DNA of 57,197 nucleotides, the filler included, from Dugesia japonica (taxonomy: Eukaryota), in NCBI GenBank assembly GCA_001938525.1. It is 5 parts of 5 records of this genome, joined end to end, with 100 filler letters (N's around TTAATTAATTAA, not from the genome) between each part and the next. Parts side by side here need not be neighbours in the genome. Positions count along the whole stretch, not along the records: positions 1 to 9,951 come from MQRL01607486.1; 4 more parts are not named here. One strand, 5' to 3'. Positions 1 through 57,197 of this stretch are shown one piece after another (positions within the stretch are counted from its first letter, which is position 1; every line of letters starts with the position of its first letter). The position numbers were made by a program, and so were the translations under genes. The notes below the pieces were generated by a model that ran no database searches, had not been told where the DNA came from, and worked only from the letters and a program-made list of their open reading frames with translations.

Positions 1-122
1 TTTTTTTTATAATAAAAAACATGTATTATTAGCATATTACTTATAAAATATTTAATAAATAACAAAGAATTCATTTCAATAAAAGACATTAATTTTTTTA
101 CAACAAGAACAAATAAATATTG

Positions 123-470
123 TCAAGTATAATGTGGGATTTTCAACCATAATAAACAGTGTTGACTACATGTAGTTGTAAATGTATCTTGATATCGAAT
201 TTTATTGTAGACTATTGGCTTCAATATTTTCGATAAGTGTGACACCAACATTGATAGATAATATAATGCTAATGGATCGAATACTTGTATTTGAGCAGGT
301 TTATTGTAAACAGCTATCCAATGTTCTCCACCTAGATTTGATGCATGAGTATTGATAATTAAGGCATTGTTTACTGGGAAATATTTTGCACGTTTATCTA
401 ACGCATAAACACCTAATCATGCTGATCCAAGCCACTGTGATGCAATCAGATCAATCTGAATAGTACTATT
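123..470 (-). pseudogene. Polinton/adintovirus adenain-like cysteine protease (PRO), one internal stop
   Basis: Manual translation: STIQIDLIASQWLGSA*LGVYALDK...LIINTHASNLGGEHWIAVY...QVFDPL...RYQDTFTTTCSQHCLLWL. Catalytic GEHW, FD, Q and C motifs of the adenain family are present. Confidence 0.85.
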
Positions 471-499
471 AAAATAAAAAAAATCATTAATATAATAAC

Positions 500-1439
500 A
501 CTTACTGGTTGGCTGAACCATTCCCCAGGGCAATTGGATCTCCAGAGGTTCATACACTCTTATCCAGTTCCATTGTACCAGTGTACGGTGAAATACATGA
601 ATAGATGTTAATAATTCTTTGCTGTAAATATCTGTGCATGGCATACATAATTTTTTGATGATAGATTGCCGAATTGGGGTTTAAATTGGTATTTTAATTC
701 GGAATCCATCACAGTCTTTCCTGAACCAATTTTCTGGTCTGTATAACCACATTCGTTGTTCTTTAATGGCCTTCAATGCATCTTTTAATACCATTTGTGT
801 TTGCTTAACACAATGTGCACACTTATCTTCCAATTGATGTACTGACAGCGAACAGGTTATATGGGTAATGTGATTACAGCTTTCTTCGGATCTTGGTGTC
901 CGGCTTCCCTGGTACTAGATCGTATAGCATGTAGTGTCTTTCATAGCCTTGATTGCAAGTGTTCGACGCATTTGATTATCTAAACCAAAAGATACAACTT
1001 TAATTTCTTGTGATATAGTAACTGATTTATCGTTAGTCATAGATAATGTTGTTTGGTCTTGAGATAGTCGATTAATTTTTGGTGTCTTAGCTATTTTAGG
1101 CATAACTACTTTATCTGAAAAATTCAATTCCTTGGTAGCTAGTGCAATATTTTTAGTGTCCGTGTTTTCGTTGCCGATTTTAGTATGAAACTCCTGACGT
1201 GAAACCAAGCTCTTTCATTTCTCTTTCTTTTCTTCGTTTGTCTGCATATTTTAATGCGCCATCTTTCAATAATCTCGTTATTTATTGCAACTCTGTTTCT
1301 ATCTTTTCATCGTCTTTTGGTTGCATGTCCGTTTTCAGTTCTGAATTTACATCTTTCTCCGTTAGTTTCCATTCCCCATCTTCTTCAGACTCAGCGTCCT
1401 CGCTGAGACTTCTTTTCCTTAATAATGATTCTAAACCAC
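500..1439 (-). pseudogene. Extension downstream of integrase: acidic/low-complexity linker plus second copy of an unknown Cys/His domain
   Basis: ORFs 915..1208 and 417..644 joined in frame by IKAMKDTTCYTI*YQGSRTPRSEESCNHITHITCSLSVHQLEDKCAHCVKQTQMVLKDALKAI...FHRTLVQWNWIRVYEPLEIQLPW. Confidence 0.6.
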
Positions 1440-2686
1440 TCCATGGCGGAGAGTCAACTGGTTGAGACCATAATACTTACCAGTCCCATACTATTAATAT
1501 CATATGGAAATTCTCAAAAGCTCGAGTGAGAGTTTCGTAATAAATACTGATACAACGTTCCATAAGGTGTGTATTTCGTCTTGTTCCAATGGTACTTGAA
1601 TTGTTAGCTTGTCATGCATTTTCTTACATCGTTTTCTACTGAGCTCGTCTTGTTGCAACAACCCAAGTCTGCGACCAGCGATTTCCCACAATGCTGATTT
1701 CAAAATTGATTGCATTTTCCGTATGCATGTAAGGCAACTTGCCTCGATTAGAGTTGGTGAGATTGGGCATGTTATCCGAGAGAAGTGGGCACAACAGTTT
1801 TCTGGTGCCGGTGTCTGTGTTCCTCGTGGGATTATAGGATATATTGTCGTGGTACCCAATGCTTTAACTCGATGGCTTAACTGGCTTAATACGAATACTG
1901 GGATTGATGATTTCCCGAGTATCATCATAGCTTGTTGTGATCGTAATGGGTAACTATGCGATATATTTAACTCCAGATTTTCTGATTTACGTGGCCTACC
2001 TGGCCCTCTATGTTCCGTCGCGGTGGTTGCAGTACTTGCGGTTGGTGCGATTTCTTCCGTCATTGCTGCTTTTTTGCATAGGTTGGCGTGGTATATTTTT
2101 TGTTTCTCTAATAGGTTTCCCTTCCTTCGAACTTTGAGATTGGTTTCAGTCACTTCGATTACTTCATATGGTCCTTGCCATGATCCTTTTAATTTCGATG
2201 TAGTGTCAACACAAATGTCTGGTAAATTGATCAATACTATGTCGCCCTTTTTAAATGAATGTTGCATTGCCGTTTTATCGTGCAAATCCTCATAGCTTTC
2301 GTGGTAAAATCCTACATTCTTCTTGGCCTGTTTCCATATTTTCAGCATAGTTTCGTTAAAATTTGCAGCAAAGTTTGTTTCATCCTGGTATTGAGTTATA
2401 GATAGCTTCCTACCATACATAAGGATGCACACTTATTCGATATGCGAATAGACATAGTTGGATATGTATATCCCATTTATTTTGTTCCTTTTGAGCATAA
2501 CTGGATAGCATATTGATCAAGGTTTTATTAAATCGTTCCGTCAGTCTGTCCGCTTTTGGATGATAAGGTGATGTCCGTAATTGATGTATCTTGAGGAAAC
2601 TTGATATTTCTGCCAGTATGTTGCTCATAAAACTTTTTCCTTGATCGGTCAATATCTTTTTGGGTATACCATATCTGGTGAAAAAT
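1440..2686 (-). pseudogene. Gypsy integrase (N-terminally truncated rve core, GPY/F domain), AT-hook and first copy of the unknown Cys/His domain
   Basis: RYGIPKKILTDQGKSF...TSPYHPKADRLTERFNKTL (D..E core); FKKGDIVLI...WQGPYEV (GPY/F); RGPGRPRK AT-hook. ORFs 2410..2709 and 1500..2432. Confidence 0.9.
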
Positions 2687-4200
2687 TGGAGTGAATTGCA
2701 CGCCTCCATTTAACCGTAACATTGAGAATTTCCGTAACATTGGTTCAACTCCCAATGCCATTCGTTAGGGAAATGTTATCTATGAACCATCTGTCATGAT
2801 GTATTGTGGTCCGAATACATTAGAGCAATTTATGATATTTGGTTTATAACCCAATGGTGATATTATTCGAGTAATTGGTTGTACATAACTTTTCTCATTG
2901 TTGTGGATGATTTCTATTTCATTATAACAATATTTTGGATTAGACGGAAACTCTGTGTCCACGGCCTTGCATTTGTTTAGGTACATTACTTCGCCTACTA
3001 CTCGACCAAATTGTCCTTTTTCTAGAGGAAGTAACGGACGACACAATCTGGATTTGTAACTGCCATTGCTAACTTTGTCTTCAGTATTTCCTTATTCAAT
3101 GTACAGTCATTCTGGATAAGATCGTGGTACATTCGTCCGATGGTATCCTGCATCCGATGGAATAAATTGTCTTTTCTATTATTTGCATATAGATGTAGTT
3201 TGATATCTTGGGACATCACTGCGACTTGCGCTGTTTTTATCTGATGTTCTGATACGAATATCCCTTTATAGTTTGTTTTGTATACTATTTGTTCACATTT
3301 AAACATAGAATTTCCTTTGATCAATCGGATGGTCTCATCCTGTTCTGAGGACATTAGCACCGTGGGAGTTGTGTGTCATTGCTGATTGTATGATTTCAGA
3401 CCTGATGTTATCGTTTCTTTAAAATTATCTATCCTATCCTTTAGATTACCCTCTTTTGGCGCTTGATCAAGAGGAACTATGGCTCGTTGTCCTTGGTATT
3501 CATTGAACATAGCTTCTTTTAGGTGAGCTAACCTGCAATCCTGATGGTCTACTTTGTATGTCAGTGTTGATGTACCGGTATTACACGATCCATCAGGTGC
3601 TTTGCAGTATGACCTTCCTTTCATAGTTAAATCCTGGGCATCGAAAAATGCTTCGTATTCCTTAAGCTCTACGGTATAAGTTTCAATTGCTACCGCATAT
3701 TGCCATACTTTTTCTCGTATCGTGTATGTACAATATTCACAGTTACCTTTATGTGAAGATATACTTCCTGCTGCTTCTATCAGCTGGTCGATTACATATC
3801 CTTTTTTGGCGATAACCTGAGTCCTATGTTTGATGGTAATTTTACCTGTTGTAAATCCTTCATCGTATTGTTTTCATGTTAGATGTACGGGATATCTCAA
3901 TGTTCTTGGATCGATTATCGAAGTATAACAGTGTTAACCAAGATGAAATATGAACGTCTTTGCCGTTACTATACATTTACGTACTTGGGCCTTATAATAA
4001 TCGGACTCTTGATACAGGTGGTAAATGGAATTATGACGGAGTGATATTTTCTCCGGGTTTGCGTCTGGACATTCCTCGATAAATACTAATGAGAATACTT
4101 CCTTCCCAACTTGTATCCCATCGCAGTCATATGCTAATATGGCTTCACTTCTGCCCATCATTAAGAATAATAAGAGTATTGTAGTGGTTAATGCTTGCCA
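2687..4200 (-). pseudogene. env: Chuvirus-like glycoprotein (class III fusogen) env, C-terminally truncated
   Basis: Hydrophobic signal LTTTILLLFLMMGRSEA then ILAYDC..FSL..IEEC; C..DGSC; DCTLNKEILKTKLAMA; GEVMYLNKCKAV...CYNEIEI...YVQPITRII...NCS..GPQY. These resemble chuvirus G-type retroelement envelopes. ORFs 3934..4644, 3376..3624, 3022..3360, 2780..3046. Confidence 0.8.
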
Positions 4201-7200
4201 TGAGTTTTGGCGAGGCCCACGTGTCCATCCATTCTCGATCTCATTTAACTGATCCCGTACAATCCTGATTACTCTAGTTGCATTTTCATGAGATGGCTGA
4301 GGCTTAGGGTATATGGGCTCAATAAACTTTTTCCATCTCCCATGCTGCTTTATCAATGGCACTATTTTGTTCTGCATTAGATCCACTATCGGTAATTTGC
4401 TGAGGATGAAGTTTTTTGACGGCTTGCTTCTAACAATTGATAAATGTGTTTGGTTAATCAAATGGGCTATGGATACTACTATCCTTCCTTTCGTTGGCGG
4501 ATCTTGTAATAACTCATACATTACTCCTTCTAAAGTTATCTCTTGTGCCATGACTCGTACCTTTAGTGGCAGGGAATTTCTTAATGGCTGCTTCGATTTC
4601 CTTAGCCTGTGGTCTGAGACCATTTGATAGTTGAAATTTCCCAATCCATATTTTTAGCTCTGTATACAACATTAGCAATAATTGCCGTATGACCACTTTG
4701 GTTGGCATGTCATCATCGTCGAATTTTCGTGGAATTTCTCTTGTGATACCGTTGCTAATCGCTTAGTTTGATGGTTTATTGATGTTGCTAATCGTTTTTA
4801 TTTTAATGCTTCCTTCTCCTCCGGATTTCCTGGGGGTTTTGTTCTCGGTCTGCCTCTATTGCGAGGTTCAGTNATTGTTTCTGCATCCACTNTGGTGCGC
4901 GTTGGGTTTGGTGGCGCTTCTTCCTCTTCTGTCTCTATAGGATTTTCCATTTCTAAATGGTGATTTGTATCTATTAAGTCGTCCATGACTGAAGATGGCA
5001 ATTCTTTTGCTATTCTACTTAATATTTGCGATAATGGTTGTTCTTCTAATGCATCTTCTTCGTCTAAATGTACTTTGCTAGGATCGTATTTCTTGCTTCA
5101 AGTTGGCTCTTTGGCTTTTAATTCCTCACTTTTTCTAGTTGGAGGTGAGTATTTTGTGATTTGTAACTCATTCTCGTCTTCTGTTAACTCGTCTGCTGAT
5201 GAAGATCCGAATATTTCACGTTACAATCTTGGCTTGTTTTAGGGGTTTCTTTTGGTTCTTGAGACGTTTCAATACTTCTTGATTGATCTGTGGTAGGTCT
5301 CAATATTTGGCTAGACCCTAGTTGTTTTTGGTGCTTATAGGCTTTCAACATACTCGATCACTCCCCCATTATTGGTCTTGTTTTGTCTGCTGCCTTGTAA
5401 GGGTCTCCTAATTCTGGAAAAATCCATAACGTATTGGGTTTAACTAAATTTATTTTCATTAGTCCAATTGGGGTGGTATCTCCCACTATTCCGTCTTCAT
5501 CCAGGAGTTTATAAGGTGGCTTAAATGGTAACTTGTCTCGTAAGTGCTTTATCGTGTTATTTACTGGTATCTTAATTGTGATTTTGTCCCCCTGCGGATT
5601 GATTATTCGGAATTTGACCTCTAATGGAGTGGTTTGTCCAATCTCGGCTTTCCATTATTTAACCAGGATTTTATTAAACTGAATTGGATCCCATATGTGT
5701 GACACTTTGACAGCCATGATTAATCGTCGCTGTTTTCTAAGATCATCTACCACCAGATCTTGTTGTAAGACTATATTCGATCGACGTATGATTTCTGGTT
5801 TTAATAACTTATCGCCTACTAGCAATTCGAATAATTTTGGTAAATTGTCTTCCGGCTTTTCATCTTTGAATGGGGTGTTGGTCAAAGCCACTACCATTTT
5901 CACTCGTTGTTTACTTAGTTCTTTTTTAGAGAGCTTGGCTCTTGCGAATACTAATGGGTGTATCTCTTCTACATAATTTTCCACTACTTCTCTGGCTTCC
6001 TGCTTCCATTTATTAATGTCAATATTTCTTCAGCATACTTCTGTCTAATCATGAGCCATTGATTCTCAATTTCCTCCGGTATTTTTAGCCCATCGTATAT
6101 GTTATATATATGTTATATTAATTATCTTATTATATTATTATTATATTAACGTATATATTATATTAATTATATGCATTATCATCTAATAAATCTCTCGAGG
6201 TAACTTCTCCTTCTCTATCTGTACTCAGTTAATCATTTCCTACACTTTACGCTACTACTTCTCTTGCCGGCATTTGCCGCATCTTTATCATGTTGCATTT
6301 ACCCTCTCTTCTCTCTAATTGTTGTTTGAGAAAATCGTTACGCGTCATCAATAACTGCTTCCTTTCCTCCTTTGTTAGTTTGTCTTTCTTTCCTAATACT
6401 GTGGAAAGTATCTTTATTTTAATAGGTTTTACTTCTTGTTTATATAGATATTCCATCTCTCTCATGATTTCCGATGCCGATCTTCCGGTTTTTGTTATCC
6501 ATACGTCATAGTCGATACCCGGGTGTTTATCCAATATTACAATTTCAATTTCTTCTCTTGGTTTTACCCCAAATCGTATAGATGTCTTTTTCTGGCATTA
6601 AAATCTACTATAGCACTTGGAGTACACACGTAATTATCAGTTATGCATGGATAGCCTGCTTGATTAAGTGCCGATTCCAGATCTTCTACCATTAATCCCG
6701 TGAGTGTCAGTTTCATGTTTCCATCTGGATTATATACCCATACTTGGAAATCTGATAATCCCTGGTTGGATATTACCCAATCATAATGCACTGGTAACCA
6801 TTCTGTCTAATCGCTTTCAAAATTAGTGACCAGTTTTATAACTTCTAACAACTCTACTAATCGATTGGTCAACTTAAAGTATACATTCCTCTTTATTGTA
6901 TCATGGAGTTTCTGAGTGGCTACAAGTATCTCAACAATTCGAGCTAAGGATAATCGGGATGCTTTATTTTGTTCCGAGTCGGGATAGTCAATTACTTTCA
7001 CCTTCTCAAATCGTTTTCGTAAGTAGTTTTGAGCCTTGGTGGGAACTATTTCTTTTATAAATGTTTCTTCGAGATTATGATATAACTCGTCTGTTTCTAT
7101 TTCTTGAATTGTAATTTGTGGCCTGAACACCAATCCCCAATTTATCAATTTGATTACTGTAGTTTCATGGGGTCGTGTCCCGTAATAAATTAAATTCCTA

Positions 7201-7613
7201 TCATCTGGAAGAATATTGATTCCTATATTACCTTTTTGCCATCTGTGTCTATTCCATTTTCCATTCCATTGTTGCTGATCGGTAAATGTTGGTAATTCGA
7301 GAAATGGGTTTACCGTCATACCTTTGATACTGTTTACTTCGCTCCATTTTATTTCGTTAAGTGCTTCTTTCAAGTGTCGTACTGTCAATCCCTTTAGTGG
7401 TAGTTTTAATCATTTCGGAATGACCTCTGGGTTATTATGCCATATATATTGAATTTCGAATTCATAATCTTCTATATGTTCGTAATCTTCTAACTTAGTT
7501 TCTCTATAAAGCTCGGCGATGTAATCCAATATTGTTTTCTGCCAGTTAGCTTTTACTTTTACGTGTACTTGTGGGTGCTGGTATAATTGAAGTAACTGAT
7601 TCATCACTCGTCT
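4201..7613 (-). pseudogene. Accessory polyprotein region between gag and env with about three ubiquitin-like domains and an AT-hook
   Basis: ORFs 7614..8057, 7410..7607, 6807..7388 and 6564..6791 share one frame separated only by single stops. Ubl-like segments at ~7110-7460, ~6530-6750 and ~5410-5625. RGRPR at ~4850. Confidence 0.6.
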
Positions 7614-9341
7614 TTATCCGGTGGTTGTCGTTGATGCTTCTATTGTCCTATAGATGATTTCGTTGGTCCACTCGAATTCTGGTGATGTAATCAGTATTCG
7701 TTTCCGAGTGTCTTCCATTTCGATAACCTCCGTTGTTTCATCATGTTGGTTATAAATTTGTCTATATGTTCTGACCATATTACATTGATTCTTGTGTGGT
7801 TCATTTAGCAAGTTTCTTTTTGCTAGTCTTTCCTGCTGTACTTGCAAGTCTTGGTTTTGCCACTTTAGCCAATCATTTTCCTGTTGAACTTTATGGTACA
7901 CGTTGTTGAAAGTACTTTGAAGCACTCCGTTGACTTGTCCCTTGTTTTGGTTTACTCGTTGCCTTAATCTCTCATTTTCCTGCATTAGATTATCCAAATT
8001 TGTAATCTGGTTTCGATTATAATTTGTTTGGATTTCGTTTGGACATTCTTTTGCCATATGCCCTCTCCTGTTACACTTATAACAGCATGTTTCTACATTG
8101 AGGTTGGTTCTCTTGCAGTAAGTACAGAATCGATTGTTGTTATTATTATTGCCTCTACTTCTTCAATCTCGGGCAATATGCCCCCGTCTTCCACAGGAAT
8201 CGCATTGTATATCTCTATTATTTTGGCAGTTATTTCGTGGTGCATTAAATCCTCCACCATTTCCTCGGGGGTAGTTAGGTCTATCATTCCTGTTATTCCG
8301 TTCTTGCCCTAGGGTCAGGGTTTTCATCATGGATTGTGTGTTAGGTATCAAATCCGATATCCGCGGTGTAGTTTCCTCTGTCTGTCCTTTTACTTTGAAT
8401 ATCCGTTCTGATGGTCTATCTGCTACAATTCGCAATGTGTCCAGAGCGTCCTGTAGAGTCACTGGCTTACTCAATTTTACCATTAGTTTGGCGTTCTCGT
8501 CGCGTAATTCATTTAAGAATATAGCTAACACTTAACTGTCTTCCAGTTTATCTCCTGAGGCTAATTTGCAGTGCCTTTTGAGTTCCATCATATAAGCTTG
8601 TGGGGTTTCCCCCCGCTGTTGTTTTTGCTTCCTCGTCCCAGCCACAGGTTTTGGCATACATTTCGTAATTTTGGATAAATTCATCCAACTTTTCTGGTTT
8701 TCCGCTAAAATATTCGCCATCGAATTTTATTTTCCACTCCGGTTGATGGTTTTCAGTTTTGGTTGTCATATTGAACTCGATTTTCGGATTTTTGTTTATT
8801 GTTGAGGGTGTCTCACTTCCTAAGTCTCCTGGTTTTATTAACAATGAGTCGATGTTTTCCTGATTATAAGTTGTTAGTTTGATGATGTCTGATTCCTCTA
8901 ATGTATCGCTTATTCTACTTGATCGGTTACTAACTACTGGGGTTTTACTGGAGGTTGTTTTCGGGTTAGTTTTGTTTTCTTTATAACTTGGACTACGGTT
9001 TGAACTGATGGTTTCTAATGTTTTGGTTCTGGATAAAGAGGTTGATTTGTCGTCTTCTGGTTTCTTGAGCAAAAAGTAAAGAAAAAATAAAGTGACGATT
9101 GTTTGGTTTTCTTTGATGACCTGTGTCGTGTAAGTTGGTTTTCCTTTAGAATTGAGCCTGGAGTAGATATTCCGGATGTATTAGACCTTGTAAAAGGTTT
9201 TCTATTTTCTGAGTCTGAATCTATTTTGTCCGAGTCCAGCTTGTTGGTTGCCTTTTGTTTTTCGGTTTTGGCTTTGTAATACTTGTATTTTAACTCTCTA
9301 GAATAAAAATTTACTTCTAATTGTCTTTGCTTAGGAGGCAA
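7614..9341 (-). pseudogene. gag: Retroelement gag (capsid-like region plus CCHC zinc knuckles)
   Basis: FSGKPEKLDEFIQNYEMYAKTCGWDEEAK; QRGETPQAYMMELKRHCKLA; CDSCGRRGHIARD; CYKCNRRGHMAKEC. Confidence 0.85.
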
Positions 9342-9409
9342 TCACTCATTTTCCTGATTTTAACTTACTTTAATATCATGCTGCTCCACCCTGTCATCAT
9401 AGCCCCATA

Positions 9410-9951
9410 ACCATCTTCCTTAATTTTTTCCTTTTTATTTTCTTTAATTAAGTCTTCCTTTAATCTTCCTGTAATGCTTCCTTAATTTCTTCCTAATTAA
9501 TGCCAGGTTATCAATTCCTAAATGTGGGAGTACCCATTTTTCTGTAGTATAGGTGAACTCTTCTGGCTTTCTTTTTTTTCTTCCTTTTAATATGCCGGGG
9601 TAACAGTGCACACTTTTCTTAAATTTATATAGAGTTATCGAGAGTTTTCTGAAGGATCGGTGGCCCCGTTTGGAGTACGCTTTGCGTGCAGGCGAACGCT
9701 TCCGACTTTTCCTCCTTTAATGCTTCCTCTAATCAGGCTTTCATTAGTGTGCTTAACTACGTGGCCTTCTTTTAACATGCTGGTTAATGTACTTAAGACT
9801 TCACGTATCTTCTATCCTTGCGTAGGCTTCCTTTAATTTCTTCCGATGTTTTCCCTCTCGTACGCAGGCTTCCTTAATTATGCTTCCTTATTTCCCGACG
9901 TGGTCTACCTTTAACGTACTGGTTAACGTGCTTAGGCCTTCACGTGGTCTT
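9410..9951. repeat. Degenerate direct repeats in the putative 5' leader of the large retroelement
   Basis: Recurrent CTTCCTT(T)AAT and CTGGTTAA(T/C)GT(A/G)CTTA.G.CTTCACGT units at ~9780 and ~9920. Confidence 0.5.
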
Positions 9952-10051
9952 NNNNNNNNNNNNNNNNNNNNNNNNNNNNNNNNNNNNNNNNNNNNTTAAT
10001 TAATTAANNNNNNNNNNNNNNNNNNNNNNNNNNNNNNNNNNNNNNNNNNNN
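9952..10051. other. Artificial contig-joining spacer (also at ~24558-24657, 35823-35922, 48282-48381)
   Basis: N-run, TTAATTAATTAA (stops in all six frames), N-run; four such ~100-bp occurrences. Confidence 0.95.
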
Positions 10052-11317
10052 CAGCAAATCATGTAAGATTAAAATTATGCACAGTAAATATAGTTTCACT
10101 ACACAATGTACTCAACCGGTTGCATGAATAATGTGAATATTATTCACATTTTCAATTTATATGGAATTTGGTTGTAGCTTCATTAAGTAACAATATGAAG
10201 AGCTCCTTAATTCAACAAATAAAAGAAAGACGCACAAATTTACTCAATGTCATAAAAAATCTTCATAAAGGAGATCAAGCCCAAAAATNATCTGAGGCTA
10301 GATATTATATCTGGTCGCTAACTAAACTAGCTTTGGTAAATTTAATTGTGTATTTTATCCTTTGGATGTTATCCTTCCCAGCTGAAACTACATTCTTACC
10401 ATTTTCAAGTGATGATGATGATGAAGAAACCATAATGTGTGAAGACTAACCTTTGACCTTGACATTACAGGAGCAGCTAAGCATGGCCATAAATAATGAG
10501 ATAAAAATAACAACAGCGCCAAAATAAATCGAAACGCTAACGATTACACAAAAATTGAAAAGAAATTTCTATATTTGAGGAAGACTGCACACGTAGTACC
10601 AACTTGAACTTGATAAACGATTTTCTTTTAACTGTTTTCTCATCTAGTAAAGAAGCTGAACGTGCTTCCTCTTCTTCGGAAATGCTATATATATTAAAAA
10701 TTCGATCGTTTTTGAATGACGGAACTTTAAGCAATTTGTGTTTTACAGGCTTATAAATCAATAAATATTTTTTATGTTTTTTCATTGTTTTTTAATTTCA
10801 AATGAATTGATTTTATATATTACTTGTTGTTTTCAATACCAGTATTCAAATTCTGGTCCGGTATTGGATGCTCAACTGATAATATTGATAAATAAAATAG
10901 TGACAATTTATTGNAAATATCCTGACAATATTTTCTAGAAATTATAATAAAATTTTATTCATTAAGTGTTTTGAAAATTTCATGAAATTCTGATTATTTG
11001 CCAGACAATTTTCAATTTTTGTTTCTACACAAGATGGTAAATAAATACCGTCATATCGAAAAATAAATAAAATATAATTAATTTGTAATACTATTTATAT
11101 TTTTACAATAAATTTAAACAAGAAATATTTGAAAATATCTATAAAAAAGAGAAATTTATTTCATTTATNNNNNNNNNNNNNNNNNNNNNNNNNNNNNNNN
11201 NNNNNNNNNNNNNNNNNNAGAGAAATTTATTTCATTTATCGTTGCAAAATTGAAATAATTTTTACTATAAATATTAATATTAATTGGAAATTATATTGAA
11301 ATTCTCTTTATTTATAG

Positions 11318-11545
11318 AAATTTCAAAGTTACTGTTACTAGACAAGATAAAATAACCATTGATATGGATGTCAGTTCAGAGAATACTATCCAAAGTTTAA
11401 AAGAGAATATCCAAAGATCATGGAATAAACCAATAGAACAACAAACTTTAATGTTCAGAGGTGAAAAACTGGAAAATAATAAAAAGTTATCTGATTATGG
11501 AATTGTTGAGAAATGTTTAATTTCTTTATTTCCAAAAGTATCAAA
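11318..11545 (+). CDS. Host exon encoding one ubiquitin-like domain
   Basis: tttatAG acceptor and GTgag donor; 228 bp, phase 2-2; NFKVTVTRQDKITIDMDVSSENTIQSLKENIQRSWNKPIEQQTLMFRGEKLENNKKLSDYGIVEKCLISLFPKVS. Confidence 0.85.
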
Positions 11546-12500
11546 GTGAGATTTATTTCTATTTATATATTTTTATTTATTTATTTTGATTTANNNNNNN
11601 NNNNNNNNNNNNNNNNNNNNNNNNNNNNNNNNNNNNNNNNNNNTATTTCCAAAAGTATCAAAGTGAGATTTATTTCTATTTATATATTTTTATTTATTTA
11701 TTTTGATTTATTTATTTGATTTATTTATTTAACTTTATTTATTTNNNNNNNNNNNNNNNNNNNNNNNNNNNNNNNNNNNNNNNNNNNNNNNNNNNNNNNN
11801 NNNNNNNNNNNNNNNNNNNNNNNNNNNNNNNNNNNNNNNNNNNNNNNNNNNNNNNNNNNNNNNNNNNNNNNNNNNNNNNNNNNNNNNNNNNNNNNNNNNN
11901 NNNNNNNNNNNNNNNNNNNNNNNNNNNNNNNNNNNNNNNNNNNNNNNNNNNNNNTCTATTTATATATTTTTATTTATTTATTTTTATTTATTTATTTAAC
12001 TTTATTTGTTTTCAGTTTATTTATTATTATTTTTGGAAAACGAATTAAGATACGTTAACAAAATATATAAAATCTATTGAGTGCTTTCTAACCTCCGGTC
12101 GTGGTGAGCGGATCAATAAATGATATATTTTAATTTCTCACTCACTTGTGTGATATTTTCGAAGTAATTCACTGAAAATCTCAAATATCTTTCAATGATT
12201 TTCATTATGGTTGATGCGAGATAACTTTGCCGATAATTTTCGTAACAAATAGTGAGTTTGTGGTGTCTCCTTTACTGATTCCGTATTTTTTTTCTTGTAT
12301 AGTGTGCTCCAATGATCCTCGTAATGTTTTCAATTTCAAGAGCTCTATTTGGGCTATTATCTACTTATTATTTGATTAGTATCTAACCTTTCTTATTCGA
12401 CTGTGAATTTGTAAGCTTTTTATCAATAGTTAAAGTTGTTGTTTGAATCACAGTTGAGATTGGACCTTGTAAATATGATATTGTCCAAAAAAGGATAGTT

Positions 12501-12745
12501 AGTAGGTTGATACGTAAGCACTGGAACACTTGCATTTGTCTAGTCGGGGGGGCGGGTTTCTTGTATTTAAATATTTTGTTCTTCAAATTTTTTGTTCTTC
12601 AAATTTTTGTGGTTCAAATTTTTTGTTCAATTTTTTGTTCTTGAAATTTTTTTGTTGTTCAAATTTTTTGTTCTACAATCTTTTTTGGTTGTTTTAAAAT
12701 ACACCAACTAAATGCACTGTTCCAGTGTTTACGTATCTACCTACT
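12501..12745. mobile_element. Small TIR element with AGTAG...CTACT termini
   Basis: AGTAGGTTGATACGTAAGCACTGGAACACTTGCATTT is inverted against AAATGCACTGTTTCCAGTGTTTACGTATCTACCTACT. Internal CAAATTTTTTGTTCTT repeats. Confidence 0.6.
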
Positions 12746-12829
12746 TTACATTTTTATGAAAAGATAATAGTATGTAGATATGTAGCACTGGAACAGTTGC
12801 ATTTATCTGGGTGACAAAAGGGTACATTG

Positions 12830-13340
12830 ATTCAATATTTCCTCGATATTGCTTGGTTTGGATAATTTTTGGGTGAATTCGTTCAATATTTCCTCGGGAT
12901 TGGTAACTTTTAGGTAATTTAGATAAAATTGGTTTAAAATTTCCTAAGATTTGGGTAATTTTTGGTTGACNNNGTCAAATTTTTCCTCGATTTGGGTAAT
13001 TTTTGGGTGATTTAGAAAAAATTGGTTTAAACTTTTCTCGGTGAGGTCGAATGAGGTCGATTTTTGGTTGATCCAGGTGAATTTGGTTTAATCTTTCCTC
13101 GGGAATGGACAGTTTGGGTAATTTTTGAACGATTTGGTTAGGAATTTACTCAGTGAGGTCAAATAAGGTCAATTTTTAGTTGGTTCAGGTGAATTTAGTT
13201 ACTTATTTTCTAGGGATTTCTTGGTTTGGATAATTTTTGAGTGATTTAGGTGAAATTGTTTTAAAAATTTTTTGGTGAGGTCGAAAAAGGTCGATTTTAG
13301 GTTATTTTAGGGTGATTTGATTGAATATTTCCTCAGCATT
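12830..13340. repeat. Degenerate tandem repeat array (AATTTTTGGGTGATTTAGGTGAAATTGGTTTAA..TTTCCTCG-like units)
   Basis: Recurring motifs seen directly. Confidence 0.7.
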
Positions 13341-13494
13341 GGTCAATTTCCACAAAAGATTTATTCACAAAACTAAACTATATTCAACACTATTTGTTCA
13401 TTCAAACAAATCAAAATTCTACGTTTTAATTGGTGATCATTTTTTTTAAATATTATAATTTAAACGAAACTTTAACTTTATTATTAAATCGTCA

Positions 13495-13981
13495 TTTAAA
13501 ATTTAAAACAAAATAATCATTTGTTATTAAATTTCCATTCAAAATTTCAAACAAAAGTAATCATTTGTTAATTGAATTTCTATTTAAAATTAAAACAAAA
13601 ATAATCATTTGTTAATTGAATTTTCATCCAAAATTAATAACAAAAATAATCATTCGCTATTAAATTTTCATTCAAAATTTCAAACAAAAGTAATCATTTG
13701 TTAATTGAATTTTCATCCAAAATTTAAAACAAAATAATCACTTGTTATTAAATTAATATTTAAAATTTAAAAGAAAAATAATCATTCGCTATTTAATTTC
13801 CATTTAAAGTTTAAAACAAAAATAATCTTTCGTTAATTGAATTTTCATCCAAAATTTAAAACAAAAATAATCATTCACTATTAAATTTTCATATAAAATT
13901 GAAAACGAAAATAATCATTCGCTATTTAATTTCCATTTAAAGTTTAAAACAAAAATAATCTTTCGTTAATTGAATTTTTAT
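13495..13981. repeat. ~39-40 bp minisatellite
   Basis: AAAATAATCATT(T/C)G(T/C)TA..AATTT(T/C)CAT..AAAATTTAAAAC repeated about 12 times. Confidence 0.9.
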
Positions 13982-14195
13982 NNNNNNNNNNNNNNNNNNN
14001 NNNNNNNNNNNNNNNNNNNNNNNNNNNNNNNNNNNNNNNNNNNNNNNNNNNNNNNNNNNNNNNNNNNNNNNNNNNNNNNNNNNNNNNNNNNNNNNNNNNN
14101 NNNNNNNNNNNNNNNNNNNNAGTATACTAGATTACTGACCTTTAAAAAAATTGACCTTGACGGGGGTTGATCCAGTGCGCTACTATCTATCTACT

Positions 14196-14420
14196 GTGGA
14201 TAATTACCTTACTTTATAGGAAAACAGTATGAATCCGGTTGGTTGCGAACAATTAGTCGATTCGCGTTTCCTATTCTTAAATGTATTGGTTCATTTGGTA
14301 TGAAAACTGCACAGGATATACTAGCTAACGATTNAAAATTATTACCACCATTAAAATCTAATTGAATGAACTTGGTAATGTTTTATCTTCTTTGTCTAGT
14401 TGAGTAACCAGTATGATACC
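14196..14420 (+). pseudogene. Polinton small core/membrane-active-like protein upstream of the capsid gene
   Basis: G*LPYFIGKQYESGWLRTISRFAFPILKCIGSFGMKTAQDIL resembles the small amphipathic protein often found before the Polinton MCP. Confidence 0.55.
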
Positions 14421-14559
14421 TAAATAGCAAACATGTTGCCATCAAGAATAGAAAATAAGATACATGCTGAAATAAGTAATATGATAAAAATTTTTAAAAA
14501 AACTAATAATAAACGCAAGAAATGAAGCTCCTCACTCATAAACAAATGAATTAGAGGAC

Positions 14560-15020
14560 ATGGAACAATATTCGAAAAACGATTTGTGGAAAAACTAAAT
14601 TGTGCATTTTTGATCGGCCATCTCCTCAAACTGTTACTGAATATTTGAAGATGTGTTTCCAATGAATTCGATATCTGAATCGCGAAATGATGTAGATTTT
14701 CATCAATGAATCGCAAACTGAATAACTGGATTTGAATGACACCTTGTTATATGTACAAGTGAAAGTAGTTGATAAAGTTGGAAAGGATTTGATTGAAGCT
14801 TCTGATGTAATAACTAACAACTATAGGTTTCATTCTCTATTTAGTGATGTCTTTCTGTCATTTAACCATTTTAAAATAGATGGTGGAAATAGAACTTATA
14901 TTCAAAAATCCTTGATTGAAACTATATTAAATTACAATGTAGACAGTAAGAATTATTTTCTTACAGCAATGGGATATGGAGTAGAAGCAGATAGAAAAAA
15001 ATCGATTAAATGATCTAAAC
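14560..15020 (+). pseudogene. Polinton major capsid protein (PY/hexon-like), 5' part
   Basis: CGKTKLCIFDRPSPQT...LDLNDTLLYVQVKVV...FHSLFSDVFLSFN...IETILNYNVDSKNYFLTA. Confidence 0.85.
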
Positions 15021-17819
15021 GGTTAGTTACTGATAAACTTTCTGAAAAGTGAATTAAAGTCAACAAAATTTTATTTATGAAATTTCAAATCTTCAAATCT
15101 TAAAAAACTATTTTTGAAAGGTTGAATATTTAAACAAAGTTGTTTAAATATTTTTTAAAAAAATTCTTGAAATCTTTTTCAGCATTTTGTTCTTAAAACT
15201 TTAAATTTTACATCCCCCTCGATTAAAAGAATTTTTTAAACTTTTCTACGTTCCTTTCTAGCACTTTTCCATTTGTATTTCGTAAACGATTTCTTCTCTC
15301 ACATCCTTTCTTTCTTTCTTCCAGTCGCATGTCATTGGTGTATTCCACTGCGAATTACATTTTCTTATAATATTAGAGTTTGCTAAATTTTTTATGGCCG
15401 TATCTATTTTTTCTTCTAGAGTCATGGGTTGTCTCCAAGGCTTCGTATTTATTGGATTACCCTTTGTCACTATTATGTGTTCTGCCACCCTTGTACATCC
15501 GAAATCCCAGTTATCTGCTATGAATACTCGACGTTGTTCTATTACCTTTTCTAGTTTCTCGTTTCGTTGTTTCATCAAAATTCTTAAAGTTCTCTGTTCT
15601 CTTTCAACATCCTCAATTTTCCAACCAAACCTTGCGTCTATTTTGCAGATCCACTGTTCATTCTCATGCTCCTTTGTTTCTTTCTTTAAACGGTATCAAA
15701 ACTGGCGTTGCATGTCTATTCCTCCAACAAGATTCGGACTCATTTCTTTCACTACGGTAAATTGCACTGTTTCCGATCTCCACTTCTACATATATCTTGC
15801 CCGCAAGGTTCATTCTACTATTATTTGCACATTTTAACACGTCATCAGTTTCTCTCAGCTTGACATTTGTCAGACTTCTAAATATATTTCGGCTCATCAC
15901 GTTTATCTTTGCACATGTGTTCAAAAAGGCAGTCTTTATATCTTCCTTGAATTCTTACTTCTACACTGGGCCTACCTTGCATTCTATCTTAATTTATTTG
16001 TACTTGTTTATTCTCTTCTAATATCATTATTTCTCGTTTCTTTCATTATCTTGATATCTGTATTATACATATCTCTGTAATGTCTCTTTTAAAACGCATA
16101 AACTTTTCTGTCTACTCTTTCCTCTTTACTTTTATCTTTTATACTATTAATTAAACTACTTTTACTATACATATGTATATAGCGATCTGGATTGTTTTTA
16201 GTTCATTGCTCTAATCAACTCGACTTTGGATGGAGCTTGTCTAATTGGGGTGTCTTCTCTATAGCTGTTGGTCTCCTCATCGTAATAATAAATATTATCT
16301 CCTCTCTTTATGTACTCCTCATCTTCCTCTACCATTGCGTTTACATATCTATTGCCAGCTTTTTTTCCTGAATCCATTATTGGCTGATGTCCTCCCACTT
16401 TGTTTTTGGAATCTGTTATTATCTTCATATTTTCTGTTTGTTTCATCTCTTTGTCTGTATAGTGCTGCTTCGTTTCTTTGTTCGTTATTCTGCTGTCTTC
16501 TCTCATTAGTCCATTTACCTCTTTTCTCCAAATTAGTATAACATTGTTCTGTATGATGTCCATTTTTTCCACTTGAACATCTAATTTTGTCACAATTTCT
16601 TCTTATATGATTCTCTGATCCGCTTGCGTAACACATTCTTTTCTTTTCGGGACAACTTCTGTTGATATGACCTATCTTTTGACATAAACAACATGTAATT
16701 TCTTTTTTAGCTTCACGTTGAGTTCGGTTAACTCCTGAGAAACGTTTTTTTGCAATGCCTCTTTTTACTGCATTGGTATAACTCTCTATCGTATTTATAT
16801 TGTCCGTTTCTTTTAGGTCATCCTTTAGTTCATCATTTGTTTTTATTATTTCAAATATCTCTTTCGAGTTGGCTAATTTGCCTCCTTTAATTTTTATTTG
16901 CATCCTTTAATCGCGGCAACTATTATATATTAATTCTTTTGTCATCTCTTCTTTTTCTAGTTTGTGTGCAAAGATTTTATCGANCAGTGTTAAAATATTT
17001 TTCTTGTACACATAAACGTGTTCATCCGTTCTCTTGTGTTTTAAAGCTTCCTCCAAATCTTGTATGAGAGTAGTCTTTTTGTGGAACGCTTTCCTCAGTC
17101 GGTCCTCAAAATCTAATAATTCATCTTGGCATTCATATGCTTCTCTTAANNNNNNNNNNNNNNNNNNNNNNNNNNNNNNNNNNNNNNNNNNNNNNNNNNA
17201 TCGCGGCAACTATTATATATTAATTCTTTTGTCATCTCTTCTTTTTCTAGTTTGTGTGCAAAGATTTTATCGACCAGTGTTAAAATATTTTTCTTGTACA
17301 CATAAACGTGTTCATCCGTTCTCTTGTGTTTTAAAGCTTCCTCCAAATCTTGTATGAGAGTAGTCTTTTTGTGGAACGCTTTCCTCAGTCGGTCCTCAAA
17401 ATCTAATAATTCATCTTGGCATTCATATGCTTCTCTTAATTTTCGATCAATTAAGCCAATCACCAAGAGGTTTTTATCCTTTTTCTTTACACCAATACAT
17501 TCGAAGTATTTAGTGCAAGCATTGATAAACTGTTCAATATCGTCACCATGCCGGTAAATTCCAGGGTGTAGGGCTTCTCGAATGAGGTCCATTGAAGCGT
17601 TTGTCGCCATGTTAGTTACTGATCAACTTTCTGAATAGTCCATTAAAGTCAACAAAATTTTATTTATGAAATTTCAACTCTTTAAATCTTCAAAACTATT
17701 TTTGAAAGGCTGAATATTTAAACAAAGTTGTTTAAATATTTTTTAAAAAATTCTTGAAATATTTTTTAGCATTTTCTTCTTCAAACTTTAAATTGCAATT
17801 TCAATTTTTAATCCTTACA
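15021..17819 (-). mobile_element. Internally deleted Gypsy LTR retrotransposon inserted in the Polinton MCP
   Basis: LTRs 17610-17819 (TG..CA on minus) and 15021-15212; PBS-like TGGCGAC at 17603-17609; PPT ~15213-15228; 5-bp TSD TAAAC/TAATC; gag with CCHC (16349..17610), protease-like FLNTCAKINVM and the start of RT (SQWNTP). Confidence 0.9.
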
Positions 17820-17824
17820 TAATC

Positions 17825-18228
17825 CATTGGCTCTATGTGTTTCCTTGCAGCTGGACTTTATGAATCAACCAAAATATCTAATTCATGGTGTCAATGTACA
17901 CATTAGATTGAAGAGAGAAAACCTGGAATCGGCAACTGATAAACCCTAATATCAATTATTGAATGCAAAATTAATGGTTAAACTTGTGCGTGTGGAACCT
18001 TAAGTATTGGTTGGTCATTAAATAGGAGTAACTAAACAAAATACTATTTATCTAATACTAATCAAGAAGCTTGTTGGGTTTGCAATTGGTAAAAATTGTG
18101 TCTTGTTTATATGGAAAAAATCTTTGGAGATCGTCGTTTGCCTAGCTTTCTGTTGGTAACATTTCAAAATGAAGATCAATATAAATATGATTATAAAAAC
18201 TCTANTTCAACATTTCAACATTTCGCCA
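17825..18228 (+). pseudogene. Polinton major capsid protein, continuation after the Gypsy insertion (3' truncated)
   Basis: LALCVSLQLDFMNQPKYLIHGVNVHIRLKR...AKLMVKLVRVEP...IFGDRRLPSFLLVTF...FQHF. The frame rejoins the 5' part across the TSD. Confidence 0.85.
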
Positions 18229-18260
18229 TATTATAAAATTAATAATTATCTATTTTGTTT

Positions 18261-18859
18261 TTACACAGTAATATCATTAGAGTTGAAAATATCAGTTCTC
18301 ACTCTAAGTTCATAAGGACATTGTTGTGTAAAGTCAAGTAAATGATATTCATGCGGGATTACTGTAGCATTATTGAACGATTCAATAAAAAATTGTCTGA
18401 TATTAGGATAGACCATCCTTGCTAAAAATTCAAGAACTGTTTGATCTCTCGGACTTTTAAGTATAACATTTAAATTATGTGTCTGATAGTTTCCTTCTTT
18501 ATGGAATAGATTTTGAGTAATGAATGTCACAGTCACATCACAATGCCTCGATATCTTTGTAAATAGTTTGTTAAATTCCTTTCTTTATTAGCTTCCTGGT
18601 ATAGATCATCAACAAAAATCTCATTACTTGGTGTCAATTTCTTGCTCCAGTTTTTGTCAAATCTCTTTACAATTTTCATTTTTATATCGCAAAATACTGA
18701 TTGAATCATCCGATGCTCCTCATCTGCACCTCTATGCCAATATATTTTATTGAATTTCGATTTGAATAAGTTTGATTTCAATCATTTACACACAAACAAG
18801 GCTTTTCCACTACCACTTGGTCCAACAATTTGATTTACAGCTTCATTTTTTAATTTCAT
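18261..18859 (-). pseudogene. Polinton A32-like DNA packaging ATPase
   Basis: Walker A IVGPSGSGK; Walker B EIFVDDL; FITQNLF; KSPRD; LLDFTQQCPYELRVRTDIF. Confidence 0.9.
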
Positions 18860-18900
18860 TATAATCTATACTTGTTTAAACGGATCAATAGAATTAATAT

Positions 18901-18920
18901 TCTTTATACAGGTATAAATA
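18901..18920. promoter_or_regulatory. Back-to-back TATA boxes between the divergent ATPase and TBP-like genes
   Basis: TATAAATA (+, 18913-18920) and TATAAAGA (-, 18901-18908), about 30 and 40 bp upstream of the respective ATGs. AT-rich background limits confidence. Confidence 0.45.
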
Positions 18921-18949
18921 CCATTTTAAAAATGAATTATTCATAAATA

Positions 18950-19330
18950 ATGATTGCAAATATTAATTACAGAGGAAACGTTGATCAAGAAGTGACCAAA
19001 AAATGAGATTTTCATGTGGAATACCTGCTCAATTAGTAGAGAAAACAGACAAGTATGCCCTTGTTTTCTTTCAATCAGGAAGTTGTAGATTCATGGGTCG
19101 TAAGAAACAAATAGGACCAAAGGATTTAAAGTATAATATCCAGAATATTCAATTACAATCACTTACAGTTGTCTATGATTTGAGAACTATGATTATAAAC
19201 CGGAAATATTCCCAGGATTAAGAATTTCAAAATATGTTCCAATATGTGTTAATTTATTTTCAAGTGGAAAGATTGAATTAGTTGGAATAAAAACATTTTA
19301 TTATCAATCAATTGTTAATGAAATATTAAA
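18950..19330 (+). pseudogene. TATA-box-binding-protein-like gene within the Polinton (two frameshifts, probable small deletion)
   Basis: MIANINYRG...PAQLVEKTDKYALVFFQSGSCRFMG...IQNIQLQSLTVVYDL / YKPEIFPGLRISKYVPICVNLFSSGKIELVGIK versus TBP repeat 2 YEPELFPGL...LLIFVSGKVVLTGAK. Confidence 0.85.
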
Positions 19331-19359
19331 ANNNNNNNNNNAATTAATTAATAATTTAA

Positions 19360-19694
19360 ATACTATTGTTGTACACTTTTCAAAAATAGATGATGTAATC
19401 TTGTCAAAAAAACAGAAGGAAATTTTGAAAGAAATATAACTATTTAATCAAGATGTTGTTTTCGAAGATGATGATGAATACATGATATCTTTCATGAAGT
19501 GGCTTGGAAGAACTATTATTCCAAAAATTATTTCAGAGACTAAACGTTGTTTATCGTTGAATTATGAAGATTATCTCAATAAATGTAAAGTTGATGTTGC
19601 CAATAATCTGGCAAATGTATTCACTCTTGATCCATTTATCGATGTTATGGAGAAAATATCAAACAATGAAATTATACTTTATCGTATTAAATAA
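19360..19694 (+). pseudogene. Polinton orphan ORF
   Basis: ORF 19482..19694 plus upstream in-frame sequence; AATAAA overlapping the stop. Confidence 0.4.
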
Positions 19695-19802
19695 AAATTT
19701 ACTGTTTTAAACTTGTTTTGATTTTTAAAAGTAATAAAATTAACAAAGTAGAAATTAATAAGATAAGTCGTTTATTTTTACAAATATTTATTTAATAAAT
19801 TT

Positions 19803-20230
19803 TCATTCAATCTTTTGAGTTGATTTAACTTACCATATTGGTTTTACTATTTCTTCCCATTTCTTGTAACCAATAATTTCGACTAATCTTTGATTTACTT
19901 TCTTGAACATTATCTTTCTTGGATTTAATAAATGATGCATCTTCAATTTTCATGCGTTCATTGATTTTTACAAATAGTTCATTAAGAGTCTTTTGATCAT
20001 TCTCACTGATTTCAGATATGTATAAATCGTAAACACAAGGTTTTACTTGTATAGAATCCTAAATATAAAAGTATTAATAAAGTTATTAGCAAATCAAATA
20101 TTATTTGAAAAGTATAATTGATTGTTCTCTTAAAGAAAACCATTTCGTGTATCAAGTAATTTCTTGGTTTTTCACACTCAAATACTAGTGTAGAAGAATT
20201 TTCCTTGGTAAGAATTTTAATCAACTTCAT
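19803..20230 (-). pseudogene. Polinton orphan ORF (frameshifted)
   Basis: ORF 20012..20230 continues in other frames (ISENDQKTLNELFVKINE; LVEIIGYKKWEEIVKPIW). TATATAAA lies ~27 bp upstream of the ATG. Confidence 0.4.
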
Positions 20231-21299
20231 TTTGAAATAATGAATTAAAGATTCAGTTTATATAGGTTTTAGTACGGGTTTGTATTAATTAAATACATTG
20301 ATACGTTTAAACAATTGATTCTAGAACATTTTTATTGAAATTATCTAAAAATTAAATTAGTTTAAATAAAATTTAATTAATTTTAATTATAATGGTTAAA
20401 TTTATTTAATATGAATTATTATAGTTAAATTTACTGATTTTTCAATATAACTATTTATGTATAAGTTTTGGTGATTTTTAAGCTTGTTATTCGTACTCAC
20501 CGTAAAATTGTCTGTCGAATAGTATCAATTTCGATAAATTCTNNNNNNNNNNNNNNNNNNNNNNNNNNNNNNNNNNNNNNNNNNNNNNNGGCTGTACATA
20601 TTCGTTAGGAAGCATTTTTACCGAGATGATATTTTAACTTTGTACAGTCAATTTTTCATCTTGAATAAAATAATACCAAATTTGAGTCCATAGCTGTTAT
20701 CTGCGCACAGAATTCTGAGCACTAAACTCTAAATTTTTAAATTTTTTCACCACCAAACTTCATTTATTTCATCAAGTATTAACTTTGGCGATTTTAGGTT
20801 AACATATTTGGAATCAGCAAAAAGTACTCTATCGAATATACATTTTCTTGACCTATTTTAAGAAGAAAATATTTTTTCGAACAAATCCTGTGCAAAATAC
20901 TGGGAAAACCAAATATTATCGGGGTAAAATTACACAGAAGTCATTACAATTTTTTAAATTATATAGAAGTCACCAAAAATTTTATTGAAGTCACCGAAAA
21001 TTTTCAAAAATTGCATAGAAGTCTATGAAAATATAACAAAGTACTGATGTGTGTTTGTTCATTTTTATAAATTATGATCAAATATTCCATGAGAAACATA
21101 AATGCATTTGCAAATTTTTCATAATCTTTTTAAAAGAAATTTAATCTATTTAAAATTTGTAAGTAAATAATTAATTCATTTTTTACATTTTAAAGTGCGA
21201 ATATCTCTACTTATGCACCAAACTGCTTTGAAAACATGACAGATGCATTTTTTATATCATTACCATTCTAATGATATCAAGTTTGATGCCTATTAATTA

Positions 21300-22905
21300 A
21301 GAAATGGTACCAAAACTCCATTTTTAAAATATAAAGATATATTTGAGAGAGGTTCAAAATCTGCGAAACTTTATGGACTTCCTAAAGTTCATAAGAAAGA
21401 TGTTCCTATGCGTCCTGTTTTATCCTTGATAAAAATAGCTCAATATAAGGTTGCCAAACTGTTGAATAAGCTTATTAAGCCTTTACACAGATCTGAATTT
21501 GAGTGCAAGAATAGTTTTGAATTTTCATCTTTAATTTCTCATTATCCATTGGCTAGTAATGATTGCTTTACGGTCTCATTTGGTGTTGCAAATTTATTAA
21601 CTAATATTCCATTAAAAGAGACAATACATTTGTGTTGTGAAATATGGAGTGATTTTAATCCTAATAAATCTTCTTTAGATGATATAGCGTTTCATGATCT
21701 TTTAACCTTTGCAACATCAAATTTTCAATTTCTTTTTAATGATGAATGGTATAGACAGATTGATGGTGTGGTGATGGGATCCACATTAGCTCCAACATTA
21801 GCTTCTATTTTCTTGTCTAAATTAAAGAGTAAGATTAATGATTATTCTTCTGTTAAACCTCTAGTTTATAAACGTTATGTCGATGAAATTTTTCTTAATT
21901 TTGAAAATCACTCTCAAGTACATCTGTTTTTGGAGTATATGAATAACTTGCATCCAAATATAAGTTTTTCGGTTGAAGAAGAGATCAATTCAACTATTAC
22001 ATTTCTTGATTTGCTTATTGAAAGAAAGAATACTTCATTTGAAACAGAGATATATAGAAAGAAAACTGATACCGAGTTTTTTACTAATTCTGGCAGTTTT
22101 TATGACATAAAATATAAAAGTAATATGATTAAAGGACTAATTCATCGTTCTTGGTCTCTCTTNTCTACTTTAATCAAAGCAGACAAGAGTCTTAAAACAT
22201 TAATTGACTTACTTCATAATAATAGGTATCCTAAATTGTTTACGGACAAATTAGTTTATGAAACTTTAATTAAACTTAATAGTGACTTGTTTCGTGTTGA
22301 TATATCTGAAGTTGTAAAAACAGATCCTAAAATTGTTTTATCTTTACCTTATTCTGAGGGCTTTAAAAACTTTCGATTGAAAATGCTCTTAAGAATATTT
22401 TAAATATAAAGTTGGTATCTCAATCTCATAAGGTTATAAATATGTTTAATAATAAATCTATAACTCCTTTAGGCTTGTGCTCTAATCTGGCATATCAATT
22501 TAAATGTAAAGGATGTAACGTCACATACATTGTAGAGACTTTCCGTCATCTCTGCACCAGAGTTCAAGAGTATAGTCGAAATAGTAGTAATAGTAATATT
22601 GTTGAGCATTGGAGAAAATGTAGAAAATCAATATGGTGTTCTGATTTTAAAATCCTGTACAGTGGATTTAATAATTATTGGGAGAGAGTGATGTGAGAAG
22701 CTTTGTTGATAAGGGTATTAAATCCTAAAATTAATGTTCAGTTGACAGATTCAACATCGCTCTTAAAATTATTTTATTGATATTTTTCATTAAGATTGCA
22801 CAATTGAAATTCTATAATCATTTAAACTTTGTAAAAAGTTTGTTTTAATATTCTTTAATTGCCTGATGACGACGGCTATTCCATCGAAATTGATCGCAAA
22901 TAAAT
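21300..22905 (+). mobile_element. Penelope-like retroelement (RT plus GIY-YIG endonuclease), 5' truncated
   Basis: LYGLPKVHK..VPMRPV; QIDGVVMGSTLAPTLA; KRYVDE; ITFLDLLI; YRKKTDT; AYQFKCKGCNVTYIVET.RHLCTRVQE; terminal hammerhead. Confidence 0.95.
22859..22900 (+). ncRNA. Type I hammerhead ribozyme in the Penelope terminal repeat
   Basis: TTGC-CTGATGA-C-GACGG ctatt CCATC-GAAA-TTGA-TC-GCAA. Confidence 0.8.
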
Positions 22906-24007
22906 ATTTTTAAAAAATTTAAAAAATTTTTTTTCCTGTGCCGTTTTCTTGTATTGCATACATTTTTCGATACCAATCATTTAGACAATGTATAGGTAGT
23001 TTGTAATTGCCTAGTTAACAGTATCAAATTTAAGTCTTGGTGATAAAATCTTGAGGTTGGGCACGGTTTTTAAACTTAAAACCTTTAAATATTTAATTAC
23101 TCGTCACCTGAGATAGCAGTTATGTTCATCAAGGTTTTACGAGTCTAACGATAAAAAATCTTTTATTAGTTAATGTATATACTTGTTTTAATAGAGCTTT
23201 TTAAAATTGATGAATTTAGATGTTTCAGTGCGCCAATATCTACCTACTAGAGTGTTGCTCAACTTTCCCACGAAGGAAGCATTTTTCATCATAAGTACTT
23301 TATGAAATGTATAGATTGTTTTCAAGTATCATCTTAGTGATGGTGGTTTCAACTCATAAAATTGTAACCGCCCACCATAGAGCCAAATATNNNNNNNNNN
23401 NNNNNNNNNNNNNNNNNNNNNNNNNNNNNNNNNNNCTTTATAAGTGAGATACATTCTACTTTTAATTCACTATCACATCGTATAAAAATCTTGATGAGTG
23501 TAATGGAAAAGTTTTGATGGAGACGGATTTTTTAAAATTTTAAATCTTTAATAAACTTTTACCCTTACATTTGACTAATATTAAAATACCTTCACTGTAT
23601 TCATCATTTAATTGCGCATCCAACAATATCAAGTTTGACCAGAAAACACGATTTTAAATGGACTTTGATCTATAAAATTGATATGTACCTTTAGCCGTCA
23701 TGTTGAATGGGAAGGAGTCATTAGACAAATATGCTCGAGCTATCTCGAATAGGGTGGTTCGAGTTTCCAACTTTATGCACATCTGATAATATTTTGTTGG
23801 TATGATTGATAATTGTATCTTAAGTTCCAAAAAATTAATTTTTAGACTGGTTGTAAAATCTGGAAAATCAATATTAACTATTTAAAATTTTTAAATATTT
23901 CTTATTAATTTGTAACAAAGTAAACCATTGATTTTTGATTTATTAAATAATTGATACGTACATGTATATCATTTTTAGTTAAATATTTTATGTTTAAATT
24001 TATTTAG

Positions 24008-24235
24008 CAATGAAATACAAGTTATTGTTTATGTCGAGTCTGGTCGAAATANNNNNNNNNNNNNNNNNNNNNNNNNNNNNNNNNNGAATTTAAAATCTAA
24101 AATTCAACAAAAGATAAATATTGAAAATACCTACCTAACATTAGTCTATCAAGGTGAATTGTTGGATGATGACAAGACAATTAATCATTACGAAATTGAA
24201 ACATGTTCAGTTATTATTGCTCATCGCACCATAAG
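24008..24235 (+). CDS. Second host ubiquitin-like exon (probably same gene as 11318-11545)
   Basis: tttAG acceptor and AG|GT donor; 228 bp including an N-run; phase 2-2; NEIQVIVYVESGRN...NLKSKIQQKINIENTYLTLVYQGELLDDDKTINHYEIETCSVIIAHRTI. Confidence 0.8.
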
Positions 24236-26109
24236 GTTTCATTTAATATTTTGTATTAATTTTATAAATTTTTATTATTGGGTATTCAGTGTAGATTTTN
24301 ACTGTCTGATTTTTGTCTATCCATTTTATATGGAATATAATTTCAAAATAATATATGATAATAATAATAAAATGAAAAGTGCAATATTTTAAAATTTTTA
24401 TTTATAAAACATGTTTTGGATAAATATGTATTCATTATCAGTTACTGTTGTAAATCAAGAAAGAAAACTGTTTATAAACGGGCCAATAAAACCTGTTGCG
24501 CAATCAATTCAATAAGATTAAAATTTATAAGTGAGTATAAATAAATTTAGCTCCTTCNNNNNNNNNNNNNNNNNNNNNNNNNNNNNNNNNNNNNNNNNNN
24601 NTTAATTAATTAANNNNNNNNNNNNNNNNNNNNNNNNNNNNNNNNNNNNNNNNNNNNTTGTATTAAAGTTTTAAAACAAAATGATTGCCAGACTGATAAT
24701 ATTTTTCCGGCTTTGGATAGAGTCACATAGAGCATCAATTAGGCCACAATAGTATCATATCGAAAAGTAACTAATTTTGATTTTATTACGCAATTTGAAA
24801 TACAATTTGAAAGCATCTTTAAATAAATTCATATACAATTGAAATTCTGTTATATAACAAGATGTAATAAATATATACGAATCTGTGATGTCAATTTCAT
24901 CGCTATTCTGTTCTTTTGAAATAAAATAAACTCTGTACTAAAATCAGCTTCATAGCAAGATCATTTTTAGTCCTATGTGTGATTTAATTTTTGAGCCCTT
25001 CATATATGCAACTGAAAAAAATTGTTTACAAATTATGTTTCTTCGATATTCAAACATAGAAAATCAATATTATATATCGATATATTNNNNNNNNNNNNNN
25101 NNNNNNNNNNNNNNNNNNNNNNATTTTGTGCAAAGCTCCATGAGAAATACATTTTGTAACATTATTACTATATATCATTTTAAAAATAATTAAATATTCT
25201 ATTTAATTTATAAAAATAGAAATAATAATATTTTGAATTATTATAAATTATTAAAATATTGAAACCTTAAAATCTTTACCTTTGATGCTTTATTTCACCT
25301 GCATTGTTACGGTAACAGGTGAAATGTTTAATGACAATTAATAATTTTTGATTAATATATTATATTCCATAAATTTTGAAATATTTGTAAAAATATAATT
25401 ACTTTGTTTTCTATTTGTTTACTTTACATGAATGATTGATGTTTGTTTATGTTTATTGTTAATTTCTTTTCTAAATGCACGTAAACAATTTGACATTGTG
25501 ATGTTTTTGAAGAAAATTTAAAAAAAACAATTGATTTATTNNNNNNNNNNNNNTTTATTGATTGTTCTTTTAATTAATAGAAAATATTTTTATTCTTCAT
25601 AAATTCCATTACCCACATAACAAATTTTGTCTCACTCTAATAAGATTTCAATTATTTCTTAATTGCTGTACACACAGTTATTCCGACTCGGCCATTGAAC
25701 ATGAAATTCTCTTTCATTTTAAATAATAATAAACCAGTAAAATTAATTTTTATAAAGAAAATTGTTTTTTAAGTTGCGTTTATAACATTTGTTTGTTTTT
25801 TTTTTCTCAGAAAAATGCTATTTTTTAATTGTCCAATATTTATTAATCTTTGCTTTTATTTCAAAAACTAATATAAATTGAACACTATAATTAAATGACA
25901 AATTGAGTAATTTTTTTTTGTATTTATTTTCTTGCTATCTGATAATTAATTAATTTCGACCACATTCAACTTCATCGCTGTGAAAATTTTTTTTTCAAAT
26001 TTTTTGTTAATTTTGCAATTTCTTTGAAAAAAAAATAAAACAAATTAATGAACATTGAATTCATTAAAAAAATTCNNNNNNNNNNNNNNNNNNNNNNNNN
26101 NNNNNNNNT

Positions 26110-26660
26110 GTGACGTCTATGTGAAAACGCCAATGCAAAAACTGGTTCAAAAAAATTTCGTTCTGGTAATTTGTGTGTTGAAAACTCCCCACAGGTTTAG
26201 GAAAACCCGTTGAAGCTAATTAAGAGAAAATAAAGGCATTGATTTAAGTAAACCGCCAAATCATGACACGACATATTGTTAGGAAATTAAATTTGTTGAA
26301 TTCATCTGTTTATGATCAAGTGATACGGCTAAGTTTTGTTTAAAAGCTCGATATATTGGTATCTCACCTTCTTGAAAAATGAGATCTACTCCATTGGATT
26401 GACATCTATGATTTGCTTCTTAAATGTCAAGTAAATTATCCATTTTTAAACAGTTCATAACTGGTGACGAAACATGGATTGTTTACAACAATTTGAAACA
26501 CAAGCAATCATGGTATAGAAAAGATGAGCCTGGGTAAAGCACTTCCAATATTGATATTCATCAAAAAAGTGATGCTCTCTGTCTGGTTTGATTTTAAGGG
26601 TATTATTTATTTTGAGTTTTTAGCAGACAATTCCACAATTGATTCTAAAGAGGACTGCAG
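26110..26660 (+). mobile_element. Mariner transposase fragment
   Basis: QNWFKKFRSGN; ITGDETWIVYNN; IHQKKVMLSVWFDFKGIIYFEFL. Confidence 0.9.
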
Positions 26661-27218
26661 TTGTAATTTCAAATTCTCCATTCGCTAAAGATATTGTTTC
26701 ATTTTCTGTTAAAGTATTGGTGATATCATTATACAACCACGAAGGACAAATATTAATCTCCTCCAAAACATGACATTTTAAAAGGAAATTAATTTAATTA
26801 TTTTAATTGTAAATAACGACTGTAATTATTTAAGGCATTAAAATTTGACATTTGATCTTGATTAACATGTTTTTGAAATATGATTTTCAATGTTTTCTTT
26901 TTACTTCTTAATTCATGATAAGCTATACTTATTCATTACATTTAATTTTAATATCATTTGAAGATTGTATGTTCTCAATGTCCTTTAAAATATTCGTTTC
27001 TTTTGTAAAAGGTTTTTCTTATTATTTTCTGACATAAACTTAATTTGGTCATAATTTAATGAAACTAATTTAAAAAATTATTTATCGAAAATTCTAGGAA
27101 AGATTTTTTTTAATAGTCATTAAGCTTGTTGCTTAAATTCAGACTGAAATTTCAAAATTATAATTAAAATCGTGGTTGCTTAAATTGTAAGAATACTGTA
27201 TGTCAATAACCTATTATA

Positions 27219-27698
27219 TTAGGATGAGTCATAAGTTCGCGAGAACATTTAATCAAACCTTTTATTAGATAACTCAACAACTAAAAAAGATTATATTTCA
27301 AAATAAACGCCACTATATTCACATTGAATCCAACGTTGTGCAAGTTCCTCAATTCCATAACTTTATCATCCCTTTTCAAAAAATTTGCGACACTCAATTT
27401 CCAGGTTTTCTAGATTGTGAAAGGTTCGTCCCCATAAGAAATATGCCATAGATCTGAATAAGGTAATGTATTTCTTCCAAAAAAAAATTGTTAAAGACAC
27501 TCTAATTTCCATTTTTCCTAAAAACCATAAGATTTGTTTGTTAATTTATTAGGAACAAATTATTTAAACTAAATAAAGAGTATTTCAATGGCTTTACATG
27601 GATGTATAACGATAAATATATAAATAATATTTACTGATGAGTTTTATTGAATTCAATACAAAGCAAAAAAGTGCCCGCGACTTTATGACTCATTCTAA
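27219..27698 (-). mobile_element. Internally deleted mariner with TIRs and TA TSD
   Basis: TA|TTAGGATGAGTCATAAGTTCGCG ... CGCGACTTTATGACTCATTCTAA|TA; transposase C-terminus LFRSMAYFL...GIEELAQRW. Confidence 0.85.
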
Positions 27699-28249
27699 TA
27701 CAATTTGTTGCAAAAAATGTGATCTTACTTTTATAATTGCTAATTTGCTATTTTTAATTTTGAAATTAAGGAAAAAAATCAATAAAATCTAAGTTAATTT
27801 TGTAATGAAAATGTAGTGTTTCTCAATTTATCAATTTTTCTCAATCTGTGCGATATTTCGAATTAATATTTGAAATTTATTTGTTGAAATTTCATCTTTA
27901 AATTTTTAAATTAAAATATATTGTAAGCATAGATAAAGATGATTAAATAGTTTGAGATTTCAAATTAAATTTTTTAAATTTTAAAAATAAATTCACTTTA
28001 AATAAAATAATTTGTTAAAACACTGATAAAAATATTTTTTAGATTTTAAAATACTTATAATAAACTGTTTTTTTTGTAATAAAAATTTGTAAATAAAAAT
28101 TTATGGTAAAACTTTTGAAATATTTTTGGTTTGTAAAATTAAGAGATATTTATTCCTGTCAAAAAATCACAAATTTTTAAATTTAGTAATGATAAAAATT
28201 TATCTTGAAAATTGAAGTTGAGTTGCAGATTATTTGTCTCCATATTTTT

Positions 28250-28515
28250 TGTTAGTTACTGATAAACTTTCTGAAAAGTCCATTAAAGTCAACAAAATTT
28301 TATCTATGAAATTTTAAATCTTAAAAATCTATTTAAATAAAGTTGTTTAAATATTTTTAAAAAATTATTGAAATCTTTTTTAGCATTTTCTTCTTCAAAC
28401 TTTAATTTGCAATTTCAATTTTTAATCCTTACATCCCCATCGATTAAAATAAGCTTTTCTACGTTCCTTTCTAGTACTTTTCCATTTGCATTTCGTATAC
28501 AATATCTTCTCTCAT
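28250..28515 (-). mobile_element. Truncated copy (LTR 28250-28433, PPT, 3' internal) of the Gypsy family at 15021-17819
   Basis: Closely similar TGTTAGTTACTGAT...AATCCTTACA-TCCCC..CGATTAAAA sequence. Confidence 0.9.
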
Positions 28516-28595
28516 TTGTTTTTATTAATAAAACATTGGATAATAAAATTCTTAAATTTTACGATGAACGTCTCAGATTCCTCTATTAATTATGT

Positions 28596-28948
28596 CAGTA
28601 GCTCCCAAACTGTGGTGGGTGAACCACTGAACCTATCACGCGAACAGGTGATAGGTGGTTCACCAAAACATTTTCAAATTCTTTAATTTAAATATTTTTT
28701 TATTTACCAAATTAACCTTTAATTGAATTTTTATCGATTGAAAAAGAGAGTCTTGTAATAAAATTTAATTTAATTTTTAATTAACTCATTTAATTACTGC
28801 AAACATTGCCTTGTATGACATTTAAGTATACAGAACAACAATTCACATCTTTTACAAGGTATTTTTAGGCAAAGAAAAAATAGGTGATTCGCCAATTTTG
28901 TTTTGGTCATTAGGTGGTACCTGAGAAAAAAAAGATTAAGAACCCCTG
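28596..28948. mobile_element. hAT (Buster-type) MITE
   Basis: CAG...CTG termini; perfect 8-bp TSD AATTATGT; right end AAAGATTAAGAACCCCTG resembles that of the 37790-40259 element. Confidence 0.9.
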
Positions 28949-29959
28949 AATTATGTAATAATAGTTATAATAATTATTATAATTACTCTACCAATAAACA
29001 AAGATTTGATTTATGAAATATAACAGTGAATCGGTTTTTTATAATAATAATTTCATAATTTGGTAACTAATATAAATTATTATTAGTTTATTATTCTAAT
29101 AAATATCTATAACCTCTATTTATATTTCATTATTACCTTAAGAAAAGTATATTATAATTGTTCTATGGATTCAATGAATTATTTTTGTTATTTTATTGAA
29201 GCTTTTATTTTTTTTAATCAGCTTTCTCTGTAGTTATTCTGCTCTTTGATTTATTTTAGAATTTTAGAAAATTCATAGAAATATATTAATAATATATTTA
29301 TTTATTGATGACGTTTTAGAATTATTAATTTNNNNNNNNNNNNNNNNNNNAAAGCAATTTTCTAAAAAAAAGCAAATGATATTGGTCATCGTTATCAACT
29401 ATTTTCCTGTATCGATTTAATTAATCAAGCATAATTTTCAGTTTATTTTTCAATTAGTTCGTTTAGGGTTAATGGATTCAAAATATTCATGCGTTTCTAT
29501 GGTTACGGAGAAAAGGAAGAGAATATGAATCCAGATTAAATCTTTGTTTTTTTTACTGAATATGATTGTTTATAAGTAGATATTTTTCACACTTGTTTCT
29601 ATTTAATTAGTCCGTTTTGTCTTAAATTTTAAGCATTTTGTGAAAATTATCAATATATTTGATTAATAGANGTGTAATTATATGAATTAAAATTATAATA
29701 ACGTTGAATGAATTCTAATGGAAAATAAGAAATGTAATAATATATACTAAAGTAATTTCTGATGATCTAGGAATTGTTATGGAGTGGAAATCTTTTTCAT
29801 ATTAAAGATATACATTAAAATAAAGATTTTAAAAACAGATTTTGTAGTATATAATTTTATGGGGCTTTAAAGTTAATGACCGTCTTGGGCGGCACAAAGT
29901 CTAATTGCGGTTTAAAGAGCTTCAATTCATGAGTTCTTTGAAAAATAATGTTTTTTTTA

Positions 29960-30250
29960 TATTGGGTTGGAGCAAAAGTTCATAGAGGTTTCACAATATT
30001 GTGTTTTAACGGCTAAACGAGATTATATTATAAACGAGATTGTATTTACTTCATAATTTGGAATTATTATTCATATTGATTTTCAATTTTAAAATTACAT
30101 AATCAGCATACGAAATAGAATTAAAATAAATGCATTCAGGCACTTTATGTTATATTATTTCCGAAAAGAATAAAAATGGTTCGCCAATGAAAATGAAGAT
30201 TTGTTCTGTTTATGGAGATAATGCCGTTCTACTAACTTTTGTTCCTACCC
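29960..30250 (+). mobile_element. Mariner left end plus N-terminal HTH fragment
   Basis: TATTGGGTTGGAGCAAAAGTTC TIR-like start; HFMLYYFRK...KICSVYGDNAV. Confidence 0.6.
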
Positions 30251-31315
30251 TGTATAATTTCGTGGTTTATTATATAATTTGATTTCACTAGTTTTCCATA
30301 ATTCATATTGATTTTCGTATGACAATGTCTGGTCTTTTATTCACCTTTTAATACAACACCCAAACATTTTAAATTACATTAAAATTAAATGAATTTTTTG
30401 GCCATTTTAATTTTNNNNNNNNNNNNNNNNNNNNNNNNNNNNNNNNNNNNNNNNNNNNNNNNNNNNNNNNNNNNNNNNNNNNNNNNNNNNNNNNNNNNNN
30501 NNNNNNNNNNNNNNNNNNNNNNNNTATTTGTTTATAATAATTTTAATTAATATATTGCGACAATATAAGTGCGACAATATTTTGCGACAAAATAAGCATA
30601 TTAAAGGTGTATTAAATTTAAACTATCGGTTGTTGATTTCTATCTGTTTTATATTTTTAATAAAAAAAGATCAAAATAAACACAAAATATTGTTATTATG
30701 ATAATTCTTTTAGNNNNNNNNNNNNNNNNNNNNNNNNNNNNNNNNNNNNNNNNNNNNNNNNNNATAAATGCAATTTATTATGTTTATATTTCTTTTATTT
30801 GTTTATAATAATTTTAATTAATATATTGCGACAATATTTTGCCACAAAATAAGCATATTAAAGGTGTATTAAATTTAAACTATCGGTTGTTGATTTCTAT
30901 CTTTTTATATTTTTAATAAAAAAAGATCAAAATAAACACAAAATATTGTCATTATGATAATTCTTTTAGTATTGAATTATTTTAAATGAAGTACAGTAGA
31001 AATTGATGAAATTATTATTGAAACTATTGAAGGAATAATATTATGAAAATTGTTAAATTATTAAAATGTTGAATAAACAAGAAGAATTATTCACTTGTAA
31101 ACATTTTTTATAAATATAATATTAAATTAAATTTTATTTTTTATCGCGATTTAATATATTTCGTGATAATGTTTGTGGTGTTGTGGAGTAAATGGAAAAT
31201 TACGGGAAAAATTGATTTTCATTTTCATCTATTGTTTCAAATTTCAATTAATATTGTTTTCTGTCTTTTTAACATACGATTTTAATTAATTTTTATGAAA
31301 ACTAATTATTTTCAG

Positions 31316-31533
31316 GCTACTGCATATATGAGACAAACAAAATATAAAGATGCAGAATTAGTCTATAAAGAAATAATTAATGAAGTTCACGAGCAATTTT
31401 GTGGAGAAATTGCAGCAAATAATAAACCTATATGGATGTTGGCAGAAGAGAGACAGCATGGTTTAGTTGGTGGAAATTTCAACACGCAAAGAGACGAGAA
31501 AGAATCGTGGGAAAGAATCCATAAAAAAAAATG
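31316..31533 (+). CDS. KLC: Kinesin light chain exon (TPR5 region)
   Basis: ttcAG acceptor; ATAYMRQTKYKDAELVYKEII...NKPIWMLAEER versus KLC ASCYLKQGKY..AE.LYKEIL...NKPIWMHAEER. Confidence 0.85.
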
Positions 31534-31926
31534 GTTAAAGTTTTTATTTACTTTATATTTAATAATATTTTTGTAATTAATATAATGTGTTGGAATAATG
31601 TTTCAAATCATTTAAGATACAGTGATTGAATTAATAATTATTTTATAATAATAATTAATAAATAATAATTAATAACACCTTAGTAAATCATGTATCGCAC
31701 ATTTTTTGAAATAATTTTTGAGCGACAAAAATATTAGCTTTGCGGACTCGTCAAAAAATTTATTATTATTAATAGTAGTATTATAATTATTATTGTTATT
31801 ATTATTATTTATTATAATTATTATTATTTATATTATTATTATGAATATTATGATTTATCAAATATGCAACAAACGATGGCAAATGTTTATTACAAAATAA
31901 ATAACGCCATTTAAAATAAAACTTTA

Positions 31927-31967
31927 TTGTTATATATTTCGACGGATAAACCGTCATCATCAGACAA
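31927..31967 (-). ncRNA. Hammerhead ribozyme (isolated PLE terminal fragment) in the KLC intron
   Basis: Minus strand TTGT-CTGATGA-T-GACGG tttat CCGTC-GAAA-TATA-TA-ACAA with perfect stems I and II. Confidence 0.85.
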
Positions 31968-32262
31968 AAATTAATAAATGAGTTTATTCAGTCTGTTTTA
32001 TTTAAACAAANNNNNNNNNNNNNNNNNNNNNNNNNNNNNNNNATTCTTAATTTTAAAATTTCTTCATTTTTTAATTGTTTAAAAATATTTCAATAAAACA
32101 AATTAATTTATAATATTTAATTAAAATTACTATTACTTATAAAATCAAAGATGTTTTCCCAAAAATATTTAAAAATTTTTTTAATTTTAGATTATATTAA
32201 AATTATTTTAAAACCTATGAAGTAAGAAAAATTGAAATCTATTTTAAAAAATCTATTTACTG

Positions 32263-32268
32263 TTATTA

Positions 32269-32324
<56 letters not shown>
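32263..32324. repeat. (TAT)n microsatellite; similar tracts at ~34920-35017, 35755-35822 and 41750-41975
   Basis: Seen directly. Confidence 0.95.
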
Positions 32325-33664
32325 NNNNNNNNNNNNNNNNNNNNNNNNNNNNNNNNNNNNNNNNNNNNNNNNNNNNNNNNNNNNNNNNNNNNNNNNNNNN
32401 NNNNNNNNTAGCATTATTATTTTTTTAAGCTATTTTTTTGGGTTTAATATTTGCAATTCTACCTTTTTGATATTTAAAGTGTTTATAAATTTTTTAATTG
32501 ATTTTAATATTTTAAAATGTTTTTTAATTTTCATCAATAAAATCTTTTAAAGTTAAATTTATTTTATGTTTAATTAATTTTTAAATAAAGTTATATTTTT
32601 TAAGTATTAATTTAATTGGTTTGAATTAAAGATAGGAAAATTGCAAAAAATAAATTTTGAAGCAAGAAGTTGAGAGTAATATTTGAAACAATGAAAAGGG
32701 TCAAATTTTTTTCATATATAAAGTTTTGATTGGAAAATCTGTTAAAAAAAATATTGCTTTAACTAATACTTGGCTTTTTGTGATATAATAGAAATTGGCA
32801 ATTAAAGAAAACATTTTCAATCATTAGATGCAGAAGTGTCCAGTCTTTTTAAGCTCAGAGGCACAATCAGATTTCCTCGAGATAATGCGGTCTCAAAGTA
32901 CTATGATGACATGGTTATTATTTTTAATAGTCTTAGAAACCTAATAAAGAAAACTTAATATAATTAACTTTTAGTTGAACTTACGAAATTTTTTTTCAAT
33001 GAATAAATCTTAAAAATCTATTTAAATACATTTCTATGATATGTTCAGCAGGTCTAAAATGTCAAATCTAATCTTTATTAGATTCCAACTAAGATAAATA
33101 AATTGTCAGTATATAATAAATAAACTTTATTAATGCAAGCAATAATATGTAATATGTTTAACACAAAAACCAGTTGATTGTTGAAAAATTCATAGTAAAA
33201 CTATATAAATAAATTAACATTACTTTTAATTAGTGAATTGATAATTAAAATAAAAGCTTCNNNNNNNNNNNNNNNNNNNNNNNNNNNNNNNNNNNNNNNN
33301 NNNNNNNNNNNNNNNNNNNNNNNNNNNNNNNNNNNNNNNNNNNNNNNNNNNNNNNNNNNNNNNNNNNNNNNNNNNNNNNNNNNNNNNNNNNNNNNNNNNG
33401 AAGCTTTTATTTTAAATGAATTCTATAAAACAATCAATGGTTATGTCCAACAATTATTCTCGTAATAATTGCAATTGGGTTGATATTGTTTCAATATAAT
33501 TTATTTTGGTGAATCTTGTCGCGGGTGCAAGTTTCGACACCCCTGCAATATATAGTATGTGTGTAGTTTGTGGTTAGTGCAGATTTACTAATATCAACTA
33601 ATATTTTTAAATATTACTTGTAATGATTTTTTTTATATCAAAAGTATCTATTAGTAAATTTCAG

Positions 33665-33770
33665 GTCAAACATCTTTTCTCCATTGAAAAATCTTGCAGC
33701 TCTTTATCGATTGCAAAATAAAAATGAAGCGGCTGATATCGTAGAAAATTTCGCCAATGAAAATTCTCAG
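33665..33770 (+). CDS. KLC: Kinesin light chain exon (TPR6)
   Basis: cAG|G acceptor, CAG|GTAAAT donor, phase compatible with the previous exon; SNIFSPLKNLAALYRLQNKNEAADIVE versus SPTV.TTLKNLGALYRRQGKFEAAE.LE. Confidence 0.85.
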
Positions 33771-34159
33771 GTAAATCGAATTTGAAATTTCTAATATATA
33801 TTTTTTAAACTTTATTTGTTATAGTCTGACACTTTTTATTCCACTATGGTAATTCAGGTTTTTAATTTTAAAATTTTCGTGTTTTAATTATCTTTAATAC
33901 AAATTAAATGGATTTTTTTCTGTTGAAACACCATAACAAATACTTTTGGGATTTTCATTTTACATTCCCTGATTTTTGCTATAATTATGTGATTGTCATA
34001 TATTATGTTGTCCGATAAATTCTGTTGGTTTTTATTAACACACGTTTTTAATAACTTTTTACGCATTTTTTGAAGGTAATAAATATGAAACATATAATAA
34101 TAATGCGTAATAATAACTTTGTTTGAATATATTAGTTGATTTGGTTTGTTTACATTTGT

Positions 34160-34320
34160 TTTGCGTCATTTTCAAAAAGACATTTTACTTTTTTATTTCA
34201 AGAAAGGAAAATCAGTTCCAAATGCTTATACAAAAATATGTGATCTGTACGGTCCTGAGGCAATAACAAAATGTACTAGCCAAAATTGGTATAAAACTTT
34301 ATTTCTGGAAATTTCACACA
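34160..34320 (+). mobile_element. Mariner N-terminal fragment
   Basis: ILLFYFKKGKSVPNAYTKICDLYGPEAITKCTSQNWY. Confidence 0.7.
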
Positions 34321-34984
34321 TATTTTATATATTGAATTATTAGACCAAATACTTATGCTCAATAATAATGTTTTCCCTTAATAAAACATTTGAATTTCGG
34401 AAAGAATAAGATTTAGAAAACTAGGTATTTTAATAATAATGGTTAAGTAAATTATTGTGGTACAATACTTAATCTAAATGGGCTACCACCTGAAATATAA
34501 ATAAATAGTTAATATGTCAAGCGCATTACTGCAAGGCTTTAGGTAATATTTTTTATATTGATTCTAGTTTCAAAATAACATAGTTATTGGTAAAGTCTTT
34601 CAAAATTAATTTTTTTCATATCTATTATTTACATTGTTTTAATTGCAAATAAATATATCATTACTAGTACTCAAACTCTAAATACTTAGTATTGTAAATG
34701 AGTTACTCCTTTTCAATTATACATGTTATATTAGTTTATTAATAATAAAATTTTCACAGCCCCAAGATAATCTGTTAAAGAATGAAATTTTAAAAAAATT
34801 AATGTGCTAAAATGAAATTGTCTTTATAACGCCACAAACTTTGTCGAATAAGTAATTAATTTAATTAAAATTACCTGTAAATGTTTAGTTTTTGTCAAGA
34901 AAATAGTTTTATTATTAATATTATTATTATTATTNNNNNNNNNNNNNNNNNNNNNNNNNNNNNNNNNNNNNNNNNNNNNNNNNN

Positions 34985-35019
<35 letters not shown>

Positions 35020-35104
35020 TAAAATTAGTAGAAAATACTCCAAAATTAATAGAAAGTTGTTAAGTCATTTTAATGATGTTTATTTAATTGTGATTTAAGG
35101 AGCA

Positions 35105-35710
35105 ATGGATTGTGAAAATAATAAAAATATGTTAAATTCAATAAAAAAGACTAGGAAAGTGTTGAGTAAAGAAATTTTTGGTGTTTTAATAAAAATGTTA
35201 AAAAACAACAAAATCACCAAAGGAAATTCTGAAATCGTAGAAATATTCGTATAAACAGTGTATAAATTGCAGATTAAATATACAAAATGTAATGAAAATG
35301 CTTCGTAATTGGGATGCAAAAGAAGGGAAGAAAACGGACTGAACCAAATCTTGTATTGAAAGATAATATTTGTGAAATAATTCAATCCGACTGTAGACTC
35401 AGGCAAAAAAGTATTGGAGCTAAATTTCAGGAGAAAGGAATTAATATTTCTCAAAGCCATATTTCAATAGCATTGAATAAGGCAGAAATTAGTAGTAAAC
35501 AATTATGGAGAAAATCGGATATAATTACTTCTCTTGAAGTAATATCTCAAAGTAAATCATTTGACAGAGAAATACGTGGTATTAGAAATTCGAGAATATT
35601 ATTTTTGGAAGAGACTGTTTTTAATCTCCATACCAAAAAAAGTTATGATTACTCAACAAAAAACACCTACGCATATGGTTTCCGCTAGTAAAAGCAGGAA
35701 TATTTCCCTC
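35105..35710 (+). mobile_element. IS630/Tc1-like transposase fragment
   Basis: KKGRKR; HTH ISQSHISIALNKAEIS.K; ILFLEETVFNLHT..SYDYS (degenerate first Asp motif). Confidence 0.8.
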
Positions 35711-35758
35711 GAAATTTTCTTCATCTAAATTACTCCATACAAAATACAATTGATATTA

Positions 35759-35822
<64 letters not shown>

Positions 35823-37023
35823 NNNNNNNNNNNNNNNNNNNNNNNNNNNNNNNNNNNNNNNNNNNNTTAATTAATTAANNNNNNNNNNNNNNNNNNNNNN
35901 NNNNNNNNNNNNNNNNNNNNNNAAAATAATTAAAGATATATAAAGGTATTTTCAAATAAAGGTATTTCAAAATTAAAATTGATATTTTATATTATGTAAA
36001 ATTATAAAAATTATTTAATAAAATTAGGTTTAAAAATACTTATGATACAGGTAAAATAAAAGTATTTTGGAATTTAAAAAATCGATATTTTTATAAAAAT
36101 ATTTTATTAAAATTTCACAGATTATTTGTTTGAATACTGTGAATTGTTCTTCATCTATTTTTCACTTTAATCAAAAAACTTGTAAAAATCAATAAAAATT
36201 TTTGGAGAGTGGTGAGATTTTGAATTTCACTAATAATAATAATTAAAAGCATAATTATAATATAATATACAAGTTTAAATCATAAAATATGACAAAACAT
36301 TATTTGAAAATCACAGAGAAGACAAATTTAAATATTATTTAGTCATTTTCATCCTCTCAGCTTTTCTTCTAATAATATCCCATCGGCAAAATTAAAACTC
36401 TGAATTTTTTATATTTTTTAAAACAATATTTAATTCAATCAAAATACTTACTATTTTAAAATTTTTTTTAATAGGATAAGTTTTAATTTCTTTATCTAAA
36501 GTTTTAAAATTATTTTTTGGTTTCAATGTCGGTTCTTCAAAAATCCGTAGTAAAACTCTCTTCTCCTAAATTTTCAAAAAAGAACGTTTATCAAATAATA
36601 AAGGATTTGTAATAATAAAAAAATCAAAAGATATTTTCCTAAAAATATTTAATATAAATATAAATATAAATATAAATTCATTTAATGTAAAAGCTTTGGT
36701 GAAAATTTTGGTTTTTGAAAAAGTCAATTCCTGACAAAGACAAGGTCAAAATATCGAATTGTTATCCAATATCAATAAAAAAACCAAAAATTTTGATCAA
36801 AGCTTTTATATTAAATGAATTCNNNNNNNNNNNNNNNNNNNNNNNNNNNNNNNNNNNNNNNNNNNNNNNNNNNNNNNNNNNNNNNNNNNNNNNNNNNNNN
36901 NNNNNNNNNNNNNNNNNNNNNNNNNNNNNNNNNNNNNNNNNNNNNNNNNNNNNNNNNNNNNNNNNNNNNNNNNNNNNNNNNNNNNNNNNNNNNNNNNNNN
37001 NNNNNNNNNNNNNNNNNNNNNNN

Positions 37024-37092
37024 ATATAAATATAAATATAAATATAAATATAAATATAAATATAAATATAAATATAAATATAAATATAAATA
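37024..37092. repeat. (ATATAA)n microsatellite
   Basis: Seen directly. Confidence 0.95.
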
Positions 37093-37789
37093 AATATGAT
37101 ATGATATGATGATATTGTGGATTTTCTTTAAATTTTTATTATTTGAAAAAGTATCGATACATAATTTTTAATAATAAAGTTTAATAATTAACTTTCCACA
37201 AGAAAGCAATTTCCAGTTATTGACAAAATAATACATTGAATAACTATGATTATAAGATACAGATATTTAAAGTTTAAATTATATGATTATTAATAATTGA
37301 ATGAAGTGAAAAAATTTATTATTTTTAAAAATTTATAAGAAAATATTAATTAAACCATATAACATACACTCATGTTGCATATATTCGGTGTTCTAAATTA
37401 CTGGTTTCCTCATTAAATTACCCAATGCTTACAAATTCTGCCATCTTTCTCTGATCAAGTACATTATTTTTCTTCTGATTTACTTTTATTTATATTCTTG
37501 TTTTCTTATTTCTTTTTTATTTTCATTAAATTCAACATTTTCTCTGACTTCATTTTATTTTCTGATTATTTCTTTTTTTCGAGGACGCCGCCATGTTTAA
37601 ATTTTAATTAACCGTTTTTCGTCGTTTCTATTATTCATCTGTTTTTTTAAATTTTCTAATATATTTTTTATGTGCGTTCTAGCCCAACAAAAGTAAAACA
37701 AANNNNNNNNNNNNNNNNNNNNNNNNNNNNTTTATTAAATAAAGTTAGTTGAAAAGATTAAAGAAATAACGCGACGCAAACTACTAGGT

Positions 37790-40259
37790 CAGTGGTTCTT
37801 AACCGTTGTTCCGCGGAACACTGGTGATCCACGAAACATGGGAAAGTGTTTCGCCAAAATTTAAAATTCAGTAAAAGTAAATATCAAATTTTGTGTACAT
37901 AATACTATTAACTACTTCTACCATACGTAATAATAGTGTTTAGCATAGTAAGTTGTCAGAATTGTTAGTAATGTAATAGATTACTTTTATTAGAATATAG
38001 TAATCTTTTGCGCGTAGTATTAGTCAAATAACAGCAACTGTCATGTTTGGACGCGTTTCTTGCAAAACAGTTTAGTTTGGTTCGACTAATTTAGTTATTA
38101 TTAGTAGTAAATTTTCAATACAGATTTTTTTATGATACTATTTTAATATAAAAAGAAATCATGATTTCTGCACTAATAGTTCCGGTGCTAGTACCAGCAC
38201 AGATAACATTCAAAATAAAATAAAATAAATTAATAGGCAACACTCAAAAGAATATTTAGAATTTCGATTCACAGTCTCCGATGAGTAAATGATTGCCCTG
38301 TTCCTGTATGCTTAGTTTGTGGGGAAAAAATTCCAACAGTTCGATGATACCGGCTAAATTAAAACGACATTTCACATCGAAACATGCAACTATTTAATCC
38401 AGAGACAAGAATCATTAAAAAGGCTTAAAAATCAAACAGACCAAGGCAATAAGTTTAAAAAACTAATGTTAGTATCTAACAAAGCACAAATTGCGTCATA
38501 TAAGATAGCAGAAATTATAGCAAAACATTTAAAATCACGTACCATAGCAGAAAATCTGATTTTACCAGCATGTTCTGAAATTGTTCAAATTATGTTGGTG
38601 ATGAGGCAAAAAAGAAATTGTGCAAATTTCTCTTTCGGACGACACAACTAACAAAGAATTTTGTATATTTCAAGTGATATTGAGAAAAAAGTTAATAAAA
38701 AAACCTTCAGAACAATATTTTGCTTTCAAAATTGATGAGTCCACTGACATCAGTGTTATAGCTCACCTGATAGGATTGGTTCGCATTATTAATAAAAGTG
38801 AAATAGTGAATCAATTTTTATGCTGCAGATAACTTATTAAAAGCACAACAGGAAATGATATTTTTGAATCTATTTTGTCATATTTGGATAAATTTCCAAT
38901 AATATAGGACAAATGTGTAGGAATCTACACGGATCGTGCACCTTCAATGGTCAGCTCTATTAAAGAATTTATTGCTTGCACGAAAAAGTAAAACAAGAAC
39001 ATCATATCGACACACTGTTTTTTACATCGAGAATCGCTCATATCAAAAACTATACCTGCCACATTGAAATCAGTGTTGGACCAGGAGGTAAACATGGTAA
39101 ATTACATAAAATTGCGACCTTTACAGACACGTTTATTTAAAACTTTGTGCGTCGATGGACACTCAGCACTAATCTTTACTTCTGCACACTGAAGTAAATT
39201 GGTCATCGCTGGGCAAAGTGCTGAACCAAATTCTAGAACTTAAGAATGAATTATCTGAGTTTTTTGAAAATGAAGGCAACGATTCTTTTAAAACTTATCT
39301 TGCAAACTATATTTGATGTCATAAAATGGCATATTTGGCAGATATTTTAAATTATTAAAATACCGTGAATTCAAGTATGCAAGATAGCAATGAAAATATT
39401 TTACCATCCACTAATAAATTGTCAGCATTTCAAAAATGAATTTCGTATTGGAGAACGCGCATGATTCCAAAAATGATAATACATATGTTTCCTTCAATCG
39501 AAAATCAAAACACCAATATCAATTAAACAATTTCTATTATTATCAAACATATGGAATTATTAGAAGAAAATGTTGCAAAGTATTTCTACGAATTAAATGT
39601 TGAATAGTATTATTGTGTACGAAATCCATTTTTGTTAGTCAACACATCAAGTTATGAATTTTCGTTGAAATAAGAGGAAGAATTTATTACATTATCAACA
39701 GATCATTCTCCTAAAGTGACATTTTATGATTTAACAGTTGAAGAATTTTGAATTTCTGTTCAAACCGAATTCAAAACCATTTTAGAAAACTCCATTACGA
39801 TTTTCCACTCTTACCAATATAAAATCTAAAAAACATGAACGATTAAAAAATGTAGAAGAAGAAATGCATGCGGCAATTTCACACATAAGACATGACATTG
39901 AAGAAATTTTCAAAAATGATCAACCTCAATTATCCTATTAAACTCATTAAGGTCGTTTACGTATAAAGATTTAATTTAAAAAACTCTTACTTTTATGTAT
40001 TATGTAACAACGTGATTTTCAATAAATTCTTTATAAAAAGAAAAATTAATTGTTCTTTATTTCAGAATTTAATTTTGTTAAATTTCTACACTAAATGTAT
40101 TAAAATAGCACTTCAAATTGTATCTGTTTAAAACTTTCCACTGAAAGGAGAGATACACCCTCCCTTTACCATTCACTAAGATGCTAAGCATATTGTGTTC
40201 CGCCAAAATTTTTGAAACTATAAAGTGTTCCAGTTCTACCAAAAGATTAAGAACCACTG
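37790..40259 (+). mobile_element. Full-length hAT Buster/Charlie-type DNA transposon with decayed transposase (~38130-39940)
   Basis: TIRs CAGTGGTTCTTAA / TTAAGAACCACTG; 8-bp TSD TACTAGGT/TACTAGGC; BED-like CLVCGE..KLKRHFTSKH; IDESTDI; THCFLHRESL. Confidence 0.95.
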
Positions 40260-40547
40260 TACTAGGCGATTGCAATAATTGTCAATATTAAGGTCATAAA
40301 ACAAACAAATTGTCAAAACCTGATAAATTTAAATTCTAACGAAAATAACGGCAATAGCATTAGAGCTAATCGCTCAATATATAATTTACAAAATTCAATA
40401 TTTTTATAAATATTAATATTTTGTCATATTTATGAATAATTTGTCATATCTGTTTTTTAGCATATTATTAGTGTGTTTAAATATATCATAATATTGATGT
40501 AATTTGAATATTTTCTTGAAAATATCTTTTCAAACAATATTCATTAA

Positions 40548-40779
40548 CCCTTAAATGCCCTAAGTTACAAATTTGATACCGGACTTTAAAATCGAATTGT
40601 CCACTTGCAATGGGATTGTTTTTAATATTTTACTGTATGTATGTTACCATTACATAATGCTCTTTTTTTCGAAATAAATATATAAAAAAATTATTCAATT
40701 ATTTTNCCCTTTATCTGGCTACTGCAATAAATACATTGATATTTTTTTAATTTAATTTGGAAAATTAGGCTTCTAAGGG
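40548..40779. mobile_element. piggyBac-like MITE
   Basis: TTAA|CCCTTA...TAAGGG|TTAA. Confidence 0.7.
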
Positions 40780-40842
40780 TTAAATTATGCATAATTATTT
40801 ACAAGTACTAAAATAATTCATGTGATTATTAAAAGAATTTAC

Positions 40843-40953
40843 TTTTTTCTTTGCATCACGCTGACAGTTATTCAGATTTTTGTGATCCGTAAATTTTGTA
40901 CACTTTGTAGCAAACATTGTAACATCGAATTCAAAAAGCCAACTATCATGTTT
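40843..40953 (-). CDS. Cystatin-like gene, exon 2
   Basis: AG/GT bounded, 111 bp, phase 0-0; KHDSWLFEFDVTMFATKCTKFTDHKNLNNCQRDAKKK versus cystatin C [22 protein letters not shown]. Confidence 0.75.
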
Positions 40954-41783
40954 CTAATGAAAAATATATATTTTTATGAAATTATTTCTAATATAATATA
41001 TCAAAATTTTAATTCATCTAAATAATTTCGAAATAATTGTTATTATTTTCGATATAATTTCAGAAAATATTTTATTAATCTTATTAATTTTAAATATAGC
41101 TGTTTATTTGTGTATTTATTTGAATATATGTTGATTTGTAAAATAATGAAAATTTAATTTGAAACTTAAAAAACAAATTTTCTTACAAATAAAAATTTAA
41201 TTTTCACCTGTTTATTTTCATAATGAGAATAATCATTTCCCGAATCAAATCAATATTAATGCAAAGATATTCTTTCAAACTTTTATTTAAATTGATAATT
41301 TATTGTTTTTTTTTGGATTTCTCAAATTACTCTTAAAATTTCATTAAAATACAATTATAAAAATTTATTTTACCTTCTTTTTCAAATTGATTATTATTTA
41401 AAAAATTAGCATTTTATAATTAATAAAATATTTCAATAATAAATTGATATTGTTGTATTATTTAATTATTAATTATATGTTACAATTTTATATTTTAAAT
41501 TTCTTTTTTAATTTTAATAAAATTTATGCATAGTACAATTAGTTGTTTTTTAATAATACATTTTTATTAAATATTAATTTATAATAAGAATTTAAAATAA
41601 AACTTTATTGTTAAATATTTCGAAATGAAATGATTAAAATTAATTCAATTATTAATTATTTTTTCAATTAAGAATTTTTCATTTTAAATTGGTTTTTATA
41701 TTTGAATTTTATCTATTTTCCTGTTCAGATTTTCTTGATAAAATATTTATTATTGTTATTATTATTATATTTATTATTATTAC

Positions 41784-41820
<37 letters not shown>

Positions 41821-41999
41821 GTTATTATTTTTTAATATTATTTTTTATTATTATTAATATTTGTAATTATTACTATTATTATTAATATTATAATTATTAT
41901 TTATAATTGTTATTATTATTGATTAGAATTATTTATTATTGTTATTATTATTATTATTAATATTTATTATTATTAAATGACTTAACACGCTATTTGATT

Positions 42000-43420
42000 A
42001 AATATTTATTTATTACAACAATTTTGGAAGATATATCTGTCATCTTCAGGCAAACTGTTTAAAACTAAGAATAGAATATATATACTTAAATTCCGCATTA
42101 TTAATAAATTATGTAATAGTCTCAATAAAATTCCAATTAATTAAAGACATTCAATAAAAATTTATTGACACCAATTTGAACATAAATTTTTGTATCATAT
42201 GATCTAATCATCAATGCTTCGCACATGATTCTTTTCAAATAATCTTTAACATTTCTGCTCAGAATTTTGAAATTATTAATATTTATAACTGATTTAACTG
42301 AATATTATGTTCTGCAATATTACTACAACTACCTAACCGACTACATTCCTGAATTCTTTGACAGAGATGACTGGAAGTCTCTCCAATGTATGTAGCATTA
42401 TACCCATTACACTTATATTTATAAATAAGATTTGAAAACAATCCATCAGGAGTCTTAGACTTATTACTGAACGTACTTATAATTTTAAAAGACCGGGACA
42501 CAATCTTAAAATTTGGAAGATTTACTGAATATTTTAGAAAACCATTTTTAAAATCTTCCAAGTCCTCGGAATACGGAATATTTAAAAAATAACAACTTTT
42601 ATCGATATTATTAGATTTATCTGGATCTTTAATAACATTTTCATCATTTAAATTATCATTCGTGTTTAGAATCATTTTATCAATCGTTTCGTACGTTAAT
42701 CTTTCTACAACTGATTTAGAATATCCATTTTTATTTTACCAATAACTCAAAGTTTGAATATTTATACACGAATTCAAAAAAGAAGAATAGAGAGTCCAAA
42801 ATCTATAAATTAACCTTTAATAATATTAAATTTAAGCCAAAATTAACATAAACTACCAGGTGTTATATATAAACCAGTATCAGTTGGCTTTCGATAGATT
42901 TCTGTCTCATAATGGTCAGATTTTCGTTCTATTAATAATTCATTAAAAGGAAGTTTACCAATACGTTCCATTTCAGTTGTGAACTTCATATTCGAGTGTA
43001 AAAAATTCACATAAAGAATTCATGTGAGAAGCATTGCTGATTAGGTCATATGATCCAAAATTAATGTTCAAACTGGTGTTTCTAAATCTTTATTAAATGT
43101 CTTTAATTAATTGGAATTTCATTAAGACATAATCGATTGCATAAATTCTGTGCAGAAATTTTAAAGATTATTGGAAATAATCATGTGCGAATCATTGATG
43201 ATTAGATTATATGATTCAAAAATTTATGTTCAAATTGGTGTCAATAAATCTTTATTGAATGTCTTTAATTAATTGGAATTTTATTGAAACTATTACATAA
43301 TCAATTGCATAATGCGGAACTTAAGTATATATACTCTACTCTTAGTTTTAAACAGTTTGCCTGAAGATGATAGATATACTGTCGAAACTGATTGTAATAA
43401 ATAAATATTTAATTAAATGG
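42000..43420 (-). mobile_element. Penelope-like element (RT thumb plus GIY-YIG fragment) with inverted and partially tandem terminal repeat
   Basis: YRKPTDTGLY; LIYKYKCNGYNATYIGETSSHL; ~42000-42270 is the reverse complement of ~43140-43420. Confidence 0.9.
43357..43397 (+). ncRNA. Hammerhead ribozyme in the PLE terminal repeat (degenerate inverted copy at 42013-42053, minus)
   Basis: TTGC-CTGAAGA-T-GATAG atata CTGTC-GAAA-CTGA-TT-GTAA. Confidence 0.75.
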
Positions 43421-43696
43421 CGTTTTAAATTTTAATGAAAAAATTTCCATTATTCTTTAACTTTTTGGATTATTATTATTATTATTATTATTATTATAAT
43501 TATTAGTATTATCTTATTAAATCAATATAATTGTCTGATTAAAAAAAATAATTAAAATTTCTGCTCTTGTGACCAACGGAAAATATGTATGTTTTGTTTA
43601 GTTAGCATGTTATTAATATAATTCTTGTATATATATAATCTGAAAAATATTAAAAATTAAAACGTTTGAAATTAGTAATAATCAATAAATAATAAC

Positions 43697-43888
43697 TTCT
43701 TTGCGAATATAATGAACATAATACGGTGCGAATATTTGTTTCTCATTACTGTTTGAATTATATCTATTAATAGCTTCTTTGTATATTGTGAATAATTTCA
43801 TATCATTTTTCAATTCAGATTTGTCAACAATTTCAACTTTACAAAACGAGTAACCAAATGAATACAATAAAATTAATATATAAAACAT
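43697..43888 (-). CDS. Cystatin-like secreted protein, exon 1
   Basis: Signal peptide MFYILILLYSFGYSFC; AINRYNSNSNEKQIF...VHYIRKE|GT with a phase-0 intron at the position of the cystatin Q|xVxG intron; TATAAAA upstream. Confidence 0.75.
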
Positions 43889-44399
43889 TATTAAAATTGG
43901 AAAACTGCTTCTGGCCGCATTTTTATATGAATACCTGTTTGGTATGTATTGAAATTTTATTTTTCCAAAATTATTGCATAAAATTTACAAAATTACAATT
44001 TCTAATTTCAATGTTTATTTTTTGTTGTTAAGGAATAAATATTATTTTATTTGAATTTTTACGCAAAATTGTCACAAACTTAATGGGTTGAGAAAATTCT
44101 TTTTGATTTAATAGAAATAAATATCAGGTTTGATTTTTGAAATGATAAAATATTTTCAAAAGACGTTTTTACGAAAAAAAATATCGCGATTTTTTAATTT
44201 GTATATTTCTTTGAGATATCTGAGATAATTTTATTGAAGTGCCCCATAGGAATAATTGACATTTCTTTGTGGAAACGATTTTTATTCAATTTTTTTGGTC
44301 ATTTAAAAAACCATGGTATATTAGAAAAAGATATAAATCATAAATCATTTTGACTATTGGTTCGTTAAAACCTTTAAATGAATAAGCTAAATTATTAAG

Positions 44400-45818
44400 T
44401 TCAAACATTACTTATATGGGAAATGATTTATCCTTAGAACAGACCATAAGGCTATAACTTTTATGCTAAATACCAAGAAGCCGATCACATCACAGTTTCA
44501 AACCTGGATTAATTATTTGAGCAGTTTAGATATAAANNNNNNNNNNNNNNNNNNNNNNNNNNNNNNNNNNNNGGATATGTTGTCAAGGAATGAATGCAGT
44601 ACATTTGCACAATGTCTAATGTCACATGAAGATCCAAAAAGTGGAAAATTAAAAACAAGGATGTTAAATACAGCAGATATTCAAGAGAAACAAGGCAATT
44701 TTGGTGAGAATGATGAGGGAACACGGATACCTGATGATAAAGTAGAAGAGGTTATAATGATGATACACCATCTTTTGTGTCATGCTGGAGCAGAAAAGNN
44801 NNNNNNNNNNNNNNNNNNNNNNNNNNNNNNNNNNNNNNNNNNNNNNNNATAACAGAAAGCTAAAGTGTTGACAACAAAAATGACACAGCCAAAAGGTTTG
44901 AGTTGTTATTTATAGATGTGTGTGGACCACTGCAGGAGACGAAGGGTCGAAAAAGATATTTTCTCGGTATAATAGATCAATGCAGTAAGTATATAGCCTT
45001 GATAGCAATGATAAAACAAGATGAAGATTCCATAAGGAAAACAATAATGGAGTGCATATTAAAGTTCGAGTGTCCGAGAGAAATGAGAGTTGATTGCGGA
45101 AGAGCATTTGAGCATCAATTAATGAAAGATTTTATAGCTGAACATGGAATTATCCTCAGAATTTTGAGTCCGTATCATCACTTATGGACAAATCGGGAGG
45201 CAGTTTAGGACTATGCCAGATTTGATAAATGCGACACTTAAAAAAAGGAAAACCTCAGATTGGGCTGATGTATTATCGGAGACAAAATTTACCTTGAATG
45301 CTACAAAACAGAAGACTATCGGGAAAAGGCCTGCTGAAATCATATTTGGAAAGAAAATAAGCAGAGAAAAATGGTACCAAACAAATACTCAGAGTGAACA
45401 TAGAGCAAGATGAAACTAACCAAAAGACAATTCACGGTTGGTGATGAGGTCTTAGAAACAAGAATGTTTTGAAGGACCCTATAAGATCAAAGGAAATGTT
45501 CCCAACATACGTTATACCCTGGAAGATAAAAACAAGAAAAGTCTCGAAAGAAACGTAGAGAAGATTACAAAATTTCTTAAAAAGGGGAATGTGAGTGTGT
45601 TTTGAAAAGCGAGTTAAAATTTTGTGATTGGTGATCATTTTTCTTAAAACATGTTATTTAAAAAGATTTAAACAAAAAGATTTATATAATAAATTAAAAT
45701 TTTGAATGAACGATTATTTGGTTTTAAATTTTGAATGACGATTTAATAATAAAGTAAAATTTTTAAATAACTTAAAATAAATTTTAAATATTTTGAAAAA
45801 TGATCACCAATTAAAACA
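44400..45818 (+). mobile_element. Gypsy 3' half: RNase H end, integrase, PPT and 3' LTR (45590-45818)
   Basis: LRTDHKAITFM; HHLLCHAG; FIDVCGPL...IIDQCSKY; VDCGRAFE; AAAGGGGAA|TGTGAG...AAAACA. Confidence 0.9.
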
Positions 45819-46282
45819 TGGGATTTTAATTTGTTTGAATAAGCAAATAGTGTTAGTTATAGTTTTGTTTTGTGAATACATTTTATATGGAATTGAATTT
45901 TGACATTGATGATCCTATGAGTACTTTAAACTCATATAAAAAAAATGTTATTATCAATGTCAAGTATTTTTACTGGCAACTATGCCAAAATCAATGCGTA
46001 AACTAGAAAGAAATACGAATCAATAATTATAAAATAAAAATAATGTTGGGATTCCACCTGAGTTAGTAACGGAAAATGCACGGCTGGGGAAAATCAGCCC
46101 TCAGTGGACCCTTTCAAGAATTTAATCTAATGTCCCAAGATTAAATATTCAGCGTAGAGTGGTTGACCTTCAACTTAATGCGAGGTTCACACTCGTACAC
46201 TTTTGGTTCGGGTTCATAATTATTTCCCTAGTACCCAAAAAAAATAAACACTAGATTACTAATAAATTTTATTGTTTCTAAA

Positions 46283-46546
46283 TTACATGCCATCTAGAGC
46301 ACCCGGGTCTAACCACTGGGTCGGCTCATCTGGTAAAAATTCGAACAACACTGTATCGTCATTATCATCCCAGTTGAGGTATGCAGCATTACCCAGCTGG
46401 CGCGACAGGTCGGCAATATAGTGCTTCAAGAATTCAACTTTGTGCTGAAGGAGCTGTTTCGTGCTCTCAGCTAAATCATTCTGTTTCTTTACAATCATGT
46501 CCAACCGCTGTATCAGTTTATTGCGTTGGGTTAAATGATGGAGCAA
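46283..46546 (-). CDS. Orphan ORF, predicted coiled coil plus acidic tail (start uncertain)
   Basis: Open frame in a GC-richer island; AATAAA just after the stop; TATATAGA upstream. Confidence 0.4.
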   Translation of the reverse strand: MLHHLTQRNKLIQRLDMIVKKQNDLAESTKQLLQHKVEFLKHYIADLSRQLGNAAYLNWDDNDDTVLFEFLPDEPTQWLDPGALDGM

Positions 46547-46806
46547 AGTACGCTCGGATTGGCGCTTAAGATGTCTCTCGAGCAGAAGTTTCTATATAAA
46601 TCGGTGACACGGTCTTAGGTTACGGGGTAATTGAATACGTAGCACTAAAATGAGTGAAATATTAAAGATATAATAACAATGAACTATATTAGTCCTAATC
46701 TTGGACGACAACAATTTTATTTTAATTTAAAAGAAATAGACGAGTGAACACGAAGTCATAACAACATGAAAAAGGTTTATTCACAGAGTCATATAATCAC
46801 AGATAA

Positions 46807-47160
46807 CTATGGCCGTTGAGTTTGGGTACTTTTCTTTATCATCAAGGGTTCTAGAGGCATTTTCTCCTTGAGATGCAAGATGTAGCTAACCAGTTTATTC
46901 TCTCGGTCATGGTGGGACCGGATAATTTCCGCGAAGGACTTGAGTTGTTTTTTCCATATACGTTCTTGCATGTGGTAGGCTTCGGCTTCCTTTTTAAAGG
47001 CGATACATTTTTTCTTGTACCGAAGAACTTTACTATTCGCGGTGGCCATCTCCGCCTCCCATCGACGTTTCGCGAGGCGATAGAGGTCCAAAGTCATTTC
47101 GTGATCCTCTCTGGCATCTCTCATCCTTTTGGTTGGAGTTCGGTTCAATGGTGAATGCAC
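46807..47160 (-). CDS. Orphan coiled-coil ORF (possibly spliced at the 5' end)
   Basis: 117-aa open frame; ttttgtAG immediately upstream; AATAAA downstream. Confidence 0.45.
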   Translation of the reverse strand: MHSPLNRTPTKRMRDAREDHEMTLDLYRLAKRRWEAEMATANSKVLRYKKKCIAFKKEAEAYHMQERIWKKQLKSFAEIIRSHHDRENKLVSYILHLKEKMPLEPLMIKKSTQTQRP

Positions 47161-47357
47161 TACAAAATATATAGTATAGAAATTGGTAATTAATTTTTAA
47201 TATTTCAACTAAGGTGAGTCAGTTAAAAAGACCGAATAATCAAATTACGGAATCAAAAGAAGTGGACTTTATCAGTTAAGAGAAAAGGAAGTTAAAATTG
47301 CTTAACACATTTATTACATATTTAGTCAATAAACAACCCAAAGAAAAATTATTGTCT

Positions 47358-47768
47358 TTATGTATCAGAGCTTGGTACATTGTTTTCTGATTCACCTCCA
47401 CTGACGAGGTTCATTAGATCCCATAAGGTGTTACCTATGTCTATAGTGAACCTAGTATTCCGTGGTAGGTGGGTGACTGACACAGGCACCAGTGACGGAC
47501 CGTCCTGACACGTACTAGTAACTTGATTGGTCACGGAAGTTATGGTGGTAACACGATGCAGCACTTCTTGGGTGCAATCGGGGCCGCTCCATTGATAAAA
47601 AGCTTGGCGTTCCGCCGCAGCTCATTTTCGTTCATTTTCTGCGTCCGGGGCGGGCATATTTGAATAGTCGGCGAAGACTCCCGCGTTACGATCATGAGGG
47701 TTCCAGTATCTGCGAAATACCACCCTATTAGATCAACTGTCGAACAACGTTTCCCATACGTATTCCAT
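47358..47768 (-). pseudogene. Orphan ORF with two in-frame TGA
   Basis: MEYVWETLFDS*SNRVVFRRYWNPHDRNAGVFADYSNMPAPDAENERK*AAAERQAFYQWSGPDCTQEVLHRV... continuous with ORF 47358..47564. Confidence 0.45.
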
Positions 47769-49408
47769 TTCTGTTATTTAAATAATCTAAGAAACAAAAT
47801 ATACAAATCAATACGGAATGTTTATAATTTATGAACAAAAAAAATTCATTTTATTGTTGGGATTGAGTCCACCAATAAAACAAGACACGCATAACATCAT
47901 AACATCCTCAATTAGATCATCAAAACATGCATAACATAACATCATAACATCCTCAATCAGATCATCAAAACCTCGAGCAGATCCCTAGAAGATCAGCCCA
48001 ACAATCNNNNNNNNNNNNNNNNNNNNNNNNNNNNNNNNNNNNNNNNNNNNNNNNNNNNNNNNNNNNNNNNNNNNNNATTATTTTGTGATCATTAACTCAA
48101 TCAATTATTTTATCTTGACATTAATTCAATTGACTTGTGTGATTATTTGAATGTTTATTTATGAATTTATATGTTCAAAAAATTCTACTTTAAATTTTAT
48201 AAGTAGTATTAATTTATATCTAAAAAGAAAATAAAAAATTAATGCTGAGTATAAAAAATGGAAATATTATTTGTAAAATTTNNNNNNNNNNNNNNNNNNN
48301 NNNNNNNNNNNNNNNNNNNNNNNNNTTAATTAATTAANNNNNNNNNNNNNNNNNNNNNNNNNNNNNNNNNNNNNNNNNNNNAAAGAATTGGTATGTTTAT
48401 GAATTATTATAATATTTTTATAAATATTTACGTTTTTCAATAACGAACCTATATAGCTCTCTAGTATAAATAGAGAGCGTAATCTCATTTTTACCACCAT
48501 TGTTTCCAATTCACAACCGAGGCAAAAATCTTAACGATTGCATTCATTGTTATTTATTGTTTTGTAAACTTTGACAATATAATTTAAAAGTAAATTTGAA
48601 TTTTATTTGAATAAGGAATACTATATACTTTATATATAATTAATATCATTGTATCTATATTAAACATATTAAGACATATAGACTCAATTATATACTTTAG
48701 TATATTGGGATTATTTTGATTAGGTAATATTTAAATTCACGCACTGTTGATTTATCTTGGTCAAATCCCCCAAGGTATCTCAACAAGTACTTGTAAGTAG
48801 TAAAAAGGTGTTAAAATAAAATTTCCTTCGGGAAACACGGGTATGGATGTAAAAGTAATTAATTATAGGTGATTATAAAATTTAAATAAATTTTTCTGTG
48901 AGGTGAGTGTGACATAATAATTTTTAAAATATGTTGATTTTAAATAAAATGATGAATAAAAATACTGATATAATTGAAAATATTGGTTTTCTGAAAAAGA
49001 TGTATTTTTTGAGCAGACTTTATATTTATGTATGGGATAGAACAGTCTTTATATTTTGGCAGTAGGTGGGACTATCATGATAAATATGTAGGAGATTGGG
49101 ACAGTTTCTATATTTTGCAAGGAATGGTGCAGTCTTGACATGTTTCTGGCAGTCTAGAATTACCAGGCACGTGTCGATGTGTGGCATCCCTATTGCATGT
49201 CTATTGCATTTATTATTACAACAACTACTTTTCTTTTCTTCTAAACTTTTATTTTCTGGGGGAAATTTAAAAATATTTTTTATAAGTTAATTAGTTTAAA
49301 TTATTAATTATTTCATGCATTGTTTCAGTAACAGTCTTGTTTTCTTTCCAAACCATTACTTTACATAGTCCACCATACAACAGTCCATAAGAAGAATCCA
49401 TAAAGGTC

Positions 49409-50330
49409 TGATAGCACACAATCGAGTCCGTTCATAATTGGACTTATCGACCAGTTTTCGTAGTTCTAACTGGGCTAAGTTCTCTTTATTAATGGAACCT
49501 TTAAACAACATTGACCATATTAATGGAACCTATTGAATTCAGAGTTAAGTAATGACGATAATTGGCTGACAAAGAAAGTCAGGAATCAAAATTGGCGAGA
49601 GACGCCTACAACAAGACCGGAAATGAAAGTTGCCAAGATGAGATCTCTGGCAAAACCTTATGAAGATAAAGAACATTTGTAACGCGTTGCTGGAAATGAA
49701 GATATTTACGCAATACAGAGAAAGAGTTATTCAAATGTGTTAAGAGAAGACCGAATTATTCATGAGTGACGAGCACAAAATCAGCCGTTAATTAATTTTA
49801 AAACCAATATTAATGTAAGATATAAAACCAAGAACAGAAATGTCAACGTATCAGAAAAAATACAACGAGAGAATGTCACAACCGGTGATTACAGAGACCA
49901 GAACACAGAGTTTATGTAGGAAACCGATAGTTTCGATGAAACAGATTGCAAGATGTCATTTTAACAGATGTACAGGATTATCTAAACCACAAGAAGAAAG
50001 ATTAAGAGAAGGACAATGTTATTGTTGTGGAGAACATGGACGTATGCGTTATCCATGTCTACTGAAAGATAAATGTTTGATATATGGGAAAGCTGGACAC
50101 AATTTCCGACAATGCTATCTTTTTCAAGGTCGATCTAATAGTGGAAATAATAAGATTCTATGCATCCAAGAGAAACAAGAGGTACAAACTGACGAAGATG
50201 ACAGCTTTGAAATGCATGATATTGTCAAAGAAAAAAACCAGAACAACTCCATTGCATACATTTCGTTAGTGGAGTTAGTTTAATAAGGGATAACTCGAAT
50301 CAAAATAATGAGGATAGAAGAGAGATGGGT
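49409..50330 (+). mobile_element. LTR retrotransposon 5' fragment (putative LTR 49409-49588, PBS-like TGGCG, gag zinc knuckles)
   Basis: TGAT...ATCA; CYCCGEHGRMRYPC and CLIYGKAGHNFRQC. Confidence 0.65.
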
Positions 50331-51015
50331 ATTCTAAATTGTTTACGGATAAATTATTTTATGAAACATTGAATAAATTTAATAGTGACTTGCTTTGTGT
50401 TGATATATATGAGGTTGTAGAAACAGATCCTAAAATTGTTTTATCTGTACCTTATTCTAAAGGCTTTAAAAAATTTAAACTTTTGATTGAAAGTTCTCTT
50501 AAGAATATTTTAAATTTAAAGGTTGTATCTCAATCTCATAAGGTTATAAATATGTTCAATAATAAATCTATAACCCCTTTAGGCTAGTGCTCTGATCTGG
50601 TCTATCGATAAATGTAATGGGTGTAATGCTACATGCATTGTATAGACTTCCCGTCATCTCTGCACCAGAGTTCAAGAGCATAGTAAAAATAGTGGTAATA
50701 GTAATATTATTAAGCATCGGAGAACATTGAGAAAATTAATAGGGTGTTCTGATTTAAAAATTCTGTGCCGTGGAATTATTAATTATTGGGAGAGCGTGAT
50801 GTGTGAAGCTTTGTTGATAAGGGTAATAAATCTAAAATTAATGTTCAGTTGACAGATTCAACATCGCTCTTAAAATTATTTTATTGAATTTTTTTATTGA
50901 GATTGCCCAATTGAAACTATATAATCATTTAAACTTTGTAAAAAGTTTGTTTTAAACTTTCTTTTATTGCCTGATGATGACGGCTATTCCGTTGAAATTG
51001 ATCGCAAGTAAATAT
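50331..51015 (+). mobile_element. Penelope 3' fragment of the same family as 21300-22905
   Basis: Closely similar to ~22230-22905 (VVSQSHKVINMFNNKSITPLG and the 3' repeat). Confidence 0.95.
50967..51007 (+). ncRNA. Hammerhead ribozyme
   Basis: TTGC-CTGATGA-T-GACGG ctatt CCGTT-GAAA-TTGA-TC-GCAA. Confidence 0.8.
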
Positions 51016-51139
51016 TTTAAAAAATAATTAAAATAATTACAATTATGAAAATATAAAATTAAGCAATCAATATATTTATTGATTGTTTAATTTCATATTA
51101 TTATGATTGTAATTATTATAAGGTTGGTTAATTAATCTG

Positions 51140-53125
51140 ACGCTATTTTAATGAACTTTACGCTAATAATTTTTAATGAATTTTACGCTAATAATTTTTA
51201 ATGAATTTTAAGCTAACTTTTGATTAATTTTTAAGTAATATATTTATAAAGTTATATTTCATAAGTCATCGATTAAATATTGGTTTTAAAGTATAAAACT
51301 AACAAAAAAAACAACTAATACATTTTCATATATATATATTTATTAAATTGTATTTTACAAAACACAAGTGATTTATATCATTTTTTCTTTTTTAGGTCTC
51401 CCAATTCCTGGCTTTGGCACCAGAGAAAAATTGAAGTAATCGAGCAAATTTTCTTTTTTTCAAAACATTATAGACATGAGCACATTGTTTTTCTTTTAAA
51501 AAAATGTAACAAGTGTAAAACACATCTCTAAACGTTGAAGGTGTTTTCGATGAATAAACACAAATATTTCCACTTAAAATCCTCAAAGAACTCTACGGAT
51601 ATTTTAAAAAAATTAATAAAATCCAAATTTTCTGATTGCTCAGTAGTATTAAAGAAGTAATAGGTATTATACGGTTGATCACTCAAATTTTCATTGCTTC
51701 CCATAATGTAATCTTTATCAACCATATTGTTTCTGGCCTTCATAGGTTTTTATGCAAATACTAGTTTCGAATACTGGTTATACATTGAAAAAACATTTTC
51801 TATCATTACATATGGCTTGACAACTAAGCCATTTAAATGAAACCGTTTAAAAGAACCATTAAAGGATTCAATAGATAAATTTGTAGATGGCGCGTGTCGA
51901 AAAGATCCTTCATATTAGTTTTTATTTCTATTAATTTTTAATCTTTCAAAGTTCGTAAAAAACGGTAGCGCATCGTATGATTTTTGATATATTTCATACA
52001 ACTTTTTGTACATAATCAAAAATATTTCTTCTATTGGAGCTCTTTGAATAGTATTAATGTCATGAAGAATCATGCTCAAATAGTTTTTTGTGGTAGCAGC
52101 GTCCTTTTGTATAGCTCCCTTAACAAGAAACCAACAATGTAATCTTATGCTATCTCTAAATTTCTTCTTCATTAGTGAATCAACCTGTGGTGCAAAATCC
52201 GCTGTAAGAGTTAGTAAATTAAAACACACTTTTTCTAAGAACCAAAATCAAAACATTTATTGAATATATATTATTTAAAGTTCGTAAGTTTCTTCAAACA
52301 CAAATGACAAAAATATCGGAAGAAAATTTCTGTTGGCACCAGAACATCCAAATAATTCTAGTGGAAAATTTGGGTCAATTATCTTATATGCTCCATCTAT
52401 ATGATAATTTTTTGCTATTGAAACTTCCTTAATTTTTGCTTTTGTGGTTAATAACAAATAAAATTTGATTTCATTTAGATGATACAATATATTGTCATCA
52501 TTATACTTTATATTTAGCAAAAACTCTTGAAGGTCATTAATAGACACGTCTTTATTAATAGTGTCATCGCATTTTCTTAGATATGCAAGGCTGTTATACA
52601 TTTTACCAATGCTAAGATCCATTTTCTATGTTCTAATGTCTTTCTCAATTTTTGTGGCAGCAAATCTCCAATTTCATATGCCTTAAATATTGCATTATTA
52701 GCCTTCTTCTTTACTATTTTATCATTTGATAACCTGCAAGAATGATTATTGAGCTGAGATTGCTAAAAAGCAATGTTACTGTTTCGGTAAACAATCTTCC
52801 TAATCTTGTAATCACAAAGCTATTGAGTACATTGGTAAGTAAATACATTACATTTCTTATTTCTTTAGAAATCTCTTTGTCTCTATAAGCCATTTTTAAG
52901 GAACTTTTCTTCATAATCACAGGCTATCCAATTGATTTTCATTCTCGATTTATTTTCAAAAAGTGTCTAAATTTGTTATGAAAATTTCAAATAGTTTCTA
53001 AGCTTTTAAAATAAATTTTACTTTAAAACATAAAAACGACAACATTTTAAATTTAGCGTAAAATTCATTAAAAATAATTAGAGTAAAGTTCATTAAATTT
53101 GCGCTAACGTTCAATAAATAAGCGA
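51140..53125 (-). mobile_element. MULE/Mutator DNA transposon with SWIM finger and TIRs built of ~24-bp subrepeats
   Basis: HIDGAYKI; TADFAP; HCWF; STNLSIESFN; SWIM-like YTC..FLKEKQCAH; AATGAATTTTACGCTAA repeats inverted at the two ends. Confidence 0.85.
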
Positions 53126-53378
53126 ATATTTAATTAAAATTGATTTTATAATTATGGCAATATGAATATAAACTTTTAAAAATTAATTCATATGCGTGGA
53201 ACGTTTTAAAAATAATTCAATACAATTAATAAAAAACTATTTAAATAAAAATAATACAGATATTTAGCTAATTCATTTAAAATAAAAGCTTCGATAAAAA
53301 ACTTTGAGATTGATTCGATATTTCGACTTTGTCTTCGTCAAGAAATAACTTTTCAAAGTAAATTCCTGACGAAGACTA

Positions 53379-54130
53379 TGAGGAAATAATTATTAATTAA
53401 TAATCTGATCCAATAGAAATTGAGTTATCTGAATATAAATATTGAAATTCTTGTATTTCAATATTATTTATACTATGAAACATGTGTTGCAGTAGTAAAA
53501 TAAATGATGTCTCAAAATATTAGTAGTGATTAGCAAAATGAATTACCAATTGAAGATCTACCTAACATGATGGTAGGTAAATACTGATTCTATTACAAAA
53601 AAGTTAGTGGCAAATGTGTTCTGCAGAAGAGATGATATTGAGAAATTCATCAAGCGATGTGAATGGTATTTTGAAGCTAAAAACACCACTCATGTGAAAA
53701 AACAGGAGAGATTAGTCTCTTGTTGGTTAGATGAAGGTTTGTTGGAAGAATATGCAAAGACGTTGAAAAAAGTTGAAGGATTTCAGGCTCGTTTACGTAT
53801 GACATTTGAGAAAGAAAAAGATGTTATCAAGGATTTTCAAAAGTTGATTAACTACAGGCGTGGAAATGAAGAGATTCAAGTTTATTTAAAAATATAAAAG
53901 ATTTAGTAAAAGGATTATTTACAAATAAAGATTTTACTGAAGAAAAAAAGGTAGCAAAGATGCTAGTATATTGTTCAGATAACAAAAACGTTGAAGAAGA
54001 ATTGACTTTGTGGAAACGAAAGAATATAAAAGAAATTGCAGAAACAATGACGTTAGTAGATCAAGTAGAGAAAAACAGAGATGGATTTGATGCAGTAAGA
54101 AGTTACGCGAGCAGGTAAGAATGGTAGTAA
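53379..54130 (+). mobile_element. Gypsy 5' LTR (53379-53567) plus gag
   Basis: TGAGGAAA...CCTAACA; gag DDIEKFIKRCEWYFE similar to the gag at 17146..17610. Confidence 0.85.
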
Positions 54131-54757
54131 AGAACAGTACACATTTGGTACCCCCTGTTGACGTAATCAGATTATTCAATAAGTGTTTTTGTATTTTTCT
54201 AATGGAAAAAGGCGGCGGCACACATTTGTGTGCATTACATACTGTAATTAATTTCGTCGCGTCATTATTATTAATTTATCAAGATTAATTTACTTTATTT
54301 ACTGTATATTAAAAAGAAGCAGTATTCAGATGAAATATTTATTTGAATGTATTTGTAGCATAAAAAGAATATCTTGATCATTTATTTCTTTTTACTAAGC
54401 TAATGGAAAAACATTAATTTTGTATAATCCTAAATTATAATAAATTACTTTATGGAAGTAAGAAGAAGTTATATTCAAATCTATTTATTAAAAAATAAAA
54501 CAAAAATAATAATTACATCAATTCCGTCTAAACAAATAAAGTAACACAAATAATACAACAACAAATTTGACTCTTCAATTCTTCCTTCATTTTGTCGATG
54601 AATATTGATCGAACAATGAACTCAACATAGTCATGTTTATTCAACAGACCGTTGAAGATCTTGCTTAGGAATTGAATTTCGTCAAAGGATCCACTGGAAA
54701 TTGCATCTGTCAATTTTTTAATTTCTCTTTCGACTTGATTCATTTTGATAATAATAC

Positions 54758-54846
54758 AAATAATACCCTCATAAACCATATATTACACGGTTGCTATGTA
54801 AATAATACCCTCATAAACTATATATTACACGGTTGCTATGTAAATA
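54758..54846. repeat. 42-bp tandem duplication
   Basis: AAATAATACCCTCATAAAC(C/T)ATATATTACACGGTTGCTATGT occurs twice. Confidence 0.85.
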
Positions 54847-55051
54847 ATAAAAGGTAACTATGCAAAAAATTCCTTTGAGAATACGGTTGTATTTGTTATG
54901 AAAAATAAATTTTATTTGGATAAATATTTTACAATTGCAATTATTGCGAGAATAATTATTTTTAATTGTCTTTTGGAATTCATTTAAAATAAAAGATTCA
55001 ATCAAATAATTTATTTTATTGTTTTTTGAGGTTGATTCGATATTTCAACTT

Positions 55052-56712
55052 TAGGTAAATCTTCATTGGTAATTCATTTTGCAAATCATAATTAATATTT
55101 TGAGACATCATTTATTTTACTACTTCAATACATGTTTCATAATAAAAATAATATAAAAATACAAGAATTTCAATATTAATATTCAGATAACTTAATTTCT
55201 ATTGGATGAGATTATTAATTGATATATTTTTTCCTCATATCCCTCTTCTTAAGAAATTTACTAAGTTTTTCCACATTTCTTTCTAATCGCTCTCCGTTTT
55301 TCTCCTTTTACCGCATACCGCCTTTCAATTATTCGTTAAGGTCCTTCAAATCTGTCTTGATTTTAATTTCTTGTTTATACCTTGATGAGTACAACATCGC
55401 TCACTTTGAATTCTCATTTATTAATCACGTATAAAATGTTTTCTTTAGTTCTATCTGAAACGTCTGACTCGTACCACTTTTCTCAGCTAATTTTCTTTCC
55501 AAAATAGATCTCAGTCGGGCTCTTTCCTTTCGTCTTCTGTTTTGTTGGGTTTATTGTAAATTCTATTTCTGGTAAAAGATCTGCACAATCTGTTGTCTTT
55601 CTTTCCTAAAGTGTTACATTAATTAAATTCCGAATTTTCCTGAGCATTCTTTCAATTTGTCCGTTTGCATTATGATGATAGGGTCTCGAAAAGCAAAGTT
55701 TAATATCTAGCTTCAGTGCAAACTCTCTAAATTCAAAAGCTTTTCTACAAACTAATCTCTCTCGAATATCCAAATTTTTACACTCACTTTTCAAAAATAG
55801 CTTTTCGTATTGTTTTTTCGTCTTGTCTGGGTAATGCTGTAAGAACCAGATATTTACTGTACTGGTCAATTTTTCCAAGAATGTATTTTTTTGTCCACTT
55901 GTTTTCCGCACTGTCGCACATATATCTGTGAATATCAGTTTAAATAAATTGGTAGCTTCTAAACTCTTTGTCTTCTCTTTAGTTGCTGTTGTCACTACTT
56001 TCGTCTTCTGACAAATTTCACAACTACAAACTGTCTTTTGTAATTGGCTCCACAAATTCTTTGCAATATATTTCTTTCTCATATATTCGTGCACTTATTC
56101 AACTCCTGGATGACATAATAATTTGTGTATTTCTTCTATTGTTTCACGTAGTTTGCCATCCGGAAATTTCATTTTCTTGACTAAATCTGTTTCCTCAGAA
56201 ATGTTTAAAAGATCTTCTTTTTCTTTTTCAATTTTTTTCAATATTCTCGTTTTAATCTTCCCTTTCTAAGCTTGTTCATTTGACATTTGACATTGTACAC
56301 ATACCTCACATCTTAGTATAAATAACATATCTGCATTAGCATGTTGATATCCTTTTCTATATTCCAAAACCATATCTAAACTGCTCAAATTATTAATCCA
56401 TGTGTGAAATTGTGACACAATTGGTTTCTTTGTTGTTATCATAAAAGTTAGAGCCCTATTATCTGTTCTAAGACTAAATCTTCTGCAATAAAAGGGATTA
56501 TTATTGAGTGTGATCCATAGGCAACAACTCTTTCTCTTCCTTCTTTATCTCTCTGGGACAATACGGCTCCAATTGTATCAAACTGGCATCCGTATCTAAT
56601 ATAAATTCTTTGTTTATTTCCGGAAAACACAATATTGGTGCATTCATTAGAGATTTTTTCAGACCCCTAAATGTATAGCTTATTTCATCTGTTAATTCTA
56701 ATTTCTTGTGTC
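55052..56712 (-). mobile_element. Gypsy pol (RNase H, integrase), PPT and 3' LTR (55052-55237)
   Basis: FILDTDAS..IGAVLSQ; LRTDNRALTFM; C.ICQK; PYHHNANGQIER; AAGAAGAGGGATA|TGAGGAAA. The LTR matches 53379-53567 in inverted orientation. Confidence 0.9.
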
Positions 56713-57197
56713 TGCCCATAAAATGCATAAATTTCTTGTAATATTATCTTAAAAAATATCAAGACTGCCCATATCTTGTAATAAAATCTTAAAAAATATC
56801 AAGATTGCCCATAACATGCATAAATATCTTGTAATATTATCTTTAAAAATATCAATACTGCCCATACTTGTAATAATATTTTAAAAAATATCAATACTGC
56901 TCATATCTTGTATTAATATCTTAAAAAATATCAATATTGTCCATAACATGCATAAATTCCTTGTAATAATATCTTTAAAAATATCAATACTGCCCATATC
57001 TTGTAATAATATCTTAAAAAATAACAAGACTGCCCATAACATGCATTAATATCTTAAAGAATATCAAGACTGCCTATAACATGCATAATTTTCTTGTAAT
57101 ATTATCTTAAAAAATATCATGATTACCCATATCTTGTAATAAAATCTTAAAAAATATTAAGACTGCCCATAACATGCATAAATTTCTTGTAATATTA
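56712..57197. repeat. Satellite with alternating ~39- and ~53-bp units (~92-bp higher-order repeat)
   Basis: TCTTGTAATA..ATCTTAAAAAATATCAAGACTGCCCATA with or without ACATGCATAAATT. Confidence 0.9.

Follow-up and report, generated by a model that had tools for sequence, protein, structure and literature searches.

What is the Cys/His domain that lies in two copies behind a Gypsy-type integrase in the flatworm Dugesia japonica, and what could such a domain do for the element that carries it? The window, by which we mean the whole stretch of 57,197 nucleotides that was analysed, had received an initial annotation made from the sequence alone. It proposed a tandem pair of unrecognised domains of about 150 residues in the place where chromoviruses carry a chromodomain, and suggested that they bind zinc and serve in integration targeting or chromatin reading.

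Judged by its sequence, the element that hosts these domains belongs to the flatworm (Burro-like) type of Gag-Env-Pol Gypsy elements; it is decayed and present in many copies. All of its parts are on the minus strand, where the order from 9180 to 128 is Gag, an accessory region of about 3.4 kb, env, the C-terminal half of the integrase, GPY/F, a GRPRK motif, copy 1, a linker, copy 2, a spacer and a protease-like domain. Gag (7614-9180) has CCHC zinc knuckles (Pfam zf-CCHC, E 1e-4 and 0.01 at 8000-8200). The accessory region contains a possible ubiquitin-like segment at 5400-5654, with weak matches to Pfam UBL_UBAC1 (E 0.13) and to polyubiquitin (E 1), and a possible BCL2-like segment at 4230-4560, which was seen by eye only and found no support in Pfam, PDB or the Atlas, where the matches were unspecific. 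Between gag and the ubiquitin-like piece, about 650 accessory codons (5655-7600, minus) match no Pfam family, and a second GRPR AT-hook-like motif occurs in this region at 4843-4857 (minus), still ahead of env. In the 19 + 9 translated pieces scanned, which cover part of the frames, Pfam found no MATH, BIR or ankyrin domain. The env gene (2720-4200) is broken and codes for a fusion glycoprotein of the gB/chuvirus type, recognised by PF24664 in four pieces with E-values of 1e-7 to 4e-12.

At 2690-2790 this truncated env meets a truncated integrase. The PF24664 match breaks off at position 439 of the 653 in its profile, and about 100 nt further on begins the match to Pfam rve, which covers profile positions 57-102 of 102 (E 2.9e-5; integrase core, C-terminal half, 2400-2700). 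The stretch of some 100 nt between the two matches leaves no room for PR, RT and RNase H, which are absent here together with the C-terminus of env and the N-terminus of the integrase. We read the loss of PR-RT-RNase H as an internal deletion or an assembly join, and this copy of the element as a derivative; since it is broken and lacks these enzymes, it cannot move by itself. An 11-nt direct repeat occurs near the junction, on the env side, and related contigs are thin near 2736-2739; the junction could stem from a deleted family or from an assembly join. No LTR pair was found as a repeat by blastn of positions 1-10600 against the window, which stops about 130 nt past the protease-like domain.

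The rest of the window contains other repeats and gene fragments. Single ubiquitin-like ORFs lie on the plus strand at 11271-11549 (Pfam ubiquitin, E 9e-15) and, by eye, at 23979-24392. Two fragments, at 14726-15013 (plus) and 18261-18584 (minus), have no Pfam match and look by eye like a Polinton capsid and packaging ATPase. A Penelope-like element at 21297-22696 (plus) consists of a reverse transcriptase (RVT_1, E 2e-6) followed by a piece that by eye resembles GIY-YIG, and a second such fragment is found near 42283-42735. Decayed Gypsy-like gag and integrase fragments are at 15258-17622 (minus), 44427-45208 (plus; rve, E 6e-11 at 44864) and 55606-56544 (minus). A segment at 31286-31576 (plus), resembling by eye the TPRs of kinesin light chain and without a Pfam match, is possibly a host exon. 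A 44-nt tandem array occupies 13439-13972, and paired gaps of 44 N flank TTAATTAATTAA at several places in the window, likely an assembly artefact.

The integrase ends in a GPY/F region at 2130-2260 (GPY at 2174; Pfam MLVIN_C, E 0.03), and is followed at 1986-2006 by the motif GPGRPRK, which we take to be AT-hook-like. Copy 1 of the Cys/His domain (1868-1441) is in the same open frame as both and starts 102 residues after GPY, so that the position downstream of the two features is as initially described. Copy 2 lies at 953-525. Each copy comprises 143 residues, slightly fewer than proposed. Copy 1 was quoted with an ellipsis that hid a frameshift near 1556, and has in addition one stop near its end; copy 2, whose core spacing resembles that of a RING-H2 finger, contains two stops. 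The copies are indeed duplicates but they are not adjacent, as 487 nt (954-1440) lie between them. This charged, Cys-free linker of about 162 residues has a frame change near 1200 and one stop.

The alignment of the two copies that the initial annotation had proposed leaves no doubt about their relationship. It runs without gaps, with 47 of 143 residues identical when X is placed at the breaks, and its Smith-Waterman score of 228 was reached by none of 5000 shuffles (mean 30, maximum 73). Each piece of copy 1 also aligns significantly to copy 2 when taken alone (36/102 identical and score 172 for the larger piece, 11/38 and 62 for the smaller; 0/5000 shuffles for each), while the best chunk outside the copies among the 1518 six-frame chunks of the window scored 45. 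The proposed pattern C-x-H-x5-C-x10-C-x2-C occurs exactly twice in the six frames of the window, once in each copy, and never in 2000 shuffles of three 10-kb frames. The set of shared residues is larger than this pattern and includes, in copy-2 numbering, C26, H28, C34, C45, C48, C81, C106, H122, W128, W130, P142 and W143. Against an overall identity of 33%, six of the seven Cys of copy 2, two His and three of its five Trp are kept.

At the DNA level, no likeness between the copies was found by blastn. Over the first 102 codons, nucleotide identity at the three codon positions is 0.50, 0.60 and 0.36, and different codons stand behind 17 of the 36 identical residues; the pattern is flat in the last 38 codons (0.39, 0.47 and 0.47). 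The third codon positions have thus diverged the most, as is expected of an old duplication held at the protein level by selection. The tandem duplication is old and has been kept by selection.

The element is one of many. In four runs, 7950, 8110, 10994 and 1810 contigs matched positions 1-4860, covering all 30 bins, most of them with 90-99% identity. Longer contig pieces that are about 80-88% identical to the window span the boundaries between the GPY region and copy 1 (1792-2163), between copy 1 and the linker (1381-1749) and between the linker and copy 2 (880-1190), indicating that the order of GPY region, copy 1, linker and copy 2 is common to diverged copies. No contig bridging copy 2 to the protease-like domain was found among the matches listed, which represent 32 of about 29,000 pieces. 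The summed contig depth, which is not a copy number, is about tenfold higher over the protease-like domain than over the repeats. RNA reads were drawn from four runs, of each of which 6-25% was read. Of these reads, 8, 217, 30 and 19 fell on positions 1-2800; most were less than 90% alike, and almost all of them lay in the protease part or the integrase part. The RNA depth in these four runs was zero at 565-1316 and 1411-1974, with no reads on the Cys/His core of either copy. The protease part attracted reads from diverged copies in all four runs, and 14 RNA reads depart from the sequence of the window at 480, suggesting that the protease also sits in other contexts or elements.

The domain that follows copy 2, at 128-470 (minus), is absent from the initial annotation, whose coordinates miss it. 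It is in the same frame as copy 2, has one stop, and contains His, Asp, Gln and Cys motifs in the order of an adenain/Ulp1-like (clan CE) cysteine protease. The frame from 1199 to 128 has 3 stops in 357 codons, where the other two frames of the minus strand have 23 and 27, and we therefore read the end of the linker, copy 2 and the protease-like domain as one ORF. Pfam Peptidase_C5 matched the last 113 residues with E 0.0067 and 16.6 bits, which is under its cut-off of 21.3, and adenovirus protease chains matched with E 1.1. The order G-E-H-W, F-D, R-Y-Q, T-C-S is that of viral Ulp1-like proteases, and N-T, F-D, Y-N..R.Q and C...C motifs are common to the domain and the proteases of giant viruses. 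A viral scan for the G-E-H-W motif gave 34 loci, 33 of them resembling one protease family, and three of the four loci scanned passed Pfam Ulp1. A profile was built from 21 distinct members, leaving out one unrelated locus; after the motif used for selection had been masked, 9 of 1000 shuffles reached the score of the domain on this profile. A word-index search of longer proteins returned 37 candidates for this domain, none of them real, and in a contig scan one of seven stretches was confirmed, with no locus given. An adenain/Ulp1-type protease of clan CE is the likely identity of the domain.

Between copy 2 and this probable protease is a stop-free spacer of 18 codons (471-524, minus). A 3-nt deletion at 476, which preserves the frame, is found in 31, 28, 26 and 3 related contigs in the four runs. 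The spacer also looks like an intron, with a GTAAG donor at 505, a T-rich tract and AG at 466 and 456 (456-505, minus); this reading was set aside, as by hand the phase of the donor fits neither acceptor for the protease frame.

The description of the Cys/His domain as unrecognised has held up. It had no match in Pfam (19 + 9 translated pieces scanned) or NCBIfam, and its best E-values were 0.1 against PHROGs and 0.15 against PDB sequences; Pfam Tissue_fac (E 0.023) and phrog_18584 (E 0.1) were dismissed as noise. Word-index searches of longer proteins with the two-copy profile gave 1025 candidates, none at E<=0.01, and with integrase tail residues 100-295 gave 256, none of them real. HMMER over 1.84 billion representatives yielded no homologue, its sole match being to six stretches of a BspA-like repeat protein, taken as chance. 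Scans of viral, metagenome and prokaryote contigs found no relatives of the repeats, and an Atlas search with copy 1 had no usable match. The protein and contig libraries searched may contain no flatworm repeat proteins, and no positive control was available, so that these blanks are not proof of absence. A BIR domain has the pattern C-x2-C-x16-H-x6-C and a PHD finger the pattern C4HC3. Both were rejected for the repeats, in which the order of the ligands differs and for which neither family has a Pfam match. The structure prediction envisaged in the initial annotation was carried out with AlphaFold from 2-3 sequences and reached a pLDDT of 43 and 45, too poor to assign a fold or a metal site. 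These models have one moderately confident long helix at about residues 38-70, and Foldseek found for them no PDB match and no viral match at E<=0.001, a result that at such pLDDT carries little weight.

Zinc binding by the domain is plausible, given the conserved Cys and His residues, the CxH and CxxC motifs, and a tail with no clear signal or membrane segment. The 19-residue hydropathy maximum of the tail is 1.29 on the KD scale, compared with 1.52 for the signal of env. The lack of such a segment makes metal ligands likelier than disulfides, and the eight conserved Cys and His of each repeat would be enough for two zinc ions. That the cysteines are instead disulfide-bonded, and the repeats a secreted or surface domain, is suggested by the mildly hydrophobic stretch ahead of copy 1 that gives this maximum. 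We regard this as very improbable, with no clear signal peptide or membrane anchor to accompany it and with conserved His and CxH/CxxC motifs that suit metal binding.

Copy 2 reads C-x-H-x2-H-x2-C-x10-C-x2-C, and an origin from a RING finger was tested for this reason. Copy 2 has the spacing of ligands 3-8 of a RING-H2 finger; in copy 1 ligand 5 is absent, and ligands 3, 4, 7 and 8 are kept in both copies. Copy 2 also has a Cys 17 residues ahead of ligand 3, within the common range of 16-19. A viral scan for the spacing of copy 2, covering 6 of 64 parts of the collection, found at least 122 loci. Of 125 matches, 6 contained a stop and were left out; among the 119 used, 114 are full RINGs with an upstream CxxC, and most have the hallmarks of the family (Trp in 101, C-P in 115 and F/Y in 115). 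The first C-x2-C (ligands 1-2) and the Trp, C-P and F/Y hallmarks are all absent from both copies. Against a profile built from 113 viral RINGs, whose own members reach at least 42.5 bits, the copies obtain 4.9 and 16.4 bits; when everything but the ligands was shuffled, 708 and 442 of 1000 sequences equalled these scores. The repeats are therefore not members of the RING family; they resemble a RING-H2 finger in the spacing that copy 2 has for ligands 3-8, and differ from it also in the approximately 95 extra conserved residues that trail behind.

There is a weaker form of this idea, in which each repeat would retain in its N-terminal third a decayed RING-H2 finger with one zinc site left, and would serve as an E2-binding or E3-like module beside a deconjugating protease. 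The spacing of copy 2, which in viral sequences so regularly goes with a full RING, would fit such a descent, as would the four ligands common to both copies and the well-placed Cys of copy 2. We nevertheless consider it distinctly improbable, because ligands 1-2 and the hallmarks of the family are gone from both copies, because the profile scores are matched by so many shuffles, and because the low-confidence models place the last CxxC inside a long helix.

The element itself is of a kind already known. In Burro/GYPSM1 of planarians, Gag is followed by accessory domains, among them Ubi/SUMO-like and BCL2-like ones, then by env and then by pol (PMC6431247). The cargo reported for Burro includes AIR1, Smc, MATH, BIR, ankyrin, BCL2, Ubi/SUMO, dUTPase and midasin-like domains, and has been linked to apoptosis and ubiquitination (PMC6431247). 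Our element shares with it, as far as the available text goes, the CCHC Gag, the long accessory region, a mononegavirus-like env between gag and pol and the integrase, and possibly also the order of the ubiquitin-like and BCL2-like segments, which here are weak or seen by eye. It differs in that this copy is devoid of PR-RT-RH and that neither BIR nor ankyrin turned up in its scanned pieces, and the portion of the Burro text at hand has neither a duplicated Cys/His domain nor an adenain/Ulp1-like protease (PMC6431247). The Gag-Env-Pol order with a gB-type env is also that of errantiviruses of nematodes, bryozoans and flatworms, and Smed_errantivirus_1-6, the Platyhelminthes elements with an HSV/gB-type env, have the same gene order as the element described here (PMC13524379). 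By eye, the env proteins of Smed_5 and Smed_6 have short motifs in common with ours, and none of the six Smed_errantivirus rows comes close to being identical to it (PMC13524379 and its supplement). What the accessible part of that source gives for the pol tails of these elements is the presence or absence of a chromodomain, with none in Smed_6 (PMC13524379).

Ginger1 transposases provide another parallel, with an Ulp1 or OTU protease behind a Gypsy-like integrase and a proposed action on the ubiquitin pathway (PMC2836005). Like our element they have, in the portion of that paper available to us, a protease of the clan CE type, sometimes along with a zinc finger, downstream of a Gypsy-like integrase that bears GPY/F; unlike it, they are DNA transposons with TIRs and without gag or env, and their C-terminal domains are Ulp1, OTU and PHD (PMC2836005). 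In our element, Pfam places the protease nearer to adenain, and the repeats do not belong to the PHD fingers. Neither the Cys/His domain nor its pairing with a clan CE protease was described in the literature searched, although the original Burro description, figure 2A of PMC6431247 or Repbase may mark the region. Thus the type of element is known, and the Cys/His domain appears to be new within it.

The reading that we prefer, tentatively and with somewhat less than even confidence, is that the repeats are zinc-stabilised interaction domains which, together with the in-frame adenain/Ulp1-type protease, form accessory cargo acting on the ubiquitin or SUMO control of the host. What was directly observed is the duplication, the signature of selection, the position, the continuous frame through linker, copy 2 and protease, and the multicopy family. 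A Cys/His domain matching no known family, placed behind an integrase and ahead of what is likely a protease of the ubiquitin/SUMO type, suggests zinc-binding accessory cargo, for which the proteases of Ginger1 and the cargo of Burro with its links to apoptosis and ubiquitination, as far as their texts were available, offer a precedent. This argument from the theme of the family is one of guilt by association. The fusion of copy 2 to the protease as a fixed arrangement is weakened by the RNA reads that leave at 480, by the higher contig depth over the protease and by the status of such proteases as a core gene of Polintons.

The last three observations also bear on a further alternative, in which the repeats, the protease or both were taken from a Polinton-like element for building particles or processing the polyprotein, or in which the protease is an adjacent Polinton gene that is in frame by chance. 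An adenovirus-like protease is a core Polinton gene in the parts of the review available (PMC6431247); contig depth, not itself a copy number, rises about tenfold over the protease, RNA reads diverge at 480, and there seem to be Polinton-like fragments, seen by eye, elsewhere in the window. The join is however stop-free and in frame, variation in the spacer keeps that frame, and no relative of the repeats was found in viral contigs or beside the 34 viral loci of the G-E-H-W protease, and we consider such an origin unlikely.

The proposal that the repeats are a chromatin- or DNA-reading module tethered to the integrase, steering integration as a functional stand-in for a chromodomain, is rather doubtful, though it deserves more credit than an origin from Polintons. 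Integration targeting is possible since GPY/F, the AT-hook-like motif and copy 1 share one continuous open frame, in which copy 1 begins about a hundred residues after GPY; the copies are net basic (K+R 21 and D+E 14 in copy 2), and the conserved W-x-W...PW could form a pocket. A chromodomain sits in the same place in chromoviruses, but the repeats do not match it in sequence, and with 143 Cys/His-rich residues, mostly helical in low-confidence models, they would be a different kind of domain. Pfam scans of the tail pieces found neither a PHD finger nor Chromo after GPY/F, and the two flatworm errantiviruses in the part of the published chromodomain table available, Smed_6 and Pcro_2, are given as having no chromodomain. 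The post-integrase slot of such elements carries many unrelated types of cargo, so that position alone says little, and position and the AT-hook-like motif are all on which targeting rests. With the tail ending in a likely clan CE protease, cargo related to ubiquitin or SUMO is at least as well indicated as targeting.

With the accessory-cargo reading in mind, one may imagine the following course of events. The eight conserved Cys and His of each repeat would bind one or two zinc ions, which would hold a mostly helical domain together. The tail would be made within the polyprotein and then either stay on the integrase or be cut off. The repeats may bring the protease or the integrase to partners in the host, and the protease would strip ubiquitin or SUMO from its targets or, alternatively, process the polyprotein. 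A bolder speculation, to which we give a low probability, joins this with targeting. According to it, the polyprotein in a family of flatworm retrotransposons with env would end in two new two-zinc domains and an adenovirus/Ulp1-type protease, all fused to the integrase, and this cassette would read, and erase, a chromatin mark or a ubiquitin/SUMO mark of the host at the target site, coupling the choice of target to de-silencing.

This copy of the element is dead and the function of its tail is deduced, which limits the immediate value of the finding. Still, the unusual host-control cargo of flatworm Gypsy elements gains a new module, in the form of a duplicated domain that selection has kept beside an integrase and for which no relative was detected, and the combination of integrase, repeats and a likely ubiquitin/SUMO-type protease parallels that of Ginger1 transposases. 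A role in guiding integration would make the repeats a new alternative to the chromodomain, and recruitment of the ubiquitin/SUMO machinery, if that is what they do, would show how such elements may handle silencing in animals that are rich in stem cells.

Follow-up and report, generated by a model that had tools for sequence, protein, structure and literature searches.

The minus strand at the start of the window carries a decayed Ty3/gypsy retroelement that runs from gag through an accessory region, a Bcl-2-like domain and an internal signal peptide to a class III envelope and then the second half of an integrase, in a copy that has likely lost 3-7 kb and is likely kin to the planarian Burro and GAG-ENV-POL errantivirus elements; we put the probability of this reading as a whole at about 0.85. 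By the window we mean the whole 57,197-nucleotide stretch of Dugesia japonica DNA that was analysed, filler included. The element spans ~9349 to 505, and its parts, placed by Pfam matches and by reading of the sequence, are as follows:

8040..9349, minus strand: gag remnant, with an N-terminal region without detected homolog, a capsid-like part and zinc knuckles
4720..8039, minus strand: accessory region, interrupted by stop codons and frameshifts; no family match
4320..4710, minus strand: putative Bcl-2-like helical domain, from a profile of relatives; split by a frameshift at ~4550-4600
4141..4194, minus strand: predicted internal signal peptide, from a hydrophobic core and a likely signal-peptidase site
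2684..4140, minus strand: class III (gB-type, chuvirus-G-like) envelope ectodomain, ~2/3 of the family profile
2683..2686, no strand: env/integrase join in the middle of the integrase core, from comparison with the polyproteins of relatives
2070..2683, minus strand: Ty3/gypsy integrase, second half of the core and C-terminal domain, with a frameshift at ~2420
505..2069, minus strand: post-integrase extension and downstream ORF remnant; no family match

Stops and frameshifts are numerous throughout, and this copy is unable to function and dead. Pfam searches of the element show no protease, reverse transcriptase (RT) or RNase H in the stretch that separates gag from env or in that from env to integrase. 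An LTR pair was looked for in the window without success, and neither a primer-binding site nor a polypurine tract could be convincingly located there. On its 5′ side the element ends at the gap at 9952-10051, and on its 3′ side it adjoins a Polinton-like fragment. The order of gag, accessory region, env and integrase given in the first-pass annotation agrees with the Pfam matches, but the accessory region is longer than the ~1000 residues proposed there. The further suggestion of one giant polyprotein is borne out by the single ORFs of relatives; the window copy alone cannot show one open frame, because it is interrupted by stops, frameshifts and a simple repeat.

The family to which this copy belongs is highly repetitive: 7,921 contigs from one DNA run aligned over 4.9 kb, for the most part with no more than 95% identity. 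A raw RNA run carrying the same species label contributed 201 aligned reads out of 13.6 million, mostly on the Polinton-like fragment and mostly at less than 90% identity, and these say nothing on expression.

A class III envelope

Four stop-to-stop pieces between 4190 and 2780 match PF24664 (Monjiviricetes_fusion) in order, covering profile positions 5-85, 116-209, 246-358 and 366-439 of 653, and the main env frame read with X at its stops matches the same profile with an E-value of 1.4e-34. Five stops interrupt the env frame, which also shifts near 3040, and the membrane-proximal part and transmembrane segment (TM) are missing from this copy. A structural model built from the window's own frame with 64 sequences has a mean pLDDT of 78. 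Among viral models searched with Foldseek a chu-like virus G ranks first (E 1.9e-22, TM-score 0.47, 16% identity), and in the PDB a herpesvirus gB does so (E 6.5e-9, with a low global TM-score of ~0.27). VIA-align places four gB chains at the top (Z 10.5-8.9), the best of them with an rmsd of 5.9 over 272 residues, followed by vesiculovirus G and thogotovirus GP, and the env sequence profile also matches the gB central helix (E ~0.004). As modelled, the window envelope has a class III, gB-like fold, and the chuvirus-like class III identity proposed in the first-pass annotation is upheld both by the Pfam match and by the Foldseek matches to chu-like G and herpes gB.

With chu-like virus glycoproteins as its top structural matches, the envelope could be thought to be an independent endogenous chuvirus glycoprotein gene inserted in a gypsy element. 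However, it is only 15-18% identical to chu-like viral proteins versus 26-43% to retroelement polyproteins, and the Bcl-2-like unit, signal peptide and env share a frame, as they do in relatives, so that we find such an insertion hardly credible. The closest env relative (P0006, 42% identity) ends just past a GG[ILV]Y motif, near the point at which the window env breaks; this is probably a coincidence.

Gene order in natural relatives

A full HMMER search for env relatives yielded 163 proteins at E ≤0.001, many of the best ones long, whereas a word-index search for longer relatives had returned none. Pfam scans were run on 19 of the 163 and then on five (one new). Env precedes pol in 11 of 11 long proteins or ORFs with an env and a protease or RT match (P0007, P0008, P0010, P0011, P0012, P0017, P0026, P0028, P0029, P0156 and L001), and L002, P0014 and P0023 are consistent with this order; env after pol was seen in none of the relatives scanned. 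Five of these proteins (P0008, P0012, P0017, P0029 and P0156) carry env, protease (PR), RT, RNase H (RH) and integrase (IN) in a single chain and P0026 carries env-PR-RT-RH, with gag or zinc knuckles upstream of env in P0011, P0028 and P0029. Of 12 proteins mapped, 11 have a TM segment after the ectodomain and the twelfth (P0013) ends before it, and the single ORFs of relatives reach 4,844 aa. The gag-X-env-pol order put forward for the intact element is therefore what the natural relatives have, with env ahead of PR-RT and in none of those scanned downstream of pol.

The 3,703-aa ORF of the metagenome locus L001 runs gag/knuckles-env-TM-proteases-RT-RNase H-integrase, and the two sequences, ORF and window, align collinearly over gag, two of the knuckles, env and integrase; the L002 ORF agrees with it but is open at the 5′ end. 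JGI metagenomes gave three env-relative loci from 236 pattern matches, and no env relative was found in GTDB genomes or IMG/VR. The lineage may reach past planarians into small animals represented in metagenomes.

Several features of the relatives are recorded here as observations in their own right. Both L001 (12085-13473) and L002 (10617-12107) have a downstream exonuclease ORF (PF00929, RNase_T) that is absent from the window element. P0156, P0011, P0008 and L002 have several aspartyl-protease-like repeats per polyprotein (seven stretches in P0156), and this group has extra hydrophobic segments after the integrase. P0012 (HBK71150.1), an env-PR-RT-RH-IN polyprotein, is deposited as a protein of a Flavobacteriaceae MAG and is likely animal DNA in a bacterial bin.

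The env/integrase join

The rve match at 2709-2410 covers profile positions 57-102 of 102, that is, only the second half of the integrase core, and this half integrase is all that remains in the window element of a gypsy-type pol. In alignments with relatives the env similarity extends to ~2685 and the integrase similarity starts at 2688-2676. The sequence GGVQF at this position was considered as the GG[ILV]Y motif of the family and rejected, since env breaks ~10 residues before that motif. Measured against relatives, between ~1,100 (P0012) and 2,400 (P0156) codons are missing, or ~4 kb against L001, comprising the end of env, its TM, the protease(s), RT, RNase H and the N-terminal half of the integrase. 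These are the segments that had been proposed as deleted at ~2686, and relatives carry them in between.

Two lines of comparison favour a common family on both sides of the join. The window integrase is 43-58% identical to seven env-bearing polyproteins, relatives that have PR-RT-RH-IN, and the env and integrase identities to these seven rank alike (hand-computed Spearman coefficient ~0.86). In both 8-row trees, one for env and one for integrase, the window groups with an identical set of five relatives, and P0017 and P0029 are set apart from these, the integrase tree being built from 89 columns only and with the window on a long branch. Since the env and integrase pieces of the window both sort with one set of relatives, an internal deletion of 3-7 kb is the best reading of the join near 2684.

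These identities also bear on whether the two segments come from different elements, the circumstance named in the first-pass annotation as contrary to its reading. In the more radical form the integrase would belong to an unrelated gypsy element and env would stand in its ordinary 3′ position in an upstream gag-pol-env element. The abruptness of the join, the presence of other gypsy remnants in the window and the varying read depth along the element all fit with this. However, in the window gag and env are not separated by a pol, env comes first in every scanned relative with both env and pol, and two other integrase remnants in the window are only 25-30% identical to the L001 integrase, as against the values given above; we consider an unrelated integrase very unlikely.

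A milder form, in which ectopic recombination, or faulty assembly of a high-copy repeat, has brought two copies from one family together at the join, would leave the gene order of the family unchanged. It gains from the repetitiveness of the family, from the window being a gapped assembly, and from there being no contig that bridges the join among the 24 pieces listed of 17,536 in the DNA runs, although with so few of the pieces listed a missing bridge proves nothing. Against it, no N gap lies at the join, the pieces are ordered and oriented as they are in intact relatives, and the gag capsid is without ~50 residues near 8622, a second internal deletion that makes such losses a habit of this copy. 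A two-copy origin of the join thus appears unlikely to us.

Gag and the accessory region

Pfam identifies two zf-CCHC knuckles on the minus strand at 8207-8163 and 8084-8043, and a third, degenerate knuckle can be read from the sequence at 8126-8085. Upstream of these is a capsid-like stretch at ~8710-8400, for which the profile match is weak and which also rests on the comparison with L001.

The accessory stretch that follows comprises ~1,280 codons with stops and frameshifts, and includes an AT-rich simple repeat at 6096-6182 and, by eye, an acidic stretch with an AT-hook-like motif at ~5100-4800. It has no family match in Pfam, no PDB sequence match and no homolog among proteins, the search covering lengths of 360-1148 only; its similarity to P0015 is 24% over 95 aa (E 0.026). 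Because the accessory region is without a detected homolog, continuity from gag to env in the window copy rests on collinearity and strand. There may be a ubiquitin-like unit at ~5620-5430, where a Ubl profile matches 5618-5531 weakly (E 0.74 or 0.039), and one other profile of relatives gave no match; in the relatives themselves Pfam ubiquitin matches are weak. The relatives' Ubl profile detects a ubiquitin-like ORF elsewhere in the window well (at 11325-11511), but 5618-5531 only weakly. That ORF occupies 11271-11549 on the plus strand (Pfam ubiquitin, E 9e-15), and a similar ubiquitin-like stretch lies at 23979-24392, also on the plus strand, with a weak Ubl-profile match near 24,000-24,200.

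A Bcl-2-like domain next to the signal peptide

Directly upstream of the signal peptide is a Bcl-2-like domain that was absent from the first-pass annotation. Its C-terminal part (4596-4320) was tested and matches a profile of relatives with an iE of 1.4e-7, a value that is partly circular, and its N-terminal part was assigned by eye. With an alignment that includes the window row Bcl-xL is the top PDB match (E 0.008), and three relatives (P0049, P0009 and P0013) match Pfam Bcl-2 below its cut-off. The window's 84-aa half of the domain alone gave no PDB sequence match and no Bcl-2 fold match; the fold comparison was made on the natural relative P0044 rather than on the split domain of the window. 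For the P0044 model, with a mean pLDDT of 55 and ~80 across its core, Bcl-2-fold chains stand in the top 32 matches, the best with Z 8.8 and an rmsd of 3.5 over 109 aligned residues. This Z is below the level of ~13 at which the tool warns of helical bundles, so that Z alone is not decisive, and it is the uniform ranking that we count as decisive. The unit was detected in 5 of 18 long relatives, four of them in the training set of the profile and only L002 outside it. A domain seen by eye in L001 was dropped, the profile search being negative there. Judged by these weakly scoring comparisons, a BCL2-like motif appears to precede env in the window, as it does in Burro elements.

The hydrophobic core of the signal begins at residue 154 of the 239-aa frame 4653-3934, and the 153 residues ahead of it accord with the proposal of an internal hydrophobic signal at least 150 aa into an open frame. 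A likely signal-peptidase site is predicted three residues ahead of a conserved [YF]DC motif, which in 16 of 16 natural relatives examined is likewise preceded by a hydrophobic core, 126 to 1,341 residues into the frame. In the window and in seven relatives the hydrophobic segment is 28-59 residues downstream of a BH2-like motif. It is like the tail anchor that cellular Bcl-2 proteins carry, but with a longer linker. Conceivably, then, the env signal peptide, once cleaved, doubles as the C-terminal membrane anchor of the upstream Bcl-2-fold protein, a suggestion that we make tentatively and think on balance doubtful. If it were true, a retrotransposon would have gained a virus-style tail-anchored apoptosis inhibitor, with Gag tethered next to Env; and if the Bcl-2-like domain were a working membrane-anchored death inhibitor, a retrotransposon would be interfering with host apoptosis much as large DNA viruses do. 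The idea of apoptosis interference was raised in a 2019 review, which in its discussion of these elements leaves it as a suggestion (PMC6431247), and the texts or supplements of Grohme 2018 and Sacco 2022 may already include the Bcl-2/env adjacency.

A proposed scheme for the intact element

The topologies imposed by signal anchors and stop-transfer segments are established rules of membrane insertion, and a working scheme can be proposed on that basis. An intact element would be translated as one long polyprotein on the ER, with Gag and the accessory domains remaining cytosolic until the internal signal opened the translocon and threaded the class III ectodomain into the ER lumen. Signal peptidase would cut ahead of [YF]DC and free the N-terminus of env, leaving the hydrophobic segment on the upstream product. 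Because the env TM would stop transfer, protease, RT and integrase would come out again on the cytosolic side, still joined to the env tail until cut free by the protease. Gag and Pol would thus both be tethered to the membrane beside Env, an arrangement that would favour budding of enveloped particles able to enter cells by class III fusion, and the Bcl-2-like domain could blunt host cell death. Intact single-ORF relatives such as L001, P0029 and P0156 open this membrane threading of a gag-env-pol product to ordinary tests.

Flanks and other mobile-element remnants

A fragment at 123-505 on the minus strand with a match to an adenovirus-type C5 protease (E 0.004, below the cut-off) has very high contig depth; we take this fragment to be likely Polinton/Maverick, and it adjoins the 3′ end of the element and probably truncates it. 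After the integrase a Cys/His-rich unit of ~100 aa occurs twice on the minus strand, at 1868-1563 and 953-648; the two are 35% identical and have no family match. Because contig depth over most of 653-1630 is far below that over env or integrase, this region suggests a subfamily-specific add-on. Other mobile-element remnants in the window, at 15258-17622 (minus), 44400-45208 (plus), 55500-56743 (minus), 21297-22403 (plus) and 14726-15013 (plus), comprise three gypsy-like pieces, an ORF for a Penelope-type-like RT (by eye) and a Polinton-capsid-like piece (by eye) without a Pfam match.

Comparison with known elements

The layout was implied to be new, but the same order has been published both for Burro (PMC6431247) and for the GAG-ENV-POL elements (PMC13524379). 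As described by Arkhipova and Yushenova (2019, PMC6431247), ORF1 of Burro, a giant gypsy element of planarians, encodes a three-knuckle Gag followed by a Ubi2/SUMO-like motif, BCL2 and env, then pol; the env region matches mononegavirus fusion proteins, with PR next to it. The same account calls Burro the first case of an in-frame env between gag and pol, and notes decayed Burro fragments in Dugesia japonica. Its single ORF, with env in frame, has ~4,900-5,100 aa, and its size (a total length above 30 kb) is given in PMC11410931. With these descriptions of Burro/GYPSM1 the window element shares three CCHC knuckles, a BCL2-like motif directly before env, an env with mononegavirus-type fusion matches, the gag-env-pol placing (in frame in its relatives) and high copy number, and possibly a Ubi/SUMO-like unit upstream of BCL2. 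The MATH, BIR, ankyrin and dUTPase-like domains of Burro have no Pfam match in the surviving, decayed pieces of the window copy, from which 3-7 kb are missing. Burro exceeds 30 kb and has LTRs, whereas the window copy is deleted and dead, the likeness being to Burro as it is described. We consider it likely that the window element belongs to the Burro-type group.

GAG-ENV-POL elements with a gB-type env are reported from Nematoda, Bryozoa and Platyhelminthes by Chary and Hayashi (2026, PMC13524379), including nine from flatworms, six of them from Schmidtea, with 1-215 intact copies; the terms 'Bcl', 'polyprotein' and 'Burro' are absent from the main text of that paper. The gag-env-pol order and gB-type env of Smed_errantivirus_1-6 are common to the window element, which has the gene order of the gB-type Ty3/gypsy errantiviruses. 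An alignment of its env with the printed Smed_errantivirus_6 row needs no gaps and has ~73 of 180 residues identical by hand count (~40%), within the 31-64% range of the Schmidtea pairs displayed (PMC13524379). Because it is near-identical to none of the six printed rows, the window element is probably another family or comes from another species. The DNA is AT-rich and the nearest printed env is from Schmidtea, both of which fit a planarian host.

More distant parallels are cited in the same paper (PMC13524379). The nematode non-canonical ERVs of Sacco et al. (2022) likewise carry env before pol in a metavirus, in another host group, and the mosquito BEL/Pao elements of Dezordi (2020) carry chuvirus-like glycoproteins of the same class III env family, whereas the window integrase groups with Ty3/gypsy PR-RT-RH-IN polyproteins. 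By itself this copy adds little, the layout and the type of env having been published; it is a dead copy of a published kind, and its use lies in flagging a high-copy family that may not yet be listed.

What the first reader, a model, noticed from the sequence alone, without database searches (positions are those of the whole stretch)
18901..19330. Polinton/adintovirus carrying its own TATA-binding-protein homologue
Seen: an intronless, core-only, two-repeat TBP-like gene head-to-head with the packaging ATPase, with back-to-back TATA boxes between them. Repeat 2 (YKPEIFPGL...NLFSSGKIELVG) is very TBP-like. Repeat 1 keeps the first-strand Asn and the FxSG motif but appears to lack the first intercalating Phe, so about 3 of 4 are retained. 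Known: TBP homologues occur in NCLDVs but are not part of the canonical Polinton gene set (pPolB, INT, ATPase, PRO, MCP, mCP). Inference: a small endogenous DNA virus lineage using a divergent TBP to direct host Pol II to its promoters or to antagonise host TBP.
Basis: partly seen in the sequence, partly recalled or inferred. Interest (0 to 1): 0.85.

Follow-up and report, generated by a model that had tools for sequence, protein, structure and literature searches.

The report
Polinton mini-TBP with late-gene promoter
A virus-like Polinton element here carries a broken copy of a stripped-down TATA-binding-protein gene; intact relatives sit in many such elements, whose capsid and packaging genes share one TATA-like box, so the protein likely switches on the elements' late, particle-building genes.

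Summary
Confirmed and extended. The gene (18950-19370, +) is a TBP homologue, broken in this copy, inside a partial Polinton with an ATPase and a capsid gene split by a Gypsy-like insert. It is no host retrocopy. Intact relatives of about 150 aa are many, under purifying selection, linked to Polinton core genes (22 of 28 loci of 3 kb or more) and outside the canonical TBP clade. An intact relative folds as a TBP saddle (Z 12.8). It keeps three of four phenylalanines and both TFIIB-binding glutamates, lacks the regulator-binding helix, and has fixed changes on its DNA face. These elements show two promoter classes: canonical TATA plus initiator before many TBP genes, and YATAAAC about 31 nt before virion-type genes (51 of 69; 4.7% of random windows; 0 of 7 in a lineage with a more ordinary TBP). 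Best reading: an early-made viral TBP reads this box and recruits host TFIIB/Pol II to late genes, as herpesvirus TBP mimics do. Binding is untested and no TBP-less Polinton control was obtained. Not found described in the papers searched, beyond one figure label. This scan noted the same family and box on other genomes.

The parts
18950..19370 (+). Mini-TBP gene, broken in this copy (frameshift near 19000, out-of-frame gap near 19194, N gap 19332-19341); one of the two stirrup glutamates is also lost here
18913..18944 (+). Class I (canonical) promoter of the TBP gene: TATAAATA at 18913-18920 and an initiator-like TCAT 28-31 nt later; function inferred
   Evidence: sequence
18902..18908 (-). 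TATA-like box facing the ATPase. It is a variant of the class II box in this copy; related copies laid on the window match class II here
   Evidence: (table 3)
18249..18883 (-). A32/FtsK-like packaging ATPase, broken by stops and a frameshift
14537..14543 (+). Class II box (CATAAAC) about 35 nt before the capsid start inferred from relatives
14555..15019 (+). Major capsid protein gene, 5' part, broken. No Pfam hit; named from its Polinton position and a recalled motif
17821..18230 (+). Major capsid protein gene, middle part, broken; ends where the ATPase 3' end begins
15022..17794 (-). Gypsy-like gag/pol remnant between 186-nt direct repeats (92% alike), inserted in the capsid gene; class named from recalled gag/RT-like motifs
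14171..14377 (+). Small conserved gene that precedes the capsid gene in related elements (cluster C22; putative core protein)
19390..19694 (+). Unknown ORF after the TBP gene, with one in-frame stop; no relative in the fetched loci, no clear Pfam or Atlas name
19828..20058 (-). Homologue of cluster C2, a small gene beside the TBP gene in 18 related loci
20015..20264 (-). Unknown ORF behind a second class I promoter (TATA, initiator-like TCATT, ATG)

Best explanation
This is a broken copy of a TBP-family gene carried by many Polinton-type elements, and the intact protein likely acts as their late-gene switch. SHOWN: the family is Polinton-linked and under purifying selection, is predicted with high confidence to fold as a two-lobed TBP saddle, keeps both C-lobe glutamates, and has lost the first-lobe basic patch. 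SHOWN: a YATAAAC box lies at a fixed spacing before most virion-type genes but almost never before the TBP gene. INFERRED step 1: host TBP transcribes the viral TBP gene early (from a canonical TATA-initiator promoter in this lineage). INFERRED step 2: the viral TBP binds YATAAACR; its altered first lobe would read the C at TATA position 7 that ordinary TBP disfavours, and its altered second lobe would accept C at position 1. INFERRED step 3: it recruits host TFIIB and Pol II through the kept glutamates and escapes TFIID/Mot1-type control, turning on capsid, packaging and accessory genes, many from promoters buried in the upstream coding sequence. This copy itself makes no whole protein.
For: Family and linkage: 43 relatives among 71 candidates. 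Profile search of 1.84 billion representatives gave 63 at E<=1e-30. Of 60 family loci, 32 hold a Polinton core gene, as do 22 of the 28 loci of 3 kb or more. Selection: dN/dS below 1 in 35 of 35 pairs, median 0.205. Fold: pLDDT 93; 38 TBP entries at Z 10.6-12.8, next fold 7.0. Residues in 197 relatives, yeast numbering: E186 92% and E188 97% (88% and 98% in the 109 found without a pattern); F116, F190, F207 97-98%; F99 absent 96%; V122 to Arg 97%; T124 to Met 99%; L205 to Asn 98%; I194 to Arg 80%. I194, V203 and L205 are the positions of the altered-specificity mutant TBPm3 (PMC1636458). Promoter: ATAAAC before 51 of 69 virion-type genes against 20 of 106 others and 4.7% of 2193 random windows; top de novo 6-mer; 1 of 69 on the wrong strand. 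At 22-40 nt before the ATG, NATAAA is followed by C in 42 of 45 cases before virion-type genes and 1 of 15 before TBP genes. Spacing is fixed to the next ATG (median 31 nt, quartiles 29-35.5, n 49), not to the previous stop (-78 to +332, n 39). Synonymous codons spell the box in gene tails (23 of 42 against 19 of 198 Ile-Asn pairs). Present in 21 of 21 loci of groups A/B, 0 of 4 loci of group C, whose TBP keeps F99 and lacks the Arg. No TFIIB family hit among the locus ORFs scanned. Precedent: herpesvirus ORF24 and its TATT late box (PMC12529657).
Against: No binding, start-site or timing data; 'late' is inferred from gene type. No Polinton lacking the gene was obtained, so the box is not shown to depend on it. 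Group C is only 4 short loci. Ordinary TBP can use a C at position 7 weakly: 27% activity for TATAAACG in plant cells (PMC10005294) and a solved C(-25) complex (1qn3). The classes are not clean: at 22-40 nt the box precedes integrase in 0 of 4, protease 1 of 5, C22 1 of 4 and capsid 3 of 7 (7 of 7 within 80 nt), while non-virion clusters C18 (5 of 5), C4 (6 of 9) and C10 (3 of 7) have it. Only 17 of 34 TBP genes have a canonical TATA within 80 nt, all in group A. I chose the gene classes after seeing the upstream sequences, and related loci are not independent, so the p-values overstate the case. RNA reads over the TBP gene come from other copies and run the same way over the oppositely oriented ATPase, so they may be read-through.
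Confidence: 0.7

Rival explanations
1. The box is a weak TATA read by host TBP once the element has replicated, and the viral protein works as a decoy: it soaks up host TFIIB or blocks host TATA promoters to shut off host genes.
For: Ordinary TBP binds and weakly uses C at position 7. The TFIIB-binding glutamates are kept while one intercalating Phe is lost, as a TFIIB sink would need.
Against: A decoy does not explain near-invariant polar changes on the DNA face (Arg 97%, Asn 98%), the strict C in 42 of 45 boxes, or the absence of the box in the lineage with a more ordinary TBP.
Confidence: 0.13
2. The viral TBP reads the box but recruits polymerase through an element-encoded or non-TFIIB partner, as herpesvirus and poxvirus TBP-like factors do.
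For: Large-virus TBPs tend to pair with their own TFIIB-like proteins (PMC7221094; PMC12917281). Several neighbours (C2, C7, C10, C21, the ORF at 19390-19694) have no known family.
Against: Both TFIIB-signature glutamates are kept, unlike in those viruses. The small neighbours differ between groups A and B, and none hit a TFIIB family in Pfam, a test that misses remote homologues.
Confidence: 0.09
3. The box is a promoter for a co-infecting large DNA virus, as in virophages, and the TBP-like gene has a separate job.
For: Some insect polinton-like viruses travel with entomopoxviruses (PMC11296320, listing), and poxvirus initiators contain TAAA.
Against: The box sits about 31 nt before the ATG, a TATA-like spacing, and is the same in two deep lineages. 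That paper holds no promoter analysis.
Confidence: 0.04
4. The gene is a host TBP/TRF retrocopy or passenger with no role for the element, and the box is a 3'-end signal or an AT-rich accident.
For: This copy is broken and the window is very AT-rich. No TRF2/TLF or host TBP was in the tree.
Against: Wide linkage, purifying selection, a separate clade. The box tracks the next start, not the previous stop, and is at 1 of 6 convergent gene ends; shuffles give a mean of 5.3 and a maximum of 14 against 51.
Confidence: 0.04

Closest known systems
Beta/gammaherpesvirus TBP mimics (KSHV ORF24, EBV BcRF1, CMV UL87) and their TATT late box
   Same: A nuclear DNA virus encodes a TBP-fold protein, keeps host-like promoters on early genes and a variant TATA box on virion genes (PMC12529657, abstract and introduction). 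The model matches BcRF1 weakly (E 3.8e-3).
   Different: ORF24 is a large protein in a six-factor complex that binds Pol II directly, and a section heading of that paper says its model is incompatible with TFIIB binding. The Polinton protein is about 150-170 aa, keeps the TFIIB glutamates, and its candidate box is YATAAAC.
Cellular TBP of eukaryotes and archaea (Pfam PF00352)
   Same: Two-lobed saddle, 147 residues aligned at 2.9 A; N69, F116, F190, F207, E186, E188 kept.
   Different: F99 and its stirrup absent; first-lobe helix H2 absent in group A; basic patch lost; Arg, Met, Asn and Ser/Thr at DNA-face positions; only 22-26% identity; separate clade.
TBP homologues of Nucleocytoviricota and poxvirus VITF-3/VETF
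   Same: Viral TBP fold that has lost the host regulator patch (PMC7221094 passages); structural matches.
   Different: Those viruses encode their own RNA polymerase, and many their own TFIIB with the glutamate signature diverged. No RNA polymerase or TFIIB hit was seen in these loci, and the glutamates are kept.
Polintons/Mavericks/adintoviruses (Starrett et al. 2021, PMC8502044)
   Same: Related loci hold pPolB, integrase, ATPase, adenain-like protease, capsid, penton-like and PLA2-like genes.
   Different: The paper has only a figure-legend label 'TBP' for a map of MELD viruses and no mention of promoters. Its unnamed conserved genes beside FtsK (Adintoc2, Adintoc3) may be this gene; untested.

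Membership tests
TBP family (PF00352) | Profile match above the curated cut-off | tested here: met
   Window piece 23.2 bits against 22.9; P0001 45.7 bits, two stretches
TBP family (PF00352) | Two-lobed saddle fold | tested here: met
   Predicted model of P0001, pLDDT 93; Z 12.8, rmsd 2.9, 147 aligned, over both lobes
TBP family (PF00352) | Binds and bends a TATA-like box | not testable with these tools
   Inferred from residues and promoter motif only
Canonical eukaryotic TBP | Four intercalating phenylalanines | tested here: not met
   F99 absent in 96% of 197 relatives
Canonical eukaryotic TBP | First-lobe basic patch on helix H2 for TFIIA, TAF1, Mot1, Brf | tested here: not met
   K133/K138/R141/K145 not kept; linker 24 residues or fewer in 138 of 197 against 32 in all 21 canonical rows; no helix in the model
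Canonical eukaryotic TBP | C-lobe glutamates for TFIIB (C.L3.2, C.L3.4 of PMC7221094) | tested here: met
   92% and 97% of 197; 88% and 98% of 109 found with no pattern. The window copy has lost the first
Canonical eukaryotic TBP | Falls inside the eukaryotic TBP clade | tested here: not met
   Own clade, support 97; union with four animal TBPs rejected, p-AU 0.0037
TRF2/TLF paralogues | Groups with animal TRF2 | not tested
   No TRF2 sequence was fetched
Polinton/adintovirus (this copy) | Capsid and packaging ATPase genes | tested here: met
   Profiles from related loci hit both, E down to 1e-34
Polinton/adintovirus (this copy) | pPolB, integrase, penton and terminal inverted repeats in the same element | tested here: inconclusive
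   None found in the window; the copy is partial and no genome is held. L003, L040 and L041 hold pPolB, integrase, penton-like gene, ATPase, capsid and TBP together
Herpesvirus-type late TBP mimic (works like) | Variant TATA box before virion genes, canonical promoter on the early gene | tested here: met
   the canonical promoter is seen in group A only
Herpesvirus-type late TBP mimic (works like) | The viral protein is required for late transcription | not testable with these tools
   Needs binding and reporter assays
Herpesvirus-type late TBP mimic (member) | Large protein with Pol II-binding N-terminal domain and C-terminal extension | tested here: not met
   Relatives are mostly 145-200 aa and the TBP fold spans the whole model
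Nucleocytoviricota TBP/TFIIB pair | TFIIB-like partner in the same genome | tested here: inconclusive
   No TFIIB family among 66 and 68 ORFs scanned; Pfam misses remote homologues and the loci are incomplete

The most novel reading that the evidence does not exclude
Polintons run their own early-to-late transcription switch with one minimal protein: a TBP of about 150 residues, re-tuned to read YATAAACR, freed from host regulators and plugged into host TFIIB. It would be the smallest natural orthogonal TBP-promoter pair, a so-far unnamed conserved Polinton gene, and evidence that these elements make particles without a helper virus.
Probability: 0.6. Interest if true: 0.88.

Novelty: new variant of a known kind. 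Interest (0 to 1): 0.78.

Why it matters
Polintons are widespread and are thought to lie near the root of many eukaryotic DNA viruses, yet how they switch on their capsid genes, and whether they need a helper virus, is open (background from my own knowledge and the abstracts listed). A conserved viral TBP with a matching box makes that testable with one small protein and a short oligonucleotide. It also gives a sequence mark for late genes and a cue for finding active elements. It would show a third route to a viral TBP, beside herpesviruses and large DNA viruses: keep the host TFIIB contact, drop the regulator surface, change the DNA code. Such a pair could serve as an orthogonal promoter tool.

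Tried and rejected
No host genome is held, so copies, introns and host TBP paralogues could not be searched. A control set of Polintons without the gene was sought in viral contigs with ATPase and capsid alignments: 3 distant loci and 0 loci; not usable. The viral-contig scan with the TBP alignment gave 4 loci, all other kinds of TBP. The middle piece of the window gene alone hit nothing in Pfam or solved structures. A single-sequence fold of a group B protein failed (pLDDT 35), so helix H2 in group B rests on linker length only. The Atlas search on the ORF at 19440-19691 gave unrelated-looking clusters with low shared-feature counts: no name. No RNA holder was listed for this stretch. RNA run X21 laid 49 reads, 46 of them under 90% alike: uninformative. 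X22 is ambiguous, and no pile-up of read starts was seen. A polyadenylation-signal reading of the box was rejected. My first guess that the ATPase box lay at about 18872-18880 (notebook) was dropped for the box at 18902-18908. dN/dS of ATPase, integrase and capsid could not be compared (1, 0 and 0 usable pairs). One origin for groups A, B and C is neither shown nor rejected (p-AU 0.26). No complex prediction was run: no host TFIIB sequence was at hand and a stand-in would pass by likeness. Patikoglou et al. 1999 was not held, so the exact base contacts of V122 and L114 are recalled. Peptide motifs of the family were not found in the readable part of the adintovirus supplement; it was cut and its slides were unreadable.

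Full report
1. What is in the window. The window is AT-rich eukaryotic DNA with many repeats and assembly gaps. No whole genome is held and the organism is given only as a code; that it is an animal is my inference from the element type. At 18950-19370 (+) lies a TBP-like gene. Its last open piece hits Pfam PF00352 above cut-off, and all 35 solved-structure matches are TBP chains. A natural intact relative, P0001 (153 aa), matches in three pieces at 80-83% identity. The copy has a frameshift near 19000, an out-of-frame gap near 19194 lacking 12 residues, and an N gap at 19332-19341. Beside it are a broken packaging ATPase (18249-18883, -), a broken capsid gene split by a Gypsy-like insert (14555-15019 and 17821-18230, +), a small C22 gene and a C2 homologue. 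No pPolB, Polinton integrase, penton or terminal repeat was found, so this is a partial, dead element. Two DNA runs lay 5158 and 5183 contig pieces on the region at 85% likeness or more: the family is present in very many copies.

2. The gene belongs to a large Polinton family. P0001 found 43 proteins among 71 candidates. A profile of these found 3908 proteins at E<=0.001, cellular TBPs included, and 63 at E<=1e-30. A metagenome scan gave 66 loci from 214 pattern matches. I treated 60 as family loci and set aside 6 that look like other TBPs. Of the 60, 32 hold at least one Polinton core gene, as do 22 of the 28 of 3 kb or more; 9 hold three or more. L003, L040 and L041 hold pPolB, integrase, penton-like gene, ATPase, capsid and the TBP gene together. 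The capsid and penton names rest on position and recalled motifs, since Pfam had no hit. All 35 usable pairs have dN/dS below 1, median 0.205 (pairs overlap). In a quick tree of 90 rows and 174 columns, groups A (short, this window's type) and B form one clade (support 97), group C another (99), both outside the canonical eukaryotic TBP clade (96) (46 of 197 family rows were used). On 42 rows, joining A+B with four animal TBPs is rejected (p-AU 0.0037); joining A+B with C is not (0.26). Branches are long, and TRF2 and the host's own TBP were absent.

3. Anatomy of the protein. The model of P0001 is confident (pLDDT 93, pTM 0.82) and matches TBP over both lobes: 38 TBP entries at Z 10.6-12.8, the next fold at 7.0. 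The first lobe has a short helix H1 and no helix H2. I mapped 197 relatives of 125 aa or more onto yeast numbering through a named arthropod TBP (the numbers are recalled, their spacing was checked in the script; the family rows are all rows not set aside by eye as cellular or other). Kept: N69 85%, F116 97%, F190 98%, F207 98%, E186 92%, E188 97%. The locus scan imposed these two glutamates, but among the 109 proteins found without a pattern they are still 88% and 98%. Lost: F99 (96% gap) and the basic patch. Replaced: V122 by Arg (97%), T124 by Met (99%), N159 by Ser/Thr, V161 by Thr/Ser, I194 by Arg (80%), V203 mostly by Cys, L205 by Asn (98%). Ravarani et al. 2020 (PMC7221094; passages and one section) assign the two glutamates to TFIIB binding and the first-lobe patch to TFIIA, TAF1, Mot1 and Brf, and report that the viral TBPs they studied have lost both. 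The Polinton protein keeps the first and loses the second. I194, V203 and L205 are the positions that change specificity at TATA base 2 in TBPm3 (PMC1636458, passages). TBP kinks DNA at steps 1/2 and 7/8 (PMC10005294, passages). So the second lobe sits on the upstream half, and the lobe without F99 would face positions 7-8 (inference).

4. Two promoter classes. Reading upstream regions suggested two patterns, which I then counted on de-duplicated 80-nt regions. ATAAAC lies before 51 of 69 virion-type genes (ATPase, capsid, penton, protease, C22, C9/C17, PLA2-like, integrase), 20 of 106 others and 4.7% of 2193 random windows. It is the top de novo 6-mer; the reverse strand has it in 1 of 69; 1000 shuffles give a mean of 5.3 and a maximum of 14. 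The context is YATAAACRW. It ends a median 31 nt before the next ATG (quartiles 29-35.5, n 49) but anywhere from 78 nt before to 332 nt after the previous stop (n 39), and is at 1 of 6 convergent gene ends: a promoter-like, not a 3'-end, pattern. At 22-40 nt, NATAAA is followed by C in 42 of 45 cases before virion-type genes but 1 of 15 before TBP genes. Where the box falls in the tail of the upstream gene, synonymous codons spell it: 23 of 42 against 19 of 198 Ile-Asn pairs, and 23 of 29 against 6 of 65 Tyr/His-Lys-x triplets (not de-duplicated). It occurs in 21 of 21 loci of groups A/B and 0 of 4 of group C, whose TBP keeps F99 (6 of 7) and lacks the Arg. The TBP gene has the box in 1 of 34 cases and a canonical TATA in 17 of 34, all among the 28 of group A. 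Initiator-like TCAYT is in 52 of 106 non-virion and 6 of 69 virion regions. In the window, the TBP-facing box is canonical with an initiator-like motif 30 nt on, the capsid gene has CATAAAC at 14537, and the ATPase-facing box is a variant in this copy while related copies match class II there. Exceptions: integrase 0 of 4, protease 1 of 5, C22 1 of 4 and capsid 3 of 7 at 22-40 nt (some starts may be miscalled; capsid is 7 of 7 within 80 nt), and C4, C10 and C18 often carry the box. The classes were not chosen blind, and the loci are related.

5. Mechanism. Most likely the TBP gene is an early gene, and its product is the late-gene factor: it would bind YATAAACR, recruit host TFIIB and Pol II, and escape the regulators that grip the lost patch (0.70). 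This mirrors KSHV, where early genes have host-like promoters and ORF24 reads a TATT box on late genes (PMC12529657; abstract, outline, introduction). The main rival is that host TBP reads the box weakly and the viral protein is a decoy (0.13): TATAAACG keeps 27% activity in plant cells and a C(-25) complex is solved (1qn3), although TBPm3 selects against C at positions 6-8. Lesser rivals are a viral partner in place of TFIIB (0.09; no TFIIB family among 66 and 68 ORFs scanned), a helper-virus promoter (0.04) and a passenger gene (0.04). Expression is not shown. In RNA run X22, 636 reads were laid, 2 at 99% or more, so they come from other copies. Over the TBP gene about two in three run as sense RNA would in a stranded library, but the same direction dominates over the oppositely oriented ATPase.

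6. What is in print. Searches for polinton with 'TATA-binding protein', 'TBP', TATA and promoter, TBP-like terms, late promoter, maverick with TBP terms, and TATAAAC found no description of this family or box. Starrett et al. [quoted passage not shown] Their supplement was cut and partly unreadable, and the unnamed genes Adintoc2/3 beside FtsK could be this gene. Term searches in four further papers (10.64898/2026.06.19.733378, PMC11131425, PMC11296320, PMC11161782) found no TBP or TATA. PMC12917281 and PMC8643651 were read as passages. Subscription journals, Repbase and preprint supplements were not searched. Three earlier notes of this scan on other genomes report the same kind of gene, one with the same box; I read them, they are unchecked, and they are not counted as support.

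7. Verdict. Observation confirmed, first reading supported and sharpened. It is a member of the TBP family, not of canonical TBP, TRF-type status untested, and not a member of the herpesvirus mimics though it probably works like them. New variant of a known kind; interest 0.78.

Noticed in passing
window 126-467 (-): Adenain-like protease fragment of a separate Polinton piece, next to a long retrotransposon-like remnant at about 1500-9300.
   Followed up: partly
window 54531-54782 (-): Homologue of cluster C21, a small gene that lies between TBP and ATPase in L001 and L036: a third Polinton scrap.
   Followed up: partly
L039 3449-3523; L041 5518-5589: tRNA-Ile(GAT) between the TBP and ATPase genes, and a tRNA-Cys, inside Polinton loci (2 of 22 loci scanned).
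   Followed up: no
L053-L056, L060, L063-L065: A third Polinton TBP lineage (group C) with F99, N159 and a full linker kept but the same Asn and Arg in the second lobe; the TBP gene abuts or overlaps the ATPase start; no class II box in 7 upstream regions.
   Followed up: partly
clusters C2, C8, C20 and C4 (for example L004 1071-1460, L035 1588-2256, L028 56-646): Unannotated neighbours that look by eye like single-strand-binding folds (C2, C8, C20) and a DEDD-type exonuclease (C4); recalled resemblance, no Pfam hit.
   Followed up: no
group A TBP upstream regions (for example L004, L008, L018, L025, L031): CCAAT-like boxes upstream of the TATA box by eye; enrichment over virion genes was not significant (22 of 106 against 8 of 69, p 0.15).
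   Followed up: partly
L010 3975-4316; L024 1897-3327; L039 8-1216; L038 1665-2168; L040 13315-13914: Cargo genes in these elements: dual-specificity phosphatase, leucine-rich repeat, KilA-N and RING proteins.
   Followed up: no
window 11271-11549 and 23979-24392 (+): Ubiquitin-like host exons (Pfam hit for the first; the second by eye).
   Followed up: no
window 21297-22696 (+), partial copy near 50325-50837: Non-LTR reverse transcriptase remnant (RVT_1) with a second partial copy.
   Followed up: no
window 16910-17149 and 17200-17439; 13439-13970: An exact 240-nt duplication across an N gap, probably an assembly artefact, and a 44-nt tandem array.
   Followed up: no
L068 857-2566, L069 9671-11380: A 570-aa large-virus protein with a TBP domain fused to a SAP domain; a long branch next to the Polinton clade in the tree.
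   Followed up: no
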